A stretch of 64,000 nucleotides of DNA. Source: an uncultured Actinomycetota bacterium. GTDB taxonomy: Bacteria; Actinomycetota; UBA4738; HRBIN12. The notes under the pieces were generated by a model. That model saw only the letters and a list, made by a program, of their open reading frames with translations. It did not search any database and had not been told where the DNA came from. This document shows positions 1-64,000 of this stretch, piece after piece. The position numbers and the translations under genes are program-made. The DNA lies in the NCBI GenBank assembly GCA_963724415.1, contig CAVRUS010000011.1, forward strand, positions 256,561 to 320,560. The letters run 5' to 3'. How positions within the stretch are numbered: position 1 is the first letter of the stretch; each line of letters starts with the position of its first letter.

Positions 1-674
1 TGGCCGCCACGCTCGACAACGCCGAGGCGTGCCGCTTCGCGAAGGTGCTCGTGCTGATGGCGAAACCGCAGGACTTCGAGGTGCTCCTCCAGCAGATCAC
101 CGACCACGTCACGACCGAGCACCTCGTGGTGTCGTTCGCGGCAGGGATCCGGACCTCCTTCGTGGAACAGCACCTCGCGCCCGACGTGCCGGTCGTGCGC
201 GTGATGTCGAACGTCCCGGTCATGGTGGACGAGGCGATGTCGGTGATCGCGCCGGGTCGCGTCGCCGGGGACGAACATCTCGCGGTGGCGGAGGAGCTCC
301 TCAGTTCCGTCGGGAAGGTGCTCCGCCTGCAGGAGCGCTACCTGGACGCGGTGACCGCGACCAGCGGCTCGGGACCGGCGTACTTCTTCCTGCTGGCCGA
401 GGCGATGATCGAGGCGTGCATCCTGCTGGGCCTGTCGCGCGACGTCGCGAGCCAGCTCATCATCCAGACGATGCTCGGCTCGGCCAAGATGCTCCGCGAT
501 ACCGGCACGCACCCGGTGGAGCTGCGTGAGATGGTGACGTCACCGGGCGGAACGACGATCGAGGCGATCCGCCATCTGGAGGAGGCCGGCGTGCGCGCCG
601 CCTTCCTGAACGCGATCGATGCCGCCCGCAAGCGGAGCGAAGAGCTCGCGCGCGGCGGCGACGAGGATCACTGA
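1..674 (+). CDS. proC: Pyrroline-5-carboxylate reductase ProC, 5'-truncated by the window edge
   Basis: The ORF 45..674 frame continues to the window start. Protein has the ProC C-terminal signature (SGSGPAYFFLLAEAMIEA..., TSPGGTTIEA...). Confidence 0.85.
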   Translation, partial: AATLDNAEACRFAKVLVLMAKPQDFEVLLQQITDHVTTEHLVVSFAAGIRTSFVEQHLAPDVPVVRVMSNVPVMVDEAMSVIAPGRVAGDEHLAVAEELLSSVGKVLRLQERYLDAVTATSGSGPAYFFLLAEAMIEACILLGLSRDVASQLIIQTMLGSAKMLRDTGTHPVELREMVTSPGGTTIEAIRHLEEAGVRAAFLNAIDAARKRSEELARGGDEDH

Positions 675-691
675 GGACGAGGAGCGAGCAC

Positions 692-817
692 ATGGGACGA
701 GGAGATCTGGCCAAGGTGCGCGACGCGCGCGATCGCGGCCGCAAGAAGAAGGAGCGCGAGAAGCGGCAGGCCGCCGAGCGAGCCGCCGCGCGCAAGGCCG
801 CGAAGCGCAAGAAGTAG
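692..817 (+). CDS. Hypothetical 41-aa lysine/arginine-rich micro-ORF downstream of proC
   Basis: ATG 692 to TAG 817, read directly from the sequence; not in the ORF track (under 60 aa). Highly basic (KKKEREKRQAAERAAARKAAKRKK); no recognisable family. Confidence 0.2.
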   Translation: MGRGDLAKVRDARDRGRKKKEREKRQAAERAAARKAAKRKK

Positions 818-832
818 ATCGCTCTGCCTCGG

Positions 833-1642
833 CTACTGCCGTGCGCCGAGCCGGTTCCGGAGCGTCCCGATCCCCTCGGCGGCGAGCTCCACGAGCGCGC
901 CCGGCCACAGCCGACGGTTCGGGTCGTCGTCGCGCGCCGGGAACGGGCCGAGCGCGAATGCGTCCCCTCGCTCGAGCGCCGTCCCTCGGGAGGCGGCCGC
1001 GATCAGACCGAAGAGGCTCCGCGCCGAGCCGTTCAGGTTCCCCTTCGCGAGCTCGTCGCCGTCGACCTTGGCCTGCAGGAACATCGCCTGCGGATCGAGC
1101 TCGTCGACCGTGACCACGCAGGGACCGATCGCGATCGGCACGCCCTCGGACGTGCCGACGGGATCGCCGGAGGCGTCCTTGGCCACCCAGTCGCTCACGA
1201 GCGTGTAGCCGAAGATGCGCTCCGCCACCGCGTCCGTCTCGACGTCCTTCGTCTCGAGCGCGAGCACCGCGGCGACCTTCGGTTCGTAGTCGAGCCAGGC
1301 CGCGCCGGCGGGCCACGCGATGTCCTGCTCCGGGCCGGCGATCAGGCGCTCGAGACCGACGCCGTCGACCTCATGGCTCTCCGGGCCGCCAGGCAGGAGC
1401 AGGGAGCGGGGGAACAGCGGCGGCAGGACGCGGGCCTGCTTCACGACGTGGTCCTTCACGTCGTCGCGGGCGAGGGCGGCGCGGGCGGCATCGAGCACCG
1501 TCCCCCGGCTGCTCTGAACGAACGCCTCGAGGGTGGCGGGGAAGGCCGGGTGCCCGACGGCGTCGGGCAGATCGACCACGCTCCCATCGAGGATCGCCCC
1601 CAGACGCCGGTGCCCCCTCCGGTCGTAGGTCACGAGCCTCAT
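833..1642 (-). CDS. Fumarylacetoacetate hydrolase (FAH) family protein
   Basis: Track ORF 833..1738; start taken at the internal Met (MRLVTYDRRG...). FAH-fold motifs present. Divergent from rocA. Confidence 0.75.
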   Translation of the reverse strand: MRLVTYDRRGHRRLGAILDGSVVDLPDAVGHPAFPATLEAFVQSSRGTVLDAARAALARDDVKDHVVKQARVLPPLFPRSLLLPGGPESHEVDGVGLERLIAGPEQDIAWPAGAAWLDYEPKVAAVLALETKDVETDAVAERIFGYTLVSDWVAKDASGDPVGTSEGVPIAIGPCVVTVDELDPQAMFLQAKVDGDELAKGNLNGSARSLFGLIAAASRGTALERGDAFALGPFPARDDDPNRRLWPGALVELAAEGIGTLRNRLGARQ

Positions 1643-1792
1643 CTCAGGGAGACCGAGCATACGCCCGCCCTCCGACGGAATCTCCGGTTCCACCGTGGAA
1701 ATCGCCCGCGTGAGGGAACACCCTCGCTCCGTGCTCACGGCGGGCGCGCGGCGATACCATCCATGACGCCGCGCCCGAGTTCAGCGTCCACA

Positions 1793-1826
1793 CCAGGCGC
1801 TGAAACCAGGCGCCAACGCAGGCGCC
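1793..1826. promoter_or_regulatory. Three direct repeats of CAGGCGC(C) at 13-bp spacing in the FAH/rocA divergent promoter region
   Basis: Read directly: ccaggcgc (1793), ccaggcgcc (1806), caggcgcc (1819), ending 23 nt before the rocA ATG. Confidence 0.25.
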
Positions 1827-1848
1827 GAGACCACGAAGGAGTCGTCCG

Positions 1849-3414
1849 ATGGCTGAGAAGTTCCGGATCACGTACGCCACCCTGTCCGCCGACAACGAAG
1901 ACCTGCAGCGCAACTACGACGAGGCCGTCGAGCGCGCCCGCGCCGAGCTCGGCAAGGAGTGGCCCTTCGTGGTGAACGGCGAGGAGCGCTGGTCGGACGA
2001 GAAGTACGAGGAGCCCTCGCCGATCGACAAGGATCTGATCATCGGCCGGTTCTCCCAGGCGTCGGCGAAGGACGCGGACGACGCGGTGAAGGCGGCCAAG
2101 GCGTTCGCGCTCGAATGGGAGCGGATGGGGTGGAAGGAGCGCGTGCGGATCCTCCGCAACGTGGCCGACGTGATGGAGGACCGGCTGTTCGATCTCGCCG
2201 CGCTGATGGGGTTCGAGGTGGGCAAGAGCCGGCTCGAGGCCCTCGGCGACGTCCAGGAGACCGCGGAGCTGATCCGTTGGAACTGCGACGAGGTGGAGAA
2301 GCACGACGGGTTCCGGACGCCGATGTCGGGCCTCGGCTCGCCGGGTGACTTCTACGACGTGATGCGCCCGTACGGCGTGTGGGCGGTGATCAGCCCCTTC
2401 AACTTCCCCTTCGCGCTGGCAGGCGGTCCGTCATCCGGCGCACTGGTGGCCGGGAACGCGGTCGTCCTCAAGCCCTCGAACCAGGGCGCGCTGATGGGCT
2501 ACAAGCTCTACGAGTGCTATCGGGACGGCGGTGTGCCGCCCGGCGCGTTCCACCTGATGCTGGGACGCGGCGTGGAGGTCGGCGAGGCGATCTGGCGCCA
2601 CGCCGACGTCAACGGGATCACGTTCACGGGCTCGTACGCGGTGGGGATGGACATCTACAAGAACTTCGTGCAGGACGTCCCCAAGCCGGTGATCGCCGAG
2701 ATGGGCGGGAAGAACCCGGCGATCGTGGCGAAGAGCGCCGACCTCGACATCGCGACGGACGGCGTGCTGCGCTCCGCGTTCGGCTTCGGTGGGCAGAAGT
2801 GCTCGGCGAACTCGCGCGTCTACGTCGAGCGCGAGATCTACGACGGCTTCGTCCAGCTGCTGAAGGAGAAGACGGAGAAGCTGAAGGTCGGCAACCCGAT
2901 CGAGCGCGACGTGTTCATGGGTCCGGTCGTCAATGAGGAGGCCCTCGCCACGTTCGAGCAGGCGGCCGGTGAGGCCAAGAAGAACGGCACCGTGATCACC
3001 GGCGGCGATCGCCTGACCGACGGGGACCTCGAGCGAGGGCTCTTCGTGCAACCCACGATCGTGGAGGCCCCGGAGGACAGCTGGCTCTGGAAGAAGGAGC
3101 TCTTCGTGCCGTTCGTGACGGTGGCCCCGTACGACGAGCTGGACGACGCGATCGAGAAGGCCAACGACACCGAGTACGGCCTCACGGCCGGGTTCTTCAG
3201 CACGGACCGCACGGAGATCGAGGACTGGCTCGACAAGATCCAGGCCGGCGTCGTGTACGTGAACCGGCGGGCGGGGGCCACGACCGGGGCCTGGCCGGGC
3301 GTCCAGCCGTTCGGCGGCTGGAAGGGCTCGGGCACGACGGGCAAGGCCGGTGGCGGCCCTTACTACGTGATGCAGTACCTGCGGGAGCAGTCCCGGACGG
3401 TGATCGAGGAGTGA
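1849..3414 (+). CDS. rocA: L-glutamate gamma-semialdehyde (1-pyrroline-5-carboxylate) dehydrogenase, RocA/PruA type
   Basis: 521-aa aldehyde dehydrogenase superfamily protein with the RocA-like N-terminus (FRITYATLSADNEDL...). First gene of a coupled operon. Confidence 0.85.
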   Translation: MAEKFRITYATLSADNEDLQRNYDEAVERARAELGKEWPFVVNGEERWSDEKYEEPSPIDKDLIIGRFSQASAKDADDAVKAAKAFALEWERMGWKERVRILRNVADVMEDRLFDLAALMGFEVGKSRLEALGDVQETAELIRWNCDEVEKHDGFRTPMSGLGSPGDFYDVMRPYGVWAVISPFNFPFALAGGPSSGALVAGNAVVLKPSNQGALMGYKLYECYRDGGVPPGAFHLMLGRGVEVGEAIWRHADVNGITFTGSYAVGMDIYKNFVQDVPKPVIAEMGGKNPAIVAKSADLDIATDGVLRSAFGFGGQKCSANSRVYVEREIYDGFVQLLKEKTEKLKVGNPIERDVFMGPVVNEEALATFEQAAGEAKKNGTVITGGDRLTDGDLERGLFVQPTIVEAPEDSWLWKKELFVPFVTVAPYDELDDAIEKANDTEYGLTAGFFSTDRTEIEDWLDKIQAGVVYVNRRAGATTGAWPGVQPFGGWKGSGTTGKAGGGPYYVMQYLREQSRTVIEE

Positions 3415-4742
3415 GCCCAGAGGACCTCGCTGGGGCCGAGGCCCCCAAGCTGGTCACGGAGCTGCCGGGGCCGAAGGCCCGGGAGGTGCTCGAACGGGAC
3501 GGGCGGACGACGTCGCCCTCGCTTCCCCGGGCCTATGAGTTCGTCCCGGCGCGTGGGGCGGGATCGGTGATCGAGGACGTGGACGGCAACGTCTTCCTCG
3601 ACGTGAACGCGGGCATCGCGGTCACCTCGACGGGGCACTGCCACCCCACGGTGGTGGAGGCGATCCAGCGACAGGCGGCGGAGCTGATCCACTACTCCGC
3701 CTCCGACTTCTACCTGCCGATCTACTCCGAGGTCGCGGAGCGCCTCGCGGAGGTGGCCCCGATGGCCGGCGGCGTCCGGTCCTTCCTCACGAACTCGGGA
3801 ACCGAGGCGGTGGAGGCGGGGATCAAGCTGGCGCGGTGGTCCACGGGCCGCCAGTACGTGATCGCGTTCTACGGCTCGTTCCACGGACGCTCCTACGGCA
3901 GCGTGTCGCTCACGGCCTCGAAAGCGAAGTACCGCGCCGGATTCGGTCCGCTCCTGCCCGGCGTGCTGCACGCCTACTACGGCGACGGCCGCGACATGGA
4001 GGTGCCGCCGCGGGGCGACGAGGAGGGGTTCCCGACGATCGACCACATCGAGGGCTTCCTGATGCAGAGGATCGTCGCGCCCGAGGAGGTGGCGGCGATC
4101 ATCGTCGAGCCGGTCCTCGGGGAGGGTGGCTACATCGTGCCGCCGGACGGCTGGCTCGCCGCCCTGCGCGACCTGTGCGACCGCCACGGGATCCTGCTGA
4201 TCGCCGACGAGGTGCAGTCGGGGATGGGACGCACCGGCAAGATGTGGGCGATCGAGCATGCCGCAGTGGAGCCCGACATCCTGCTCTCCGGGAAGGGGAT
4301 CGCCAGCGGGATGCCCCTGGGGGCGATGATCGCGAAGGACTCCGTGATGACGTGGACGGCCGGCACCCACGGATCCACCTACGGGGGGAACCCGCTCGCC
4401 TGCGCCGCGGCGATCGCCACGCTCGACGTGATCCGGGACGAGGAGCTGCTCGAGAACGCGGCCAAGGTCGGCGATCTGTTGCGGAACGGCCTGCGCGACA
4501 TCCAGAGCCGACACGACGCGATCCGGGAGGTCCGAGGGCTCGGCCTGATGATCGGGATCGAGCTGCCGGACCACGAGACGGCGGCGGCGGTCGAGCGCGC
4601 CGCGTTCGAGCGGGGCCTGCTGATGCTCGGATGCGGCGAGTCGGCGATCCGGATGTCGCCTGCCCTCACGTTCCGCGAGGACCAGGCGCGCGTCGCCCTC
4701 GAGCACTTCGAAGAGGTCGTCGCCGAGACCGTCGCGCGATGA
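3411..4742 (+). CDS. Class-III PLP aminotransferase (4-aminobutyrate / ornithine aminotransferase-like)
   Basis: 443 aa. ATGA overlap with rocA stop. Class-III fold-type I motifs (GHCHP..., ADEVQSGMGRTGKMWA). Confidence 0.85.
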   Translation: MSPEDLAGAEAPKLVTELPGPKAREVLERDGRTTSPSLPRAYEFVPARGAGSVIEDVDGNVFLDVNAGIAVTSTGHCHPTVVEAIQRQAAELIHYSASDFYLPIYSEVAERLAEVAPMAGGVRSFLTNSGTEAVEAGIKLARWSTGRQYVIAFYGSFHGRSYGSVSLTASKAKYRAGFGPLLPGVLHAYYGDGRDMEVPPRGDEEGFPTIDHIEGFLMQRIVAPEEVAAIIVEPVLGEGGYIVPPDGWLAALRDLCDRHGILLIADEVQSGMGRTGKMWAIEHAAVEPDILLSGKGIASGMPLGAMIAKDSVMTWTAGTHGSTYGGNPLACAAAIATLDVIRDEELLENAAKVGDLLRNGLRDIQSRHDAIREVRGLGLMIGIELPDHETAAAVERAAFERGLLMLGCGESAIRMSPALTFREDQARVALEHFEEVVAETVAR

Positions 4743-5128
4743 CCGTCCGCCTCGAATCGATCACGTTCGACTGTGCAGATGTGATGCGCGTCGCGAGATT
4801 CTGGGCCGATGCGCTCGGATGGCAGCTCCACCCGGAGTCCGAGCCCGATGGCGCGCGTGTCGTCCGCGATCCGTCCGGGCCTTCCGACAGCCTCTACTTC
4901 CAACCCGTGCCCGAATCGAAGGTCGTGAAGAACCGAGTGCATCTCGACCTACGCGCCACCGGGTCGATGGCGGCCGAGGTCGAACGCCTGGAAGGCATCG
5001 GCGCCACGGTCGTCAGGCGGGTCGACGAGGAGGGCAGCTTCTGGACCGTGATGCAGGACCCCGAAGGCAACGAGCTGTGCGTTCTCCGCGGGCCCGAGGA
5101 CGGATGGCCCGGCTACGCGGAAGCGTGA
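4739..5128 (+). CDS. VOC / glyoxalase-like domain protein
   Basis: 129-aa in-frame ATG (by index arithmetic on track ORF 3836..5128) overlapping the upstream stop (ATGA). Small VOC-like sequence. Confidence 0.65.
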   Translation: MTVRLESITFDCADVMRVARFWADALGWQLHPESEPDGARVVRDPSGPSDSLYFQPVPESKVVKNRVHLDLRATGSMAAEVERLEGIGATVVRRVDEEGSFWTVMQDPEGNELCVLRGPEDGWPGYAEA

Positions 5129-5135
5129 GCGCGGG

Positions 5136-6056
5136 ATGACCGAGAAGGTCGCCACGATGCAGGAGGCCGTCGCGGACCTCGTCCACGACGGCGACACGGT
5201 CGCGATCGAGGGGTTCACGCACCTGATCTGCTTCGCGGCGGGCCACGAGATCATCCGCCAGCGCAAGCGCGACCTCACCCTCGCCCGGATGACGCCGGAT
5301 GTCGTCTACGACCAGATGATCGGCGCCGGCGTCGCGAAGAAGCTGATCTTCTCCTGGCTCGGGAACCCGGGCGTCGGCTCGCTCCACGCCGTGCGGCGCC
5401 GGATCGAGGATGGCGACCCCGCGCCCCTCGAGATCGAGGAGTACTCGCACTTCGGCATGGTGTGCCGGTACGTAGCGGGGGCCTCGAACCTCCCGTTCTT
5501 CCCGATCCGCAGCTACTACGAGTCCGACATCCCGGAGGTGAACCCCAAGATCGTCCCGATGACCTCGCCGTACGAGGACGGCTCGGAGGTCTACGTCGTG
5601 CCTCCGCTCAGGCCCGACGTCACGATCGTGCACGCGCAGCGCGCCGACCGGGACGGCAACGCCCAGATCTGGGGGCTGCTCGGGTGCCAGAAGGAGGCGG
5701 CGTTCGCAGCGGATCGGGTGATCGTGGTCGTCGAGGAGCTCGTGGACGGCGACACGATCCGCCGCGACCCCAACCGGACCGTGATCCCGGGGATCATCGT
5801 GGACGCCGTGGTGGAGGAGCCATTCGCCTGTCACCCGTCCTTCGCGCAGGGCTACTACGACCGCGACAACGCGTTCTACCTCGCGTGGGATGCGATCGCC
5901 CGCGACCCCGCGACGCTGGAGGCGTGGCTGGAGGAGTGGGTGTACGGGCTCGAGACCCACGCGGACTACGTCGAGAAGTGGGGCGCGGCGCACTGGGCGT
6001 CGCTGAAGCCCGGCCCCGCGCTGTCCGGCGAGGTCGACTACGGGAGCTACGCGTGA
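5136..6056 (+). CDS. CoA-transferase subunit A (glutaconate / 3-oxoacid CoA-transferase family)
   Basis: 306 aa with the CoA-transferase family I alpha-subunit pattern. Confidence 0.8.
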   Translation: MTEKVATMQEAVADLVHDGDTVAIEGFTHLICFAAGHEIIRQRKRDLTLARMTPDVVYDQMIGAGVAKKLIFSWLGNPGVGSLHAVRRRIEDGDPAPLEIEEYSHFGMVCRYVAGASNLPFFPIRSYYESDIPEVNPKIVPMTSPYEDGSEVYVVPPLRPDVTIVHAQRADRDGNAQIWGLLGCQKEAAFAADRVIVVVEELVDGDTIRRDPNRTVIPGIIVDAVVEEPFACHPSFAQGYYDRDNAFYLAWDAIARDPATLEAWLEEWVYGLETHADYVEKWGAAHWASLKPGPALSGEVDYGSYA

Positions 6057-6826
6057 GCGACTCTCCTGCGTACAGCAAGAACGAGCTGATGATCGCCGCG
6101 AGCGCTCGGCTGCTCGCCGGCGTCGAGAACTGCTTCGTCGGCGTGGGACTGCCGAACATCGTGTGCAACCTCGCGCAGCGCACGGTCGCTCCGGAGCTCC
6201 AGCTCGTCTACGAGTCCGGCGTGTTCGGCGCCCGCCCGCGCCGCCTGCCGCTGTCGATCGGCGACCCGACCCTCGCCACGGGATCCACGGCGGTGACGTC
6301 GATGTTCGAGCTCTTCGCGTTCTACCTCCAGGCCGGTCTGATCGACGTCGCGTTCCTCGGCGGCGCGCAGATCGACCGGTTCGGCAACCTCAACACGACG
6401 GTGATCGGCGACTACGACCAGCCGAAGGTGCGCCTGCCCGGGTCCGGCGGCGCCTGCGAGATCGCGATCCACGCCCGGAAGATCCTCGTGATCATGCGCC
6501 AAGCGGAGCGGTCGTTCGTGGAGAAGCTCCACTTCAGGACGTCACCGGGTCACAGCGGCGATCCGGCGCACGACCGCGCGCGCGGGTGGTCGGGGAGCGG
6601 TCCCACGAACGTCGTGACCGACCTCGCGACGTACGCATTCGACGAGGAGACGGGCGAGATGACCCTGCGCACGATGCACCCGGGCGTGCGTCTCGAGGAC
6701 GTCCGCGCGAACATGGCGTGGGAGCCTCGCGTGGCGCCGGATCTCGCCGAGACGCCGCTGCCCAGCCCCGAAGAGCTCCGGCTCCTTCGGGAGGAGCTCG
6801 ATCCCGGCCGCATCTACACGAAGTAG
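6053..6826 (+). CDS. CoA-transferase subunit B
   Basis: GTG 6053 overlaps the subunit A stop. Beta-subunit pattern with GSGGACEIA. Confidence 0.8.
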   Translation: MSDSPAYSKNELMIAASARLLAGVENCFVGVGLPNIVCNLAQRTVAPELQLVYESGVFGARPRRLPLSIGDPTLATGSTAVTSMFELFAFYLQAGLIDVAFLGGAQIDRFGNLNTTVIGDYDQPKVRLPGSGGACEIAIHARKILVIMRQAERSFVEKLHFRTSPGHSGDPAHDRARGWSGSGPTNVVTDLATYAFDEETGEMTLRTMHPGVRLEDVRANMAWEPRVAPDLAETPLPSPEELRLLREELDPGRIYTK

Positions 6827-6835
6827 CCTGAGCTC

Positions 6836-8143
6836 GTGAGCCACGTGTTCTCGCGGGCGACCCGGGACCTGCCCACGGCCGTGTCCGCGGAGGGCGCCTG
6901 GATCACCGACGCCGATGGCACGCGCTACCTGGACGGTTCCGGCGGCGCGATCGTGGTCAACGTGGGCCACGGCGTGGCCTCGGTGATCGCGGCGATCGGC
7001 GAGCAGCTCGAGCGCACGCAGTACGTGCATCCGACGGCATTCACCACGCGAGCGGTCGAGGCGTACGCGGAGGAGGTCGCGGCGATCCTGCCGATGGACG
7101 ACGCCCGGATCTTCCCCGTTTCAGGAGGATCCGAGGCCGTGGAGACCGCGCTCAAGATGGCGCGCGCCTATCACCTCGCCAAAGGGCAGGCCGGGCGATC
7201 GATCGTGATCGCGCGACGGAGCTCCTACCACGGGAACACGATCGGCGCGCTCGACGCCTCCGGCAAGGCGCCGCTCCGCAAGCCGTACACGCCCTGGCTC
7301 GGCCGTTGCCTGCACGTCTCGGCCGCCTACGAGTTCCGATGCGAGAACCCGCAGCATCCCCACGGCTGCGGCGCCTGGCAGGCGGCCGAGCTCGAGAAGA
7401 TGATCACCTCGTACGGCGAGGACACGATCGCGGCGTTCATCGCCGAGCCGATCGCGGGCGCCACGCTCGGCGCGGCGGTGCCCGCCGACGACTACTGGCC
7501 GGCGATCGCCGAGGTGTGTGAACGCCACGACGTCGTGCTGATCGCCGACGAGGTGATGACCGGGTTCGGCCGCACGGGCAGATGGTTCGGCATGGACCAC
7601 TGGGACATCCGCCCGGACATCCTCACGGCCGGGAAGGGGACCACCGGTGGGTACGTGCCGTTCGGGTTCGCCGCGGCCTCGGGGCGCGTCCACGAGACGA
7701 TCGCGGCGGGTCCGGGCTTCGTCCACGGCTTCACCTGGTCCCACAACGCGCTCGGCGCCGCCGCCGGTCTCGCCGTCCTCGGCGAGCTGAAAGCGGGGCT
7801 GGTGGACCGGAGCCGGGAGCTCGGCGCGCGCCTCCTCGACGGCCTGCGGGACGCGCTCTCGGACGCGCCGACGGTGGGCGACGTGCGCGGCCTCGGGCTG
7901 ATGATCGGGATCGAGCTCGTGCGGGACCGCGAGACGAACGAGCCGTTCGCGCGCTCCGCGACCGTCGCCGAACGCATCCTGCAGGCCGCCCGTGAGTCCG
8001 GCGTCCTCCTCTATTCCTCGACCGGGCACGTCGACGGGACGAGCGGGGACCTCGTGATGCTCGGGCCGCCGTTCTCGATCTCGGACGACGACGCGACCCT
8101 GCTCCTCGAACGGACGACCGCCGCGGTCCGAAGCGTCTCGTGA
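6836..8143 (+). CDS. Class-III PLP aminotransferase (omega-transaminase-like)
   Basis: 435 aa; GTG start; ADEVMTGFGRTGRWFG and a PLP-lysine context. Confidence 0.85.
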   Translation: MSHVFSRATRDLPTAVSAEGAWITDADGTRYLDGSGGAIVVNVGHGVASVIAAIGEQLERTQYVHPTAFTTRAVEAYAEEVAAILPMDDARIFPVSGGSEAVETALKMARAYHLAKGQAGRSIVIARRSSYHGNTIGALDASGKAPLRKPYTPWLGRCLHVSAAYEFRCENPQHPHGCGAWQAAELEKMITSYGEDTIAAFIAEPIAGATLGAAVPADDYWPAIAEVCERHDVVLIADEVMTGFGRTGRWFGMDHWDIRPDILTAGKGTTGGYVPFGFAAASGRVHETIAAGPGFVHGFTWSHNALGAAAGLAVLGELKAGLVDRSRELGARLLDGLRDALSDAPTVGDVRGLGLMIGIELVRDRETNEPFARSATVAERILQAARESGVLLYSSTGHVDGTSGDLVMLGPPFSISDDDATLLLERTTAAVRSVS

Positions 8144-9282
8144 GCGGAGACGTCGCGCTGATCCGCTGTCCCGAGGTGCAGATCTACGACCACGGCCCCG
8201 GTCACCCGCTCCGGCCGGACCGGGTGCTCCTGGCCTGGGACCTGATCGGCGCGACCGGTCTGGACCGGCGGGACGGCGTCGAGGTACGCGGGTGTGCACC
8301 GGCCTCCGAAGAGGACCTCCGGCTCGTCCACACCCAGGACTTCCTCGATGCCACGAAGGCCGCCGGGAGCGGCGTGGAGGGCAACTGGTCCCGGTTCGGG
8401 TACGGCCCCGGCGACAACCCGATCTTCGACCGGATGCACGAGGCCGGCGCGTTCATCGCGGGCGCCTCCGTGGAGGCCGCCCGCGCCGTCTGGAGCGGCG
8501 AGCGGATCCACGCGTTCAACGCCGCAGGTGGCCTCCACCACGCGATGCCCGCCCGGGCCAGCGGCTTCTGCGTCTACGACGACCCGGCGGTCGCGATCGC
8601 CTGGCTGCTCCGGGAAGGCGCCGAGCGGATCGCCTACGTCGACGTCGACGTCCACCACGGCGACGGCGTCCAGGCGATCTTCTGGGACGACCCACGGGTG
8701 CTCACGATCTCGATCCACGAGTACCTCCCCGGGCTGTTCTTCCCCGGCACCGGCGCGGCGTCCGAGCGAGGCGGTCCCGGCGCCGAGGGGTCAGCGATCA
8801 ACGTGCCGCTTCCGCCGGAGACGGGGGACGAGGCATGGCTCGAGGCCTTCCGCGCGGTCGTGCCGGACGCCGTGGAGCGGTTCGAACCGGACGTCCTCGT
8901 GACCCAGCTCGGATGCGACACGCACGCGACCGATCCGCTCGCGCAGCTCCGGCTCACCACCCGCTCCTACCGCGAGTGCGCGCAGGAGCTGCACGCCCTC
9001 GCGCACCGAGCCGCCGGCGGTCGCTGGGTCGCGACCGGCGGCGGCGGCTATCAATGGGCGCGCGTCGTGCCCCGCGCGTGGACCCTCGCGTTCGCGGAGA
9101 TGTCCGGCGGGCTCGCGGACCTCCCCGATCAGCTCCCCGAGGCGTTCATCGAGGAGGCGGAGCGGCGCGCGGGCGGCGAGGTCCCCACCACGTTCTCCGA
9201 GCCCGAGCTCGGCCCGGGGAGCGGTGACGACGAAGCCCGTGCGGTCGTCGACGAGGTCCGGCGACTGATGATCCAGCCATGA
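8140..9282 (+). CDS. Histone deacetylase-family protein (AcuC / acetylpolyamine amidohydrolase-like)
   Basis: 380 aa; HDAC catalytic motifs ([19 protein letters not shown]). 4-nt overlap with the upstream gene. Confidence 0.8.
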
Positions 9283-10694
9283 ACGCTCGCACGAAGGTCG
9301 TCTGCACGCTCGGCCCCGCGAGCGCCACCCCGAAGATGGTGCGCGGACTCGTGGAGGCCGGCGCCTCGGTCTTCCGGATCAACTGCTCGCACGGCACGGT
9401 GGACGAGCACGCCCGCGCCGTCGGGATCGTGCGCGAGGTGGAGGGGGTGACGGGGCGCTCGCTCGCCGTCCTCGCCGATCTCCCCGGGCCGAAAGTGCGA
9501 CTGGCCGACGTGCACCCCGATCCGTTCCCGTTCCGGCCGGGTCAGCGGTTCGAGATCCGGCCCGGCGGGCCGGGCGATGCGTCCGGCGCGGCCACCACCT
9601 ACGCGGGGCTCGCGAACGACCTCCGGGTCGGGGACCGGGTGCTCCTCGCCGACGGCGCCGTGGAGCTCACGGTCGTGGGGATCGAGGGCGATCGCGTGCA
9701 GACCGAATGCGCCCGGGCGGGTTCGGTCGGCAGTCGCCAGGGGGTGAACGTGCCGGCGGATCGGCTCAGCCTGCCGCCCGTGACGGACCGCGATCGGGAG
9801 ATGCTCCGGCACGTCCTCGACCTCGGCGTCGACCTCGTGGCCCAGTCCTTCGTCCGGGATCCCTCCGACATCGAGGAGCTGCGCGCGGCGATGGAAGGCC
9901 GGCCCGTGCCGATCGTGGCGAAGATCGAGACGCGTCCGGCGGTGGAGAACTTCGAGCGGATCCTCGACGTCGCCGACGCCGCGATGGTGGCCCGTGGCGA
10001 CCTCGGCGTGGAGCTGCCGATGGAGGAGATCCCGCTCGTGCAGAAGCGGCTGCTCCGGGCGGCGAGGGTGGCCGGACGTCCGGTGATCGTGGCCACCCAG
10101 ATGCTCGAGTCGATGATCCGGTCGCCCCGCCCGACCCGGGCGGAAGCCAACGACGTGGCCATCGCGGTCCTCGACGGCGCCGACGCCATCATGCTCTCGG
10201 GAGAGACCGCGATCGGTGAGTTCCCGTTCGAGGCGGTCTCGGTCGCCACGCGGATCGCCCGCGCCGTCGAGTCCCAGGGCGCCGAGTACCGGGCCGCGCA
10301 GCCGCCGTGCCTGCACACCGGCGAGGCGGCGGCGGTGGCTCACGCGGCCGCGTCGATCGTGGAGGGCGACTCGGACGCCGTGGCGATCACGTGCTTCACG
10401 ACGACCGGCCGGACCGCGGCGCTCCTGTCGGCGGAGCGCCCGCGGGTGCCGATCCACGCGTTCATCCCGGACGCGGGCGTCCGCCGGGCCAACGGGTTGC
10501 TCTGGGGTGTCGAGACGCACGGTGCCGATCGACCGCAGGACACCGATCAGATGATCTCGATGATGGACGAGGGGCTCCGCGCGGACGGACTGGCCTCTGC
10601 GGGAGACACCGTGGTGATGGCGGCCTCGATGCCCGCCGGCCGCACCACGACGAACATGCTCAAGATCCATCAGGTCGGTTCGATCGAGGCCTAG
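9279..10694 (+). CDS. pyk: Pyruvate kinase
   Basis: 471 aa; canonical pyruvate kinase N-terminus ([10 protein letters not shown]...FRINCSHG). ATGA overlap with the deacetylase gene. Confidence 0.9.
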
Positions 10695-10917
10695 AGCAGG
10701 AAACGGCAACACGGCCGTTGTGCCACGCTCTCCCCGAGCGTAGCGTGAGGCGATGGCGCTGCGCTCCCCGAACGAGATCCCCGGCCGCCCCACGAGCGTG
10801 CTCGTGCCCACCTACAGCGACAACGAGAATCCTGGGACCAAAGCCGATCACCGGCGCCTCGCGGTCGAGTGGCGGCGCCGGCATCCCCGGTGGTGGAGGC
10901 GGCTGCTCCGCCTGCGG

Positions 10918-11439
10918 TCAGTCCCTCCCGCCGACTGAGTCTCCGGACCCCTCCGGGGGCCGATCCACTTCGGGTGCGCCCATCGCTTCCAGCATCTCCT
11001 GCAGCAGGTAGCCGAGGAACTGGTAGACGCGGAACGTCTCGTGGCGGGGATCGTCCGAGGGGAAGTCCTCCTCCGTCGCCTCTTCCGTGATGTCGATCCG
11101 CGTGCCGAGCACGAGCCGCAGGTCGTTCACCACACCGACCCACGCGAGGAACTCGTCCTCGGTGAGCGCCTTGGCGTGGGCCGTGCGCTCCACCGTGTCG
11201 ATCGCCTCGAGCTTCCCCGTCCGAGGCGTGCCGCCGAGGTTGGTCTCGAACTCGAGGTTCCGCAGCGGGTCGTCTTCGTAGGCGGGAGGGAAGAGCCGGG
11301 CCACGGCCGGGTCGCTCGAGGGATCCTCCGCCGCGAGCAGGGCGCGCGACTGCTGACAGAGCTCCACGAGGAGGCCGCGCACTCCCTTGCTGAGGTGCAC
11401 GGCGTAGCCGCCGCCGTCCTGACGGAACATGGGCTCCAT
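10918..11439 (-). CDS. DUF2017 domain protein (actinobacterial ClpS-associated)
   Basis: Start moved to internal ATG 11439, which overlaps the clpS stop (ATGA). DUF2017 is the typical clpS neighbour in Actinobacteria. Confidence 0.65.
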   Translation of the reverse strand: MEPMFRQDGGGYAVHLSKGVRGLLVELCQQSRALLAAEDPSSDPAVARLFPPAYEDDPLRNLEFETNLGGTPRTGKLEAIDTVERTAHAKALTEDEFLAWVGVVNDLRLVLGTRIDITEEATEEDFPSDDPRHETFRVYQFLGYLLQEMLEAMGAPEVDRPPEGSGDSVGGRD

Positions 11440-11744
11440 CAGGTGTCCCGCTGCAGCGTCGCCCACAGGCCGTGGGCGTGGAGCCGCGCGACGTCGGATT
11501 CCGCCTTCTCACGGGGACCGGAGGAGACGACCGCGCGCCCCTTCGTATGGACGTCCCACATCAGCCGTTCGGCCTTCTCCCGCGGGTAGCCGAACAACCG
11601 CATGAACACCCAGGTCACGTAGCTCATCAGGTTGATCGGGTCGTTCCACACGATCACGATCCACGGCAGGTCGGGCTCGTTGACCTCATCCTCGCGGGGC
11701 CGCTCGACCCGCGCAGGTCTCGTCGTGGTCGTGCCGGTGCTCAC
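11439..11744 (-). CDS. clpS: ATP-dependent Clp protease adaptor ClpS
   Basis: 101 aa with the conserved ClpS core ([17 protein letters not shown]...[13 protein letters not shown]). Confidence 0.85.
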
Positions 11745-12022
11745 CGATCCCGCTCCCGCGGCTCGTCGTCGATCGACATCGTGATCGCGACCGTATCGCC
11801 GGTCTTGCGTCCGGCCGCCGCGAGCGTGGCCTTGTGGACGCCGAGGACCAAGCGTCCGCCCATCGATGCGAGGTTGCTCCGGTACTCGGTCCCGTCGAGC
11901 GTCCCGCGCACCCGGGTCATGTGCTTCGCCCCGATGCCGTCGACGAGGGAGCGGTCGACTTCCACGAAGTGCCCACCTCCACGGGCGGACTCCACCACGG
12001 CCTCGAAGCTGACACCACTCAT
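11741..12022 (-). CDS. DUF1905 domain protein
   Basis: Internal start by index arithmetic ([23 protein letters not shown]...). 4-nt overlap with the clpS start; directly follows the SDR stop. Confidence 0.55.
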
Positions 12023-12786
12023 GGCGGTGGAGCGGCGCGTCGCGTCCGACGGACGCGCCGAACCCCCCATCGATACAACGGCGGCGTCACCACACGGAAC
12101 ACCTGCAGCGGACTCAGCCATCGGGGGATCGAGTACTCGGGCGCGATGTCGTCCTGGACGACCTTCACGATCGCGTCGATCACGGTGCGCATCTTGAGGA
12201 CGGCCCAGTCCGGCAGGTCCCCCTGCGGGAAGCCCTCGGTGTCGACGTAACCGGGGTTCACGGACGTGACGCGCACGTTGCGACCCTCGGTCTCGTAGTT
12301 CATCGCCTCGGAGAACGCCACAACGGCGTGCTTCGTGGCGCCGTAGATCGCGTTGCCCGGCGTCGCGAAGCGCCCCGCGAGCGATGCGATGTTCACGACG
12401 TGCCCGATGCCACGGGCGAGCATCCCCGGGAGGAACGCCCGGGTGGCGAACATCACGCCGAGGACGTTCAGCTGGACGTGCTCCTCGATCTGCTCGTAGT
12501 CGAGCTTCGCGAACTCCCCGCCGCCCCGCATCCCGGCGCTGTTCACGAGCACGTCGGTGGGACCGAACGCCTCCTCGGTCACGGCGCGGAGCGTGCGGAG
12601 CTGGTCCGGATGCGTGACGTCGCAGGTGGCGGCGAGAGCTCGCCCGCCCGCCTTCTCGATCCGTTCGACGACGGCGTCGAGCCGGTCGCTGCGGCGCGCC
12701 GCGAGGACGACACGCGCACCCCGTTTCGCGAACGCGACCGCCGCCGCCTCCCCGATGCCGGACGACGCGCCCGTGACGACGACCAC
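12019..12786 (-). CDS. Short-chain dehydrogenase/reductase (SDR)
   Basis: TGASSGIG Rossmann motif and a YGATK catalytic motif. Confidence 0.85.
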
Positions 12787-12833
12787 TGCTCCCTCGATGC
12801 GCAGGAAGGACCCCCTCGTACGATGGTGGTGCC

Positions 12834-13658
12834 TTGGACGTTATCGGAGCCCACGCGAGGCGTCTGCCCGCGCTCGACGAGCGCTGGGAGGCGCGTCCCT
12901 ACCCACGCGAGGAGCTGACGCGCGCACTGGCAGCCGGCGGGGTGGCCGGTCCCGCGGGTCACCCGCACGACAACGTGTTCGGGAACATCCGGATGCTCGT
13001 CGACCACGATCCCGACAAGCTGTTCGGGCTCTCGGACATGCCCGAGCCCTTCGGGTTCGAGGACATCGTCAGGATCGTCGGCGAGGCGGCCGGGGTGCCG
13101 ATCGACGCGCTCGCGACGGAGGGATCACCCGACATCGACGCGGGGGCCGTGCTGGATGCCTGTGAGCGGATGGGGGAGCGGTTGGCGGCCGCCGCACGCC
13201 GCGGCGAGCGGGTGCTCTTCGCCACCGGGCACCCGGGGGATCTCGACCCGCTCTACGGCGCGATCGCGGAGCTCGCCGCGGCGCGCGGAGCGCGGATCGC
13301 CCGGCCGGCCGACGGCATCTCCTGGAGCGACCCCGGCGTCGGTCGTCGGTGGACCGTCCTGTTCCACGGAGCGGTCGGGATGGTGGCCGACGAGGAGCGA
13401 CCCCGCCATTCGCACCGCCCGGACGCGATGGAGGTCATGCTCACCGCCGAGCGACCCGATCTCGTGGTCGCCGACCACGGGTTCGCGGGAGCGGCGATCG
13501 AAGCAGGCGTCGAGACGCTCTCGATCGCGGACGTGAACGACCCGGCGCTGATCGTGGCGAAAGCGCAAGGCCGAACGGACGTCGTCATCGTGCTCGACGA
13601 CCACGTCCCGCCCGAGAACTACTGGCCCTGCTTCCAAGCGGTCGCGGGCCGGTTCTGA
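12834..13658 (+). CDS. Conserved hypothetical protein (274 aa)
   Basis: Long ORF with protein-like composition; no confident family call from sequence alone. Confidence 0.45.
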   Translation: MDVIGAHARRLPALDERWEARPYPREELTRALAAGGVAGPAGHPHDNVFGNIRMLVDHDPDKLFGLSDMPEPFGFEDIVRIVGEAAGVPIDALATEGSPDIDAGAVLDACERMGERLAAAARRGERVLFATGHPGDLDPLYGAIAELAAARGARIARPADGISWSDPGVGRRWTVLFHGAVGMVADEERPRHSHRPDAMEVMLTAERPDLVVADHGFAGAAIEAGVETLSIADVNDPALIVAKAQGRTDVVIVLDDHVPPENYWPCFQAVAGRF

Positions 13659-13774
13659 ACGCTCGCCGACTCGCGGGTGCACCGAGAGAGATTGCGCGCC
13701 AAGGTATGACCGCTGTAGAGCGGCGACGGGGGCTATCCAGCGGTTGGGGGCCTGGAGTACCATCGATCGACCAC

Positions 13775-13975
13775 ATGGTGATGCCAGAACCCTTCACCGA
13801 GGCTCGGCTGCTGACCGCGAACGAGGTCGCGGATCTGATGCGCGTGTCCAGGATGACCGTCTACCGACTGATCAAGACCGGCGAGATGCCCTCGCTCCGT
13901 GTGGGCAGGGGCTATCGCTTCCGAGAGGAAGACGTCCACGACTACCTGAGGGGGCGCTACACCGAGGCCGGCTGA
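13775..13975 (+). CDS. Excisionase/MerR-family helix-turn-helix DNA-binding protein (66 aa)
   Basis: Start by index arithmetic on the track ORF. HTH_17-like motif (LLTANEVADLMRVSRMTVYRLIKTGEMPSLRVGRGYRF). Confidence 0.65.
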   Translation: MVMPEPFTEARLLTANEVADLMRVSRMTVYRLIKTGEMPSLRVGRGYRFREEDVHDYLRGRYTEAG

Positions 13976-14039
13976 GGCCGCACCCGAGGGCTCCCAGACA
14001 CGCTCGAAGCCGAACCTCCGCGAAGGGGCGGAGGGCGCG

Positions 14040-14930
14040 ATGAACGAGCACGACCGGCTCGTCGACCGGGCCGCGCGCGAGGCGCGGGCCGTCCTGTTCG
14101 TGGGCGGGCTCGACTCCGGGAAGAGCTCGATGGCACGCGCCACCGCGGCCTACGCGCTGCAGCTCGGTCGCTCCGTCGCCTACCTCGACGCCGACGTCTC
14201 CCAGAAGACGGTCGGACCGCCGGGCACCGTCGGGCTGAAGCACATCCGGGAGCCCGACGATCTCACCCACGACCGCATGGCCGAGGCCGACGCGATCGGG
14301 TTCGTGGGCTCGACCTCGCCCCAGGATCATCTGCTGCCGCTCGTGGGCGCGCTGGCGCGCCTGCGCGAGCGGGCCCACGACGAGGGCGCCGAGCTCGTCG
14401 TCGTGGACACCGGTGGCGAGGTCTCGGGGATCCGCGGCCAACTCGTGAAGTACTACAAGGTCGACACGCTTGAGCCCGACCTGGTGGTCGCGCTCCAGCG
14501 CGGCGAGGAGCTCGAGCCGATCGTCGGGGTCGTCGAGCGGTTCTTCGGCGTCGAGGTCGTCCGGCTCGGGATCCATCCCGCCGTGGTGCCCACCTCGGTC
14601 GACGAGCGGATGGCCCAGCGCGAGGAGTCGATGCGCCGGTACTTCACCCAGCCGCTCCAGCGGTTCCGGGTGCGGCCCACCGTGTTCATGCCGAGCCTGC
14701 CTCCGCTGTTCGATCTCTCCCAGCTCGACCGGCTCTTGGTGGGGCTTTCCGACGGCGAGGGCGGGTTCACTGGCGTCGGCTACCTCGAGCCGGTGTCGGG
14801 AAACGGGGGGCTCCGCCTGATCTCGCCGGTGGCAGAGGCGCCCAAAGCCCTTAGACTGGGTTCCGTTCGTCTGGAGGAGAGCTTCCGAGCGAAGCGGATC
14901 GACCTCCGGAACCTCTTCGGAACCGAATGA
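14040..14930 (+). CDS. P-loop NTPase, Clp1/Grc3-like polynucleotide-kinase-type protein
   Basis: Walker A (GGLDSGKSSMA) near the N-terminus with a downstream Walker B-like hhhhDTGGE; resembles Clp1_P-type P-loops. Family assignment is tentative. Confidence 0.5.
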   Translation: MNEHDRLVDRAAREARAVLFVGGLDSGKSSMARATAAYALQLGRSVAYLDADVSQKTVGPPGTVGLKHIREPDDLTHDRMAEADAIGFVGSTSPQDHLLPLVGALARLRERAHDEGAELVVVDTGGEVSGIRGQLVKYYKVDTLEPDLVVALQRGEELEPIVGVVERFFGVEVVRLGIHPAVVPTSVDERMAQREESMRRYFTQPLQRFRVRPTVFMPSLPPLFDLSQLDRLLVGLSDGEGGFTGVGYLEPVSGNGGLRLISPVAEAPKALRLGSVRLEESFRAKRIDLRNLFGTE

Positions 14931-14943
14931 AAGGCGTGGTTCG

Positions 14944-15045
14944 TTGCCGTCCCTCGTGAAGAAGCGCCGGAAGAAGATGCGCAAGAAGAAGCACAAGAAG
15001 CTCCTCAAGCGCACCCGGCACCAGCGCCTGAAGCTGGGTAAGTAG
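14944..15045 (+). CDS. 30S ribosomal protein bS22 (33-aa actinobacterial micro-protein)
   Basis: TTG-initiated ORF read directly from the sequence. LPSLVKKRRKKMRKKKHKKLLKRTRHQRLKLGK matches the mycobacterial bS22 pattern MGSVIKKRRKRM.KKKHRKLL..TR.QRRKLGK. Absent from the ORF track because under 60 aa. Confidence 0.75.
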   Translation: MPSLVKKRRKKMRKKKHKKLLKRTRHQRLKLGK

Positions 15046-15062
15046 CGGCGGGAGCCCCCGGC

Positions 15063-15815
15063 GTGGCCTCCCCGAACCGTCGGAGGGCCGTCGCCGTCCT
15101 CGCCGTCGCGCTCACGATCCTCGCCTCATGTGGCGAGGCCCCCGCGGGATCCACGGCGGGCTCGAGGGAGATCACGTTCACCTCGTCCGACGGGATCACG
15201 CTGTCGGGTCGACTCTTCGGTCCCGAGGACGCGACGGCGGGCGTCGTCCTGGCGCACATGTTCCCCTCGGACCAGAGCGCCTGGTTCGACTTCGCCACGA
15301 GGCTGGGAGAGCGCGGCTACCGCGTCGTGACCTTCAACTTCCGCGGCTACTGCCCCGGCGGCGAAGCCGGCTGCTCCCAGGGCGAGAAGACGATCTCCGC
15401 GATCTGGCAGGACGTCGAGGGCGCCGTCGCGGCGCTCCGGGACGAGGGGGCGGCCCGCGTCGGGCTCGTGGGCGCGAGCATGGGCGGGACGGCGTCCCTC
15501 GTGGCGGCCTCGCAGGAGGGGCAGGACATCGATGCCATCGTCACGTTGTCCGCTCCGACGAGCTTCGAGGGCTTGGCGGCGAGCCCCGACGTTCTCGCTC
15601 AGGTGACGGCGGCCAAGCTCTTCCTCGCGGGGCACGAAGACACCGCGGCCGCCGAGGCCGTGGACACGCTCTACGCGGAGACCCTGCAGCCGAAGCGTCC
15701 CGTCATCCTGACGACCGGCGATCACGGGACGGACATCCTCACGGGCAACCAGGCCGGGATCGCGAGCACGGAGATCATCCGATGGCTCGAGCGGTATCTG
15801 CCGGTGGACGGATGA
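15063..15815 (+). CDS. Alpha/beta-hydrolase lipoprotein (dienelactone-hydrolase-like)
   Basis: Lipobox (LTILASCGE) after a signal peptide; GASMGG nucleophile-elbow motif. Confidence 0.7.
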   Translation: MASPNRRRAVAVLAVALTILASCGEAPAGSTAGSREITFTSSDGITLSGRLFGPEDATAGVVLAHMFPSDQSAWFDFATRLGERGYRVVTFNFRGYCPGGEAGCSQGEKTISAIWQDVEGAVAALRDEGAARVGLVGASMGGTASLVAASQEGQDIDAIVTLSAPTSFEGLAASPDVLAQVTAAKLFLAGHEDTAAAEAVDTLYAETLQPKRPVILTTGDHGTDILTGNQAGIASTEIIRWLERYLPVDG

Positions 15816-16606
15816 GCCGGCCGATCGTCTTCCTGACCGACTACGGGCGGAGCGACGCGTTCGTCGGGATCTGTCACGGCGTGATGGCGCGGATCGCGCC
15901 GGATGCGCGCGTGATCGATCTCACGCACGCCGTCCCGCGGCAGGACGTCCTGCGAGGGGCCGTGGAGCTCGCTCGGGCCGTCCCGTACATGCCGACCGAC
16001 GCGGTGTACGTCGCGGTCGTCGATCCGGGTGTCGGATCCGACCGGCGTGCCGTCGCCGTGGCCGCGGGAGCGTCGGCCCTCGTCGGTCCCGACAACGGTG
16101 TGCTCTCGCTGGCGTGGGATGCGCTCGGCGGAGTCACGGAAGCCGTGGAGATCTCGAGCCCGGACGTGGTGCTCGCGCCGGTCTCGCGCACGTTCCACGG
16201 CAGGGATGTCTTCGCCCCCGCGGCCGCGCACCTCGCGGCCGGGAGGCAGCTCGGCGACCTCGGCACGGCGATGGATCCGGCGTCGCTCGAGCGGTTCGAT
16301 CTTCCCAGCCCGATGGTCGCTCCCGGGGCGGTCGGAGCCCGGGTGACCGCGACCGACGCGTTCGGGAACGTGCAGCTGAACGCCACGGAGCTCGATCTGG
16401 ACGCCGCCGGCGTCGCCGACGGACGGGTCCTCGTCGTGAACGGTCGGCGACTCCCGCGAGCCGGCACGTTCGCCGAACTCCCGGAACGCGAGCCGGGGCT
16501 GATCGTCGACTCCGACGGCCACCTCGCGATCGTGGTCAACCGCGGGAACGCGGCCGTGATGCTCGGCCTGGCCGCCGGCGACGCGGTCGTGGTGGAAGGG
16601 TCCTAG
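15812..16606 (+). CDS. SAM hydroxide adenosyltransferase family protein (DUF62, fluorinase/chlorinase-like fold)
   Basis: ATG 15812 by index arithmetic (ATGA overlap). DUF62 pattern (VFLTDYG..D.FVG.CHGV...VDPGVGS). Confidence 0.7.
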   Translation: MSRPIVFLTDYGRSDAFVGICHGVMARIAPDARVIDLTHAVPRQDVLRGAVELARAVPYMPTDAVYVAVVDPGVGSDRRAVAVAAGASALVGPDNGVLSLAWDALGGVTEAVEISSPDVVLAPVSRTFHGRDVFAPAAAHLAAGRQLGDLGTAMDPASLERFDLPSPMVAPGAVGARVTATDAFGNVQLNATELDLDAAGVADGRVLVVNGRRLPRAGTFAELPEREPGLIVDSDGHLAIVVNRGNAAVMLGLAAGDAVVVEGS

Positions 16607-16761
16607 GGACTCGGGAGCACGGCAGGGCTCGACGGGACCGGGAAGTCGCCGTGGTCCTGGCCCGCGAGCTGGAGCTGCCAGACGCCGGCGGCGACCAGGA
16701 GCGACAGCAGGACGATCAGGATGATCAGCGTCGGGCGTCGCACGGCGGCGAGGCTATCGGC

Positions 16762-17565
16762 TCAACGCGCGGCGCGGCCCGCAGACGCCAACGTCCGTTC
16801 CGTCCGCTCCCGCATCGCGACCATCACGTCGGCCAGCCGTTCCGTGTTCCCGAGCGCCGGCCGGAGATCGACCTCGAGCGAGACCGCGCCCTCGTACCTC
16901 GAGCGCGTCAGATCCTCCAGGAATCCGTCGATGTCGAGGACGCCGTCTCCGGGCGGGAGATGTGAGTCCCGTCCCTTCCCCGCGTTGTCGGACAGGTGCA
17001 CGTGCCGAAGGCGCGGGCCGAACAGGTGGCGGACGTCGATCGGATCGTGCCCCGACACCGCGGCGTGGGACGTGTCGAGCACCAGATGGGGCATCCCTTC
17101 GAGCGCCTCGAGGTCCTGGTTCGAGTGGAAGGTCACGGACCTGCCGCCGACGCGGACGGGGAACATGTTCTCCACGGCGACGGCGACCCCCGTGCGCTCC
17201 TCGACATCGGGCAGCTCGTCGACCAGCCAGCGGCGGAACGCGCTCTGCCATCGATACGGCGGGTGAACGACCACGACGGGGATGCCCGCGTCGGCCGCCG
17301 CCTCGACGGAGCGGTCGATCTTCCCGATCGGGTCGGTGCCCCAGACCTTCCTCGTCAGGAGCAGGCACGGCGCGTGGAGCGCGCCGACCTCGAGGCCGAA
17401 CTCGTCGGCCAGCGCCCGGATCCGGCTCGGGTCCTGGCTCTCCGGATCCTTCGTCACCATGACTTCCACACCGCCGTAGCCGCACTCGGCCACCAAGCGG
17501 AAGGTCCACGACAGCGGCCTCGCGAAGAAGGCGGCCGAGGAGAAGAGCACGGGCGGGGAAGCCAT
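16762..17565 (-). CDS. Sugar phosphate isomerase/epimerase (xylose-isomerase-like TIM barrel)
   Basis: 267 aa with the AP-endonuclease-2 / TIM-barrel pattern. Confidence 0.75.
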   Translation of the reverse strand: MASPPVLFSSAAFFARPLSWTFRLVAECGYGGVEVMVTKDPESQDPSRIRALADEFGLEVGALHAPCLLLTRKVWGTDPIGKIDRSVEAAADAGIPVVVVHPPYRWQSAFRRWLVDELPDVEERTGVAVAVENMFPVRVGGRSVTFHSNQDLEALEGMPHLVLDTSHAAVSGHDPIDVRHLFGPRLRHVHLSDNAGKGRDSHLPPGDGVLDIDGFLEDLTRSRYEGAVSLEVDLRPALGNTERLADVMVAMRERTERTLASAGRAAR

Positions 17566-17618
17566 CGCACCGATGCTACCGGCTGCCCGAGGACGGGCGG
17601 TGCGTATCCTGTCGGCTC

Positions 17619-18323
17619 ATGTGGGTGTTCCCGCTCGCCGCGGCGATCGTGGCGCTCGCCTTCGCAGCGTCGCTCGCCCGGCGGTTCGCCCGGAGCCGGC
17701 GGCTCCACCTGGCGATGTGGTCTGCCGCCCTCGTGATGTACGCGATCGCCTCCCTCGCGGTCGCGATCGGGGCACTCGCCGGTTGGAGCCGGAGTCTGTT
17801 CGAGATCTATTGGATCCTGGGGGCGGTGCTGAACGTGCCGCTGCTCGCCGCCGGCGAGGTCCACCTGCTCCGGCGCGGCCAGGTCCTCGACATCGCCGTC
17901 TGGGTCGTCCTCGCGTTCGTCTTCGCCTACACGGTGGCGGTGACGCGAGGAGCGGAGGTGAGCGCGGCCGCCCTCGCGGAGCAACTCCCCTCGGGCAAGG
18001 AGGTGTTCGGTGACGGGTCCGCCGCGTACCGGCTCCCGCAGCTGATCTCGATCCCGTCCTACGTGATCCTCGTCGTCGGCGCGGCGTGGTCGGCATGGCG
18101 GATGCGCGGCCGGCCGGAGCTCCGCGGCAGGTTCGTCGGGACGCTTCTCGTGGCAGCCGGCGCCACGATCACGGCCGCCGCAGGATCCGCGTTCGCCGCG
18201 GTGGGGAACCTCCCGGCGTTCTCGCTGTCGTTGCTCGCCGGGGTCGCCGTGATGTTCCGGGGATTCCTCCGCGCGAGCGAACCCCGTCCCGCTTCCGATC
18301 GGAGCGATCTCCCCGCGCACTGA
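17619..18323 (+). CDS. Integral membrane protein, function unknown
   Basis: 234 aa with about six hydrophobic helices. Confidence 0.55.
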   Translation: MWVFPLAAAIVALAFAASLARRFARSRRLHLAMWSAALVMYAIASLAVAIGALAGWSRSLFEIYWILGAVLNVPLLAAGEVHLLRRGQVLDIAVWVVLAFVFAYTVAVTRGAEVSAAALAEQLPSGKEVFGDGSAAYRLPQLISIPSYVILVVGAAWSAWRMRGRPELRGRFVGTLLVAAGATITAAAGSAFAAVGNLPAFSLSLLAGVAVMFRGFLRASEPRPASDRSDLPAH

Positions 18324-18503
18324 CGTGTCCGGTCTCCGGGCGGTGATCCGACCCGGCGCAGCGCGCGAACCAGGCCCTGACCGCGCCCGAGGGAAGGGGG
18401 ACGAGGCGCCCGACCGGGAGGTTCCCGGAGGACGGGCGGCGCGGATCGAGTCTTCGACTCGTTCGACCCGAAACGATCCCACGACCAGAGGAGGGGGATA
18501 CCC

Positions 18504-19922
18504 TTGTCTCCAGCAGAGACGTCTTCAGCACGCAAGCGCACATCACGCTTCAGGCGGGCCGCCGCGCTCGCGATCACCGGGGCGCTCGCCGTCGCGGCCT
18601 TCGCCGGGCTCGGCCCGGTGGCCTCGACCGCGTCCAGCCACCGCGAAGCGCCGTTGGTCTCCGGCGATCCGGCCATCGACGCGACCGATCTGTACGCGTT
18701 CGTCCCCGACAGCGCGCCCACGAAGGTGGCGCTCGTCGGCTCGTGGATCCCGTTCGAGGAGCCCGCGGGAGGACCGAACTTCTACCTCTGGGCCGAACGC
18801 ACGAACTACGACATCAACATCGACAACGACGGGGACGCGTTCGCGGACGTCGTCTACCGCTGGCGGTTCACGACGCACCGTCGCAACCCCGACTCGTTCA
18901 TCAACAACAACGGCCAGGTGACGTCGCTGGACGATGAGAACCTCCTCATCTACCAGACCTACGACCTCACCCGGATCAAGAACGGTCACACGACCACGCT
19001 GTTGAACGACGCCCCGGTGGTGCCGTCCCACGTGGGCGACGCCTCGATGCCCGACTACAACGGCGACCTGTTCGACGCGGGCACGCAGACGGTCGGCGGC
19101 ATCGACAGCTGGGTCGGGCAGTCCGACGACCCGTTCTTCCTCGACCTCCGCGTCTTCGACCTCCTCTATGGCGGCGACTTCAGCGAGGCCGGTGACGACA
19201 CGCTGGACGGTTTCAACGTCAACACGATGGTCCTGCAGGTGCCGAAGGCGCAGCTGCGCGGGCCGGACGACGGCGTGATCGGGATCTGGACGACGGCGTC
19301 GCGCCGTTCGATCCGCATCCAGGGCGCCGACGGCTCGCTCGAGTGGAGAGGCCCGTTCGTGCAGGTGTCGCGGCTCGGCATGCCGCTCGTGAACGAGGTC
19401 GTCGTGCCGATCGGGTTCAAGGACTACTTCAACGGGTCCAACCCGCGCGGTGACGGCGCGTATCTGCCGAAGGTCAACGACCCCGAGCTGCCGCGCCTGA
19501 TCAACGCGGTGTACGGCCTGGAGATCCCGGACACGAACCCCGGGATGGACGGCGTGCAGCGGTCCGACCTGGTGCAGGTCTTCCTCACCGGTCTCCCCGG
19601 GCTCAACAAGCCGACCCCGCACGTCCGGCGGTCGGAGATGCTCCGGCTGAACATGGACGTCGCTCCGTGCACGTCCGAATGCTCGACGCTCGGTGCGATC
19701 GACGGTGACGTCGCCGGGTTCCCGAACGGCCGTCGTCTGACCGACGACATCATCGACATCGCCCTCCGGGTCGTCGAGGGGTTCCTGATCCCCGGACACG
19801 ATCCGTTCGTCGACACCCTCGGCGATGGTGTCGGGGCGAACGACTCGGCGTTCCTGGGGACCTTCCCCTACGTCGCGTACCCGCACTCCGGGTCGGACGC
19901 CGACCCGCACGCGACTCCATAG
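18504..19922 (+). CDS. Secreted DUF4331-family protein
   Basis: TTG start after a strong SD. Signal peptide with an RR motif, then a mature N-terminus SSHREAPL typical of DUF4331. Confidence 0.6.
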   Translation: MSPAETSSARKRTSRFRRAAALAITGALAVAAFAGLGPVASTASSHREAPLVSGDPAIDATDLYAFVPDSAPTKVALVGSWIPFEEPAGGPNFYLWAERTNYDINIDNDGDAFADVVYRWRFTTHRRNPDSFINNNGQVTSLDDENLLIYQTYDLTRIKNGHTTTLLNDAPVVPSHVGDASMPDYNGDLFDAGTQTVGGIDSWVGQSDDPFFLDLRVFDLLYGGDFSEAGDDTLDGFNVNTMVLQVPKAQLRGPDDGVIGIWTTASRRSIRIQGADGSLEWRGPFVQVSRLGMPLVNEVVVPIGFKDYFNGSNPRGDGAYLPKVNDPELPRLINAVYGLEIPDTNPGMDGVQRSDLVQVFLTGLPGLNKPTPHVRRSEMLRLNMDVAPCTSECSTLGAIDGDVAGFPNGRRLTDDIIDIALRVVEGFLIPGHDPFVDTLGDGVGANDSAFLGTFPYVAYPHSGSDADPHATP

Positions 19923-19989
19923 GCAAGCACAGGAGGGGAGTGGCCGCCGCGAAGGGCGGCGGCCACTCCTCCTCCTCGGGAGGAGAGGC

Positions 19990-21333
19990 ATGAAGGCTCG
20001 AGCCGTCTCGATCGTGACCGCCGCGGGACTCGCGGTGGTCGTCTTCGTGATCGGGGCTCTGGGTCCCGGATCGGCGGGATCTCCGGGGCCGGGTGCGACA
20101 TCGCTCGCGGCGCGGGCTTCGGGGGACGCGTTCCTGGTTCCCACCTCCGCCGCCGGGTCGATCGACGGGGCGATCGCGTCGCTCGAGTCTCGCCTCGACG
20201 CGGCCCCGGACGATTGGCAGGCATCGGCGGCGCTGGGGATCGCGTACGTGCAGCAGGCACGGGTCACTGCGGACCCGTCGGCCTATCCGGTCGCGGAGAC
20301 CGCCCTCCGCCGCTCCCTCGCGCTCCAGCCCACCGGCAACGCCGACGCACTCGTGGGACTCGGGACGCTGGCGGCCGCGCGCCACGACTTCGCCGCCGCC
20401 CTCCGATGGGGACGCCGGGCCGTCCGGACGGCTCCCTTCGATGCCGACGCCTACGGGCTCCTCGGCGATGCGCAGGTCGAGCTGGGGCGCTACGGAGCCG
20501 CGTTCGCCTCGTTCCAGCGGATGGTCGACACGCGACCCGATCTCGCGTCCTACGCCAGGGTGAGCTACGCCCTGGAGCTCCGGGGGAACGTGGCCGGCGC
20601 GATCGACGCGATGCGGGCAGCAGCCGACGTCGCCGCGGGCCCGGCCGACACCGCCTGGGCGGCGGCGCAGGTCGGCAAGCTCCACCTGGGGGCGGGACGG
20701 ATCGACCGGGCCGCGGAGTGGTTCCGTCGCGCGCGGGCGGCGGACCCCGGCTCGATGGAGGCGGAGGCCGGCCTCGCGATCGTGGCCTGGGCGTCCGGAG
20801 ACGTGCGGACGGCGATCGCGGGCTACGAGCGACTCACCACGCGGTTCCCCTCGCCGGAGCACGTCGCCACCCTCGGGGACCTCTACGAAGCCGCCGGGGA
20901 GACCGAGGCGGCGTCGGCTCAGTTCGAGCTCGTCCTGGCCGAGGCGCGGCTCTTCCGCGCGAACGGCGTGAACACCGACCTCGAGATCGCCCTGTTCCAC
21001 GCCGATCACCCCGGCACCGGCTCGGCGCGGGCCGCGCTCCGCGCGGCCCGCGCCGAGTGGGACCGCCGGAAGAGCGTCCACGTGGCGGACGCCCTGGCCT
21101 GGGCGCTCTACGCGAACGGCCGCTACCGGGAGGCCGCGGCCGCCTCGGAGCAGGCCCTCCGTCTCGGCACGCGGAACGCGTTGTTCCTGTTCCACGCGGG
21201 GATGATCAGGCTCCGGCTCGGCGACCGGAACGCCGCGCGCGCGCTCCTTCGCGACGCGTTCGAGGTGAACCCGTTCTTCTCGGTCCGCTTGTCGCCCGTG
21301 CTTCGGGCGACGCTGTCGCGGCTCGACGCTTGA
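19990..21333 (+). CDS. Tetratricopeptide-repeat protein with N-terminal signal/anchor
   Basis: Start by index arithmetic; Ala/Leu-rich TPR-like repeats; follows DUF4331. Confidence 0.65.
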   Translation: MKARAVSIVTAAGLAVVVFVIGALGPGSAGSPGPGATSLAARASGDAFLVPTSAAGSIDGAIASLESRLDAAPDDWQASAALGIAYVQQARVTADPSAYPVAETALRRSLALQPTGNADALVGLGTLAAARHDFAAALRWGRRAVRTAPFDADAYGLLGDAQVELGRYGAAFASFQRMVDTRPDLASYARVSYALELRGNVAGAIDAMRAAADVAAGPADTAWAAAQVGKLHLGAGRIDRAAEWFRRARAADPGSMEAEAGLAIVAWASGDVRTAIAGYERLTTRFPSPEHVATLGDLYEAAGETEAASAQFELVLAEARLFRANGVNTDLEIALFHADHPGTGSARAALRAARAEWDRRKSVHVADALAWALYANGRYREAAAASEQALRLGTRNALFLFHAGMIRLRLGDRNAARALLRDAFEVNPFFSVRLSPVLRATLSRLDA

Positions 21334-21336
21334 GGT

Positions 21337-22080
21337 CTACGCGGCCGCTTCCCAGATCGCGTTCCCCGGCGTGGCCGGCTGGGCGCCTTCGACCTCGAGC
21401 GTGATGAAGATGCGGTCGTACCGCGATCGGTCGAACGGCACCTCGACGACCGTCATCTCCGGGCGAGGGAGGAACGTCCCGGCGAAGACGAGGTCGGTGC
21501 CGTCGGAGAGCCAGATCCCGTAGACCAAGCCCGCCGGCGGCGCCGGGACGTCCTCGCCGATCAGATAGAAGCGGTCCTCGTCGGGTGCGGTGATCTCGGA
21601 GACGGGGGCCGGGCTCTCGGCCGCATCGGCACCTCCGAGCGGCGCGGTGTCGGCGCCCGGGCGCTGCGAGAACGCCAGGGCCTCGCGCAGCAGGTCGTTG
21701 CTGTCCTGCAGGTTGCCGGCCCGGAAGCCCATCGACACGGCCACGCCTCCCATCACGAGGATCGCGGCGACGCCGGATGCCACCACCGCCCACCGTCCGG
21801 GGGACTGGCGGGGGCTCGCCGGCTCGAGCTCGCGATGCAGGCGGGGCAGGAGGGTGTCCGGCGGCGGCATCGGGTCGGCGCCGAGCGCCAGGTCCGCCAC
21901 GGTCTCGCTGAACGCCGCGAGCGTCTCGCGGCATCGGTCGCAGCCGGGCACGTGCTGGGAGAGGAGACGGTCGGCTTCCGCGGCGTCGTCCCCGCTCAGG
22001 CTCCGGAGCACGTAGCCGGCGAGGAGCTCGTCGATCCGCTCGTCCTGGTGCGGGTCCGGCGGTGTTCCCGTGGTCGTCAC
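21337..22080 (-). CDS. Anti-sigma factor (RskA-like, zinc-finger type)
   Basis: N-terminal H-x3-C-x2-C anti-sigma zinc motif (HVPGCDRCRE), a single TM helix, and 4-nt overlap with the ECF sigma gene. Confidence 0.7.
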   Translation of the reverse strand: MTTTGTPPDPHQDERIDELLAGYVLRSLSGDDAAEADRLLSQHVPGCDRCRETLAAFSETVADLALGADPMPPPDTLLPRLHRELEPASPRQSPGRWAVVASGVAAILVMGGVAVSMGFRAGNLQDSNDLLREALAFSQRPGADTAPLGGADAAESPAPVSEITAPDEDRFYLIGEDVPAPPAGLVYGIWLSDGTDLVFAGTFLPRPEMTVVEVPFDRSRYDRIFITLEVEGAQPATPGNAIWEAAA

Positions 22081-22667
22081 GCGTCTCCTCGATCGTCTTC
22101 CGGATCGTTTGGGCCGAGGATGCCGCGGAGCCTGCGGAGCGCCGCGAACGTCCTCGTCTTCACCGTGCCGAGCGGGATCCCGAGATCCTCGGCGATCCGG
22201 ACCTGCGTCATGCCTCGGAAGTAAGCCATCTCGAGCACCTGGCGTTGCTCTGCGGAAATGTCCTGGAGCGCGTCCCGGACCTCGCGTCGGCGTCCGGCGA
22301 CGAAGTCCTCGTCGACGATGCGCTCCGAGTGGTCTTCGTCCTCGACCGGCTGGAGGTTCGCCGCCCGGTCGTGGCGCGCCCGGAGCCGCTCCTCGCGCCG
22401 GATCGTGTCGACCGCTCGATGGTGCACGAGCGCGAGGAAGAAGGTGCGGAACGCCCCTCGAGTGGCGTCGAACGCCTCCGGGGCGCGCCAGAGCGCCAGG
22501 AACGCGTCGTGGACCACGTCCTGGGCCAACAGCTGTTGCCCCGTGAGCCGATACGCGATCCCGTAGGCGGTCGGGGAGTAGCGGCGGTAGAGCTCGTCGA
22601 ACGCGCCGCGATCGCCCGCGGAGAGGCGCCGATGCAGCTCCAGGTCCTCAGGGTCGCCCTCTCTCAT
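22077..22667 (-). CDS. RNA polymerase ECF sigma-70 factor
   Basis: Sigma-70 regions 2 and 4 are recognisable; co-transcribed with the anti-sigma gene. Confidence 0.85.
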   Translation of the reverse strand: MREGDPEDLELHRRLSAGDRGAFDELYRRYSPTAYGIAYRLTGQQLLAQDVVHDAFLALWRAPEAFDATRGAFRTFFLALVHHRAVDTIRREERLRARHDRAANLQPVEDEDHSERIVDEDFVAGRRREVRDALQDISAEQRQVLEMAYFRGMTQVRIAEDLGIPLGTVKTRTFAALRRLRGILGPNDPEDDRGDA

Positions 22668-22698
22668 CGGCCTCGGCGCGGCACGCTACCATCGGCCG

Positions 22699-22998
22699 AT
22701 GCCGAGCCCGCAGGGACCGGACCGCGGCTCGACCCCGGGCGAGGCGCATCGAGTGGTCCTGTACACGCGGCCCGGGTGTCATCTCTGCGACGTCGCTCGT
22801 GAGGTGGTCCTGTCCCTCCGGCAGCGGTTGGGGTTCGCCTTCGACGAGATCGATATCGAGGGCGACGATGAGCTCGAGCTGGAGTACGGGATCCGGATCC
22901 CCGTGATCGAGGTCGATGGCGAGGAGGAGTTCGAGGTCACCGTGGATCCGGGGCAGCTCGCCGCATTGCTTGCCGGCCCGGAGCCACGGCGCTCGTGA
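22699..22998 (+). CDS. Glutaredoxin-like thioredoxin-fold protein (DUF836-type, CxxC)
   Basis: YTRPGCHLCD CxxC motif within a small thioredoxin fold. Confidence 0.55.
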   Translation: MPSPQGPDRGSTPGEAHRVVLYTRPGCHLCDVAREVVLSLRQRLGFAFDEIDIEGDDELELEYGIRIPVIEVDGEEEFEVTVDPGQLAALLAGPEPRRS

Positions 22999-23061
22999 AC
23001 TCGTGAAACGGCCGGAGCATTTCGGCTAGGCTCCCTCCATGAGCCACTGTCCGGGCCGCTC

Positions 23062-23745
23062 GTGAGGGATCGGTCGATCCCCGAAGCCACGGTCGGGCGG
23101 CTGCCGCGCTACCTCCAGGCACTCGCGGGGATGGCTGCGGACGGGACCACGGTGGCGTCCTCGGAGGAGCTGGCCCTGGCCGCCGGGGTCACCTCGGCCA
23201 AGGTCCGGAAGGACCTCTCGCACCTCGGCTCCTACGGCACGCGCGGGGTCGGCTACGACATCGCGTACCTGATCCATCAGATCCGCCGGGAGCTCGGCCT
23301 CACGCAGGACTGGGGCATCGCGATCGCCGGGATCGGGAACCTCGGCCACGCCCTCGCGAACTACAAGGGGTTCGCCGACCGGGGCTTCCGCGTCTCCGCG
23401 CTGGTGGACGTCGACCCGGCCAAGGTCGGCGAGCGGGTCGGGGAGCTCGAGGTGGTGCACATCGACGACCTCCCCGCGCTCGTGGAGGACCGCGCGATCG
23501 CGATCGGCGTGATCGCGACACCGGCGACCGCCGTGCAGGACGTGGGCGATCGGATGGTCGCCGCAGGGATCCGCTCGATCCTCAACTTCGCGCCCGCTCC
23601 GCTCGTCGCCCCGCCCGGCGTCTCCGTCCGGTCGGTGGACCTGGCGGTCGAGCTCCAGATCCTGGCCTACTACGAGCAGCGGAAGGCGGCGCTCGCCGAC
23701 GTCCGGCGTCGAGGCGGGGCGGTGGCGCTCGCCCCGACGAGCTGA
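23062..23745 (+). CDS. rex: Redox-sensing transcriptional repressor Rex
   Basis: N-terminal winged helix (RLPRYLQAL) and a Rossmann GIGNLG NADH-binding motif. Confidence 0.85.
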   Translation: MRDRSIPEATVGRLPRYLQALAGMAADGTTVASSEELALAAGVTSAKVRKDLSHLGSYGTRGVGYDIAYLIHQIRRELGLTQDWGIAIAGIGNLGHALANYKGFADRGFRVSALVDVDPAKVGERVGELEVVHIDDLPALVEDRAIAIGVIATPATAVQDVGDRMVAAGIRSILNFAPAPLVAPPGVSVRSVDLAVELQILAYYEQRKAALADVRRRGGAVALAPTS

Positions 23746-23767
23746 TCGACGGGAGCCCGGGACCGGG

Positions 23768-23875
23768 CTACTTCGCGATCGTGATCCAGAGGACGACGAA
23801 GACGACCAGGATCATCACGCCGAGCAGGATGAATTGGATGCTCCCCTGATCCAGGAGCGGTACCTGACCGATCAC
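23768..23875 (-). CDS. 35-aa hydrophobic micro-protein (single TM), last gene of the b6f-like operon
   Basis: GTG start preceded by a strong SD (AGGGGAGGTGGGAGC); translation VIGQVPLLDQGSIQFILLGVMILVVFVVLWITIAK. Position at the operon end resembles small cytochrome bc/b6f subunits. Confidence 0.35.
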   Translation of the reverse strand: MIGQVPLLDQGSIQFILLGVMILVVFVVLWITIAK

Positions 23876-23909
23876 GCTCCCACCTCCCCTCGTCCTCCGT
23901 GGAGCCCCG

Positions 23910-24644
23910 TCATGCCGGTCCGTACCACGGCGGCGCCGCGCCGCCCGTGAGGAACTCTTTCCGCTTCTTCTCGGCCCTGTCCAGCAAGGGCAGATGGATC
24001 GCGAACAGGATCACCGATCCGACGAGGAACATGTAGGAGTACTTGGGGACGCTCCCTTCGTCGTGGTACAGCGACACGGTCCACAGCGGTCCTCCCTCGA
24101 GGAAGTGCGCGCGCGCGACCGCGAGCTGTGTGCCATCGGCATCCGCGAAGGAGATCGAGTCGACCGCGAAGTCGACGCCACTCACGGCCGTCGGGTCGGA
24201 CTCGGGGATCTCGAGCTCCACGTTGGCCTCTTCCGCGAGGAAGTCGCTCACGATCCCGGTCACGGATTGCACCTCGGCGGCATCCTCGCCGGGTGCGGGC
24301 TGCTCCCACGGCGCATCCGGGTAGGCCGCGAACTCCTCGTACCGGTCGCTGGTGGAATCGATCGATGCCAGGAGCGGGACCCAGGCGGGTTCCGCGCCGC
24401 GGGGGCCGAGGTTGACGGGCGTATCCGGACCCTGCGAGTAGAAACCGAACGCCCAGAGCGCCGAGAGCATGATCATCCAGCCCGAGAGCGAGACCATCAG
24501 GACCAGGTACCCCATCCATCGACCCAGGACCGCGGTCAGGAGCAGGTAGACGCTGCCCACGAACAGGGTGAGGCTCATCAGAACCACGCCGATGCCCTTG
24601 GCGAGGATGCCGCAATCGATGTTGAAGCCGAGACAGGTCTCCAT
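23910..24644 (-). CDS. Integral membrane protein (3 N-terminal TM helices plus one C-terminal), unknown function; in the cytochrome complex operon
   Basis: Internal ATG by index arithmetic, 1-nt overlap with the cyt c stop (METCLGFNIDCGILAKG...). Confidence 0.5.
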   Translation of the reverse strand: METCLGFNIDCGILAKGIGVVLMSLTLFVGSVYLLLTAVLGRWMGYLVLMVSLSGWMIMLSALWAFGFYSQGPDTPVNLGPRGAEPAWVPLLASIDSTSDRYEEFAAYPDAPWEQPAPGEDAAEVQSVTGIVSDFLAEEANVELEIPESDPTAVSGVDFAVDSISFADADGTQLAVARAHFLEGGPLWTVSLYHDEGSVPKYSYMFLVGSVILFAIHLPLLDRAEKKRKEFLTGGAAPPWYGPA

Positions 24645-25354
24645 CACGGATCCCTCGGGTTCGGGCCGCTCGGGTTCTCGAGCGCCGCCGCGGATGCTTC
24701 CTCGTTCAAGCAGACGTTCTGCTCGAAGGGCACGTTCTCGGACGAGAGCTCGACGAGATAGACGACGATGTCGTTGATCTGTTGGTCGTCGAGCGCGCCC
24801 TCGTACCGGATGCTCCAGGACGGCATGCCGTTCTCGATCCTGCCCTCCCGGATCACCTGGTAGATGTCCTCCGTCGAGTAGATCGCGGCGTGCCCGGTGT
24901 TCGGGCCCCCGCAGATGGTGGAGAGGTTCGGCGGGAACGCGAACCCGTCCCGCAGCGGGATGATGCCCCCGGTCAGCTCCGGCCCGTGGCACCGGACGCA
25001 CCCGACGCCGAGCTGGTTCTCCTCCGAGAACGGCAGGACGGCGCGCGCCCCGCGGTCGAGGGCGAGCTCCTTCAGCTCTTGCTCCTGGTTCAGGTTCGTC
25101 GACGGCTCGAAGATCCACGTGGCCGGGATCCAGATCACGAAGAACGCCAGCATCACGACGCTCCACCCCTGGAGCTTCTGGAGCAGCGGCGTCTCGAGCG
25201 CGGCATCCGAGGGACCCGGCCGGAGGGCCTCGGGGATGTCGGGCCCCGTCTCACGGGTCCGCTGCCGGAGCGCGAGGCCCGCGACCGCGGCGACGGCGAT
25301 CAGCCCGCCGACGATCAGGAGAACGACCCCTGCGGTGGTCGAGAGTGCGAGCAT
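24644..25354 (-). CDS. Membrane-anchored monoheme cytochrome c
   Basis: Internal ATG by index arithmetic; N-terminal TM helix; single CxxCH (GCVRCHG). Confidence 0.75.
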   Translation of the reverse strand: MLALSTTAGVVLLIVGGLIAVAAVAGLALRQRTRETGPDIPEALRPGPSDAALETPLLQKLQGWSVVMLAFFVIWIPATWIFEPSTNLNQEQELKELALDRGARAVLPFSEENQLGVGCVRCHGPELTGGIIPLRDGFAFPPNLSTICGGPNTGHAAIYSTEDIYQVIREGRIENGMPSWSIRYEGALDDQQINDIVVYLVELSSENVPFEQNVCLNEEASAAALENPSGPNPRDP

Positions 25355-25379
25355 CGTTCCCGTCGCCCCTATGCCTTCC

Positions 25380-26111
25380 TCATCCTGGCGCCACGCAGAA
25401 GGCGCCTTGCGGCGGCTGGTCGATCGTGTCGGTCCCTCGCGCGGGGCCGAGGACCACCTCGGACGTGTCGACCAGCACGCGCCCGCCGACGATCTCCATG
25501 TGGAACCGGTCCATGCCGCGAGGCGCCGGCCCGAGCTGGTACTCGCCCGCCGAGTTGTACTTCGAGCCGTGGCACGGGCACTCGAACCACTTCGACTGGC
25601 CGCAGAACGGGACGCGGCACCCCAGGTGCACGCACCGCTGGTAGAGCGGCATGATGCCATCACTCGTCACGCCCTCGGCCGCGTAGTCGGCGCCCCCATT
25701 CGGTGTGCCGTTGTACGGCACCACGTAGAAGCGGCCGGTCCCCACGTAGAACGGCTCGCCGGAGCTGACGGCGGCTTTGATCTCCGCGAGGTCGCCGGCA
25801 TCGATCAGGGCTCCGAACCCGCCCTTCAGGCTGGGCCACAGGAACGCGACCGAAGCGCCTCCGAACTGCGCGCCGAACACGAGGAGCGACGCGATCAGGG
25901 ACTTGCGGAAGAAGTCGCGGCGCGAGACCGCGGGGGGGCGGCTCGTGGGCGGAGGCAGCCCCGCGGCTTTCGCCTGCGACGCGGCGACGGCCTCCTGCTG
26001 CCGATTGTACGAACGGAGCGAGACGACGAAGAACGAGATCGCGAAGATCAAGACCGCGACCAGGGCCGCGATCGCGGCCACGAGCCCGGCGGATGCGGCG
26101 AGGGTGCTCAC
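25380..26111 (-). CDS. Rieske [2Fe-2S] iron-sulfur protein
   Basis: Rieske boxes CVHLGC and CPCHGS; internal Tat-like SRRDFF after an N-terminal TM helix; GTG 26111 forms a GTGA overlap with the upstream gene. Confidence 0.8.
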   Translation of the reverse strand: MSTLAASAGLVAAIAALVAVLIFAISFFVVSLRSYNRQQEAVAASQAKAAGLPPPTSRPPAVSRRDFFRKSLIASLLVFGAQFGGASVAFLWPSLKGGFGALIDAGDLAEIKAAVSSGEPFYVGTGRFYVVPYNGTPNGGADYAAEGVTSDGIMPLYQRCVHLGCRVPFCGQSKWFECPCHGSKYNSAGEYQLGPAPRGMDRFHMEIVGGRVLVDTSEVVLGPARGTDTIDQPPQGAFCVAPG

Positions 26112-26686
26112 AGGTCGAAGAACACCCCTTGCGCCCACGGCCAGACCCAGTTGTAGCCGGGGCCGCGGAAGAAGGAGCCGATGATCGTCAGCACGGCGCC
26201 GAACATGAACAGCACCGTGAACATCGTGAGCGCGATCTTCCGGTCACCGGGACGCGTGCTCGGGTTCCGATCGACGAAGGGGACGGCCGCCAGGCCGATC
26301 AAGATGAACGTCGGGATCGAGATCCCGGCCACCATCGGATGGAAGTAGCGGAGCAGCTCCTGGAGTCCGAGGAAGTACCAGGGAGCCTTCGAGGGGTTCG
26401 GCGTGAGGTTCGCGTTCGCCAGCTCGCGGAGCGGCGCGTTCAGGAACGTCGAGAACACCACGAGGCCGACGGAGAGCACGAACATCGCGACGAACTCTTC
26501 GAGCAGCAGGTGGGGCCACACGTTGACGCGGTCACCCTGCTCGCGCTCGACCCGCTGGATCCCCTCCGGCGGCACGAGCGCGAGGAGCCGGTGCTTCTCC
26601 GGCGCGCCCTTCTTGGGGGTCGGGATGTTCCCCGTCGGCAGCGGGGCCGTGCGCGTCGGAGCGCTCACGGGCGCCGCCGCGACCAT
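26108..26686 (-). CDS. Cytochrome b6-f subunit IV-like protein (C-terminal half of a split cytochrome b)
   Basis: PetD/QcrC-type motifs (NVWPHLLLEEF, PWYFLGLQELLRYF); start at internal ATG 26686 by index arithmetic. Confidence 0.75.
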   Translation of the reverse strand: MVAAAPVSAPTRTAPLPTGNIPTPKKGAPEKHRLLALVPPEGIQRVEREQGDRVNVWPHLLLEEFVAMFVLSVGLVVFSTFLNAPLRELANANLTPNPSKAPWYFLGLQELLRYFHPMVAGISIPTFILIGLAAVPFVDRNPSTRPGDRKIALTMFTVLFMFGAVLTIIGSFFRGPGYNWVWPWAQGVFFDL

Positions 26687-26952
26687 CGCGGCCTGAGCGG
26701 TGCTGCCGCCGGTGCTGCTCCCACAGCCGCGGGCGTCTGTGCCGGGGCACCGCCGTTGCCGTCTGTGGCAGCCGCGGCCGGAGCGGGTGCGGCAGCTGCT
26801 GCCTCCTCCTCGGGATGCGCGGCCTTGTAGGCGCGGACCGCCGCCGACCGGGCACGCCCCTCGGCGACGCGCTTGTCGGTGCCGGCGTCCAGCTGCTCCT
26901 TCAGGACGCGGTCGAAGACCTCCTGGTCGAGCGGGGTGTCCTCTCTCGCCAT
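26665..26952 (-). CDS. Hypothetical 95-aa ORF between the cytochrome b6 and subunit IV genes (Ala/Pro-rich tail); possibly a frameshifted N-terminal extension of subunit IV
   Basis: In a different frame from subunit IV and overlapping its start by 22 nt; the N-terminal 50 aa look protein-like, the rest is low-complexity. Confidence 0.2.
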   Translation of the reverse strand: MAREDTPLDQEVFDRVLKEQLDAGTDKRVAEGRARSAAVRAYKAAHPEEEAAAAAPAPAAAATDGNGGAPAQTPAAVGAAPAAAPLRPRWSRRRP

Positions 26953-26961
26953 CGCCGTCTC

Positions 26962-27732
26962 CTAGAGGGGTCCCGAGATCCCGCCGTCCTTGCGGATCCG
27001 CCAGAAGTGGACCGCCAGGAACAGCACCAATACGAACGGCAGCGCCAGCACGTGGAGGACGTACCAGCGGAGCAGCGTCTCCGGTCCGACGACGACGCCG
27101 CCGAGCAGCACGATGTTGAACTGCTTCGCGATGAACGGTGAGTACCCGGCGAGCGAGGTCCCGACGGTGACCGCCCAGATCGCGAGCTGGTCCCACGGCA
27201 GCAGGTACCCGGTGAACGACAGGCCGAGCGTGAGGAACAGCAGGACCACGCCGACGACCCAGTTGAACTCCCGCGGGGGCTTGTACGCGCCGGTGTAGAA
27301 GACCCGCGCCATGTGCAGCGTCACGCTGAAGACCATCAGGTGCGCACCCCAGCGATGGAGGTTGCGCACGAAGTCCCCGAGGAACACCGTCGTGCGGATC
27401 CCCTGCATGTCCGTGTACGCCTGCGCGCCGCCGATGTCGGCCATCGGCCGGTAGAAGAACATCAGGAAGATGCCGGTGATCGTGAGGAGGATGAACAGGA
27501 AGAAGGAGAGGCCCCCGAGGCAGAACGTGTAGGTCAGTTTCAGCCCGTGCCGTTTCACCTTCACCGGGTGGAGGTGGTACAGGACGTTGTTCATCGTCGC
27601 GAGGGCGCGATCGCGCGACGTGTCCTTGTAGCCCTTCCGGAAGATCGAGCCCGGCCGGAAGATCGACTTCCAGACCTCTGTCTCCCGGAGACGGTCGCCG
27701 AGCTCGCTCGGCGACGGGGGCTTCAACTTCAA
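26962..27732 (-). CDS. Cytochrome b6-like protein (N-terminal half of a split cytochrome b)
   Basis: TTG start after GAGAGGGGGAA; heme-ligand helices ([10 protein letters not shown]...FFYRP...HRWGAHLMV...). Confidence 0.8.
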
Positions 27733-27760
27733 CGCGTTCCCCCTCTCGCAGCCGGCGCGA

Positions 27761-28156
27761 TCATTCCTCCGCCGCCTGGGACGTCGGGACCTCGGCCATC
27801 GTGCGCCTGCCGCCGGAACCCTCCGGCAGCCGCGCATAGTACAGGGTGTCCGTCGGGCACCGGTCCACGCACACGGAGCACCGCGTGCAGGCGTTGTCGT
27901 CGACCACGAAGATCGCCGTCGAGTTGTGCACCTCGGCCCCCGACGCCGGTGTCTCGGCGCCCTCGACGATGTCCGGAGCCAGCATGTAGATGCAGTTCCA
28001 CGGGCAGACGTCCTCGCAGGCGCGGCACAGGATGCAGTTGTCGGGGTCCAGCATCAGGTGCTTCGGGGACTTCACGCCCTCCGCGAGCCACGCGGGGTCG
28101 ACGGCCTCCAGCGTGTAGTCCTCGTGGATGTCGACCTCGGTCTTGGTGAACGGCAT
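27761..28156 (-). CDS. 2[4Fe-4S] ferredoxin-domain protein
   Basis: Two CxxCxxCxxxCP clusters ([12 protein letters not shown] and [12 protein letters not shown]). Confidence 0.75.
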
Positions 28157-28168
28157 CTTCCCGGCCTC

Positions 28169-28609
28169 CTACCGGTACCCACCGGTGGGGCGAACGTCTC
28201 CGGACTGTCCGCGGAGCCTGCGGCGCCAGTTCTGCAGGACACCCGCGACGACGAGCACGATGACGACCGGCATGGTCGTGAGGCCCATCGCGATCGCGTC
28301 ACGCAGCATCAGGAGTCCCTCCTGGGAGAGCCACAGGAACGAGCCCTTCGAGAAGAAGGCGCCGCTCGTGTTGAACGGGTCACGCAGGAACGCCTCGAGG
28401 TCGGTCGGTCCCTGCCACCCGAGGATCTGCTCGGCGTAGTACATCCACCACGACGCGACCACCGCGCTCATGATCAGCAGGAAGAACAGGAGCGCCAGCG
28501 AGAACAGGACCGCGCTCGTCCACGACCACTCGAAGTCCCGCAGGAACGACTCCACATGGCGCTTGACGGTTCGGATCGGCGATCTGGTTGCGGTGTCGAC
28601 CTGGCTCAT
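28169..28609 (-). CDS. Small membrane protein (2 TM), first gene of the cytochrome complex operon
   Basis: Internal ATG 28609 by index arithmetic (MSQVDTATRS...); hydrophobic helices. Confidence 0.45.
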   Translation of the reverse strand: MSQVDTATRSPIRTVKRHVESFLRDFEWSWTSAVLFSLALLFFLLIMSAVVASWWMYYAEQILGWQGPTDLEAFLRDPFNTSGAFFSKGSFLWLSQEGLLMLRDAIAMGLTTMPVVIVLVVAGVLQNWRRRLRGQSGDVRPTGGYR

Positions 28610-28692
28610 GCGCTCGCTTGCTCCATGGGCGGGCGAATCATACAACCGGGCCTCGGAGGGCCTCGCGTCCCGGCTCGGCCCCCGCCTCCCAC

Positions 28693-28710
28693 TCGTGAAG
28701 GTTTTCACGA
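28693..28710. promoter_or_regulatory. Rex-type operator palindrome TCGTGAA-GGTT-TTCACGA in the divergent intergenic region between the b6f-like operon and ccdA
   Basis: Perfect inverted repeat matching the Rex operator consensus TTGTGAAnnnnTTCACAA; rex is encoded in this window. Confidence 0.6.
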
Positions 28711-28784
28711 GCAGGTCCACACTATGTCGCGCCCGGGGCTCAGACAACCCGGTGCGCGAGCACGGCGATGGGAAACTGAGCACG

Positions 28785-29567
28785 ATGCTCGGGGCACTGG
28801 TAGAGACGGGACTCTCGTCGTGGTGGGCGCCGGCCCTCGCGTTCGCGGCCGGTGTCGTGTCCTTCGCGAGCCCTTGCGTCTGGCCCCTGGTCCCGGGCTA
28901 CGTCTCGTTCGTGACCGGGAGCCGGGCGGCCGAAGGAGAGGGGCGGCGCCCACTCGTGCCGATCCTGCTGTTCATCCTCGGGTTCACGATCGTCTTCACC
29001 CTGCTGGGGGCGTTCGCCGGCACGTTCGTCCCGCTGTTCCGGGGTCCCTGGTTCCAGCGGGTGGCCGGGCTCTTCGTGCTCCTGCTCGGCCTCTTGATGA
29101 TCGGCTACGCGTTCCGGATGGGGTCGCCCGGCCTGTACGCGGAGCGGCGGCCGCTGCTCGAGCGTGTGCGCATCGGCGGGGCCGGCGCGCTCCCGCTCGG
29201 GGTCGCGTTCGCCGCCGGCTGGACCCCCTGCATCGGGCCGGTGCTCGCGGGGATCCTCGCGATCGCCGCGACCGGAGGTTCGATCAAGGGTGCCGCCCTC
29301 CTCGCCGTGTACTCGCTGGGCCTCGGCGTCCCGTTCCTCCTCGTGGGCCTGGGCGCCGACCGGCTCGTGGCGAGCCTCGGATGGATCCGGCGACACTACC
29401 GGGGGATCGCCGCTGTCTCGGGGGCGTTCCTGGTCGCGGTCGGCGTCCTGCTGATGACGGGACTGTTCACGGCAGTTCTTCGGCCCGCTCGCGCGGTTCG
29501 CGCCCGGGTTGTAGCGCGGGTGCCATGGACGGGTGCGGAGGGGCTCCCTAGCATCGGGGCGCGATGA
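28785..29567 (+). CDS. ccdA: Cytochrome c-type biogenesis protein CcdA (DsbD-like thiol-disulfide transporter)
   Basis: SPCVWPLVPGY motif and multi-TM profile; ATG 28785 by index arithmetic (alternative GTG 28752). Confidence 0.8.
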   Translation: MLGALVETGLSSWWAPALAFAAGVVSFASPCVWPLVPGYVSFVTGSRAAEGEGRRPLVPILLFILGFTIVFTLLGAFAGTFVPLFRGPWFQRVAGLFVLLLGLLMIGYAFRMGSPGLYAERRPLLERVRIGGAGALPLGVAFAAGWTPCIGPVLAGILAIAATGGSIKGAALLAVYSLGLGVPFLLVGLGADRLVASLGWIRRHYRGIAAVSGAFLVAVGVLLMTGLFTAVLRPARAVRARVVARVPWTGAEGLPSIGAR

Positions 29568-31108
29568 CGACCCCGTCCGGCCCCACGGTTCGCCAGTCGG
29601 TCGCCCTCGTCTGGCGCAACCTGCGCTCGATGCGCACGGCGTTGATCCTCCTCCTGATCCTCGCCGCGGCCTCGGTGATCGGGTCGCTCCTTCCCCAGAT
29701 CCCGAACTCGCCCGAGCGGGTGGGACGGTATCTCGACGACCACGGCGCGTGGGGGACCTTCCTCTTCCGAGCCGGCTTCCTCGACGTGTACGGGTCCTGG
29801 TGGTTCGTCTTGATCACGACCCTGCTGTTCGTCTCGCTCGCCGCGTGTCTGTTCCCGAGGACGCGCGCCCTCCTCCGCGCCCTGCGGCAGCGGCCGATCC
29901 ATGCGCGCGAGCTGGATGGGTTCCTCCACCACGCGGAGCTCCGGGTGGGAGCCACCCCCGACGAGGCCGCCGCAGGCGCCGCCCGCTACCTACGGCGGAA
30001 GCGGTTCCGTGTCTCCCGGCAGGGCGGCGCGGTGGCCGCGGAGAAGGGTGTGCTCCGTGAGGTCGGGAGTCTCCTGTTCCACGGCGCGTTCTTCCTCCTG
30101 CTCGTCGGCGTGATCGTGGGGAAGGGGACCGGGTTCACCGGTCGTGCCGTCGTCACGGAGGGCGAGACGTGGGTCGACGCGCGGGTCAACTATGCCGGCG
30201 AGATCCGCACCGGCCGCTACTTCGGGGGCGCGCACACCGGGATGGGGATCGAGCTCCTCGACTTCGACGACAGCTACCGCCGCAACGGGCTGCCGATCGA
30301 CTTCGTCTCCCGCGTCCGCTTCCTCGACCGAGACGGTCGGACAGCGGATCTCGAGGAGATCAGGGTGAACCACCCCGCGAGCCGGGACGGCCTCCGCATC
30401 TTCCAGGAGGGATTCGGCTGGGCGCCGGTGGTCACCGCCTCGCTCGACGGCACGCCGATGTGGTCCACACCGATCGACATGACGCGGGACCAGGCGCCGG
30501 AGGGCGTCCCGGGGACCGCGATGCCATGGCGAGGAGCGATCAAGCTGACCGCCCCCGATCCTGACGTGATGATCACGCTCGAGCTCTGGTCGGACTACCG
30601 GGCGTTCGTCAACCTCCAGCTCACCGGCGAACCCACGCCGATGCTGGTGCAGTTCGACCCGTTCATCCGCTACTCCGTCTACGTGGGCCGGATCCTCGAC
30701 CCGGCGCGGTCCTCGGTCGACCCGACCGGGATGCGGCGTGTGGCGCGCGGAGACCTCCACGCGGCCGGCACCGCGCACGCCGACGTGGCGGGCGTGGGGG
30801 ACCTCACGCTGTCCTTCCCGGAGCTCCGGCAGTACTCGGTCCTGTTGATCAGCCGCGACGTCGGCATCCCGGCGGTGCTCGCCGCCGCTATCCTCGTTCT
30901 CGTGGGACTCATCCCCGCGCTGTACGTCTCCCGGCGGAAGGTCTGGGTCCGAGCGGAGGCCGCCCCCGGCGGCACGCTCGTGAAGATCGGCGGCTTCGCC
31001 CTGCAGCGGAAGGAGTCCTTCGACGAGGAGTTCGATCGGATCGTGCGAGCCGTCGGCGGGCTCGAAGGAGCCGCGCCGCACACGGAGGAACGGGTGGGGA
31101 CGTCGTGA
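29564..31108 (+). CDS. resB: Cytochrome c biogenesis protein ResB (Ccs1)
   Basis: 514 aa with ResB architecture; ATGA overlap with ccdA. Confidence 0.85.
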   Translation: MTTPSGPTVRQSVALVWRNLRSMRTALILLLILAAASVIGSLLPQIPNSPERVGRYLDDHGAWGTFLFRAGFLDVYGSWWFVLITTLLFVSLAACLFPRTRALLRALRQRPIHARELDGFLHHAELRVGATPDEAAAGAARYLRRKRFRVSRQGGAVAAEKGVLREVGSLLFHGAFFLLLVGVIVGKGTGFTGRAVVTEGETWVDARVNYAGEIRTGRYFGGAHTGMGIELLDFDDSYRRNGLPIDFVSRVRFLDRDGRTADLEEIRVNHPASRDGLRIFQEGFGWAPVVTASLDGTPMWSTPIDMTRDQAPEGVPGTAMPWRGAIKLTAPDPDVMITLELWSDYRAFVNLQLTGEPTPMLVQFDPFIRYSVYVGRILDPARSSVDPTGMRRVARGDLHAAGTAHADVAGVGDLTLSFPELRQYSVLLISRDVGIPAVLAAAILVLVGLIPALYVSRRKVWVRAEAAPGGTLVKIGGFALQRKESFDEEFDRIVRAVGGLEGAAPHTEERVGTS

Positions 31109-32055
31109 GCGCTGAGCAGATCTCGAACACCGCGTTCGACGTCACCCTGTGGCTCTACCTGGGGGCGATGGTCCTGTCCTTCGCCTACCTCGCGGCCCGG
31201 CGCGAGGTGCTCTGGCGGCTCGCCAGGGTGGTCGCGATCGCCGGCGTGACGGCGAACCTCGTGTCGATCGTCGCGCGGGGCGTGGCGGCGCAGCGCGTGC
31301 CGTGGGGCAACATGTTCGAGTACTCGACGGTGCTCGCGTTCCTCGTGGTCCTCGGGACCCTCGTGTTCGTCGAGGGCATCGCGAAGATCAAGACCCTCAC
31401 CGGTTTCTCGCTGATGTTCGCGGTCTTCACCCTCGCGATCGCGGCGATCTTCTTCCCGGTGGAGCCGAGCCCGCTGCAGCCGGCGCTGAACTCGTACTGG
31501 ATCAAGATCCACGTCGTGGCCGCGATCACCGGGTCGTCGCTCTTCGCGATCGGCGGGATCGCGACGATCCTGTTCCTGATCAAGGACCGGTCGGAGCGGC
31601 GGGCGCTCGCGGGTCTCCGCGAGCGCCAGCCGGCGCCGATCATGGGCGGCGCGATCGAGGTCGATGCCCCCCACGACCTCCTCCCGGATCCCGAGGGATC
31701 CGGGAGTGCGACCCCCGAGGCCGGGCGCGGCGGCGTCCTGCCGTCCGCCGCCGCCCTGGACCGCGTGGCCTACCGGGTGATCGCGTTCGCGTTCCCGATC
31801 TGGACGTTCGCCGTGATCGCCGGCGCGATCTGGGCGCAGGACGCGTGGGGCCGCTACTGGGGATGGGACCCGAAGGAGACCTGGTCGTTCGTCACGTGGA
31901 CGATCTTCGCCGGCTATCTCCACGCTCGATCGACGGCGGGGTGGAAGGGTCGTCGCGCGGCGGTGATCGCCGTCGTGGGGTTCGTCTCGCTGCTGATCAC
32001 GTACTACGCGGTGAACCTATGGATCGTCGGACTGCATTCCTACAAGCTCGGATGA
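31105..32055 (+). CDS. resC: Cytochrome c biogenesis protein ResC/CcsA
   Basis: Tryptophan-rich WGRYWGWDPKETW motif; GTG start overlapping the resB stop. Confidence 0.85.
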   Translation: MSAEQISNTAFDVTLWLYLGAMVLSFAYLAARREVLWRLARVVAIAGVTANLVSIVARGVAAQRVPWGNMFEYSTVLAFLVVLGTLVFVEGIAKIKTLTGFSLMFAVFTLAIAAIFFPVEPSPLQPALNSYWIKIHVVAAITGSSLFAIGGIATILFLIKDRSERRALAGLRERQPAPIMGGAIEVDAPHDLLPDPEGSGSATPEAGRGGVLPSAAALDRVAYRVIAFAFPIWTFAVIAGAIWAQDAWGRYWGWDPKETWSFVTWTIFAGYLHARSTAGWKGRRAAVIAVVGFVSLLITYYAVNLWIVGLHSYKLG

Positions 32056-32144
32056 GACGTTCGGTCGCGCCGAACCCCGGTGATACAGTGCGCGCGGGCT
32101 CGCTGAGCCCGTCCTCAGGAGAGCTCCGGGAGACCGAAGGAACC

Positions 32145-33249
32145 GTGCGGAAGAGGGTGCTCTGGGCGACGGCCGCGATCGGCCTCCTCCTCCTGTTGAG
32201 CGCCTGCGCCCCCGACGCGACGCAGGACACGCTCCAGCCCAAGGGTCCCTATGCGCAGCTGCTGAAGGATCTGTTCGTCCCCGTCTTCTGGGTCGCCGTG
32301 GTCGTCTTCATCGTGGTCGAGGGCGGCATCGTGTGGATCACGATCCGCTTCCGCCATCGCAAGGGTCGCGAGCGCATGCCGGCGCAGATCCACGGGAACA
32401 CGCGCCTCGAGATCGCGTGGACGATCGCGCCCGCGCTGATCCTGGCCGTCGTGATGGTGCCGACGGTCGCGGTGATCTGGGATCTCGCGCGCAAGCCGCC
32501 CGAGGATGCCCTGAACGTCACCGTCGAAGGCTTCCAGTGGTGGTGGGGCTTCAAGTACACCGACGAGGACATGCGGACGGGCTACGGCGAGGGCGCGCCG
32601 ATCCGCACGGCCGACGTCCTGGTGATCCCCGAGGACCGTGTCGTCTACCTCTCGCTCGAAGCCGCGCGGGGGAGAGATCCAGGGGGACGATCCCGCCGCC
32701 TCGGACTACATGGTGATCCACTCCTTCTGGATCCCGGAGCTGGCGGGCAAGCAGGACGTGGTGCCCGGCAGGACGAACCACATCCTGATGCAAGCGGACG
32801 ACCCCGGCGTGTACACGGGCCAGTGCGCCGAGTTCTGCGGTCTCCAGCACGGTCGGATGCTCGTGCGGGTGGTCGCGCTCTCGGCCGAGGACTGGGACGC
32901 ATGGGTCGAGAACCAGAAGCGCACCGCGGTCATCCCGACCGATCCGCTCGCCCGGCAGGGGATGGACCTGTTCCTCGGACCGCTCTCGGGTGGTCGTGGG
33001 TCCTGCATCAACTGCCACGCCGTGGGCGGAACGGATGCCGTGAGCCAGGCCGGGCCCGAGCTGACCCACTTCGCCGACCCGACCCACGAGTGCTTCGCGG
33101 GGTGCAACTGGGAGGTGACGGATCGCGAGGCGCTGGAGGCCTGGCTCCGCGATCCGAACGCGGTGAAGCTGGGCGCGAAGATGCCGGACTACGACCTGAC
33201 CGAGCGGGAGATCGACGCCCTCGTGGCGTACCTCGAGAGCCTGACGTGA
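32145..33249 (+). CDS. ctaC: caa3-type cytochrome c oxidase subunit II with a C-terminal cytochrome c domain; +1 frameshift in a G5 run near 32668-32672
   Basis: GTG start gives a lipoprotein signal (MRKRVLWATAAIGLLLLLSAC). CuA site (HSFWIPEL, CAEFCGLQHGRM) and CINCH heme motif lie in the second frame (track ORF 32638..33249). Alternative ATG 32052 overlaps the resC stop. Confidence 0.75.
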
Positions 33250-33281
33250 GACGGACCATGCGACGACGGAGCGGATGACCG

Positions 33282-35177
33282 ATGGCGAGCGTGACCATGA
33301 CCCGGAGGCGCGAAGGGATCCTCCGTCGCCCGACGGCGATGACCGGCTTCTCGAGCTGGTTCACGACGATCGATCACAAGAAGATCGGGATCCTCTACGG
33401 GGCGACGGCGTTCGTGTTCTTCATCGTCGGAGGCGTCGAGGCGCTGCTGATCCGCGCCCAGCTCGCGCAGCCCGACAGCACGCTGCTGAACGCCGAGCAG
33501 TACAACCAGATCTTCACGATGCACGGGATCACGATGATCTTCCTCTTCGTGATGCCGATGGCGGCGGCGTTCTTCAACTACTTCATCCCGCTGATGATCG
33601 GTGCGAGGGACGTCGCGTTCCCGCGGTTGAACGCGTACAGCTACTGGGTGTTCCTGCTCGGCGGACTCTTCCTCTATTCGAGCTTCTTCCTCGGAGGGGC
33701 GCCGAACGGCGGATGGTTCGGCTACGCGCCGAACTCGACCACCGATCCGTCGATCGGGATGAGCTTCTATGCCATCGGGCTGATCATCACCGGGATCGCC
33801 TCGACGGCGGGAGCCGTGAACCTCGCCGTCACGGTCATCAATCTGCGGGCGCCGGGGATGTCCCTGTTCCGCGTGCCCGTGTTCGTCTGGATGGGGCTCG
33901 TGGTGCAGCTGCTGCTCGCCTTCTCCCTGCCGATCATCACGGTCGCGCTGTTCCAGCTGCTGTTCGACCGCGAGTTCCTGACGCACTTCTTCGATCCGAC
34001 GGCCGGGGGGGATCCGATCCTGTGGCAGCACCTCTTCTGGCTCTTCGGACATCCCGAGGTCTACGTGCTGATCCTCCCCGCCTTCGGCATCTTCTCTGAG
34101 GTCCTGCCGGTCTTCTCGCGGAAGCCCCTGTTCGGGTACCAGTTCGTCGTGTTCTCCGGGATCGCGATCGGATTCATCGGGTTCGGCGTGTGGGCCCACC
34201 ACATGTTCGCGGCCGGACTGGGGCCGGTGGCCAACACCGCCTTCGGCGTCACGACGGCGATCATCGCCGTTCCCACCGGCGTCAAGATCTTCAACTGGAT
34301 GGGCACCATCTACGGTGGCGACATCCGCTTCACGTCGGCGATGCTCTTCACGCTGGGCGGGATCATGATGTTCGTGATCGGCGGGCTCTCGGGCGTGATG
34401 CACTCGATCGTCCCGTCCGACTATCAGCAGACCGACACGTACTTCATCGTGGCCCACTTCCACTACGTGATCTTCGGAGGTGGCGTGTTCGCCTTCTTCA
34501 GCGCGATGTTCTACTGGTGGCCCAAGGTGTTCGGGCGCCTGCTGAACGAGCGGCTCGGGGTGATCGAGTTCGTCCTGATGACGATCGGGTTCAATCTGAC
34601 GTTCGGGCCCATGCACATCCTCGGCCTGCAGGGGATGATCCGGAGGACCTACACGTACCCGGAGTCGCTCGGTCTCACGTTCTGGAACGAAGCCGCCACG
34701 GTCGGTTCGTTCCTGATCGCCCTCTCGGTCCTGCTGTTCATCGTCAACGTCGTGATCAGCCACGCGAAGGCGAAGCCCGCCGACGTCGCCGACCCATGGG
34801 ACGCCCGCACCCTCGAATGGATGACGACCTCGCCGCCGCCCGTCCACAACTTCGACGAGGTGCCGACGGTCCACGCCCTGGATGAGTTCTGGCACCGCAA
34901 GTACGTGGAGGACGAGCGGACCGGCCGGCTCGTCCCGGCCCAGGCCGGAGCCGCGAACGGGGGCGCCGACGGGCGCGAGTCGGACGGATACGGCGCCACA
35001 CATGGCATCCACCTGCCCAGCCCGTCCTACTGGCCGCTCGTCGCCGCGCTCGGGATGCCGCTGATCGGCTTCGGGGTGCTCTTCTCCTCGTGGCTCGTCG
35101 GGGCCGGGGTCGTGATCGCGCTGACCGGCTTCTACGGATGGGCGATGGAGCCGTCCGTGTCGCCGGGGGAGGGGTAG
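33282..35177 (+). CDS. ctaD: Cytochrome c oxidase subunit I with a C-terminal two-helix extension
   Basis: 631 aa; canonical HCO subunit I motifs; likely true start near 33339 (MTGFSSWFTTIDHKKIG). Confidence 0.9.
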   Translation: MASVTMTRRREGILRRPTAMTGFSSWFTTIDHKKIGILYGATAFVFFIVGGVEALLIRAQLAQPDSTLLNAEQYNQIFTMHGITMIFLFVMPMAAAFFNYFIPLMIGARDVAFPRLNAYSYWVFLLGGLFLYSSFFLGGAPNGGWFGYAPNSTTDPSIGMSFYAIGLIITGIASTAGAVNLAVTVINLRAPGMSLFRVPVFVWMGLVVQLLLAFSLPIITVALFQLLFDREFLTHFFDPTAGGDPILWQHLFWLFGHPEVYVLILPAFGIFSEVLPVFSRKPLFGYQFVVFSGIAIGFIGFGVWAHHMFAAGLGPVANTAFGVTTAIIAVPTGVKIFNWMGTIYGGDIRFTSAMLFTLGGIMMFVIGGLSGVMHSIVPSDYQQTDTYFIVAHFHYVIFGGGVFAFFSAMFYWWPKVFGRLLNERLGVIEFVLMTIGFNLTFGPMHILGLQGMIRRTYTYPESLGLTFWNEAATVGSFLIALSVLLFIVNVVISHAKAKPADVADPWDARTLEWMTTSPPPVHNFDEVPTVHALDEFWHRKYVEDERTGRLVPAQAGAANGGADGRESDGYGATHGIHLPSPSYWPLVAALGMPLIGFGVLFSSWLVGAGVVIALTGFYGWAMEPSVSPGEG

Positions 35178-35179
35178 GG

Positions 35180-35825
35180 ATGGCCGACGTCGCGATCACG
35201 CACGGCGAGCCCCACGGCGCCGATCACCCGGAGACCACCACCGGGCTGCCCCACACCAAGCTCGCGATGTGGATCTTCCTGGCCTCCGAGTGCATGTTGT
35301 TCGGCGCGCTGATCACCACGTACGTGCTGTACCGGGGAGCGGAGCAACGGCGCCTCCCCTTCCCGCCGAGATCTTCGACATCCCGTACACGTCGGTGTCC
35401 TCGTTCGTGCTGCTCACGAGCTCGCTCACGATGGTGCTGGCGCTGTCCGCCGCGCAGGACCGCGACACCGGCAGGATGCGTCTGTGGCTGCTCACCACGG
35501 CGTTGCTCGGTCTGACGTTCGTCGGAGGCCAGGTCTACGAGTTCACCGCCTTCTACGAAGAGGGACTCAAGCTCTCGACACGAACCTCTTCGGGACGACC
35601 TTCTACGTCCTGACCGGGTTCCACGGCGTCCACGTCACGGTCGGCATCCTGATGCTGCTCTCGCTCGTCGGCCTGTCCTCCGCGGAGCGCCTCCCGGAGG
35701 ACCCGTCCTTCCCGGTCGAGATGGTGGGGCTCTACTGGCACTTCGTCGACATCGTGTGGATCGTGATCTTCACCGTCGTGTACCTGATCCCGACGCCCAG
35801 CCCGGGAGGTCCCGGTGGCCCTTGA
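35180..35825 (+). CDS. ctaE: Cytochrome c oxidase subunit III (short form); two -1 frameshifts near 35355-35365 and 35565-35575
   Basis: Subunit III segments lie in three successive frames (track ORFs 35090.., 35269.., 35484..): WIFLASECMLFGALITTY / EIFDIPYTSVSSFVLLTSSLTM / NLFGTTFYVLTGFHGVHV. Confidence 0.7.
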
Positions 35826-36144
35826 GCAGCACGAGGTCGAGCTGCCGGCCGAGCACGCCGGGTCGCACGCCGGCCACCCGGGCGCGAAGGAGTACGTGCG
35901 GATCGCGGTGATCCTGTTCGTCCTCACGGGACTCGAGATCGGCGCGTCGTACGCGGGCGTGAGCATCGGCATCCTGATCCCGACCCTGTGGGTCCTCGCG
36001 ATCGTGAAGTTCGCGCTCGTCGTGTTGTGGTTCATGCACCTGAGGTTCGACGACCGCCGCTACGCGCGCTTCTTCGTGATGGGCCTGTCCGGAGCGTCGG
36101 TGCTCTATCTCATCGTGCTGATCTCGTTGCGGGCCTGGGCCTGA
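35815..36144 (+). CDS. ctaF: Cytochrome c oxidase subunit IV (CtaF-like small subunit)
   Basis: 109 aa with 2-3 TM helices, directly after ctaE with 4-nt overlap. Confidence 0.55.
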   Translation: MALEQHEVELPAEHAGSHAGHPGAKEYVRIAVILFVLTGLEIGASYAGVSIGILIPTLWVLAIVKFALVVLWFMHLRFDDRRYARFFVMGLSGASVLYLIVLISLRAWA

Positions 36145-36974
36145 TGGCTCTGCCCCCGTTCCACGTGCACCTGGACGTGCTCGCGACGCTCGGCGGGCTG
36201 GCCGTCGCGTACCTGCTCGCCGCGGGGAGGCACGAGCAGACGACGGGGGAGCGGCTCCCGCGTGGTCGCCGGTACCGTTTCCTCGGCGGCGTCGCCGCGC
36301 TGCTCCTGGGCGCGACGTGGCCGATCCACGACCTCGCCGAGGGCTACCTCTACAGCATGCACATGGTGCAGCACATGCTGTTCACGTTCGTCGCGGCACC
36401 GCTGCTGCTCACGGGGACGCCGGCGTGGATGTGGCGCGCGCTGCTCCGGCCGGCGGCCGTGCGAGCGGTCTGGGGGCTGCTCACCCGTCCGCTCGTGGCA
36501 CTGATCGTCGCCAACGGCGTCCTGTTCTTCATCCACTGGCCCGCCGTCGTGTCGCTGTCGGTCCGGTCCGAGCTCGCGCACTTCTCGCTCCACACGTTGC
36601 TGCTGGGGTCCGCGATCGTGATGTGGTGGCCGGTGCTGTCGCCGCTGCCGGAGCTGCCCGCCCTGTCGCGGCCGGGTCAGCTCCTGTACCTCTTCTTCCA
36701 GTCGCTCGCACCGACGATCCCGGCCTCGTTCCTGACGTTCGGGACGGAGCCGCTCTACCCGATCTACGCCACGTTCCCCCGGATCTGGGGCATGGACGCG
36801 CTCACCGATCAGCTCATCGCCGGCCTCGTGATGAAGATCGTCGGCGGCGCGATCCTCTGGGTCGTGATCGCCGCGATCTTCTTCCGATGGGGCCACGAGG
36901 AGACGACCGAGGGCTGGGACGCCCTGAAGTTCCGCAACGTCGAACGGGAGATCCGCGCAGGGATGGGCCGATGA
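36144..36974 (+). CDS. ctaG: caa3-type cytochrome oxidase assembly factor CtaG (COG3336)
   Basis: Start by index arithmetic; multi-TM with conserved His/Met residues (MHMVQHMLF). Confidence 0.6.
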   Translation: MALPPFHVHLDVLATLGGLAVAYLLAAGRHEQTTGERLPRGRRYRFLGGVAALLLGATWPIHDLAEGYLYSMHMVQHMLFTFVAAPLLLTGTPAWMWRALLRPAAVRAVWGLLTRPLVALIVANGVLFFIHWPAVVSLSVRSELAHFSLHTLLLGSAIVMWWPVLSPLPELPALSRPGQLLYLFFQSLAPTIPASFLTFGTEPLYPIYATFPRIWGMDALTDQLIAGLVMKIVGGAILWVVIAAIFFRWGHEETTEGWDALKFRNVEREIRAGMGR

Positions 36975-37939
36975 GCGATCGCGGCGAGCGACAGAGCCTG
37001 CTGCTGCCGATCCTGATCCCCGTCGGCGGGCTCGCGGTGATCGTCCTCGTCCTCTTCCTGTTCTCGCGCGTGCTGCTGTCCGTGAAGCCGAACGCCGCGA
37101 CGGCCGTCGCGCTCGTCGTGGCCGCCGGGATCATGACGGTCGCGGCGTTCGTCGCGTCGCGCCGCAGCGTGACCGGGGCGACGCTCGGGTCCTTCGTCGG
37201 GGCGGCCGCCGGGATCGCGATGGCGGCCGGCGGGATCGCGATCGTGGTGATCGGGCCGCCGGAGGAGGAGATCCCGCCGATCCACGCCGTGCTCGCAGCG
37301 CCCGAAGGGGCGATCACCGAGGGCTTCTCGACGGACGCGCTGGCGTTCCTGCCCGATCGGCCCGTCGAGCTCGAGTTCACGAACGAGGACGCGACCGGAC
37401 ACAACATCTGGATCCTCGACGGACCCGACGACACCGCCCCGCCCTTGTTCCAGGGCGACGACGTCCCCGGGCCGGGGGAGACCATCTACCGGATACCCCC
37501 GCTCGAACCCGGCGAATACTTCTTCTTCTGCGAGCTGCACCCCGGCACGGCGATGGAGGGGACGGTGACGGTGTCCGAGGGCGCGGGAGCAGTCGAGGTC
37601 GTGGCGCAGAACACCGCGTTCGACACCGACGAGATCCACCTGCCGGCGGACACGCCGTCGAAGCTCACCCTCGATAACGAGGACGCCTTCGCCCACAACC
37701 TGTCGATCTACGAGGACGACACGGCCTCCGGCGTGCCCTTGTTCACGCTCGAGCCGTTCTCCGGGCCGGCGACGGAGACGAGGGACGTGCGGGCCCTCGC
37801 GGAGGGGGAGTACTACTTCCGCTGCGACATCCATCCGACGATGGAGGGCACGGTCGTGGTGGCGCCGGCACCGCCTCCCGGCGAGGGCGGGCCCGGGAAC
37901 GAGCCGGGGGAGCCGAGCGGGGACGACGAGGGCGGCTAG
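36971..37939 (+). CDS. Membrane-anchored protein with two cupredoxin (blue-copper) domains
   Basis: Two type-1 copper C-x2-H-x2-4-M sites (FFCELHPGTAMEG; YFRCDIHPTMEG) with upstream His (GHNIW; AHNLSIY); two N-terminal TM helices; ATGA overlap with ctaG. Confidence 0.65.
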   Translation: MSDRGERQSLLLPILIPVGGLAVIVLVLFLFSRVLLSVKPNAATAVALVVAAGIMTVAAFVASRRSVTGATLGSFVGAAAGIAMAAGGIAIVVIGPPEEEIPPIHAVLAAPEGAITEGFSTDALAFLPDRPVELEFTNEDATGHNIWILDGPDDTAPPLFQGDDVPGPGETIYRIPPLEPGEYFFFCELHPGTAMEGTVTVSEGAGAVEVVAQNTAFDTDEIHLPADTPSKLTLDNEDAFAHNLSIYEDDTASGVPLFTLEPFSGPATETRDVRALAEGEYYFRCDIHPTMEGTVVVAPAPPPGEGGPGNEPGEPSGDDEGG

Positions 37940-37952
37940 ACCCGCTGGTAGC

Positions 37953-38483
37953 GTGGTCCGCGTGCCCCTTCCCGCTCGTCGGCTCTCTTTCGTCGCGTCG
38001 CTCCTGTTGATCGTCACCGCGATCGCGTGCGCGTCGGGCGAGGACTCGATCTTCGGCGTCGCCGAGATGGATCGGCCGCTGCCTCGGCTCGTCGGCGAGA
38101 CGCTCGACGGCAGCCAGCTCGACGCCGCGGCGCATGCGGAGGGCGGCGTCCTGGTCATCAACGTCTGGGCGTCGGACTGCGCGCCGTGCCGTACCGAGCA
38201 GCCCGAGCTGGTGGATCTCGCGAACCGGTACGCGGCCGACGGCGTGCGCTTCCTCGGGATCAACTACGACGACGACCTGGATGCTGCGAACGCCTGGGTC
38301 GGGGAGTTCGACGTGCCGTACCCGAGCCTGTTCGACCCCTCCGGCCGGACCGCGGCCCAGCTCGGGTACCCGGCCCTCCCCGACACCTACGTCGTGGACG
38401 AGGGGGGAACGATCCGGTGGGTCGTGTTCGGCGCGACCGACGGACCGCAGCTCGCCGGCCTCATCGACGACGTGCTCGCCTGA
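37953..38483 (+). CDS. Thiol-disulfide oxidoreductase ResA/TlpA family lipoprotein
   Basis: WASDCAPC thioredoxin motif; lipobox IACASG. Confidence 0.8.
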   Translation: MVRVPLPARRLSFVASLLLIVTAIACASGEDSIFGVAEMDRPLPRLVGETLDGSQLDAAAHAEGGVLVINVWASDCAPCRTEQPELVDLANRYAADGVRFLGINYDDDLDAANAWVGEFDVPYPSLFDPSGRTAAQLGYPALPDTYVVDEGGTIRWVVFGATDGPQLAGLIDDVLA

Positions 38484-38489
38484 CGCCCC

Positions 38490-39908
38490 TCAGGCGTGGA
38501 GCAGCGCGTCCGCGCCGACCGCTCCGAAGAGCCCCGCGAGGTAGAGGATCGAGAACGAGAAGAGGCGCCTCGTCCGTGCGTCGTCCGCGGTCCGCCACAC
38601 CTGCAGCGAGCGGTACACGAACGAGCCGCCGAGCAGCACCGCAGCGCCCGTGTACACGGGGCCCATGTGTCCGATCGGCACGAGCAGCAGCGTCGTCGCG
38701 AACAACACGAGCGAATAGAGGAGGATCTGCCGCCGTGTCTCGGCTTCGCCGCGGACCACGGGGAGCATCGGGACACCCGCCGCCGCGTAGTCGCCGGAGA
38801 AGCGCATCGCAAGGGCCCAGAAGTGCGGCGGCGTCCAGACGAACACGATCGCGAACAGCACGACGGCGGGCCACGCGAGCGTGCCGGTGACGGCGGCCCA
38901 TCCGACGAGTGCCGGCACCGCGCCGGCCGCGCCGCCGATCACGATGTTCTGCGAGGTCGTGCGCTTGAGCCACATCGTGTAGACGAAGACGTAGAACGCG
39001 ATCGCGGACAGGGCCAGCACGGCGGCCAGGACGTTGACGGTCACCGCGAGGAAGTAGAAGGCGATCGCGCCCAGAACGAAGCCGAACCGGAGGGCGTGTT
39101 CCGGCGCGATCGCGTGCGACGGCAGCGGCCGCTGGCGTGTCCGACGCATGATCGCGTCGATGTCCCGGTCGAGGTACATGTTGATCGAGTTGGCGGATCC
39201 GGCGGCGATCGCACCGCCCGTCAAGGTCGCGAGGATCAGCCACGGGGAGGGCAGCCCTCGCTCGGCGAGCAGCATCGCCGGGACGGTGGTGATCAGCAGC
39301 AGCAGGACGATCCGCGGCTTCGTGAGGCGGTAGTAGGCCGTGACGGTGTCGCGGAGCGACGGGCGGTCCTGGGCGATCTCGTCGACCTCTGCATCGGGGT
39401 CGGCACCTCCCTCTGTGCCGGGTGCCGTCCTCCCGAGCCTCGCCATCGTGGCGAGCGCGACCACCGTGGCCCAGATCAACACGGACAGCGCCACGTGTGC
39501 CACGACGGCCCAGGGCTGGAGCCGGGTCCACACGTTGGCCGCGCCCACGAGCACCTGCGCGACGAACAGGGCGAGGGCGGTCGTCGAGAGTCGCACCAGG
39601 ACCTCGCGCCGGCCGTCGCCGGTCCGGGCGCGGATCGCCGTCCAGAGGACGAGGAGCATCGCGGCGGCGGCGAGCGCGCGGTGCAGGAACATCGCCGTCG
39701 CGGCGCCGCCGAGCGTCGGCACGAGCCGCCCGTCCATCAACGGCCAGTCCGTGAACACCAGCTGGGCGTCGCTCGCGCGGACGTAGGTGCCGACGAGGAG
39801 CAGGGCTCCCACGACGGCCGCCACCAGGAGGGTGAGCCGCGCGAACGGGTCGCGGGCACCGCGGGGTTCATCCATGGCGCCCGCTTCCATGGCGCCCGCT
39901 TCGCGCAC
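38490..39908 (-). CDS. ctaB: Heme A synthase C-terminal half fused in frame to protoheme IX farnesyltransferase (CtaA-CtaB fusion, downstream part)
   Basis: N-terminal about 160 aa are CtaA helices 5-8 (FLHRALAAAAMLL...), then a UbiA-family CtaB (YYRLTKPRIV...NMYLDRDIDAIM). Confidence 0.75.
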   Translation of the reverse strand: MREAGAMEAGAMDEPRGARDPFARLTLLVAAVVGALLLVGTYVRASDAQLVFTDWPLMDGRLVPTLGGAATAMFLHRALAAAAMLLVLWTAIRARTGDGRREVLVRLSTTALALFVAQVLVGAANVWTRLQPWAVVAHVALSVLIWATVVALATMARLGRTAPGTEGGADPDAEVDEIAQDRPSLRDTVTAYYRLTKPRIVLLLLITTVPAMLLAERGLPSPWLILATLTGGAIAAGSANSINMYLDRDIDAIMRRTRQRPLPSHAIAPEHALRFGFVLGAIAFYFLAVTVNVLAAVLALSAIAFYVFVYTMWLKRTTSQNIVIGGAAGAVPALVGWAAVTGTLAWPAVVLFAIVFVWTPPHFWALAMRFSGDYAAAGVPMLPVVRGEAETRRQILLYSLVLFATTLLLVPIGHMGPVYTGAAVLLGGSFVYRSLQVWRTADDARTRRLFSFSILYLAGLFGAVGADALLHA

Positions 39909-40350
39909 CTGCGCCGGGTCTGACGGCGCTCGCCACGTAGGTCACGTCGGCGATCAGCAGGAGAGCCGTGACGAAGTGCGCCGTGACCCACCAGGGATCC
40001 AGCTCGGTGGCCACCACCACGGCCCCGATCCCCGCCTGGGCCATCACGAGCGGGAACGCCAGGACCGCCGGCCACCGGAGTCGTGGTTCCCCGGACGCCA
40101 CCCGGTACGCGACGACGCCGGTGAGCGCCGCCAGCACGGCGACCAGGAACGCCATCGTGCGGTGCGAGAACTCGATCAGGGAATGGATCGTCCCCGACGG
40201 GAACAGGTGCCCTGGCTCACAGGCCGGCCACGTCGAGCATCCGAGTCCGGACCCCGTCCCGCGGACGAGCCCGCCGATCGCGAACAGCACGATCGTGGCG
40301 ATCGCCGTGACGAGCGCCAGGGACCGGAATCGGGAGCGGGTGAAGAGCAT
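39868..40350 (-). CDS. ctaA: Heme A synthase N-terminal half (CtaA helices 1-4 with a Cys-pair loop), separated from the rest by a frameshift
   Basis: Start by index arithmetic (MLFTRSRFRSL...); GCSTWPAC loop cysteines and HSLIEFSHR; ends in a stop inside a 15-bp tandem duplication, while the continuation is in another frame. Confidence 0.65.
   Translation of the reverse strand: MLFTRSRFRSLALVTAIATIVLFAIGGLVRGTGSGLGCSTWPACEPGHLFPSGTIHSLIEFSHRTMAFLVAVLAALTGVVAYRVASGEPRLRWPAVLAFPLVMAQAGIGAVVVATELDPWWVTAHFVTALLLIADVTYVASAVRPGAGARSGRHGSGRHG
39872..39901. repeat. Perfect 15-bp tandem duplication (CCATGGCGCCCGCTT x2) at the ctaA frameshift junction
   Basis: Read directly from the sequence; encodes EAGAM-EAGAM in one frame and SGRHG-SGRHG in the other. 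Confidence 0.6.
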
Positions 40351-40409
40351 CGCGACGACGGCATGATAGCCCCGCCTCGTGAGGCGCCCGGCCTTGCGAT
40401 ACTTCGGCG

Positions 40410-41279
40410 GTGTCCGGGGATCTCCGCGAGCGGGTCGATGCCGTCCTGACGGCGTTCCTCGACGAGCGGGTCCGCGACGCCGAGCGACTCGACGCGGCGG
40501 CCCGGCCTCCGGTGGAGGAGATCGCTCGGCTCGTCGCCGCGGGCGGGAAGCGGGTCCGACCCGCGTTCTGCTACTGGGGCTTCCGCGCGGCAGGCGGCGC
40601 GGACCCGGGCGGTCGCGACGAGCCGATCGTGCGCGCCGCCACCGCGCTCGAGTTCCTCCACACGATGGCGCTCGTCCACGACGACCTGATCGACGGAGCG
40701 AAGGAGCGGCGCGATGTTCCTTCCACCGTCGCATGGTTCGAGGGGCGGGCGGAGGAGCTCGGGGCGAGAGGGGAGCCGGGCGCGTTCGGCGAGGCGATGG
40801 CGGTGCTCGTCGGCGATCTCGCCGCCGTCCTCGCGGACCGCCTGTTCCTCGAGTCGGGGTTCCCGCCGGACACGTTGGCCGGCGCCCTCGCCGTGTACCA
40901 CCCGATGCGCGAGGCGATGGCGATCGGGCAGTACCTCGGGCTCTCTCGGCAGTACGCGGATCGAGCGGACGTCGAGGCCGTCGGGCGCACCGCCTCCCTC
41001 AAGGGTGGCGGGTACTCCGTGGAGGGGCCGCTCCGGATCGGCGCCGCGCTCGCCGGTGGGTCCGGCGCGGTGGAGGAGTGCCTGTCCCGGTACGGCCGGC
41101 CGCTCGGCGAGGCGTTCCAGCTCCGCGACGACCTGGAGGACGGCGACGCGGCCCCGGGTGTCACCGCCGAGACGGTCAACGGCCGCGTCGCTCTCGCGAC
41201 GGCGGCGCTCGATCCGGGCCTGCTGTCGCCCGAGGCGCTCCCCGCACTCCGCCGGCTCGCCGAGGAGGTGGCGATGTGA
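40410..41279 (+). CDS. Polyprenyl diphosphate synthase (trans-isoprenyl diphosphate synthase family)
   Basis: GTG start; first aspartate-rich motif VHDDLID and a second QLRDDLED; divergent from ctaAB. Confidence 0.8.
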   Translation: MSGDLRERVDAVLTAFLDERVRDAERLDAAARPPVEEIARLVAAGGKRVRPAFCYWGFRAAGGADPGGRDEPIVRAATALEFLHTMALVHDDLIDGAKERRDVPSTVAWFEGRAEELGARGEPGAFGEAMAVLVGDLAAVLADRLFLESGFPPDTLAGALAVYHPMREAMAIGQYLGLSRQYADRADVEAVGRTASLKGGGYSVEGPLRIGAALAGGSGAVEECLSRYGRPLGEAFQLRDDLEDGDAAPGVTAETVNGRVALATAALDPGLLSPEALPALRRLAEEVAM

Positions 41280-41701
41280 CCGAGGACCTCGAGATGATGC
41301 GGCGCCTGTTCCGCGACCACCCGACCTGCCGGGTGGCGACGGTGCGACCGCACGGGGGACCGCACATCGCCTCCCGTTGGTTCGTGTGGATGCCGGACGC
41401 CCTCTACGTCACGACCCGCGTCGGCGACACGACCTGGGAAGCCCTCGAGCACGACGGCCGCATCTCCCTGCTGATCGACCGCGGCCGCGGATGGAACGAC
41501 CTGTCGGGGGTGCGGATCGAAGGCGTGGCCGAGCTCCTTCCCGCCGAGCACCCCGATCTGCGTCAGCCCATGTCCGCCTGGCACGAGAAGTACCGGACCT
41601 TGTTCGCCGGGGACGGCTTCGAGCGGTTCACGGCGGCGATCCCGAAGCTGGGCTTCCTCCGCGTGGTCCCGGCCGTGGTGGATGCCTGGGATCACGGCTG
41701 A
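41276..41701 (+). CDS. Pyridoxamine 5'-phosphate oxidase-family (F420/FMN-binding split-barrel) protein
   Basis: About 140 aa with a PPOX-like pattern; GTGA overlap with the synthase. Confidence 0.55.
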   Translation: MTEDLEMMRRLFRDHPTCRVATVRPHGGPHIASRWFVWMPDALYVTTRVGDTTWEALEHDGRISLLIDRGRGWNDLSGVRIEGVAELLPAEHPDLRQPMSAWHEKYRTLFAGDGFERFTAAIPKLGFLRVVPAVVDAWDHG

Positions 41702-41730
41702 GCGTGTCATGACCCCGTGCGATAGGCTGC

Positions 41731-41748
41731 TTGTGAAAGGTTTCACGA
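41731..41748. promoter_or_regulatory. Rex-type operator TTGTGAA-AGGT-TTCACGA upstream of the geranylgeranyl reductase-nuo operon
   Basis: Near-perfect match to the Rex consensus TTGTGAAnnnnTTCACAA; shares a 16-mer with the site at 28693. Confidence 0.6.
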
Positions 41749-41780
41749 GCGCCCGACGGGGCTCCTGAGGGGAGGCGCGC

Positions 41781-43028
41781 GTGCCCGAGCGGATCGAGAC
41801 CGACGTGTTGATCGTCGGCGCCGGCCCAGCTGGATCGGCGGCGGCATACCACCTCGCCCGTCACGGCATCGACGTCCTCGCCGTCGACAAAGCGACGTTC
41901 CCGAGGGAGAAGGTCTGCGGCGACGGCCTGACGCCCCGGAGCGTCGGCGCCGTCGAGCGGATGGGCATCGACACCTCGGATCCGGGCTTCGAACGCGTGA
42001 TCGGGCTCCGCGTCTATTCGAAGGACGTCACGATGGACCTGCCGTGGCCGGAGCTCCAGTCCTGGCCGAACTACGGCCTCGTGATGCCACGCCTCGGGTT
42101 CGACCATCTCCTGCTCGAGCGCGCGAAGAAGGCGGGTGCCCGCGTGCTCGAGGCGACCGATGCCCGCGGGCCGATGATCCGTGACGGCTGGGTCGTGGGG
42201 GCCGAGACCGTGCCCGCCGGTGAAGGGGACCGCGAGCCGACCGAGATCCACGCTCGGTTCACGATCGCCGCCGACGGGGCCGCGAGCCGCTTCGGTGCTC
42301 CCGCCGGCGTCCGCCGCGACGACACCCGACCGCTCGGGATCGCGGCCCGCCGGTACTACCGCGCGCCGAACCTCGGCGGGCCCTGGTTCGAGTCGTGGCT
42401 CGACCTGTGGGAAGGCGACATGCTCCTGCCCGGCTACGGGTGGCTCTTCCCGATGGCCGACGGCCGCGTCAACCTCGGCGCCGGCCTCCTCAGCACGTTC
42501 CGGAACTTCAAGGACATCTCGGCTGCGCGCCTCTTCGCGGCCTTCGCCACGATGCTCCCCGAGGACCGCGGGATCTCCGAGGAGACCGCCGACGGCCGCA
42601 TGCTGTCCGGGCCGCTCCCGATGAGCATGAACCGCGCCCCGCAGGCCGTCCCCGGGATGCTCGTCGTGGGCGACGCCGCCGGCGCGGTGAATCCGATGAA
42701 CGGCGAGGGGATCGCGTACGCGATCGAGACGGGGGAGATGGCCGCAGAGCTCCTGCACGAAGCGCTCGTCAAGGACCGACCCGGCCTCGCGATGGTCTAT
42801 CCGCAAGCTCTGCGCGAGCGGTACGGACGCTATTTCCACCTCGGCCGTGGCTTCGCCAAGCTCGTCGGCAAGCCCGAGATCATGGGGCCGGCCACGAAGT
42901 ACCTCCTGCCCAACCCGAAGGTCATGGGGTTCGCGATGCGGATGATGGCGAACCTGACCGACGGCAGGGACGGCGACGCGCAGGACAAGCTCTTCTACAT
43001 CCTCGAGAGGTTGGCGCGCGCGTCGTGA
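41781..43028 (+). CDS. Geranylgeranyl reductase-family FAD-dependent oxidoreductase (MenJ-like menaquinone/polyprenyl reductase candidate)
   Basis: GxGxxG FAD motif (VGAGPAGSAAAY) and GDAAG; translationally coupled (GTGA) to nuoA. Confidence 0.75.
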   Translation: MPERIETDVLIVGAGPAGSAAAYHLARHGIDVLAVDKATFPREKVCGDGLTPRSVGAVERMGIDTSDPGFERVIGLRVYSKDVTMDLPWPELQSWPNYGLVMPRLGFDHLLLERAKKAGARVLEATDARGPMIRDGWVVGAETVPAGEGDREPTEIHARFTIAADGAASRFGAPAGVRRDDTRPLGIAARRYYRAPNLGGPWFESWLDLWEGDMLLPGYGWLFPMADGRVNLGAGLLSTFRNFKDISAARLFAAFATMLPEDRGISEETADGRMLSGPLPMSMNRAPQAVPGMLVVGDAAGAVNPMNGEGIAYAIETGEMAAELLHEALVKDRPGLAMVYPQALRERYGRYFHLGRGFAKLVGKPEIMGPATKYLLPNPKVMGFAMRMMANLTDGRDGDAQDKLFYILERLARAS

Positions 43029-43531
43029 CCGTAGGATTGCCGTCCGTGGGTGAGAGCGGCTCCCTCGCCTCGCTGGTCGCGGCCGGACTGAGCGACTACC
43101 TCCCCATCCTCCTGATGGCCGTGCTGGCCGTGGTCTTCGCGGTGGCCTCGCTGGGGGTCTCGGCGCTGCTGCGGCCGCATCGCCCGAACCGGCCGAAGCT
43201 GTCCGCGTACGAGAGCGGCAACGATCCGGTCCGGCTGCCCGGCGGCGAGCGGTTCAGCGTGAAGTTCTACGTCGTCGCGATGCTGTTCATCATCTTCGAC
43301 ATCGAAACGATCTTCCTGTTCCCGTGGGCCGTGTCCTTCCGGCAGCTCGGGCTGTTCGGGTTGATCGAGATGGCGGTCTTCATCGCGCTCGTGTTCGTGG
43401 CCTACGTCTACATCTGGAAGAAGGGCGGCTTCGACTGGTCCGCCGAGCCTCCCGACCTCCGGGACGAGGAGGATCCGCGGCAGGTCGCCGCCGCGGAACT
43501 GCAGGAAGAGGGTGCCGTCGGTGCCCGTTGA
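43025..43531 (+). CDS. nuoA: NADH-quinone oxidoreductase subunit A
   Basis: In-frame GTG overlapping the upstream stop; NuoA core (YESGNDP...[15 protein letters not shown]); start could be slightly downstream. Confidence 0.8.
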
Positions 43532-44039
43532 GCGCGTCGAAGGACACGTCACCGGGCGGGGTCCCGAGGAGGTCGAGGAGGAGGTCCGCAAGGGCGTACT
43601 GCTGACCTCGCTCGACCGGGCGGTGAGCTGGGCGCGGAAGCAATCGATGTGGCCGGCGACGTTCGGGCTCGCCTGCTGCGCGATCGAGATGATGTCCGCG
43701 GGCGCCGGGCGGTACGACCTCTCCCGATGGGGGATGGAGCTGTTCCGGGCCTCGCCGCGCCAGGCGGATCTGATGATCGTGGCCGGGCGCGTCTCCCAGA
43801 AGATGGCGCCGGTCCTGCGCCGGGTCTACGACCAGATGCCCGAGCCCAAGTGGGTGATCTCGATGGGCGTGTGCGCATCCGCCGGCGGGATGTTCACGAA
43901 CTACGCGATCGTCCAAGGCGTGGACACGATCGTGCCGGTCGACATCTACGTGCCGGGCTGTCCGCCGAAGCCGGAGATGCTGATGTTCGGCATCCTGAAG
44001 CTCCAGGAGAAGGTGCGGACGACGGGGACGATCCGGTGA
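43512..44039 (+). CDS. nuoB: NADH-quinone oxidoreductase subunit B
   Basis: [10 protein letters not shown] and the CPPKPE N2-cluster cysteines. Confidence 0.9.
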
Positions 44040-44048
44040 AGGCGCCAG

Positions 44049-44549
44049 ATGCGGGCTGATGAGCTCGCGGCGCGCGTCGGCGAGCGATTCACCGACGTCC
44101 TGCTCGCACGTGACGAGGTCACCGTCGTCGTCGACCGAGACGACCTCGTCGATGCGCTCGTGCGACTCCGGGACCAACCCGACCTGTCGTTCGGGTTCCT
44201 CTCGAGCCTGACCGCGACCGATCACCTCGACCGGGAGCCCCGCTTCTGGGTGGTCTACGAGCTCCGGTCGGTGGAGCATGCTCACCGGATCCGCCTGAAG
44301 GTGGGGCTGCCCGCGGAGGATCCGCACATCCCCTCGGTCACGGCGCTCTTCCCGACGGCCGACTGGCACGAACGTGAGGCGTGGGACCTGTTCGGTGTCG
44401 TCTTCGACGGCCATCCCGACCTCGTTCGGATCCTGCTCCCCGACGATTGGGAGGGACATCCGCTCCGCAAGGACGAGGAGCTCGGGGGTGTCGAGACCCG
44501 GTACCACGGCGCGTTCATCCCACCCGTCGACGAACGGACGATGCCGTGA
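44049..44549 (+). CDS. nuoC: NADH-quinone oxidoreductase subunit C
   Basis: [19 protein letters not shown]...GHPLRKD motif. Confidence 0.9.
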
Positions 44550-45850
44550 TGGCGAGTGGGCACGAGATGTCGCATGCGCGCGACGGGCTCTCGCGCACGC
44601 CGGAGATCCGCGACGACGTCACCGGCGAGGTCCGCCAGGAGACGATGATCATCAACATGGGGCCGCAGCACCCCTCCACCCACGGGGTGCTCCGGTTGCT
44701 CCTCGAGCTCGACGGAGAGACGGTGATCCGGTGCCGGCCGATCGTCGGCTACCTCCACACCGGCATCGAGAAGAACACCGAGTACCGCACCTGGGTCCAG
44801 GGCGTGGCGTACGTGACCCGCGCCGACTATCTCTCCCCGTTCTTCAACGAGCTCGCGTACTGCCTGTCCGTCGAGCGCCTGCTCGGGATCGAGGCGCCGC
44901 CGCGGGCGCAGATCCTCCGGGTGCTCCTCTGCGAGCTGAATCGCATCGCCTCGCACCTCGTCTGGGTGGCCACCGGCGGGATGGAGCTGGGCGCCGTCTC
45001 CGTGATGCTCTATGGGTTCCGTGAGCGGGAGCTGATCCTCGACATCTTCGAGGCCGTCACCGGCCTTCGGATGAACCACGCCTACATCCGGCCCGGCGGC
45101 GTGATCATGGATCTGCCCGAGGACGGACCCCGCCGGATCGCGCGGTTCCTCGACGCGATGCCGGCGAGGATCGACGACTACGAACGGCTCCTGAACGACA
45201 ACCCGATCTGGCTCGAGCGGAACGTCGGCGTGGGCGTCCTGCAGGCGGACGAGGCGCTCGCGTGGGGCGTGACCGGGCCCCTCCTCCGGGCGGCCGGCGT
45301 CGCCGTCGACCTCCGCAAGGACGAGCCGTACAGCGGCTACGAGACCTACGACTTCGAGGTTCCGGTACGGACCGAGGCCGACTCCTACGCTCGGTACCTG
45401 GTCCGCATCGCGGAGATGCGGGAATCGCTCCGGATCGCCGAGCAGGCCCTCGCTCGCCTGGAGGAGCCGGGCCCGGTGATGGTCGAGGACCCGAAGGTGG
45501 GCTGGCCGGTGAAGCTCTCGGTCGGGCCCGACGGCATCGGCAACGACGAGGCGTATCTCCACCACATCATGGAGGAGTCGATGGAGGCACTGATCCATCA
45601 CTTCAAGATGGTGACCCAAGGGGTGCGTGTGCCCGCGGGGGAGGTCTACACGGCGGTCGAGTCGCCGCGGGGTGAGCTCGGCTTCTACGTCGTCTCCGCG
45701 GACGAGCACCGCCCGTACCGCGTCAAGATCCGCGACCCCTCGTTCGTGAACCTCCAGGCGGTCCCGACGATGGTGGAGGGTGGTCTGATCGCGGACGCGA
45801 TCGCGGTGATCGCCTCGCTCGACCCGGTGATGGGGGGCGTCGATCGCTGA
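44549..45850 (+). CDS. nuoD: NADH-quinone oxidoreductase subunit D
   Basis: Internal ATG by index arithmetic overlapping the nuoC stop; NuoD (49 kDa) motifs [13 protein letters not shown] and VESPRGELG. Confidence 0.9.
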
Positions 45851-46421
45851 TGACGGTCTTCGAGGGCACGCGGCTGGACGAGGCGAAGGAGATCATCGGC
45901 CGGTACCCGGAGGGACGCGAGCGCTCCGCGATCATGCCCCTGCTCTACCTCGCGCAGTCGATCGAGGGTCATGTCACGCGCGAGGGTCTGCGGGAGATCG
46001 CGGTGCTCCTCGGCCGGACGACGGCCGAGGTGGAGGCCGTCGCGACGTTCTACACGATGTTCCGACTCCGCCCGACCGGCACCCACGTGGTGAGCGTGTG
46101 CACGAACCTCGCCTGCATGCTCCGGGGCGGGCGCGAGGTGTACGAGGCGGCGCACGAGGCAGCCGGGATGCGCCACGGCCAGGAGCTGTCGGAGGACGGG
46201 CTGTTCACCCTGCACGAGGAGGAGTGCCTGGGCGTGTGCGACTTCGCGCCCGTCGCGCAGGTGAACTTCGCGAACCACGATCAGGTGACGCCCGAGCGGA
46301 TGGCGGAGCTGATCGCGGGGCTGCGCGACGGCTCCGTCCCGGAGCCGTCGCGCGGCCCCGCGATGGAGAGCTTCAAGGCCGCGTCGCGCGTGCTCGCCGG
46401 GTTGGAGGAGGTGCCGGCGTC

Positions 46422-46425
<4 letters not shown>
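45850..46425 (+). CDS. nuoE: NADH-quinone oxidoreductase subunit E
   Basis: [2Fe-2S] cysteines (VCTNLACM...CLGVCDFAP). Confidence 0.9.
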
Positions 46426-47717
<1,292 letters not shown>

Positions 47718-47781
47718 GCTGGCATCTCCGGGGGGCCGGGGGGGCCTACAAGCGAGGCCCCGAGCGCGTGGCGAGGCGGAC

Positions 47782-50226
47782 GTGATGCCGAGCGGCGGCC
47801 CCCCGAAGGAAGACGTGACGTTGTCGATCGACGGCAAAGAGGTCACGGTCCCGACGGGCACACTGATCATCCGCGCCGCGGAGCAGCTCGGCATCGAGAT
47901 CCCGCGCTTCTGCGACCATCCGTTCCTCGAGCCCGCCGGGGCGTGCCGCCAGTGCTACGTCCGGATCGAGGGCCAGCCGAAGCTCGCCACCTCGTGCACC
48001 GTGCCGGTCGCCGCGGGCATGTCGGTGATGACGCAGGCGAGCGACGAGGAGGTCGCCGACGCCCAGCGCGCGAACCTCGAGTTCCTCTTGCTGAACCATC
48101 CTCTCGACTGCCCGATCTGCGATCGCGGCGGCGAGTGCCCGCTGCAGGACCAGGCCCTCGCGTACGGGCCGGGGGACAGCCGGTTCCGGGAGGCGAAGCG
48201 CGTCTTCAAGAAGCCGATCCCGCTGTCACCGCTCGTGGCGCTCGACCGGGAGCGTTGCATCCTCTGCGCGCGCTGCACGCGGTTCTGCGACCAGATCTCG
48301 GGCGACCGCTTCCTGGAGCTCTACGCGCGGGGAGCGGGGGAGCGGGTCTCGATCGCGGCCGGGGAAGACTTCCGGTCGCCGTTCAGCGGCAACACCGTGC
48401 AGATCTGCCCGGTCGGGGCGCTGACCTCTGCGCCGTACCGGTTCGCCGCCCGGCCGTTCGATCTGACGTACGGCGACTCGGTCTGCCCGCACTGCTCGGC
48501 CGGCTGCAACATCCGGGTCGACCTCCGGCGCGGCGAGGTCGTCCGCCACCTCGCGCGCGATGAGTACGAGGTGAACGACGCGTGGGTCTGCGACAAGGGC
48601 CGCTACGCGTTCCGGTTCCCCGACTCGCCCGAGCGGGTCACGACGCCGCTGATCAGGGACCACGGCCTCGAGCCGGCCTCGTTCGGCGAGGTGCTCACGA
48701 CCATCGCGAGCTGGGTGGACGGCGCGCGCGTCGGCGTGCTGACCGGCGGCCGGCTGATGGACGAGGACTACTACGCGCTGTCGAAGCTCGCTCGAACGGT
48801 CTTCAAGACGAACGACCTCGACCATCGGCGGGACCACGGAGCCGGCCTCCTCGAGGGTGAGGTCGCTGCCGGCGGGATGGGCGTGACGTATCGCGACGTG
48901 GAACGAGCGAAGGTGATCCTCGTCGCGGGCCTGGACGCCGAGCAAGAGGTTCCCATCCTGCACCTCCGACTCCGGAAGGCGGCGGCCGCCGGCGCGCGGA
49001 TCGTGGTGCTGCACCCCCGCCGGACCCGCCTCTGGGACGTCGCCGAGCACATCGTGTGCCGTCCCGGCGACGAGACATTGCTCCTGATGAAAGAGGAGGG
49101 CCGTCCCCGGCCGGAGATCGCCGAGGTCGCGAGCGCGCTCCGCGAGGCGGGTGACGCGGGGCTCGTGATCGCGGGACCGCGGCTCGCCGATCAGCCCCAA
49201 GGGGTCGAGGTGGCGGCCTCGCTGGCGGCGGACACCGGGGCGCGATTCGCCTACGTCACCCGTCGCGCGAACGATCGCGGCGCGCTCGTGGCCGGGATCC
49301 ACCCGTCGCTCCTGCCGGGCGGACGTTGGGTCGGGAGCGCGGAGGATCGAACGGAAGTGGAGGACGTCTGGGGGTCGCTCGAGTCGTCCGAGGGCAGGGC
49401 CTGGCGAGGGATCCTCGAGGCCTGTGCCGACCGAGAGATCGACGTGCTGTTCCTGATCGGCGTCGACCCCCTCCGGGACTACCCGGATGCGGCGCTCGCG
49501 CGGCGTGCCCTGCAGAACGTGCCCCGGAAGGTGGTGCAATCGCTCGAGCTCGGCTCGCTCGAGTCGTTCGCGGATGTGTTCCTGCCCGCAGCGGCCTTCC
49601 TGGAGAAGGACGGGCACATCACCACCTGGGAAGGCCGCGGCCAGCGTCTCCACGCGGTTCGAGATCCGCTCGGGATGTCCCGTCCCGACTGGGAGATCTT
49701 CGCCAGTCTGGCGCTCGCCTGCGGAGGAGACCTCGGGTTCGAGACCGTGGACGAGCTCCACGAGGAGATGGGCAGACTCCTGGCGCCGCGGGAGTCGCGG
49801 TCGCCGTTGAGGGCACAACCCCTCACGATGCCCGCCCGCGTCGGTGACGGCGAGCTCCTCCTGTTCACCTACCCCCTGCTCGTCGATGAGGGCCGCCTCT
49901 CCGAGCGCGCCGACGAGCTGAAGGCGGCGCTCGCCGATCCGCCGTTCGCGGAGATCCATCCCGCCGACGCGGGGCGAGCGAACGTCGCCGACGGGGCCGA
50001 CGTGCGGCTCGCCACGGCCGCCGGCGAAGTCACGCTGCCGGTTCGCGTCACCGAGCACGTCGCGGAGGGCGCGGTCTTCGTCCCCTTCAACCAGGCAGGC
50101 TTCGCGGCCAACACGCTCCTCCAGGGCCACTTCTCGATCGCCGCGACGATCCAGCCGGTGGACGCGCCGACCGACACGGACGCGGTCGCCGAGGTGGCCG
50201 AGGCCGCCGCGGGAGGTACCGGGTAG
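47782..50226 (+). CDS. nuoG: NADH-quinone oxidoreductase subunit G
   Basis: 814 aa; N-terminal [2Fe-2S]/[4Fe-4S] cysteine motifs (CRQCYV; [13 protein letters not shown]; [11 protein letters not shown]). Confidence 0.9.
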
Positions 50227-51348
50227 ATGGACTGGCTCGACTGGCTGCTGCTCGCACTCCGTGTCGTGATCGTGTTCTTCGGGCTCCTGATCTCGGTGCT
50301 GCTCTACATCTGGTTCGAGCGCAAGGTGATCGCCGACTTCCAGACCCGCAAGGGGCCGATGCGCGCCGGGCCGCGCGGCATCCTCGTCACCCTCGCCGAC
50401 GGGATCAAGCTCTTCTTCAAGGAAGGCATCCTCCCGACGAACGCGGACAAGCCGATCTACCTGCTCGCCCCGGTCCTCGCGATGTTCCCGGCATTCCTCG
50501 CGTTCAGCACGATCCCGTTCGGCGACGACATCACGCTGTTCGGCCGGGAGGTCCCGCTGCAACTGGTCGACCTCGACATCGGCATCCTCTGGATCCTCGC
50601 GATGACCTCGATCGCCGTCTACGGCGTGGTCCTGGCGGGTTGGGCGAGCGGTTCGAACTACCCGCTCCTCGGCGCGGTCCGCTCCACCGCCCAGATGATC
50701 TCCTACGAGGTCGCGATGGGCCTGGCGCTCGTGGCCGTGCTGATGTACAGCGGCCACCTGTCGCTCTCCGAGATCGTCGACGCGCAGGATCGCGTGTGGA
50801 ACGTGGTCCCGATGTTCCCCGCGTTCGTGGTCTATCTGATCTGCGCGATCGCGGAGACCAACCGCCCGCCGTTCGATCTCGCCGAGGCCGAGACGGAGCT
50901 CGTGGCAGGGTTCCATACCGAGTACTCGGGGATCACGTTCGCGATGTTCTTCCTGGGCGAGTACGTCGCGACCGTGACGGTCGCCGCGATCGGCGTGACT
51001 CTGTTCCTCGGCGGGTGGCGAGGACCCGCGCCGGACTTCCTTCCCGGTCTGTGGCCGTTCCTCTGGTTCCTCCTCAAGGTCACCCTCGTGATCTACGTCT
51101 TCGTCCTCGTCCGGGGCACGCTCCCGCGCGTCCGCTACGACCGGCTGATGGCGTTCGGCTGGAAGCTGCTGATCCCGTTCGGGCTCGTCTGGGTCCTGAT
51201 CACCGGGGTGATCGTCGTGCTCCCCTCCGAGCTCGACCTCGACCGGGCGAGCGTGTTGACGTGGTCGGCCGTCGCGTTCGGAGTGGCGGTGCTCCTCTCG
51301 TTCATCCCGATCGGTCGGAAACCCACGAAGGAGGAGGTGGCCTCGTGA
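50227..51348 (+). CDS. nuoH: NADH-quinone oxidoreductase subunit H
   Basis: NuoH/ND1 motifs ([27 protein letters not shown]). Confidence 0.9.
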
Positions 51349-51845
51349 CGGACGAACCGCGGAAAGAGCGGACCTTCCTCGGCGATACGGGCGCGATCCT
51401 GAAGGGCATGGCGACGGTGTTCAAGCAGACGTTCCGCCACGACGACACCGAGGAGTACCCGAAGGTGATCGCCGAGATCCCCGAGCGCGCGCACACCGGC
51501 AGGCACCGGCTCAACCGTCACGAGAACGGCCTCGAGAAGTGCATCGGGTGCGAGCTCTGTGCGTTCGCGTGTCCGGCCGACGCGATCTGGGTCGAGGGGG
51601 AGGACAACGACCCCGAGCACCCCACCTCGCCGGGGGAGCGCTACGCGAAGGACTACCAGATCAACTACCTGCGCTGCATCATGTGTGGCCTCTGTGTGGA
51701 GGCGTGCCCGACGCGTGCGCTGACCCTCACCAACTACTTCGAGATGGCCTACACGTCCCGGGAGGACGCGATCCTCACGAAGGAGCAGCTCCTGGAGCCG
51801 CCGCCGGAGCTCGGGACCACGCCGGGGGCGAAGGAGGGCCTGTAG
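51345..51845 (+). CDS. nuoI: NADH-quinone oxidoreductase subunit I
   Basis: GTG by index arithmetic; two CxxCxxCxxxCP ferredoxin motifs. Confidence 0.9.
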
Positions 51846-51847
51846 GG

Positions 51848-52404
<557 letters not shown>

Positions 52405-52408
<4 letters not shown>

Positions 52409-52710
52409 GGACGCCGATCGCGTATTTCATCGTCCTGTCGGGGATCCTCTTCGCGCTCGGGACGCTCGGCGTGCTGCTCCGCAAGAACGCGCTGCTGATC
52501 TTCATGTCCATCGAGCTCCAGCTGAACGCGGTGAACCTGGCGCTGGTTGCGTTCTCGCGGATGCACCTCGCGCTCGACGGCCAGGTGCTGGCGTTCTTCT
52601 CGATGGTGGTGGCGGCCGCCGAGGTCGTGGTCGGTCTCGCGATCATCGTGGCGGTGTACCGGCGCCGGGGGACCGTCGACGTCGACGACGCGAGAGGGCT
52701 CGCAGGATGA
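52405..52710 (+). CDS. nuoK: NADH-quinone oxidoreductase subunit K
   Basis: 101 aa NuoK/ND4L ([17 protein letters not shown]...). Confidence 0.9.
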
Positions 52711-54639
52711 TCGCGCTGTCGCTCCTGCGGGCTCGCTCGATCGAGCTGGATCATCTGGCTGATCCCCGCGCTCCCGCTCGTCGCGGCAGCGGTCAACCTC
52801 TTCCTCGGGCGACGCCTCGGGCGATGGCGCCGGCTGGCTGGCGGCTTCGGCCGCGGTCGGCCTCTCGTTCCTTCGCCGTGTCGGCGCTGATCGTCGTCCG
52901 TTGCTCCTAGCGGAGCGCGGAGGACTCGCGCTCGTGCATCCAGCACCTGTTCGACTGGATCTCGGTCGGGAGCTTCAACGTCGGCGTCGATCTCCGGCTC
53001 GACGTGCTCTCCGCGACGATGATCCTCGTCGTCACCGGCATCGGTTTCCTGATCCACGTGTACGCGATCGGCTACATGGAGGGCGACCCGCGGTACGGGC
53101 GGTTCTTCGCGTACCTCAACCTGTTCGTGTTCTTCATGCTCCTGCTGGTCCTGGCGGACAACTACCTCCTCCTGTACGTGGGGTGGGAGGGCGTCGGCCT
53201 CTGCTCGTACCTCCTGATCGGCTTCTGGTTCGAGAAGACCGAGAACGCGATCGCGGCGAAGAAGGCGTTCGTCACGACCCGGATCGGCGACACGATGATG
53301 CTGGTCGGGCTCGCGCTGATCGTGAAGGAGTTCGGCTCGCTCGACTTCGGCGCCGTCCTCGGCGCGCCCGGGGAGACGATCGGCGAGGGGACGGCGACCG
53401 CGATCTCGTTGCTCCTGTTCGCCGGCGCGATCGGGAAGTCCGCGCAGGTCCCTCTGCACGTCTGGCTGCCGGACGCGATGGCCGGCCCCACGCCCGTCTC
53501 GGCGCTGATCCACGCCGCCACGATGGTGACCGCCGGCGTCTACCTCGTCGTGCAGGAGCGCGCCGCTCTTCGAGCTCTCAGGCATCGCCCTCACCGTCGT
53601 ACTCGATCGTGGGGCTCCTCACGATGCTCTTCGCCGCGCACCTGCGCGCTGGCGCAGGACGACATCAAGCGGGTCCTCGCGTACTCCACCATCAGCCAGC
53701 TCGGTTTCATGTTCATGGCCGCGGGCATGCGCTTCTACACCGGCGCGATCTTCATGCTCGTCGCCCACGCGTTCTACAAGGCGCTGATGTTCCTGGGCGC
53801 GGGCTCCGTGATGCACGGGACGCACGAGGAGACGGACCTCCAACGGATGGGCGGGCTGATCCGCAGGATGCCGGTCACGGGCTGGACGTTCCTCCTGGGG
53901 GCGTTCGCGCTGGCCGGGGTCTGGCCGCTCGCCGGGTTCTTCGCGAAGGATCAGATCCTCGAGGTCGCGAACCGCACCGGCCGGACGTGGGTCTACCTGC
54001 TGGGGACGCTGGGCGCACTCCTGTCCGCCCTGTACATCGGGCGTCTCTTGTTCCTGGCGTTCTTCGGACGGCCGAGGAGCGAGCAGGCCGAACATGCGCA
54101 CGAGTCGCCCGTCGTGATGACCGATCCCGCTCGTGGTCCTCGCCGCGGGCGACGATCATCGCCGGGCTCCTGCTGTCGACGAACGCCGAGGGGAGGCTCG
54201 CGACGTCGCTCGAGCCGGTGGTCGGGCCGCTGCCGGCGCACGAAGGCGGGCTTGTCGACGGCCGCCCTCCTGGTGATCGCGACCGCGATCGCGCTCGGCG
54301 CGCTCGCGGTCGCGTGGTGGGTGTACGCGTCCGGTCGGGTCGACTGGCTCGCGCTCCGGGAGCGGCTCCAGCCGCTGCCGCGCGCCGCGCGCAACGGCTG
54401 GTACGTCGATCAGCGCGTACTCCACGCTGTTCGTACAGCCCGGGCTCGCCGCGGCCCGGTTCTCGGCGAACGTCTTCGACACGAAGGTCGTCGACGGGCT
54501 CGTGAACGGGGTCGGCGCCGGGACGCGGCGGTTCGCCGCCGTTGCCCGCCGCATCCAGACAGGGTTCGTGCGCTCCTACGCGCTCGCGTTCCTCCTCGGC
54601 GCCGTCGGCGTCCTCGTCTGGCTGGGGACGCGGCTGTGA
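52707..54639 (+). pseudogene. nuoL: NADH-quinone oxidoreductase subunit L, disrupted by at least 10 frameshifts (pseudogene or assembly-error hotspot)
   Basis: NuoL-homologous peptide segments jump among all three frames: N-terminus 52707-53000 with about 5 shifts; 53555-53650 with 3 (APLFELSGIALTVVL / IVGLLTMLFAAHL / ALAQDDIKRVLAYS); 54130-54420 with 3 ending in the true C-terminus ...GAVGVLVWLGTRL* at 54639. Flanking nuoK and nuoM are intact. Confidence 0.7.
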
Positions 54640-56183
54640 ACAAGCTGCTCACCCTCACGACGTTCCTCCCGTTGCTCGGCGCCCTGATGGTGCTGGGCGG
54701 CGGCCGTGGGCTGAAGGACGGCGCCGCCCGCTGGGTCGCCCTCGGGGTGTCCGTGGCGACGTTCATCGTTTCGCTCGTCGTGCTCGGGCGCTTCGACCCG
54801 AGCTCCTCGGAGACGTTCCAGATGGTCGAGATCGCGCGGTGGGTCCCGTCGATCGGCCTGTCCTACGCCGTCGGCATCGACGGCCTCAGCATCTGGATGC
54901 TCCTGCTCACGACGTTCCTGTTCCCCGTCTCGATCCTGGCGTCCTGGACGATCACGAAGGACGTCCGGCGGTACCTCGCGGCGATCCTCGTGCTCGAGAC
55001 GGCGGTGATCGGCACGTTCGTCGCCCTCGACCTCCTGCTCTTCTTCCTGTTCTTCGAGGCCCTCCTCGTGCCGATGTACCTGTTGATCGGCGGGTGGGGC
55101 GGACAGCGGCGCATCTACGCCGCGATCAAGTTCTTCCTCTTCACGATGGCGGGCTCGGCGTTCCTGCTCGTCGCGATCCTGTTCCTCTACGTGCAGCAGG
55201 ACGGCCCCCGCCTGTTCGGCTACGGGGCGATGATGGACGCGGCCGCAGGCGTCCCGGTCACCACGGCCCGGTGGCTGTTCCTCGCGTTCTTCGTCGCGTT
55301 CGCGGTGAAGGTCCCGCTCGTGCCGCTGCACACGTGGCTGCCGGACGCGCACACGGAGGCGCCCACGGCGGGCTCGGTGCTGCTGGCGGCGCTCCTGTTG
55401 AAGGTGGGGACGTACGGGCTGATCCGGTTCAACCTGATGCTCTTCCCGGAGGCGTCGAAGTACTTCGCCACGTTCGTCGGCGTGATCGCCGTGATCGGCA
55501 TCGTCTACGGCGCCGTCAACGCCTTGATCCAGACCGACATCAAACGGTTGGTGGCGTATTCCTCCGTCTCGCACCTCGGCTTCGTGGTGCTGGGCGTGTT
55601 CGCGTTCACGCAGCAAGGGGTCACCGGCGGAGTGCTCCAGATGGTGAACCACGGCCTCGCGACGGGTGCGCTGTTCCTGCTGGTCGGGATGGTCTACGAG
55701 CGGACGCACACCCGGGACCTGGGGAGCATGGGCGGGCTCGCCTCGGTGATGCCGTGGCTGATGGGCGCGTTCCTGTTCACCGTGTTCGCCTCGGCCGGCC
55801 TCCCGGGGCTGAACGGCTTCGTCGGGGAGTTCCTCGTGATCGTCGGAACGTTCGCCGTGCACTCATGGTTCGGCGCGCTGGCCGCGACCGCGGTCGTCCT
55901 CGCCGCGATCTACCTCTTGTGGTCGTACCAGCGGATGGCGTTCGGCCCGGTCCGTGAGGAGCACCGCTCGCTGCCGGACGTGAGCCTTCGTGAGGTCGTG
56001 GTGCTGGCGCCGGTGCTGGCGCTCCTCCTCGTGTTCGGCGTGGCGCCGAAGCTGCTCACGGACCGGATCGATCCGGCCACCGAGGCCGTGATCGCCCGCG
56101 TCGCGCCGAACCATCAAACCGATGTCGGAGTGGCCGACCGGGCGATCGTGAACCCCTCGGCCGACGAGGAGGCCGCGCCGTGA
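54636..56183 (+). CDS. nuoM: NADH-quinone oxidoreductase subunit M
   Basis: In-frame GTG overlapping the nuoL stop (VNKLLTLTTFLPLLGA...); NuoM/ND4 motifs. Confidence 0.9.
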   Translation: MNKLLTLTTFLPLLGALMVLGGGRGLKDGAARWVALGVSVATFIVSLVVLGRFDPSSSETFQMVEIARWVPSIGLSYAVGIDGLSIWMLLLTTFLFPVSILASWTITKDVRRYLAAILVLETAVIGTFVALDLLLFFLFFEALLVPMYLLIGGWGGQRRIYAAIKFFLFTMAGSAFLLVAILFLYVQQDGPRLFGYGAMMDAAAGVPVTTARWLFLAFFVAFAVKVPLVPLHTWLPDAHTEAPTAGSVLLAALLLKVGTYGLIRFNLMLFPEASKYFATFVGVIAVIGIVYGAVNALIQTDIKRLVAYSSVSHLGFVVLGVFAFTQQGVTGGVLQMVNHGLATGALFLLVGMVYERTHTRDLGSMGGLASVMPWLMGAFLFTVFASAGLPGLNGFVGEFLVIVGTFAVHSWFGALAATAVVLAAIYLLWSYQRMAFGPVREEHRSLPDVSLREVVVLAPVLALLLVFGVAPKLLTDRIDPATEAVIARVAPNHQTDVGVADRAIVNPSADEEAAP

Positions 56184-57692
56184 TCGGACAGCAGGTGCTC
56201 CCGACCCCCGAGCTCGTCTTCGAGCCACTCCTGCCCGAGCTGGCTCTGGTGGTGTTCGCGATCCTCGGCCTCCTCTACGAGGCGTTCGCGAAGCGGTCCG
56301 AGCCCCTCGTCCACCTGTCGATCGGGCTCGTCGGGATCGCGCTCGCGGCGGCCACCAGCCTGTGGCTGTGGAGCTGGGAAGGGCCGGCCGGCGCGGTTCC
56401 GAACCAGCCCGTCACCGTGCTGGGCGGCGCGATCGTGTTCGACCGCTTCGCGGTCCTGTCCCGGCTCCTCCTGCTCGTCGTCGCCGCGCTCGGGCTGCTT
56501 CTGGGCCACCAGTACTTCGCGCGCTCCGAAGACGAGCAGCGCGGCGAGTTCGTCCCGCTGGTCCTGTTCGCGACGTCGGGGATGACGTTGATCGTGGCCT
56601 CCGCGGACCTGATCGTGATGTTCCTGGCGCTCGAGATCCTCTCCCTCGCCCTCTATGTCCTCACCGGGCTCACGGGCCGCCGGGCCGCGAACGAGGCATC
56701 GATGAAGTACTTCCTCCTCGGTGCGTTCAGCTCGGCGTTCTTCCTCTACGGCGTGGCCATGGCCTACGGGGCGACGGGCACGACGAAGATCGATGCGATG
56801 GCGATCGCCCTGACCGGCCGTGGCGGCACACAGGCGCTCGCGGTGCTCGGTCTCGCGCTCCTGGCGGTGGGCTTCGCCTTCAAGATCTCGGCGGCGCCGT
56901 TCCACATGTGGACGCCCGACGTCTACCAGGGCGCCCCGAGTCCGGTGACCGCCTTCATGTCGGCCGCGACGAAGATCGCCGCGTTCGCCGCGCTGATCCG
57001 GGTCCTCAACGTCGCGTTCCAAGCGCTCGCGTGGGACTGGGCACCGGTGGTGTGGGGGTTGGCGGCGGCTTCGGTGGTGGTCGGCAGCATCCTGGCGATC
57101 GCGCAGACGAACGTGAAACGGATGCTCGCGTACTCGAGCATCGCGCACGCCGGATTCATCCTGACCGGGCTGACGGCTCCAGGGTCCGAGGGCATCCGGG
57201 CCGCGATGTTCTACCTGGTGGCGTACGCCGCGATGACGATCGGGGCGTTCGGCACCGTGATGATCGTGTCGGGCCGGGGGGAGGAGCGGACCCGTATCTC
57301 TGACTACACCGGCTTGGCGAGGACGAACCCGATCGCGGCGGCGCTGATGACGCTCTTCCTGCTCTCGCTGGCCGGGATCCCGCCGACCGCGGGCTTCATC
57401 GCGAAGGTGACCGTGTTCACGGCGGCGATCGACGCCGGCTACTGGATCCTCGCCCTCGTGGGGGTGCTCGCCAGCGTCGCGGCCGCCTTCTTCTATCTTC
57501 GGGTGATCGTGCTGATGTACATGCAGGAGCCCGAGGTGGCGCCGGCGCCCGGAATCGCGGTCGCGCCTGGACCCGACGAGCGCCTCGATCGGCGCCATCC
57601 TGGCGATCCCTGCCGCCGCGACCCTGCTCCTCGGTGTGTTCCCCGGCTTGATCGTGGGCATCATCCAGGACGCCTCGGTGCTGCGATGGTGA
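56180..57692 (+). CDS. nuoN: NADH-quinone oxidoreductase subunit N with a C-terminal frameshift near 57560-57575
   Basis: Main frame runs to 57703 with a non-homologous tail; the conserved C-terminus (...SIGAILAIPAAATLLLGVFPGLIVGIIQDASVLRW*) is in another frame ending at 57692. Confidence 0.8.
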
Positions 57693-57699
57693 GGGCGCG

Positions 57700-58707
57700 A
57701 TGAGTCGCCGAGTGATCCCCGGTCTGGAATCGCCCGATCCCGTCTTGGAGTCGGAGATCCGGGCGCGCCTGGACCGCGTGGAAGAGGCGCTCCACAAGGC
57801 GCTGGAGGAGGCGGACTCCCAGCTGCTGTCCGCCACGGCGAACTACCTCCTGACCGCCGGCGGCAAGCGCTTCCGCCCGATGCTCGCCCTCCTCTCCGGG
57901 TACTTCGGCGACCCGTCGGACCCGCGCCTGATCCCCGCGTCGGTGTCCCTGGAGCTCGTCCACGTCGCCACGCTCTACCACGACGACGTGATCGACGAAG
58001 CGGAGTCGCGCCACGGGGTTCCTGCGGCCAACGTGCGGTGGGACAACACGGTCGCGATCCTCACGGGCGACTACCTGTTCGCCCGCGCGTCGGAGGTGGG
58101 CGCCGATCTCGGCCCCGAGGTCTGCCGCATCCTGGCGCAGACGATCGCGGTCCTCTGCGACGGGCAGATCCGCGAGGTCGATGCCTCTCGCCGTCTGGAC
58201 CAGACCGAGGCCAACTACCTCGAGGTGATCCGCCGGAAGACCGGGGCGCTGATCGCGACGTCCTGCCGGCTCGGCGCGATGATGTCGGACGCGCCGCCCG
58301 AGCACGTCGACATCCTGGGTGCCTTCGGCGAATCGCTCGGCCTGGCCTTCCAGCTCTCCGACGACATCATGGACATCACCTCCAGTCAGCTCGAGCTCGG
58401 GAAGGAGCCCGGGGTCGATATGAAGGAGGGGGTGTATACGCTCCCCGTGCTCCACGCCCTGGATACCTCCCCGCATCGCGAGGAGCTGGCGCGGATCCTG
58501 ACCACGGGCGTCGAGGGCGAGCTCCTCGACCGTGCGCTCGAGATCGTCGCGGACGCCGACTCGATCGAGCACGCTCGGACGGCGGTCCGCGACGAGGTCG
58601 CGCGCGCGGTCACGCTGGTCGAGCGGCTCCCGTCGGGGCCCGCCCAGCACGCGTTGGTGCAGCTCGCGCGCTTCCTTTCGGCACGGTGTGGGGCGGACGG
58701 AACATGA
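57700..58707 (+). CDS. Polyprenyl diphosphate synthase (long-chain, HepT/GrcC1-like)
   Basis: Aspartate-rich motifs (LYHDDVIDEAESRHG and FQLSDDIMD). Confidence 0.85.
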   Translation: MSRRVIPGLESPDPVLESEIRARLDRVEEALHKALEEADSQLLSATANYLLTAGGKRFRPMLALLSGYFGDPSDPRLIPASVSLELVHVATLYHDDVIDEAESRHGVPAANVRWDNTVAILTGDYLFARASEVGADLGPEVCRILAQTIAVLCDGQIREVDASRRLDQTEANYLEVIRRKTGALIATSCRLGAMMSDAPPEHVDILGAFGESLGLAFQLSDDIMDITSSQLELGKEPGVDMKEGVYTLPVLHALDTSPHREELARILTTGVEGELLDRALEIVADADSIEHARTAVRDEVARAVTLVERLPSGPAQHALVQLARFLSARCGADGT

Positions 58708-58746
58708 GGGAAGGTGCCCTGATGGATCCTGCTAGGATCCGCGCTC

Positions 58747-58764
58747 GGGAAGACTTTCACAAGC
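58747..58764. promoter_or_regulatory. Rex-like half-site (GGGAAGAC-TTTCACAAG) immediately upstream of nuoA2
   Basis: The right half matches the Rex consensus TTTCACAA; the left half is degenerate; abuts the predicted GTG start. Confidence 0.3.
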
Positions 58765-59130
58765 GTGCCTGACTACTACTCGTCCTACGGTGTCGTGCTG
58801 GCGGTCGTGGCCGCGGGAGCGATCCTCGTCGCGGTGGCGTTCACCGCCGCGCGTCTGATCGCCCCTCACCGACCGCTCCCCGCCAAGCTCACCACCTACG
58901 AGTGCGGGATCGACCCCGTCGGTGAGGGCTGGTCGCAGAGTCAGATCCGCTACTACGTCTTCGGGTTCCTGTTCGTGATCTTCGACGTCGAGGCCGTGTT
59001 CCTCTTCCCCTGGGCACGTGTCTTCGAGAGCCTCGGCTGGGCAGCGGTGGTCGAGATGGGCATCTTCATCGGGATCCTCGCGACCGGCCTCCTCTACGCG
59101 TGGCGCAAGGGGGTCGTGCGGTGGGCCTGA
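58765..59130 (+). CDS. nuoA: NADH-quinone oxidoreductase subunit A, second copy
   Basis: [40 protein letters not shown]. Confidence 0.85.
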
Positions 59131-59627
59131 TCACCGAGAAGACCCCGCTCCCGAAGATCCAGCCCGTGAAGTTCCTGCTGAACTGGGGCCGGCGGTACTC
59201 CTTGTGGGTGATGAACTTCGGCCTCGCGTGCTGCGCGATCGAGCTGATCGCCACCTCCACCTCCAAGCACGACTTCATCCGCCTCGGCGTGATCCCGTTC
59301 GCGCACGGCCCCCGCCAGGCGGACCTCCTCGTCGTGGCCGGGACCCTGACCGACAAGATGGCGCCGGCGCTCAAACGCGTCTACGACCAGATCCCGGACC
59401 CGAAGTACGTGATCTCGTTCGGCTCCTGCTCGAACTGCGGCGGTCCCTACTGGGACTCGTACTCGGTGACCAAGGGCGTCGACCAGATCGTGCCGGTCGA
59501 CGTCTACGTGCCCGGTTGCCCGCCGCGCCCCGAAGCTCTGCTGCACGGGATCGTGAAGCTGCAGGAGAAGATCAAGGACGAGGACATCCAGGAGAAGTGG
59601 GCGAGTGGCCACAGCGCTGTCTCCTGA
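59100..59627 (+). CDS. nuoB: NADH-quinone oxidoreductase subunit B, second copy
   Basis: GLACCAIEL...[10 protein letters not shown]...PGCPPRPE; the start may be GTG 59121 rather than 59100. Confidence 0.85.
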
Positions 59628-60126
59628 GGACGTGGAGTCGCGTCTGCGGGCGCGGTTCGGCCAGGACATCCTCGCGTTCGAGGTGCAGCACGGGCACGCC
59701 GTGGCGACCGTCGGTGCCGACCGGTACCGCGACGTCTGCCGGTTCCTCCGCGACGAGCCCGAGTTCGCCTGCGACTACTGCGACTTCACCGGCGGCGTCG
59801 ACTTCGGTCCGGAACGCGGCTTCGAGGTCGTCACCCACCTGTACTCGACCGCGCACCATCACAACGTCCGCATCAAGGTGCAGGTCCCGCACGACGACCC
59901 GGTCTGCCCGACGGTCTCCGACCTGTTCCCCACCTCGGACTGGCACGAGCGGGAGACGATGGAGATGTTCGGGATCCGCTTCGAGGGCCACCCGAAGCCC
60001 GTGAAGCTCCTGCTCTCCGAGCCGTTCGAGGGCCAGCCCCTGCGGAAGGACTTCCCGCTGATGACCCGCGAGGTCAAGCCCTGGCCCGGGCTCGTGGAGG
60101 GCGAAGACGTGGAGGACGACGAGTGA
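59605..60126 (+). CDS. nuoC: NADH-quinone oxidoreductase subunit C, second copy (no nuoD follows)
   Basis: [19 protein letters not shown]...GQPLRKD; the gene immediately downstream is nuoH. Confidence 0.85.
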
Positions 60127-61130
60127 TCCTGGCCGAGACCGGCGTCTCGGTCTTCTCCTCGCTCTTCGAGAACTTCTGGGTCGTCCTGTTGCTGAAGACG
60201 GTCGCCGTGATGGGGTTCTTCCTGGTCGTCCCGCTCGGCGTCGGCTACGTGGAGCACAAGGGCCTCGCCCACATGCAGGCGCGGCTCGGACCGATGGAGG
60301 CCGGGGCGTTCCACGGGTGGGCCCAGCTCGTCGCCGACGGCGTGAAGTTCATCCAGAAGGAAGACGTGATCCCCGCGGCCGCGGACCGCAACGTGTTCTC
60401 CCTCGCGCCGGCGGTGGCGATGATCCCGTACATCGCGATCCTCGTCGTGCTGCCGATCAGCGACTCGTGGTTCGCGGAGGACCTCGACGTGGGGATCTTC
60501 TTCGTGCTGGCGATGTCCAGCATCTCGGTGATCGGCATCATGATGGCCGGCTGGTCCTCCGCGAACAAGTTCTCCCTGATCGGTGCGCTCCGCGCGGCCG
60601 CGCAGCTGATCGCGTACGAGCTGCCGCTGGTGATCGCCGCGGCCGCCATCGTGATGCAGGCCGGCACACTGTCGATGATCGGGATCGTCGAGGCGCAGCA
60701 GGACCTCTGGTTCATCATCCCGCAGTTCCCGGGCTTCCTGATCTTCATGATCGCCGCGTTCGCCGAGCTGCAGCGGCCGCCGTTCGACATGCCGATCGCC
60801 GACTCCGAGATCATCTTCGGCGCCTACACCGAGTACACGGGCCTGAAGTTCGCGTTCTTCCTGCTCGCCGAGTACGGCGGGATCGTGGCGTTCTCCGGGA
60901 TCGCAGCGGTCCTGTACCTCGGCGGCTACCAACCGCTCCCCGGCATCCCGATCCCCGGGCCGCTGATGATGATGGGCAAGATCGGGGCGCTCGCCTTCTT
61001 CTTCATCTGGCTGCGGGCGACGTATCCGCGGCTCCGCGAGGACCAGCTCCAGCGCTTCTCGTGGCTCGCGTTGATCCCCCTGTCCCTGGCGCTGATCATG
61101 GGCGTGGCGGTGGCGAAGGTGGCGTTCTAG
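60123..61130 (+). CDS. nuoH: NADH-quinone oxidoreductase subunit H, second copy
   Basis: AELQRPPFDMPIADSEIIFGAYTEYTG. Confidence 0.9.
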   Translation: MILAETGVSVFSSLFENFWVVLLLKTVAVMGFFLVVPLGVGYVEHKGLAHMQARLGPMEAGAFHGWAQLVADGVKFIQKEDVIPAAADRNVFSLAPAVAMIPYIAILVVLPISDSWFAEDLDVGIFFVLAMSSISVIGIMMAGWSSANKFSLIGALRAAAQLIAYELPLVIAAAAIVMQAGTLSMIGIVEAQQDLWFIIPQFPGFLIFMIAAFAELQRPPFDMPIADSEIIFGAYTEYTGLKFAFFLLAEYGGIVAFSGIAAVLYLGGYQPLPGIPIPGPLMMMGKIGALAFFFIWLRATYPRLREDQLQRFSWLALIPLSLALIMGVAVAKVAF

Positions 61131-61634
61131 ATGCCGGAGCAGACGCGCAAGCGCGGGACCGGGCTCGGGCTCGCCAAGGGCCTGTCGGTCACACTCAAGA
61201 CGATGCTGCAGCCGGCGGTCACGCAGCAGTACCCGCGCGTGAAGCCGGATCTCCCACCCCGGACCCGGGGTGTGATCGCGCTGAAGGAGGCCAACTGCAC
61301 CGTCTGCTACAAGTGCTCCCGCGAGTGCCCCGATTGGTGCATCTACATCGACGCGCACAAGGAGACGCACGATCCTGCGGGCGGCGGTCGCGCGCGGTCC
61401 GCCAAGGTGCTCGATCGCTTCGCGATCGACTACGCCCTGTGCATGTACTGCGGGATCTGCGTCGAGGTGTGTCCGTTCGACGCCCTGTTCTGGAGTCCGG
61501 AGTTCGAGTACGGCGAGTACGACCTCGACCTGATGACCCATGAGAAGGAGCGCCTCGAGGACTGGACGTACACCGTCCTGCCCCCGCCGGCCCTGGAAGA
61601 AGGCGCCGAGCCCACGGAGGAACAGGCGTCGTGA
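61131..61634 (+). CDS. nuoI: NADH-quinone oxidoreductase subunit I, second copy
   Basis: [12 protein letters not shown] and [12 protein letters not shown]. Confidence 0.9.
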
Positions 61635-62131
61635 CGGCGCAGGAGTACGCGTTCGCGGTGATCGCGGCGGTGGGATCGATCAGCGCGATCGCGGTCGTGA
61701 CCGCCCGCAACGTCGTGCACGCCGCCCTCTACCTCGTCGTCGCGCTCCTCTCGGTCGGCGCGACGTTCCTCCTCCTCGGCGCGGAGTTCGCCGGCTGGGT
61801 CCAGATCCTGATCTACGTCGGCGCGATCGTGATCCTGTTCCTCTTCGGCCTGATGCTCACGAAGGCGCCGATCGGCCGCGACACGCTCGACAACGCACAT
61901 CGGTGGGTCGGGCTGCTGGTGGCCGCCGGCATCTTCGCCGGGTTGGTGTTCCTGATCCAGGAGGCCTTCCCGCTCGACGAGGAGCCGTTCGAGGTCTTCC
62001 GCTCCACGACAGACGCGGTGGGGCAGTCGATGTTCCGCGACTTCATCCTGCCGTTCGAGGCGATCTCGTTCCTGCTGCTCGCGGCGCTGATCGGGGCGAT
62101 CGTGCTCGCGCGCAAGGACGAGGGGAACTGA
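61631..62131 (+). CDS. nuoJ: NADH-quinone oxidoreductase subunit J, second copy
   Basis: NuoJ TM pattern; 4-nt overlap with nuoI2. Confidence 0.85.
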
Positions 62132-62132
62132 C

Positions 62133-62435
62133 GTGATCCGTCTGCCCTTCGTCCTGCTGTTCGCGGCCCTGCTCTTCTCGGCAGGCGTGTACGGAGTGCT
62201 CGCTCGCCGGAACGCGGTGATGGTCCTGATGGCGATCGAGCTGATGCTGAACGCCGTGAACGTGAACCTGGTGGCGTTCTCGTCGTCGCTGCACGACGTG
62301 GGCGGGCAGATCTTCGCGCTCTTCGTGATCGCGGTCGCCGCGGCCGAGGTCGGGATCGGCCTCGCGATCGTGATCCTGCTGTTCCGGAACCGGGCCTCGA
62401 TCAACGTGGACGAGGTGAACCTCCTCAAGTGGTAG
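62133..62435 (+). CDS. nuoK: NADH-quinone oxidoreductase subunit K, second copy
   Basis: AIELMLNAVNVNLVAFS. Confidence 0.9.
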   Translation: MIRLPFVLLFAALLFSAGVYGVLARRNAVMVLMAIELMLNAVNVNLVAFSSSLHDVGGQIFALFVIAVAAAEVGIGLAIVILLFRNRASINVDEVNLLKW

Positions 62436-64000
62436 CAGCCGAGACGACCGCCGCCACCGGCGCGATCCAGTACGCGTGGGTGGTCGCCCTCCTCCCGGTC
62501 GTCGCGGCCGTCTTCACGCTCGTGTTCGGCAAGCGCATCCCGGGGAAGGGGGCCGCGTTCGGGATCCTCGCCCTCGCCGCTGCGCTCGCCCTCGCGCTCG
62601 CGGTCCTGTGGCACTTCGTGACCGGCGGAGGCCCGTACGAGTCCTCGATCGATTGGTTCCAGATCGGGCCGCTGCACGTCGAGGTGGGCCAGTACGTCGA
62701 CGGCCTCACCGCCGCGATGCTGATCGTCGTGACCTCGGTGTCGCTCGCGGTCCATGTCTACTCCCTCGGCTACATGCACGGCGATGTGCGGTTCACGTGG
62801 TTCTACGTCGTCCTGTCCCTGTTCACCTCCGCGATGCTCGTCGTCGTGATCGCCAACAACCTGGTCATGCTGCTGGTGGGCTGGGAGGTGATGGGCGTCT
62901 GCTCCTACCTCCTGATCGGTCACTGGTTCGAAGAGCACGAGAACTCGAGCGCCGCGATCAAGGCGTTCATCACGACGCGGATCGGCGACGTCCCGTTCAT
63001 GTTCGGGATCTTCGCGTTGATCTTCGCCACGGGGTTCACGACGGCGAACATCCAGGAGATCGGCGAGGTGATCGGCGGACCCGAGGTCTCTGCCGCGTTC
63101 GTGACCGTGGCGGCGCTGCTCTTGTTCGGCGGGGCGATCGGGAAGTCGGCGCAGTTCCCGCTGCACGTCTGGTTGCCGGACGCCATGGCCGGTCCAACCC
63201 CCGTCTCGGCGTTGATCCACGCCGCGACGATGGTCGCGGCCGGCGTCTACCTGGTGGGTCGGATGTTCGAGGTGTTCGTCCACGCGGATCCGTGGGTCCT
63301 GACGTTCGTGGCCACGATCGCGGCGATCACCACTTTGGGGGCGGCGTTCCTCGCGTTCGTGCAGGACGACATCAAACGCGTGCTCGCCTACTCCACCCTG
63401 TCCCAGCTCGCCTACATGGTGGCCGGGCTCTCGATGGGGCCCGAAGGGGTGACCGCCGGCTTCTTCCACCTGTTCACCCACGCTTTCTTCAAGGCACTGT
63501 TGTTCTTGGGTGCAGGCTCGGTGATCCACGCCGTGCACTCGAACAACATGAGCGAGATGGGCGGGCTGCGGAAACAGATGCCCGTCACGTTCTGGACGTT
63601 CCTGATCGGCTCCCTCGCGCTGGCAGGCTTCTTCCCCCTCGCGGGATTCTGGTCCAAGGATGAGTTGCTCGCAGGCGCGTGGGCGAACAGTCAGGGCTTG
63701 TTCTGGATCCTGCTGCTGACCGCCGTGCTGACGGCGTTCTATATGACCCGATGCGTGCTTCTGACGTTCTTCGGCAGCTACCGCGGCGCTCAGCATCCGC
63801 ACGAGTCGCCGCCCGTGATGACCGGGCCGCTCGTCGCCCTCGCCGGAGCCACGATCGTCGTGGGCTTCTTGGGGGCGCCCCAGCTGGGCGGCGTGTTCGG
63901 CGACTGGGTGTACTTCGAGCATCCGCACGAAGCCGAGTTCCTCTATTGGGTCGCGATCGTGGGGACGATCGCCGCGCTGATCGGTTTCGGGATCGGTTAC
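62429..64000 (+). CDS. nuoL: NADH-quinone oxidoreductase subunit L, second copy, intact, 3'-truncated by the window edge
   Basis: GTG overlapping the nuoK2 stop; read continuously in one frame to the window end (WLPDAMAGPTPVSALIHAATMVAAGVYLV...). Confidence 0.8.
   Translation, partial: MVAAETTAATGAIQYAWVVALLPVVAAVFTLVFGKRIPGKGAAFGILALAAALALALAVLWHFVTGGGPYESSIDWFQIGPLHVEVGQYVDGLTAAMLIVVTSVSLAVHVYSLGYMHGDVRFTWFYVVLSLFTSAMLVVVIANNLVMLLVGWEVMGVCSYLLIGHWFEEHENSSAAIKAFITTRIGDVPFMFGIFALIFATGFTTANIQEIGEVIGGPEVSAAFVTVAALLLFGGAIGKSAQFPLHVWLPDAMAGPTPVSALIHAATMVAAGVYLVGRMFEVFVHADPWVLTFVATIAAITTLGAAFLAFVQDDIKRVLAYSTLSQLAYMVAGLSMGPEGVTAGFFHLFTHAFFKALLFLGAGSVIHAVHSNNMSEMGGLRKQMPVTFWTFLIGSLALAGFFPLAGFWSKDELLAGAWANSQGLFWILLLTAVLTAFYMTRCVLLTFFGSYRGAQHPHESPPVMTGPLVALAGATIVVGFLGAPQLGGVFGDWVYFEHPHEAEFLYWVAIVGTIAALIGFGIGY

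What the first reader, a model, noticed from the sequence alone, without database searches (positions are those of the whole stretch)
38490..40350. ctaA-ctaB gene fusion broken at a perfect 15-bp tandem duplication
Heme A synthase helices 5-8 are fused in frame to heme O synthase (CtaB), a Thermus-like arrangement. Helices 1-4 lie in a different frame ending at 39868. Exactly at the junction, CCATGGCGCCCGCTT is duplicated in tandem (39872-39886 and 39887-39901). A 15-bp duplication is frame-neutral, so an additional 1-nt indel nearby must exist. The duplication suggests replication slippage at this site.
Basis: seen in the sequence. Interest (0 to 1): 0.55.

Follow-up and report, generated by a model that had tools for sequence, protein, structure and literature searches.

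The report
Assembly error splits ordinary ctaA-ctaB gene
An ordinary fused heme A synthase / heme O synthase gene looks broken because of one extra base next to a short natural repeat, and that base is most likely a long-read assembly error, not a biological event.

Summary
CCATGGCGCCCGCTT occurs twice in tandem (39872-39886, 39887-39901). On the minus strand, a 160-aa ORF (CtaA helices 1-4, 40350..39868) and a 461/472-aa ORF (CtaA helices 5-8 fused to CtaB, 39875/39908..38490) lie in different frames and meet there. The predicted extra nucleotide exists: G39903, two bases from the repeat.

The biological reading does not hold.
- The repeat did not arise in this genome. Three relatives at 96-98% identity carry the same two units, slightly diverged, in a hypervariable TM4-TM5 linker (12-29 aa in orthologues).
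- About 120 orthologues are single fused proteins of roughly 570-680 aa, mostly 600-620. All full-length copies in short-read assemblies are in one frame.
- The window has at least 10 further extra bases, in ctaC, ctaE and nuoL.
- Window-private substitutions in the broken genes sit mostly at third codon positions (28 of 35), so selection was still acting.
- The relatives with traceable origin are Nanopore-only Microflora Danica MAGs or look like long-read assemblies. They carry many similar, mostly insertion, errors at different sites.

Verdict: a known, Thermus-like ctaA-ctaB fusion whose break is an assembly artefact (about 0.85). A real, tolerated split is not excluded (about 0.07).

The parts
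38490..40350 (-). Whole ctaA-ctaB gene (heme A synthase fused to heme O synthase). It gives about 619 aa once the extra base is removed.
   Evidence: The conceptual fusion matches 610-628-aa orthologues at 94-98% identity, over 100% of its length for P0001 and P0002 and 91% for P0003. tblastn with the intact L003 protein covers residues 1-144 in frame -2 and 140-608 in frame -3.
39868..40350 (-). ORF A, 160 aa: CtaA helices 1-4. It ends in 17 out-of-frame residues (RSGRHGSGRHG...) and TGA at 39870..39868.
   Evidence: PF02628 profile positions 75-168. Aligns to 6A2J residues 11-142, including the GCSTWPAC Cys pair and the EFSHR motif.
38490..39908 (-). ORF B, 472 aa from GTG (called as 461 aa from the ATG at 39875, = P0118): CtaA helices 5-8, a linker, then CtaB.
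   Evidence: PF02628 positions 177-322 and PF01040 UbiA positions 1-246 of 250, E = 2e-71. P0118 is 100% identical.
39872..39886 (.). 15-bp repeat, copy nearest the 3' end of the gene (encodes EAGAM in the ORF B frame).
39887..39901 (.). 15-bp repeat, copy nearest the 5' end of the gene (encodes EAGAM).
   Evidence: The homologous two-unit repeat, with 1-2 mismatches, is present in L001, L002 and L005.
39903..39903 (.). The single extra base (G on +, C on the coding strand) that shifts the frame.
   Evidence: Private to the window in the 5-way alignment. L001 reads GGTGCG-GAAGCG where the window reads GGTGCGCGAAGCG. The loop DNA is 80 nt; the six relatives whose reading frame runs unbroken through the loop (L001, L003, L004, L006, L023, L032) all have lengths of 1 mod 3.
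32052..33246 (+). ctaC (COX2), in two frames because of one extra base at about 32663-32667.
   Evidence: tblastn gives frames 3 and 1. Private insertion in the alignment. Frameshift-aware alignment gives +1 at 32667.
35180..35819 (+). ctaE (COX3), in three frames: extra bases at 35339 and 35347, and 2 extra nt at about 35572-35575.
52720..54639 (+). nuoL, read through many frame changes. The apparent 1090-aa NuoL-NuoM ORF (52911-56183) is a by-product of them.
   Evidence: Pfam shows NuoL and NuoM features in one ORF. The NuoL C-terminus lies in another frame (8qby_L residues 628-698, E = 1.8e-7). There is a garbled internal stretch against 8e9g_L. Frameshift-aware alignment gives +1 at about 52946, 53553, 53605 and 53645.

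Best explanation
The locus is an ordinary bifunctional ctaA-ctaB gene in a respiratory gene neighbourhood (cytochrome c biogenesis, ctaC-D-E-F, ctaG, a cupredoxin, a thiol peroxidase and nuo) of an uncultured soil Actinomycetota MAG.

Its product would make heme O with the C-terminal UbiA/CtaB domain and oxidise it to heme A with the N-terminal 8-helix CtaA domain. This function follows from family membership and was not tested.

The cytoplasmic linker between CtaA helices 4 and 5 is hypervariable in this clade. In this sub-lineage it carries an old two-unit 15-bp repeat, (E/D)AGA(M/T) x 2.

The apparent break is a single extra base (G39903) two bases from the repeat. It is most likely a consensus insertion error of a Nanopore-only metagenome assembly, not a mutation in the organism.

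Shown: the anatomy, the position of the extra base, its absence from relatives, and the presence of many equivalent extra bases in other essential genes of the same window.

Inferred: that the window comes from the same kind of long-read assembly as its relatives, and that the base is therefore an error.
For: 1. About 120 orthologues, up to 98% identical, are single fused proteins. In every short-read locus where the full-length gene was recovered (k141/k127/SPAdes MAGs and the JGI contig L003), it is in one frame.
2. The extra base is private to the window.
3. The window has further frame-breaking extra bases in ctaC (1), ctaE (4 nt at 3 sites; the 2-nt excess at about 35572 is also in L002, L001 and L004) and nuoL (at least 4 by frameshift-aware alignment, more by three-frame reading). 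Twelve neighbouring genes give zero with the same method.
4. All of these events are insertions. That matches the insertion-biased 1-nt indels in related ENA assemblies, which hit nuo, cox, ctaG and other genes at different places: L004 about 20 insertions and 9 deletions, L002 about 12 private indels in 21 kb, and L032 has ctaA-ctaB in 5 frame pieces.
5. Window-private substitutions in the broken genes are mostly at third codon positions (ctaAB 2/3/17, ctaE 1/1/11). This is the same pattern as in intact neighbours and indicates purifying selection up to the present.
6. Several relatives returned by the genome search are Microflora Danica long-read MAGs (isolate names MFDxxxxx.bin). Those assemblies are Nanopore-only, built with Flye and polished with one round of Medaka (PMC12313526).
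7. The loop is out of frame in three of the four repeat-bearing assemblies, each by a different indel (window +1, L002 -1, L005 -1). L002 and L005 also have further breaks inside the same gene.
Against: - The window's own record and reads could not be retrieved, so its sequencing technology is inferred, not shown.
- The window's errors are patchy. Genes checked over 0-16.6, 20-22.7 and 24.6-32 kb, the rest of the nuo operon at 43-58 kb, and one gene of the second nuo cluster at 60-61 kb all appear full-length. Two of the four hit genes are oxidase subunits and a third supplies the oxidase's heme A, which a real loss of that oxidase would also produce.
- The ctaA-ctaB site is not a homopolymer.
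- The break lies in a linker where a split might be tolerated. ORF B has an ATG overlapping ORF A's stop (ATGGATGA), so a real split could still be expressed.
Confidence: 0.85

Rival explanations
1. The extra base is a real, recent mutation and the gene works as two polypeptides. One is a 4-helix CtaA N-half. The other is a CtaA C-half fused to CtaB, translated by termination-reinitiation at the overlapping ATGGATGA. The two halves reassemble in the membrane.
For: The break lies in the hypervariable TM4-TM5 linker (12-29 aa), between the two pseudo-symmetric halves. The ATG at 39875 lies 5 nt before the TGA at 39870. Both halves show purifying selection. A 4-TM stand-alone heme A synthase exists in nature (class A / type 1.4, PMC8239418). 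The loop is out of frame in three related assemblies.
Against: No short-read orthologue is split. The three out-of-frame loops differ in position and sign, and they occur in assemblies that also carry frameshifts inside transmembrane helices of the same and other essential genes. The window itself has the same kind of extra base inside ctaC, ctaE and nuoL, where a split cannot be tolerated.
Confidence: 0.07
2. The frameshift is a real inactivating mutation, part of the decay of the caa3-type oxidase pathway (ctaC, ctaE and ctaA-ctaB all broken) in this strain.
For: Two of the four broken genes encode caa3 oxidase subunits and a third makes its heme A. Genes checked over 0-16.6, 20-22.7 and 24.6-32 kb look intact.
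Against: Private substitutions remain at third codon positions in 28 of 35 cases in ctaAB plus ctaE. There are no in-frame stops or deletions, and ctaD, ctaF and ctaG are intact. nuoL of an otherwise intact nuo operon carries even more extra bases. Every event is a +1-type insertion, unlike the mixed, deletion-biased spectrum expected of real decay (the expected spectrum is established knowledge, not tested here).
Confidence: 0.05
3. The site is a programmed +1 ribosomal frameshift, or a phase-variable switch driven by repeat copy number.
For: A repeat sits next to the frame change. A CGA codon, assumed from general knowledge to be rare at this GC content (codon usage was not tabulated), lies at the shift site (GCG CGA).
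Against: The 15-bp unit is a multiple of 3 and cannot toggle the frame. Copy number is 2 in all four repeat-bearing genomes. The extra base is absent from L001, which is otherwise identical there, and from every other relative aligned at this site, so no frameshift site is conserved. There is no slippery P-site re-pairing: GCG shifted by +1 reads CGC.
Confidence: 0.01

Closest known systems
Fused CtaA-CtaB (heme A synthase class C / type 1.0 fused to heme O synthase), as listed for Deinococcus-Thermus, Chloroflexi and others (PMC8239418, Table 1)
   Same: Same domain order, COX15/CtaA then UbiA/CtaB in one reading frame. The Cys pair is present only in the first outer loop (GCSTWPAC) and absent from the TM5-6 loop. 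Orthologues are about 600-620 aa.
   Different: Found in an uncultured Actinomycetota lineage. The TM4-TM5 linker is unusually variable and carries a two-unit pentapeptide repeat. In this assembly the frame is interrupted by one extra base.
Bacillus subtilis CtaA (PDB 6A2J / 6IED)
   Same: The N-terminal ORF aligns to residues 11-142 (helices 1-4), including the Cys pair and the E..H motif, and also to the C-terminal half. This reflects the internal pseudo-symmetry.
   Different: Only distant sequence similarity (E = 9e-12). B. subtilis CtaA is a class B, stand-alone 8-helix protein with a second Cys pair.
Compact 4-TM heme A synthase of archaea (class A / type 1.4)
   Same: ORF A alone would be a 4-helix half-size CtaA with one Cys pair.
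   Different: Here the half-size ORF is not conserved. All full-length orthologues in accurate assemblies are 8-helix fusions. The C-half has no independent conserved start.
Indel errors in Nanopore-only metagenome assemblies (Microflora Danica long-read MAG catalogue, PMC12313526)
   Same: Single-base, mostly insertion, frame-breaking differences. They are private to each assembly and hit essential genes at different places in genomes 93-98% identical to the window and in a more distant (85%) MFD MAG. The catalogue's assemblies were built with Flye and polished with one round of Medaka.
   Different: The window's own provenance was not retrievable. Its errors are fewer and more clustered than in the related contigs.

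Membership tests
COX15/CtaA heme A synthase (8-helix, class C / type 1.0) | Match to the full COX15-CtaA profile across two four-helix halves | tested here: met
   ORF A covers profile positions 75-168 and ORF B covers 177-322 of PF02628. When joined, the sequence aligns over its full length to intact orthologues.
COX15/CtaA heme A synthase (8-helix, class C / type 1.0) | Cys pair in outer loop 1 and none in outer loop 3; conserved E/H motif in helix 2 | tested here: met
   GCSTWPAC and EFSHR align to B. subtilis GCGRQWPLC and EWSHR. The TM5-6 loop (VFTDWPLMDGRLVP) has no Cys, read directly from the sequence. Classification criteria are from PMC8239418.
COX15/CtaA heme A synthase (8-helix, class C / type 1.0) | Heme O to heme A oxidation activity | not testable with these tools
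   Inferred from family membership only.
UbiA/CtaB heme O synthase | Full-length UbiA prenyltransferase domain with Asp-rich motifs | tested here: met
   PF01040 positions 1-246 of 250, E = 2e-71. NMYLDRDID is visible in the sequence.
Stand-alone 4-TM (class A / type 1.4) heme A synthase | The half-size gene is conserved as a separate gene in orthologues | tested here: not met
   All 120 listed hits carry both PF02628 and PF01040, and nearly all are 600-620 aa. Every short-read locus with the full-length gene is in a single frame.
Programmed ribosomal frameshift site | The frame change and slippery motif are conserved in relatives | tested here: not met
   The extra base is private to the window. 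L001 is in frame with the same flanks.
Phase-variable simple-sequence contingency locus | Repeat unit not divisible by 3, and copy number variable among strains | tested here: not met
   The unit is 15 bp. There are two copies in the window, L001, L002 and L005.
Pseudogene under relaxed selection | Lineage-specific substitutions spread evenly over codon positions | tested here: not met
   Window-private substitutions by codon position 1/2/3: ctaAB 2/3/17 and ctaE 1/1/11.
Long-read assembly indel artefact | Multiple private single-base indels in conserved essential genes of the same assembly, absent from accurate assemblies of relatives | tested here: met
   Extra bases in ctaC, ctaE, ctaAB and nuoL, against zero frame breaks in JGI contig L003.
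Long-read assembly indel artefact | Read-level evidence that the base is not supported | not testable with these tools
   Reads are not available, and the window's own record was not retrievable.

The most novel reading that the evidence does not exclude
The extra base is real, and the TM4-TM5 linker of this clade's CtaA-CtaB is a genuine indel hot spot where the enzyme can be split. The result would be a working two-piece heme A synthase: a 4-helix N-half plus a C-half fused to CtaB, translationally coupled through ATGGATGA. That would be a natural reversal of the ancestral 4-TM duplication-fusion.
Probability: 0.07. Interest if true: 0.4.

Novelty: not a real feature. Interest (0 to 1): 0.07.

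Why it matters
There is little biological consequence. The gene is a known kind of ctaA-ctaB fusion, and the break is best read as an assembly error.

The practical value is as a caution. In this window, and in the related assemblies that appear to be long-read, split genes, odd fusions such as the 1090-aa 'NuoL-NuoM' ORF, and apparent pseudogenes should not be interpreted without read support. Short GC-rich repeats in linkers appear to attract such errors.

If the base were real, it would show that heme A synthase tolerates separation of its two four-helix halves. That bears on how the 8-helix enzyme evolved from a 4-helix ancestor.

Tried and rejected
- Retrieving the window's own contig by exact protein look-up (P0118 and the 160-aa ORF) found nothing on record. 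The sequencing technology therefore had to be inferred from relatives.
- Two scans of JGI metagenome contigs, for the perfect duplication with or without the extra base, found no exact match. No accurate copy of the same allele was obtained.
- GC3 frame plots alone could not separate gene boundaries from frameshifts. I replaced them with Pfam coverage checks, tblastn against an intact reference contig and a frameshift-aware alignment.
- tblastn with the in-window NuoL paralogue bridged the short shifted patches and was uninformative.
- I looked for a common sequence motif, such as a methylation site, around the inserted bases in the window and the related contigs. No clear motif emerged.
- I suspected a frameshift in cytochrome b (26108-28053). 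It was rejected: the two ORFs match cytochrome b6 (to its natural C-terminus) and subunit IV, which is a natural split.
- Programmed frameshifting and phase variation were considered and rejected, because the site is not conserved and the repeat unit is divisible by 3.

Full report
**What is in the sequence.**
On the + strand, CCATGGCGCCCGCTT occurs twice head to tail (39872-39886 and 39887-39901), and the 15-nt periodicity spans 39871-39902. It is the only perfect tandem duplication with a unit of 15-30 nt in the 64-kb window. None of 300 Markov-simulated windows contained one, and the analytic expectation is about 5e-4.

The genes lie on the minus strand.
- ORF A (40350..39868, 160 aa) matches COX15-CtaA profile positions 75-168.
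- ORF B (39908..38490, 472 aa from GTG; gene callers start it at the ATG at 39875, giving 461 aa = P0118) matches COX15-CtaA positions 177-322, followed by a full UbiA/CtaB domain (E = 2e-71).
- ORF A aligns to helices 1-4 of B. subtilis CtaA (6A2J residues 11-142), including the Cys pair and the E..H motif.

**Where the frame changes.**
The closest in-frame relative (P0003 / L001, 98% aa identity) reads VRPGAGA-EAGAM-DAGAT-EHRGTRDPF across the junction. The window reads VRPGAGA in ORF A's frame and EAGAM-EAGAM-DEPRGARDPF in ORF B's frame. At the DNA level L001 has GGTGCG-GAAGCG where the window has GGTGCGCGAAGCG. This is one extra C on the coding strand, G39903 on the + strand, directly 5' of the first repeat unit. 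The loop DNA between conserved flanks is 80 nt in the window. The six relatives whose frame runs unbroken through the loop all have lengths of 1 mod 3.

**The repeat is not new to this genome.**
Three relatives carry the same two units in slightly diverged form:

| Locus | Unit 1 | Unit 2 |
|---|---|---|
| L001 | GAAGCGGGCGCCATG | GATGCGGGCGCCACG |
| L002 | GATGCGGGCGCCATG | GAAGCGGGCGCCATG |
| L005 | GATGCGAGCGCCATG | GAAGCGGGCGCCACG |

More distant relatives (L003, L004, L006) lack the repeat. Among orthologues that are otherwise more than 80% identical, the helix 4-5 linker ranges from 12 to 29 aa with almost no sequence conservation. The duplication is thus an older feature of a hypervariable linker. 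It is frame-neutral and is not the cause of the break.

**Orthologues.**
The conceptual fusion finds thousands of homologues. All 120 listed hits carry both domains, and nearly all are 600-620 aa. One exception is the window's own 461-aa call, P0118. In every short-read locus where the full-length gene was recovered (MEGAHIT/SPAdes MAGs and the JGI contig L003), the gene is in one frame. The arrangement corresponds to class C / type 1.0 CtaA 'fused with ctaB' listed for Deinococcus-Thermus, Chloroflexi and others. The 4-TM form is class A / type 1.4, not type 0 (PMC8239418).

**Is the break real?**
Several lines of evidence say no.

1. *Relatives break in different places.* Other contigs 93-98% identical to the window also have the gene split, each at a different site. 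P0127/P0124, P0128 and P0129/P0125 break at different points of the loop. L005 has two breaks, L002 has two compensating ones, and the more distant L032 (85% identical) has the gene in five pieces. P0003 and P0123 have a shifted C-terminal tail.

2. *Those contigs carry single-base indels throughout essential genes.* The affected genes include nuoC, D, E and G, ccsB (ResB), ctaG, the cupredoxin gene, the thiol peroxidase gene and cox genes. The ENA contigs have Flye-style names ('contig_NNNNN', ERZ2503xxxx), which suggests long-read assembly, and the genome search returned relatives named MFDxxxxx.bin. These are Microflora Danica long-read MAGs, which are Nanopore-only, assembled with Flye and polished with one round of Medaka (PMC12313526). 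The JGI contig L003 has no frame break in 18 genes.

3. *The window itself has more such bases.* Using L003 proteins as reference:
   - ctaC is in two frames, with an extra base at about 32663.
   - ctaE is in three frames, with extra bases at 35339 and 35347 and 2 extra nt at about 35572.
   - Twelve neighbouring genes are clean.
   - In nuoL, a frameshift-aware alignment to M. smegmatis NuoL places +1 events at about 52946, 53553, 53605 and 53645.
   - The NuoL C-terminus lies in another frame (54277-54639; 8qby_L residues 628-698, E = 1.8e-7).
   - Three-frame reading shows further shifts at 52.74-52.92 and 54.10-54.42 kb.
   - Every event is an insertion. The related contigs show the same bias, for example L004 with about 20 insertions against 9 deletions.

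4. *The broken genes are still under selection.* Window-private substitutions in ctaAB (2/3/17 by codon position) and ctaE (1/1/11) are overwhelmingly at third positions, as in intact neighbours. Accumulating five frame-breaking insertions in three genes without any relaxation of selection is not credible as real decay.

**Caveats.**
- The window's own record and reads could not be retrieved, so its provenance is inferred.
- The errors are patchy. Genes checked over 0-16.6, 20-22.7 and 24.6-32 kb, the rest of the nuo operon at 43-58 kb, and one gene of the second nuo cluster at 60-61 kb appear full-length.
- The helix 4-5 loop is out of frame in three of four repeat-bearing assemblies (window +1, L002 -1, L005 -1). 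That is far more often than their average indel density predicts, so the GC-rich repeat region is a hot spot, most simply for consensus errors.
- The break lies between the two pseudo-symmetric halves, and ORF B's ATG overlaps ORF A's stop (ATGGATGA). A real, tolerated split with translational coupling therefore cannot be excluded (about 0.07).
- Programmed frameshifting and phase variation are rejected. The extra base is not conserved, the repeat unit is divisible by 3, and copy number is constant.

**Verdict.**
The locus is a known type of ctaA-ctaB fusion. Its interruption is most likely an assembly insertion error (confidence about 0.85). Interest is low. The main lesson is that frame anomalies in this window need read-level confirmation.

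Noticed in passing
window 52720-56183 (+): nuoL passes through many frames, with extra single bases at about 52946, 53553, 53605 and 53645 and more at 52.74-52.92 and 54.10-54.42 kb. Because three insertions restore the frame, a misleading 1090-aa 'NuoL-NuoM' ORF (52911-56183) appears.
   Followed up: yes
window 32052-33246 and 35180-35819 (+): ctaC (COX2) is split into two frames and ctaE (COX3) into three by extra bases. The 2-nt excess at about 35572 (TCGACACGAAC) has the same sequence in L002. In the 5-way alignment only L003 lacks it.
   Followed up: yes
window 39868-39950 and the same loop in L002, L005: The helix 4-5 linker DNA is out of frame in three of four repeat-bearing related assemblies, each by a different indel. 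This is more than their average indel density predicts. The reason for the hot spot (polishing ambiguity at the GC-rich repeat, or real hypermutability) is unresolved.
   Followed up: partly
window 26108-28053 (-): Cytochrome b is encoded as two ORFs, matching cytochrome b6 (to its natural C-terminus) and b6f subunit IV. This is a natural b6f-like split in an Actinomycetota MAG, flanked by a Rieske protein, a c-type cytochrome and a ferredoxin. About 300 nt between the two ORFs is unaccounted for.
   Followed up: partly
window 43046-57703 and 58735-64000 (+): There are two nuo (complex I) gene sets in tandem. Their NuoA, NuoB and NuoC proteins are only 37-55% identical. A polyprenyl synthase gene (57652-58707) lies between them, and a second polyprenyl synthase gene is at 40410-41279.
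   Followed up: no
L003 4649-5209 vs window about 41706-41717: The JGI relative carries an extra 186-aa SMI1/KNR4 (SUKH) gene between the FAD-binding protein gene and the PNPOx gene. It is absent from the window and from L001, L002 and L004 (a 563-nt indel).
   Followed up: no
L001 gene 3001-4887 (P0003) and P0123: Two separately listed ENA proteins (P0123's contig was not fetched) share the same shifted C-terminal tail of CtaB (...AARRLVRLPLAAGVADRGRR...). This suggests a recurrent, context-specific error or a shared allele.
   Followed up: no
window 47717-47800: An 83-nt segment containing C- and G-runs, between nuoF and nuoG, is present in the window but absent from L002.
   Followed up: no

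Follow-up and report, generated by a model that had tools for sequence, protein, structure and literature searches.

The gene for subunit L of NADH-quinone oxidoreductase, nuoL (52707..54639), carries 12 frame-changing lesions in the 64-kb window, by which we mean the whole stretch of DNA that was analysed here (coordinates refer to the forward strand unless stated otherwise). Judging from sequence comparisons with related genomes, these disruptions very probably represent a hotspot of consensus errors in a long-read metagenome contig, and nuoL itself would, with the same high confidence, be best explained as a normal, functional complex I gene of the organism.

Twelve frame changes within one gene

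The gene is located between nuoK and nuoM in the nuoA-N operon, a synteny that is common to the closest reference genome (L001) and to the related contigs L081-L087. The ATG of nuoL overlaps the stop codon of nuoK (ATGA), and its stop codon overlaps the GTG start of nuoM (GTGA). The deposited sequence contains no single uninterrupted nuoL frame: the frame that is initiated at the ATG ends at 52908. Altogether, eleven 1-base insertions and one 1-base deletion account for the 12 frame changes. Starting in frame 0 at the ATG, the reading path runs 0>1>2>0 within the initial 200 nt, makes a short excursion at 52899-52908, passes twice more through 0>1>2>0, and finally shifts to frame 1. This path was established from the agreement of the three-frame translation, of tblastn and DNA alignments to L001, which encodes an intact NuoL of 633 aa and served as the alignment reference for nuoL, and of a homology-free trace of the GC3 phase evaluated with a hidden Markov model (HMM). 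The window is about 70% G+C, and G+C at third codon positions reaches 97-100%, which allows the frame to be followed without recourse to homology. The three-phase GC3 HMM proved a sensitive homology-free detector of frameshifts, with a resolution of about 30 nt; it detected every lesion that was later confirmed against the relatives.

The lesions fall into three clusters and a terminal site. The first cluster (52749..52908), delineated from the GC3 phase and from alignment to L082 and to the orthologues P0008 and P0009, comprises +1 shifts at 52749, 52825 and 52871, a -1 shift at about 52899 and a +1 shift at 52908, all five positions being approximate because the N-terminal 80 codons of nuoL are hypervariable in all relatives; the insertion at 52908 creates an in-frame TAG. 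The second cluster (53552..53639) consists of three 1-base insertions, at 53552-4, 53604-5 and 53639, which together shift the frame by +3, so that it is regained after 29 garbled codons; these insertions were seen in none of the six or seven relatives aligned. Three further 1-base insertions, at 54121, 54151-2 and 54252, make up the third cluster (54121..54252). The last lesion, an uncompensated insertion of a C at 54414, puts the final 75 codons into frame 1, up to the natural stop at the overlap with nuoM.

An earlier note on this DNA had described nuoL as shredded by at least 10 frameshifts in clusters, and both the count and the clustering are borne out by translation, alignment and the GC3 trace. 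Twelve of the about 18 lesions in the 64-kb window lie within 1.93 kb (binomial P about 9e-15), so that their clustering in nuoL is far above chance expectation. The note was also right that uniform error would not concentrate in this way; the error is non-uniform and coincides with a block of divergent sequence that is described below. The statement that nuoA-K, nuoM and nuoG are free of frameshifts holds as well: in comparison with five conspecific contigs, no private frameshift indels were found in nuoA-G, nuoH-K or nuoM of the window. In particular, nuoK (52405..52710) is intact, and so is nuoM (54636..56183), the 515-aa product of which scores 607.6 bits against TIGR01972 (profile positions 1-485 of 486). 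The GC3 phase makes excursions in nuoC (44052-44178) and nuoG (49630-49666), and no window-specific indels are found at either place.

In principle, programmed recoding, whether by transcriptional slippage or by frameshifting on the ribosome, could read across such shifts. Apart from the frame changes themselves, nothing speaks for this mechanism. It would have to operate at twelve shifts in one gene, at sites that have no slippery runs and that none of the orthologues and conspecifics shares; by this lack of conservation, programmed recoding in nuoL is effectively refuted, and we assign it a negligible probability.

The repaired gene shows no trace of decay

Reversion of the 12 single bases yields an open nuoL frame of 1923 nt that encodes 640 aa without a stop. 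The repaired NuoL scores 721.5 bits against NF005141, the NCBIfam NuoL equivalog with a cutoff of 556, matching the profile from position 4 to position 609 of 615 in one stretch, and 699.8 bits against TIGR01974; more than 100 intact orthologues, 633-637 aa in length, share 84-88% identity with it. After correction, the peptides encoded out of frame show identities with the orthologues of up to 97% in cluster 2 and up to 91% in cluster 3. In an alignment of 91 sequences, the repaired protein retains all 247 of the 247 columns that are invariant in the 90 orthologues, and at the columns where these orthologues agree it shows no private substitutions. The dN/dS ratio of nuoL, as calculated for codons 81-640 against the relatives, is about 0.15, with 0.03-0.2 in the neighbouring genes. 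No excess of substitution errors was seen alongside the nuoL indels, which for its part counts against an artefact.

These data bear directly on the possibility that this copy of the gene, hereinafter nuoL1 where it has to be told apart from a second copy, nuoL2, is a genuine pseudogene, with real frameshifts that arose after recombinant import or under relaxed selection with nuoL2 compensating. The lesions are indeed real in the sequence and extremely concentrated, and an open nuoL2 is present 8 kb downstream as part of a second, partial nuo cluster. Natural bacterial pseudogenes show a deletion bias in their indels, as reportedly documented by Mira, Ochman & Moran (2001), and a gene drifting long enough to accumulate twelve indels would be expected to carry many substitutions at conserved sites along with indels leaning towards deletion. 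In nuoL, dN/dS is not raised and the invariant residues are unchanged, so that twelve indels stand alone, unlike in neutral decay; 11 of the 12 lesions are insertions, opposite to the deletion bias of natural pseudogenes; the four conspecific contigs that cover the gene do not share the lesions; and the gene still overlaps nuoK at its start and nuoM at its stop. All things considered, a genuine pseudogene appears improbable.

Nor does the second cluster change this assessment. It occupies 58765-64000, downstream of a polyprenyl synthase gene, and comprises nuoA2, B2, C2, H2, I2, J2, K2 and L2, with no D, E, F or G homologues in the window; this arrangement is also present in L082 and in L085-L087. 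The nuoL2 gene (62429..64000) is open to the end of the window over all 523 codons present, in accordance with its earlier description as intact. There is nothing to suggest the further idea that it substitutes for nuoL1: NuoL2 belongs to a separate cluster and is only 48% identical to NuoL1 at the protein level (67% at the DNA level). On account of the same low identity, cross-mapping of reads or gene conversion from nuoL2 was rejected as a source of the lesions.

The lesions are almost all private to one assembly

The relatives' contigs were retrieved by exact-protein and homology look-ups, the exact match to NuoI giving three conspecific contigs; the NuoK, NuoM and CtaD proteins of the window had no exact match on record. 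Five contigs (L081, L084, L085, L086 and L087) are conspecific with the window, being about 98% identical to it in the regions flanking the lesions; L083 represents a sister lineage, and the relationship of L082 is more remote. Four of the conspecific contigs cover nuoL, and in one of these, L087, the gene is intact and encodes 637 aa. In the other three (L081, L085 and L086) nuoL is broken, which lends some support to a pseudogene and, taken alone, could hint at biology and count against an artefact. However, nuoG and nuoN are broken equally often in these same three contigs. Of the seven well-aligned insertions of the window, none except that at 54121 was found in any relative by multi-way alignment; L085 has an insertion at this one site as well, but its haplotype there is clearly another. 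Hence, bar this one site, the nuoL lesions of the window are private to one assembly.

An intact nuoL allele of the window type, the lack of which weighs against an artefact, was not found in the databases: a protein query with the C-terminal 218 aa gave a best match of 87%, along with a short fragment matched at 94%, which led to L083. Among the JGI metagenome contigs, neither a pattern spanning an insertion site with the additional base optional nor a species-specific 32-mer gave any matches.

Lesions of the same type are found in many essential genes of the related assemblies, which again argues against a pseudogene. Splits or fusions affect the nuoD, nuoG, nuoH, nuoM and nuoN genes of the relatives in at least one contig each, at sites that differ from those of the window. 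Frame-changing events (those with a length other than a multiple of three) in nuoA-G across the assemblies comprise 27 insertions versus 6 deletions, and insertions exceed deletions similarly in other alignments. L083 carries 28 single-base insertions and 3 deletions in 8.6 kb, or about 4 lesions per kb. Private indels in the window, combined with lesions of the same class elsewhere in other assemblies, are what a consensus error of long-read sequencing produces. The nuoL lesions are private, insertion-biased and, where they recur, recurrent at the same site across lineages, which points to a technical origin and not to inheritance.

The origin of the contigs is compatible with this assignment. 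The contigs of the relatives carry Flye-style names (contig_N) and neighbouring ENA analysis accessions of the ERZ2503xxxx series, and L001, the closest genome in GTDB, is a MAG from the Microflora Danica catalogue. For this catalogue, Nanopore data alone were assembled with Flye, followed by a single Medaka round (PMC12313526). The window and the ERZ contigs probably come from the same project, the ERZ series being presumably that of Microflora Danica. The window, too, would most likely derive from Nanopore reads only.

The errors are, nevertheless, of an atypical class. Association with homopolymers, the classic Nanopore signature, is absent: in the nuoH-pps region, only 19 of 60 single-base insertions extend a run, versus 50% expected by chance. 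The location of most lesions outside homopolymers, unlike textbook Nanopore error, has to be counted as evidence against an artefact. Several insertion sites are identical across lineages, for example 53295 (L085, L086 and L083), 54747 (L081 and L083) and 54121 (the window and L085); no motif common to these recurrent sites was identified. The recurrence at the same sites points to a systematic, context-dependent consensus error and not to descent.

Two more specific sources of the insertions were considered. A link to GATC methylation was rejected, as 12 of the 60 insertion contexts contain GATC versus 13.8 expected, and 5 of the 12 sites in the window do (P = 0.12). The other idea is that of merged SNPs, whereby the polisher would emit both alleles of a variable position in tandem. 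At three of the seven well-aligned sites (53604, 53639 and 54414), the tandem bases are the two alleles present among the relatives, with about 1 of 7 expected by chance as a rough estimate only, and the idea would also fit the avoidance by the insertions of extending runs, which is suggestive; it is statistically insecure, and we do not claim it.

The lesions coincide with a block of divergent ancestry

Divergence profiles reveal a sharp-edged block of 2.1 kb, from about 52320 to 54420, that covers the end of nuoJ, the whole of nuoK and most of nuoL. Within it, the window differs from its conspecifics by 9-11%, as compared to about 2% in both flanks. Every nuoL lesion is contained in this block, with the insertion at 54414 at its 3' edge. 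The dS in the block is 0.26-0.47 and the dN/dS is about 0.15; because the extra divergence is mostly synonymous, the block is taken to be a real, selected allele of different ancestry. The window differs from the sister lineage L083 by only 6-8% in this block, that is, by less than from any of the conspecifics. Among the other conspecifics, the nuoK-nuoL alleles are 2-7% apart, which marks this region as an apparent hotspot of allelic diversity in the species; on the basis of these sequence comparisons, repeated homologous recombination with related lineages may be suggested to underlie this diversity. A similar divergent patch is present in nuoM of L085.

The separate ancestry of the block would also accord with a pseudogene, and it opens two further possibilities. 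First, the block could be a real import and the frameshifts in it genuine at least in part, NuoL1 having been lost too recently for substitutions to accumulate. In that case, the strain would have to make do with the second nuo cluster or with a complex I devoid of the distal antiporter arm; we regard such a recent loss as very improbable. Second, the contig could be chimeric, the 2.1-kb block having been spliced in from a rarer related population, with the errors reflecting the very low coverage of the latter. This would fit the distance of 9-11% from all conspecifics as against only 6-8% from the sister lineage, and, with about 6 lesions per kb, the block has a density of the same order as L083, the poorest of the related contigs. 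Yet, given the variability of nuoK-nuoL among conspecifics, a natural recombinant allele is equally plausible, and the edges of the block lie inside genes with continuity of the reading frame. A chimera, to which we likewise give very little credence, would in any case be a sub-variant of the artefact explanation and not a true alternative to it.

The preferred explanation, a local failure of the consensus, can be envisaged as follows. The spurious single-base insertions would have been introduced at the assembly or polishing of the long-read contig. The nuoK-nuoL stretch would be a strain-variable recombinant block, for which the contig carries an allele about 10% different from that of the rest of the species. 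Reads in the block would then be few, if this is a minority allele, or would represent a mixture of haplotypes, and the polisher would fail locally, while the flanks, being common to all strains, would be well supported. The errors would thus concentrate in nuoL because this 2.1-kb stretch is strain-variable and recombinant. Of the two readings that the earlier note had left side by side, an assembly-error hotspot is accordingly favoured over a decaying pseudogene, the latter being at odds with the lack of decay by substitution, the private insertions and the intact copy in L087.

Other frameshifts in the window

The claim that all neighbours of nuoL are intact stands for nuoA-K and nuoM and has to be qualified for nuoN, ctaC, ctaE and a ccdA-like gene, which carry frameshifts caused by insertions. 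In nuoN (56180..57692), the frame shifts within the variable C-terminal linker, at about 57540-57580: the true C-terminus, ...GVFPGLIVGIIQDASVLRW*, is encoded in another frame, and NuoN models are matched only to positions 436 of 472 and 480 of 524. In the last 150 nt of nuoN (57540-57692), L081 and L082 each have a different lesion of their own; in all the assemblies examined, the linker is thus either variable or prone to error.

The ctaC gene (32019-33249), coding for a cytochrome c oxidase subunit II whose C-terminal domain is a cytochrome c, contains a 1-base insertion at 32662, and its counterpart in L084 is intact (398 aa). The gene for subunit III, ctaE (35180-35825), is spread over three frames, with shifts of +1 at 35339, +1 at 35346 and +2 at 35571; the joined product of 213 aa covers positions 14-189 of the 190 in the actinobacterial CtaE model, and ctaE of L084 is intact with the same 213 aa. 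In the ccdA/DsbD_TM-like gene (28877-29567), a 1-base insertion relative to L084 at 29469 shifts the final ~15 codons; L084 has three extra bases slightly upstream. Thus, the few frameshifts of the window outside nuoL are also insertions as compared to an intact conspecific.

Two further regions were noted on the reverse strand. A split cytochrome b (26100-27760) is encoded by two genes, a b6-like N-terminal one and a subunit-IV-like one, which are separated by an Ala/Pro-rich linker; here the GC3 phase wanders over 26696-26960, and the window differs from L084 by two 1-base indels (26621 and 26699) and one 3-base indel (26764). A ctaA/ctaB-like gene of the window exceeds its counterpart in L084 by 23 + 10 bases at 39867-39911. 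Because this gene is split in L084 (440 + 87 aa) and forms a continuous ORF in the window, the copy in L084 is probably the faulty one.

Implications and comparison with known systems

If the genome were annotated as is, it would be scored as lacking functional NuoL, CtaC, CtaE and NuoN, and the aerobic respiratory chain of the organism would wrongly be deemed defective. More generally, errors in long-read MAGs can be intensely local, in this case seemingly tracking a strain-variable recombinant block, and a contig that is clean over tens of kilobases may still hold a gene shredded by artefact. The biological by-product of the analysis, the allelic diversity of nuoK-nuoL within the species, is modest.

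As to known systems, some actinobacterial genomes carry a full nuoA-N operon along with a second partial cluster, for instance nuoA2-N2 of Streptomyces, and the window shares this layout. The paralogue in the window is, however, only 48% identical to NuoL1, and nothing indicates that it has replaced the latter. Genuine pseudogenes of the respiratory chain are known from reductive genomes, as in Mycobacterium leprae, which has lost its nuo operon. Such pseudogenes resemble nuoL of the window in that a complex I gene is disrupted by multiple changes of frame; real decay, in contrast, is accompanied by deletions, by changes at conserved positions and by lesions that members of a lineage have in common, none of which are seen in nuoL.

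Another parallel is provided by the frameshift (indel) errors that reportedly occur in long-read-only assemblies and MAGs (Watson & Warr 2019; Sereika et al. 2022). As in nuoL, single-base indels there split conserved genes, are private to an assembly and vary in density between conspecific contigs. The nuoL lesions depart from the classic long-read pattern in being insertions outside homopolymers instead of homopolymer deletions, and from the known long-read errors in their roughly 25-fold concentration in one 2-kb block that matches a divergent allele.

Follow-up and report, generated by a model that had tools for sequence, protein, structure and literature searches.

A nuo2 operon lacking nuoD behind the complex I genes of an uncultured Actinomycetota bacterium, and its probable stand-alone NuoD2

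The window (the whole stretch of 64,000 nucleotides that was analysed), from a soil actinobacterium, carries two sets of nuo genes on the forward strand. Cluster 1 is a complete canonical nuoA-N set. Cluster 2 runs as nuoA2-B2-C2-H2-I2-J2-K2-L2 from 58765 to the window end at 64000, and Pfam and NCBIfam models confirmed all eight genes as intact and in this order. The preliminary description of a second, collinear but partial nuo set behind nuoN and a polyprenyl synthase gene was therefore correct. The features are listed in Table 1.

Table 1. Genes of the two nuo clusters and the gene that joins them
Feature	Coordinates	Strand	Product and assignment
Cluster 1, canonical nuoA-N, complete	43025-57703	+	tblastn paralogue pairing; Pfam for A, B, C, D, E, G
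Polyprenyl (heptaprenyl-type) diphosphate synthase, hepT	57700-58707	+	Pfam polyprenyl_synt, E 1e-61; joins clusters 1 and 2
nuoA2	58765-59130	+	121 aa; Oxidored_q4, E 2.5e-35
nuoB2	59100 or 59121-59627	+	175 aa (GTG 59100) or 168 aa (GTG 59121); Oxidored_q6
nuoC2	59605-60126	+	173 aa; Complex1_30kDa only, E 3e-39
nuoH2	60123-61130	+	335 aa; NADHdh, E 1.9e-99
nuoI2	61131-61634	+	167 aa; Fer4 families and NuoI models
nuoJ2	61631-62131	+	166 aa; Oxidored_q3, E 9e-40
nuoK2	62133-62435	+	100 aa; Oxidored_q2, E 8e-30
nuoL2, 5' part	62429-64000 (GTG start)	+	about 524 of about 650 codons; continues past the window end

NuoB2 scored 225 bits in the NuoB subfamily model (cut-off 116), while NuoH2 and NuoL2 reached 310 and 570 bits against equivalog cut-offs of 305 and 556. 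NuoI2 contains two 4Fe-4S motifs (CxxCxxCxxxCP, twice). NuoC2 is a short NuoC which ends with a family-specific C-terminal motif of 18 residues, absent from NuoC1, and then an acidic tail. Since the nuoC2 stop codon overlaps the nuoH2 start codon (GTGA), there is no gene between the two, and nuoH2 directly follows nuoC2 as described earlier.

The claim that cluster 2 lacks nuoD, nuoE, nuoF and nuoG also held with the family models run on the window genes and, for NuoD, with tblastn. NuoE, NuoF and NuoG are encoded in the window by cluster 1 only, and they are also absent from the downstream flank of cluster 2 in near-identical contigs. A tblastn search of the 64-kb window with NuoD1 and NuoD2-type queries gave a single match, the cluster 1 copy at about 44561-45850, which is a long form and has Tyr87 in the alignment. 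Over 58 kb upstream and 10 kb downstream of nuo2, no other NuoD turned up.

The downstream gene content was read from contigs L001-L006, which share 94-96% nucleotide identity with the window. Beyond its end they encode L2, M2 and N2, of about 650, about 515 and about 490-520 aa respectively, followed by unrelated genes for an M48 peptidase, an aminotransferase, YajQ and RibD_C. Thus, the proposed check past 64 kb recovered nuoM2 and nuoN2, and neither nuoD2 nor an input module lies downstream of nuoN2 in these contigs.

On the upstream side, nuoN1 ends at 57703, the ATG of the polyprenyl synthase gene overlaps its stop codon, and nuoA2 begins 57 nt after the synthase gene. The order nuoN1-hepT-nuoA2 is kept in the clade of the window and in some of the relatives that contain NuoD2. 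There is no terminator-like signal between nuo1 and nuo2. This contiguous arrangement on one strand, together with NuoD1 being the sole NuoD over the searched distance, would suit an assembly of the nuo2 subunits with NuoD1 and possibly NuoEFG. The product would then be a second NADH:menaquinone oxidoreductase, differing in its membrane arm. We return to this reading below. The other partner proposed earlier, a nearby 'ferredoxin/b6f-like' system, corresponds to a cytochrome b, 2[4Fe-4S] and cytochrome c set at 24.6-28.2 kb; it lies on the opposite strand about 30 kb from nuo2 and showed no link to it.

The partial gene set adjoining cluster 1 could also be read as a recent duplicate of cluster 1 that is turning into a pseudogene after the loss of D, E, F and G. 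However, cluster 2 proteins are only 29-55% identical to their cluster 1 paralogues (43% for NuoA, 54.5% for NuoB), and intact reading frames with translational coupling are seen throughout, with no frameshifts or internal stop codons. Nor did we see relaxed selection. In comparisons with close relatives, dN/dS was 0.00-0.23 for every gene: 0.05-0.08 for nuoA2, about 0.00-0.01 for nuoB2, 0.07-0.12 for nuoC2, about 0.05 for nuoH2, 0.02-0.05 for nuoI2, 0.11-0.23 for nuoJ2 and 0.03-0.13 for nuoK2. NuoB2 is 100% identical in L044, L078 and L125. The same D-less architecture is moreover kept across deep clades with 100% bootstrap. Cluster 2 is not a decaying duplicate, and we give that reading practically no chance.

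Residue checks covered NuoB2, NuoI2, NuoK2 and NuoH2, and every cofactor and proton-channel motif checked was kept. NuoB2 retains 4/4 Cys ligands of cluster N2, its CC...C...C pattern aligning with NDUFS7. Both membrane glutamates are present in NuoK2, and NuoH2 has the canonical loop and Glu motifs when aligned to solved NuoH structures.

Partial nuo2 clusters had been noted as known in actinomycetes, and the Streptomyces literature agrees: nuo2 is described there as nuoA2, B2 and H2-N2 in a single operon, with nuoD2 encoded separately. We delimited the family by a scan for the NuoC2 C-terminal motif and found at least 120 Actinomycetota loci. The carriers span several classes and comprise cultured Micromonospora, Kribbella, Actinoplanes and Streptomycetaceae as well as abundant uncultured soil lineages. 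D-less loci include Yinghuangia (Streptomycetaceae, L092), Micromonospora and Kribbella, whose B2, H2 and I2 are 55-84% identical to those of the window. The NuoC2 cluster of the window itself has 415 members, and its clade is labelled just 'Actinomycetota bacterium'. In the tree, nuo2 formed a single clade against the nuo1 outgroup. Motif and tree thus place cluster 2 in an Actinomycetota-wide nuo2 family of the Streptomyces nuoA2-N2 type; the link to Streptomyces runs via Yinghuangia and the literature.

In 17 loci (Acidimicrobiia, Nitriliruptoria and others) NuoD2 is encoded between C2 and H2. These relatives have exactly the 11-gene layout A-B-C-D-H-I-J-K-L-M-N with no NADH module, and they are basal in the nuo2 tree. 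Since the deeper-branching Acidimicrobiia and Nitriliruptoria keep NuoD2 in this place, the ancestor was probably an operon of the 11-subunit type. The D-less operons fall into two clades with 100% bootstrap each, and they were monophyletic together in 0/200 replicates. The window operon and the operons of class Actinomycetes belong to different D-less clades, so the loss of nuoD2 appears independent, and by this phylogeny nuoD2 would have left the nuo2 operon in two separate clades.

Stand-alone genes of the NuoD2 type are present in soil metagenomes, where their flanks, followed over up to 10 kb, are free of nuo genes. Their products have the family signature NRHDW and the short form, and they make two clades with 100% support each. 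Both clades join the in-operon D2 of Nitriliruptoria and of L127/L128 in one larger clade (93%), within a D2 tree whose internal branching is without resolution. The placement of the orphans mirrors that of the D-less operons (100%), and their dN/dS of 0.11-0.20 indicates purifying selection. Members of orphan clade i are abundant in soil, with 330 of them in one 90% cluster, and have no label other than 'Actinomycetota bacterium'. A pairing of clade i with the clade of the window and of clade ii with class Actinomycetes is suggested indirectly by labels, abundance and synteny near ftsH/fol. The tetranucleotide correlation with the window was 0.84 for the orphan contig L130, 0.47-0.73 for other orphan contigs and 0.81 for a same-species control, but the signal is non-specific, as the D2-containing contigs L127 and L128 gave 0.82-0.84. 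By accession-number matching in the metagenome data we found no contig or MAG holding both a D-less nuo2 of the window clade and an orphan nuoD2. As a side observation, the nuoD2 neighbourhood in one of the orphan clades includes a gene for an NDUFAF7-like methyltransferase.

NuoD2 is a short NuoD without the MEALIHHFK-helix insert, a form also seen in 45 NuoD genes that other phyla carry in EFG-less operons. In the metagenome scan, 23/23 NuoD2 sequences, in-operon and orphan, have Trp in place of the otherwise invariant quinone-binding Tyr87, while His38 is kept (T. thermophilus numbering).

The separate nuoD2 of Streptomyces, the position of D2 between C2 and H2 in relatives and the soil orphans at the matching place in the tree together favour an orphan nuoD2, which the preliminary description had named just among its checks, and the most likely place of the gene for the missing NuoD is another part of the genome. 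We consider it probable that the cluster is a known Streptomyces-type operon, once of the 11-subunit type, from which nuoD2 has moved out, and that its products form a complete enzyme with a stand-alone NuoD2. Cluster 2 would be the ten-gene operon nuoA2-B2-C2-H2-I2-J2-K2-L2-M2-N2, derived from an ancestor that encoded a short NuoD2 of its own between C2 and H2 and had no NADH module, and nuoD2 would have left it in the lineage of the window. A complete proton-pumping complex-I-like enzyme would still be built from the membrane arm, NuoB2, NuoC2 and NuoI2 of cluster 2 and a NuoD supplied by a stand-alone nuoD2 elsewhere in the chromosome. Because there is no NuoEFG, the enzyme would have no dedicated N-module through which to take electrons from NADH. 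Analogy to other 11-subunit enzymes makes a small donor, of the ferredoxin type or another, that docks near NuoI2 the likeliest source of electrons. Menaquinone is presumably the acceptor, and its site would be changed by the Tyr87 to Trp replacement in NuoD2.

The suggestion that cluster 2 shares the NuoD and N-module of cluster 1 gained no support. NuoB2 has 75-79% identity to its counterparts in D2-containing operons, well above its identity to NuoB1, with no sign of drift towards compatibility with NuoD1. The D-less operons of Micromonospora, Kribbella and others lie away from nuo1, Streptomyces has kept a separate nuoD2 according to the literature, and the orphan D2-type genes under purifying selection have no obvious partner except the D-less nuo2 operons. 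We therefore regard the use of NuoD1 as rather unlikely.

A further alternative is that the nuo2 products function with no NuoD at all, e.g. as a module for ion translocation, or that single subunits such as L2, M2 or N2 swap into complex I. In its favour, neither the operon nor its vicinity contains a NuoD, and such swapping was proposed for Streptomyces by analogy with cyanobacterial NdhD/NdhF variants (PMC3765725). Against this stands a full parallel set under strong purifying selection, with all N2 ligands in NuoB2, both clusters in NuoI2, and NuoC2. Complex I structures show NuoC to be free of cofactors, with packing against NuoD as its known role; N2 and the quinone-channel loop of NuoH2 likewise make little sense without NuoD. 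To our knowledge, no member of the superfamily of complex I and membrane-bound hydrogenases lacks a NuoD-type subunit. We consider this alternative quite improbable.

The nuo2 family is already known but functionally uncharacterised, and we found no biochemical work on any nuo2 complex in the literature. We give less than even weight to the tentative idea that nuo2 and the detached NuoD2 form a respiratory enzyme in its own right in soil Actinomycetota and not a spare complex I. If true, the Trp in place of Tyr87, the missing NADH module and the twofold departure of nuoD2 from the operon could mean an altered donor or acceptor chemistry, e.g. ferredoxin- or F420H2-driven menaquinone reduction, or alternatively an assembly controlled via a separately regulated catalytic subunit. 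The origin of the D-less operons, the altered quinone-site residue of NuoD2 and the stand-alone nuoD2 provide a concrete list of subunits for purification and cryo-EM from a cultured carrier. Metabolic reconstructions of soil MAGs should avoid annotating nuo2 operons as 'incomplete/pseudogene' or as ordinary NADH dehydrogenase.

Among known systems, the methanogen F420H2 dehydrogenase Fpo resembles nuo2 in having an 11-subunit-type core, with an input subunit that docks separately. An Fpo identity of cluster 2 was rejected: the FpoC, H, I, J, K and L models gave 38-405 bits on nuo2 proteins against cut-offs of 110-1050, below the Nuo models, and genes for FpoF and FpoO are absent from the operon and its vicinity, as judged from the window cluster and the flanks of related contigs. 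The 11-subunit NuoEFG-less enzymes of the 'ancestral' NDH-1 type (cyanobacterial and chloroplast NDH-1, many bacterial nuoABCDHIJKLMN operons) also lack the N-module and have the same NuoB N2 ligands, two NuoI 4Fe-4S clusters and membrane-arm Glu/Lys; their eleven genes include NuoD, whereas the window operon has ten without it, and no cyanobacterial-type accessory subunits were seen with the latter. With the canonical 14-subunit complex I (cluster 1; T. thermophilus Nqo1-14) nuo2 shares ten homologous core subunits, the N2, N6a and N6b ligands and the charged residues of the membrane arm. Unlike it, nuo2 has no NuoE, NuoF and NuoG and therefore no NADH site, its operon is without NuoD, and the family NuoD2 has Trp at the Tyr87 position. 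The closest counterpart is the Streptomyces nuo2, in S. coelicolor presumably SCO4599-4608, which would include a nuoC2-like gene between nuoB2 and nuoH2. The window operon differs from it in lying directly behind nuo1 and hepT, whereas the Streptomyces operon is a separate locus, and its short NuoC2 is without the long disordered tail of many Actinomycetes copies. Gene order and the missing D, E, F and G are the same in both, the NuoC2 C-terminal motif assigns them to one family, and the Yinghuangia locus falls within the same nuo2 tree.

Eight tightly packed genes fill the + strand of the window (G+C ~70%) from 58765 to its end, and Pfam and NCBIfam assigned their products to NuoA, B, C, H, I, J, K and L. 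The genes overlap or abut at A2/B2, B2/C2, C2/H2 (GTGA), I2/J2 and K2/L2. NuoC2 (173 aa) has the 30-kDa domain as its sole domain and is followed directly by nuoH2, with no 49-kDa (NuoD) gene in between. When we searched the 64 kb by tblastn with NuoD1 of the complete cluster 1 and two NuoD2-type proteins as queries, only one NuoD was found. The preliminary description of a second, partial nuo set without NuoD was thus confirmed for the window by the family assignments and by this search. A promoter/terminator scan produced no signal that could be used: every terminator-like match lay inside a coding region, and the hairpin between the polyprenyl synthase gene (hepT) that joins the two clusters and nuoA2 was not significant (z = -1.5).

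Together with nuo1, hepT and nuo2, the genes at 22-43 kb make the window an island of respiratory functions. They include Rex, a set of cytochrome b, 2[4Fe-4S] and cytochrome c genes, ResB and CcsA, subunits of cytochrome oxidase, CtaG, a fusion of UbiA with COX15, and prenyl-chain enzymes. In the fusion protein a part resembling heme A synthase appears to be joined to one resembling heme O synthase. The cytochrome b set (24644-28156, - strand), for which the ORFs scanned showed no Rieske gene, is the "ferredoxin/b6f-like system" that had been put forward as a possible partner of nuo2. The set is encoded on the other strand, 30 kb from nuo2, and was dropped as a partner candidate because nothing ties it to nuo2.

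Coordinates of the features in the window and of the Methyltransf_28-nuoD2 sites in related contigs
Sequence	Feature	Position	Strand	Remark
Window	Rex	23062-23745		
Window	Cytochrome c	24644-25663	-	further downstream of the cytochrome b gene
Window	Cytochrome b/b6 N-terminal-type	26962-27837	-	after the ferredoxin-domain gene
Window	2[4Fe-4S] ferredoxin-domain gene	27761-28156	-	
Window	DsbD/ResB/CcsA cytochrome c biogenesis	28470-32055		
Window	CoxII-cytochrome c and CoxI	32638-35177		
Window	CtaG	35988-36974		
Window	COX15/CtaA-like N-terminal part + UbiA prenyltransferase domain	38490-39941	-	single 483-aa protein
Window	Second polyprenyl synthase	40410-41279		
Window	FAD-dependent reductase	41781-43028		directly upstream of nuoA1
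Window	Cluster 1, complete nuoA-N	43025-57703		NuoD, E, G by Pfam
Window	NuoD1	44561-45850		cluster 1
Window	Polyprenyl diphosphate synthase (hepT)	57700-58707		start overlapped by last cluster 1 gene; ends 57 nt before nuoA2
Window	nuoL2	from 62429	+	GTG start; continues past window end
L207	Methyltransf_28-nuoD2	11227-12339		
L208/L209	Methyltransf_28-nuoD2	11193-12518		
L129	Methyltransf_28-nuoD2	~1970-3043		
L210	Methyltransf_28-nuoD2	13870-14928		

The sequence past 64 kb was read from relatives, six metagenome contigs (L001-L006) with 94-96% nucleotide identity to the window. In these the operon goes on with L2, M2 and N2, so that both nuoM2 and nuoN2 are present beyond 64 kb, and genes for M48 peptidase, aminotransferase, YajQ and RibD_C follow. 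A nuoD2 directly past the window had been considered; the 10 kb downstream in these relatives contain no nuoD-like sequence. Therefore, the operon consists of ten genes. In the same six ENA contigs the antiporter-like nuoL/M/N of both clusters are fragmented by frameshifts, which looks like a long-read assembly error and not biology; the window copies are intact.

The possibility that cluster 2 is a duplicate decaying into pseudogenes was weighed by identity and selection. Protein identity between clusters 1 and 2 is only 29-55%. Against the close relatives L044, L078, L125 and L012 (dS 0.2-0.6), dN/dS was 0.00-0.04 for NuoB2, 0.02-0.05 for NuoI2, 0.03-0.13 for NuoK2, 0.05-0.10 for NuoH2, 0.05-0.08 for NuoA2, 0.07-0.12 for NuoC2 and 0.11-0.23 for NuoJ2. 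All four cysteines that ligate cluster N2 are retained in NuoB2, both CxxCxxCxxxCP motifs in NuoI2 and both membrane glutamates in NuoK2. NuoH2 can be aligned from end to end with NuoH and ND1 chains of known structure, the conserved loop PFDMPIADSEIIFGAYTEY included. With this divergence, the low dN/dS and the ligands kept, pseudogenisation of nuo2 can be practically dismissed. We are left with a full, conserved parallel set: seven membrane-arm subunits (A, H, J, K, L, M, N) and, from the Q-module, B, C and I, with every cofactor ligand in place.

The quinone chamber of complex I is built from the N2 cluster of NuoB and the NuoH loops only together with NuoD, and NuoC serves to pack against NuoD. 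Since NuoB2, C2 and H2 are conserved and these contacts with NuoD are known, a NuoD-type partner would be required. It is very improbable, given the same contacts, that nuo2 works without NuoD or serves as a subunit pool. The single NuoD of the 64 kb belongs to cluster 1, and its sharing by nuo2 seems unlikely. The missing-NuoD paradox is most likely solved by a gene elsewhere.

According to two Streptomyces papers (PMC3765725, PMC8388888), streptomycetes possess, in addition to nuoA-N, an operon nuoA2, B2, H2-N2 that has no N-module genes, and their nuoD2 lies outside this operon. In an exhaustive NuoC2 profile search we found the C-terminal motif PLRK[DE]FxLx[ST]Rx[AV]KPWPG, which is absent from NuoC1. 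Its back-translation, scanned against one genome per GTDB species, gave at least 120 matches, and all but one of those listed are labelled Actinomycetota or unclassified ("bacterium"). The matches listed include Micromonospora, Actinoplanes, Dactylosporangium, Kribbella, Glycomyces, Yinghuangia (Streptomycetaceae), Nocardioidaceae, Aeromicrobium, Acidimicrobiia, Microthrixaceae, Ilumatobacter, Nitriliruptorales, Egibacteraceae, one Solirubrobacterales MAG and many unclassified soil MAGs, among them the nearest relatives of the window (L044, L078, L125, L012). The exception is L085, a contig of a "Bauldia" (Alphaproteobacteria) MAG with a near-identical nuo2 protein. Near-identical nuo2 proteins (P0688, P0706) also occur in MAGs labelled among Bauldia, Candidatus Polarisedimenticolia and Myxococcota; these occurrences are probably misbinned contigs, not real transfers.

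Several members of the family differ in protein or operon form. In many NuoC2 proteins (P0176-P0238) the KPWPG motif is followed by a disordered C-terminal tail of 200-450 aa, acidic or rich in Pro/Ala/Glu, and NuoI2 of L101 (277 aa) ends in a comparable one; the acidic tail of the window NuoC2 has 10 residues only. A C2-H2 fusion was rejected, as the long NuoC2-like proteins (350-630 aa) are NuoC2 plus a disordered tail and not NuoD/NuoH fusions. The nuo2 of Micromonospora is broken up by ~2.5-5 kb of unrelated genes between nuoB2 and nuoC2 (L054; similarly L007, L008, L022 and L036), which in L054 (Micromonospora sp. CA-249363, 3442-7317) encode a 438-aa protein and, on the opposite strand, a dehydrogenase-like gene. 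A second gap separates H2 from I2, and upstream of B2 no match to nuoA2 was seen. Despite the broken operon, Micromonospora NuoB2 is 81-84% identical to that of the window.

Mapping of the window proteins onto the motif-scan loci revealed two architectures. D-less operons are laid out as in the window, whereas in 17 loci, of Acidimicrobiia, Nitriliruptoria and some MAGs left unclassified, a NuoD homologue separates C2 from H2. Metagenomes yielded further D2-containing operons, and in L127 and L128 nuoN1 and hepT also lie upstream. In a neighbour-joining tree of NuoB2+H2+I2 (583 columns, rooted on the window nuo1 copies) the D2-containing operons are basal, and therefore the ancestor was an 11-gene operon. 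The D-less operons form two clades with 100% bootstrap each, the clade of the window and one of class Actinomycetes (Longispora, Yinghuangia, Actinopolymorpha, Aeromicrobium, Nocardioidaceae). The two were monophyletic together in none of 200 replicates, and the Actinomycetes clade grouped with Nitriliruptoria and L127/L128 in 80% of them. By neighbour joining alone, nuoD2 appears to have left the operon twice. In a metagenome contig from another, lower-G+C organism, the JGI contig Ga0315282_10003322 (L160 8643-21068, GC 0.46), nuoA-B-C-D is directly followed by a second nuoA-B-C-D-H-I-J-K-L-M-N, so that the Q-module gene set stands in tandem duplicate.

Scanning a NuoD2-only alignment against JGI metagenomes and mapping the results, we found eight high-G+C contigs (L129, L130, L133-L137, L141) in which a NuoD2-type gene stands without any other nuo gene over a locus reaching as far as 10 kb to either side. 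Each of the eight genes is of the short form with the NRHDW signature, and a dN/dS of 0.11-0.20 indicates purifying selection. These orphan genes form two clades with 100% support each, both inside one larger clade (93%) that also takes in the D2 encoded within the operons of Nitriliruptoria and L127/L128; in the operon tree both D-less clades sit in the corresponding part (100%). Two D-less clades mirrored by two orphan clades are what relocation of nuoD2 would predict.

Clade ii orphans are neighboured by ftsH, folE, folP and hpt-like genes (recognised by reading ORFs, not by family search), an arrangement consistent with class Actinomycetes and with what is reported for Streptomyces. Clade i abounds in soil: one cluster at 90% counts 330 members versus 415 for the NuoC2 cluster of the window, and every clade i member that bears a name is an "Actinomycetota bacterium" MAG. 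A profile built from four orphan D2 sequences retrieved clade i only and no named cultured organism, and a homology search seeded with Nitriliruptoraceae NuoD2 returned only Nitriliruptoraceae relatives at least 80% identical and no orphans. The conserved neighbourhood of clade i reads PBP, WhiB, NfeD, WhiB, RidA, SelB, SelA, NuoD2, Methyltransf_28, a beta-lactamase-fold gene and Crp. Here nuoD2 adjoins, or lies at most 3 kb from, the Methyltransf_28 (PF02636) gene, presumably of the NDUFAF7/MidA family. NDUFAF7/MidA methylates NDUFS2, the NuoD homologue. The Arg of HGVLR is invariant in NuoD2, and the adjacency may be simply a conserved neighbourhood.

The tetranucleotide correlation with the window was 0.84 for L130, 0.81 for a same-species control and 0.47-0.73 for the other orphan contigs; since the D2-containing L127 and L128 score similarly to L130, the signature favours L130 without discriminating. 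Neither the accession blocks TMK, HEX and HET nor the WGS prefixes JBOGVA versus JBOGVU and JBOGVZ matched an orphan D2 and a D-less operon of the window clade in one MAG or contig. The link between orphan nuoD2 and the missing NuoD is strong in pattern and unproven for the organism of the window.

The detached NuoD2 is most likely the partner of NuoB2, C2 and H2. The assembled enzyme would pump protons and reduce menaquinone at a Trp-modified site, with NuoI2 as the entry point for electrons whose donor is not an NADH module. The nuo2 family is of interest as one for which no biochemical study was found, and for its changed quinone-site residue; we found no functional literature on NuoD-less complexes, on SCO4599-4602 or on SCO3392, which we take to be the S. 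coelicolor nuoD2. A nuo2 of this kind is already annotated in Streptomyces, and what is new here is its presence in an uncultured soil lineage, in tandem with nuo1.

We aligned NuoD2 with T. thermophilus Nqo4 and NuoD1. His38 is kept, and a Trp stands at the position of Tyr87 of every solved complex I (NR[HI]DW versus RxDY). NuoD2 also has no counterpart of the 41-residue NuoD1 segment that holds the MEALIHHFK helix. In a survey of 84 NuoD genes from metagenomes, the actinobacterial NuoD2 family (23 of the 84) has Trp throughout, in-operon and orphan, as do the genome-derived copies aligned (in-operon loci including L013, L017, L024, L037 and L071). Insert-bearing genes (16/84) all have Tyr, and most adjoin a nuoE in the locus map. 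The short form also occurs in 45 genes of other phyla that belong to EFG-less operons, each with Tyr. From its short form and EFG-less company, nuo2 therefore belongs to the 11-subunit class. The Trp at the quinone site is, as read from these alignments, a lineage-specific change in the NuoD2 of nuo2. The 41-aa deletion is common to NuoD2 and the EFG-less operons of other phyla, which do not share the Trp.
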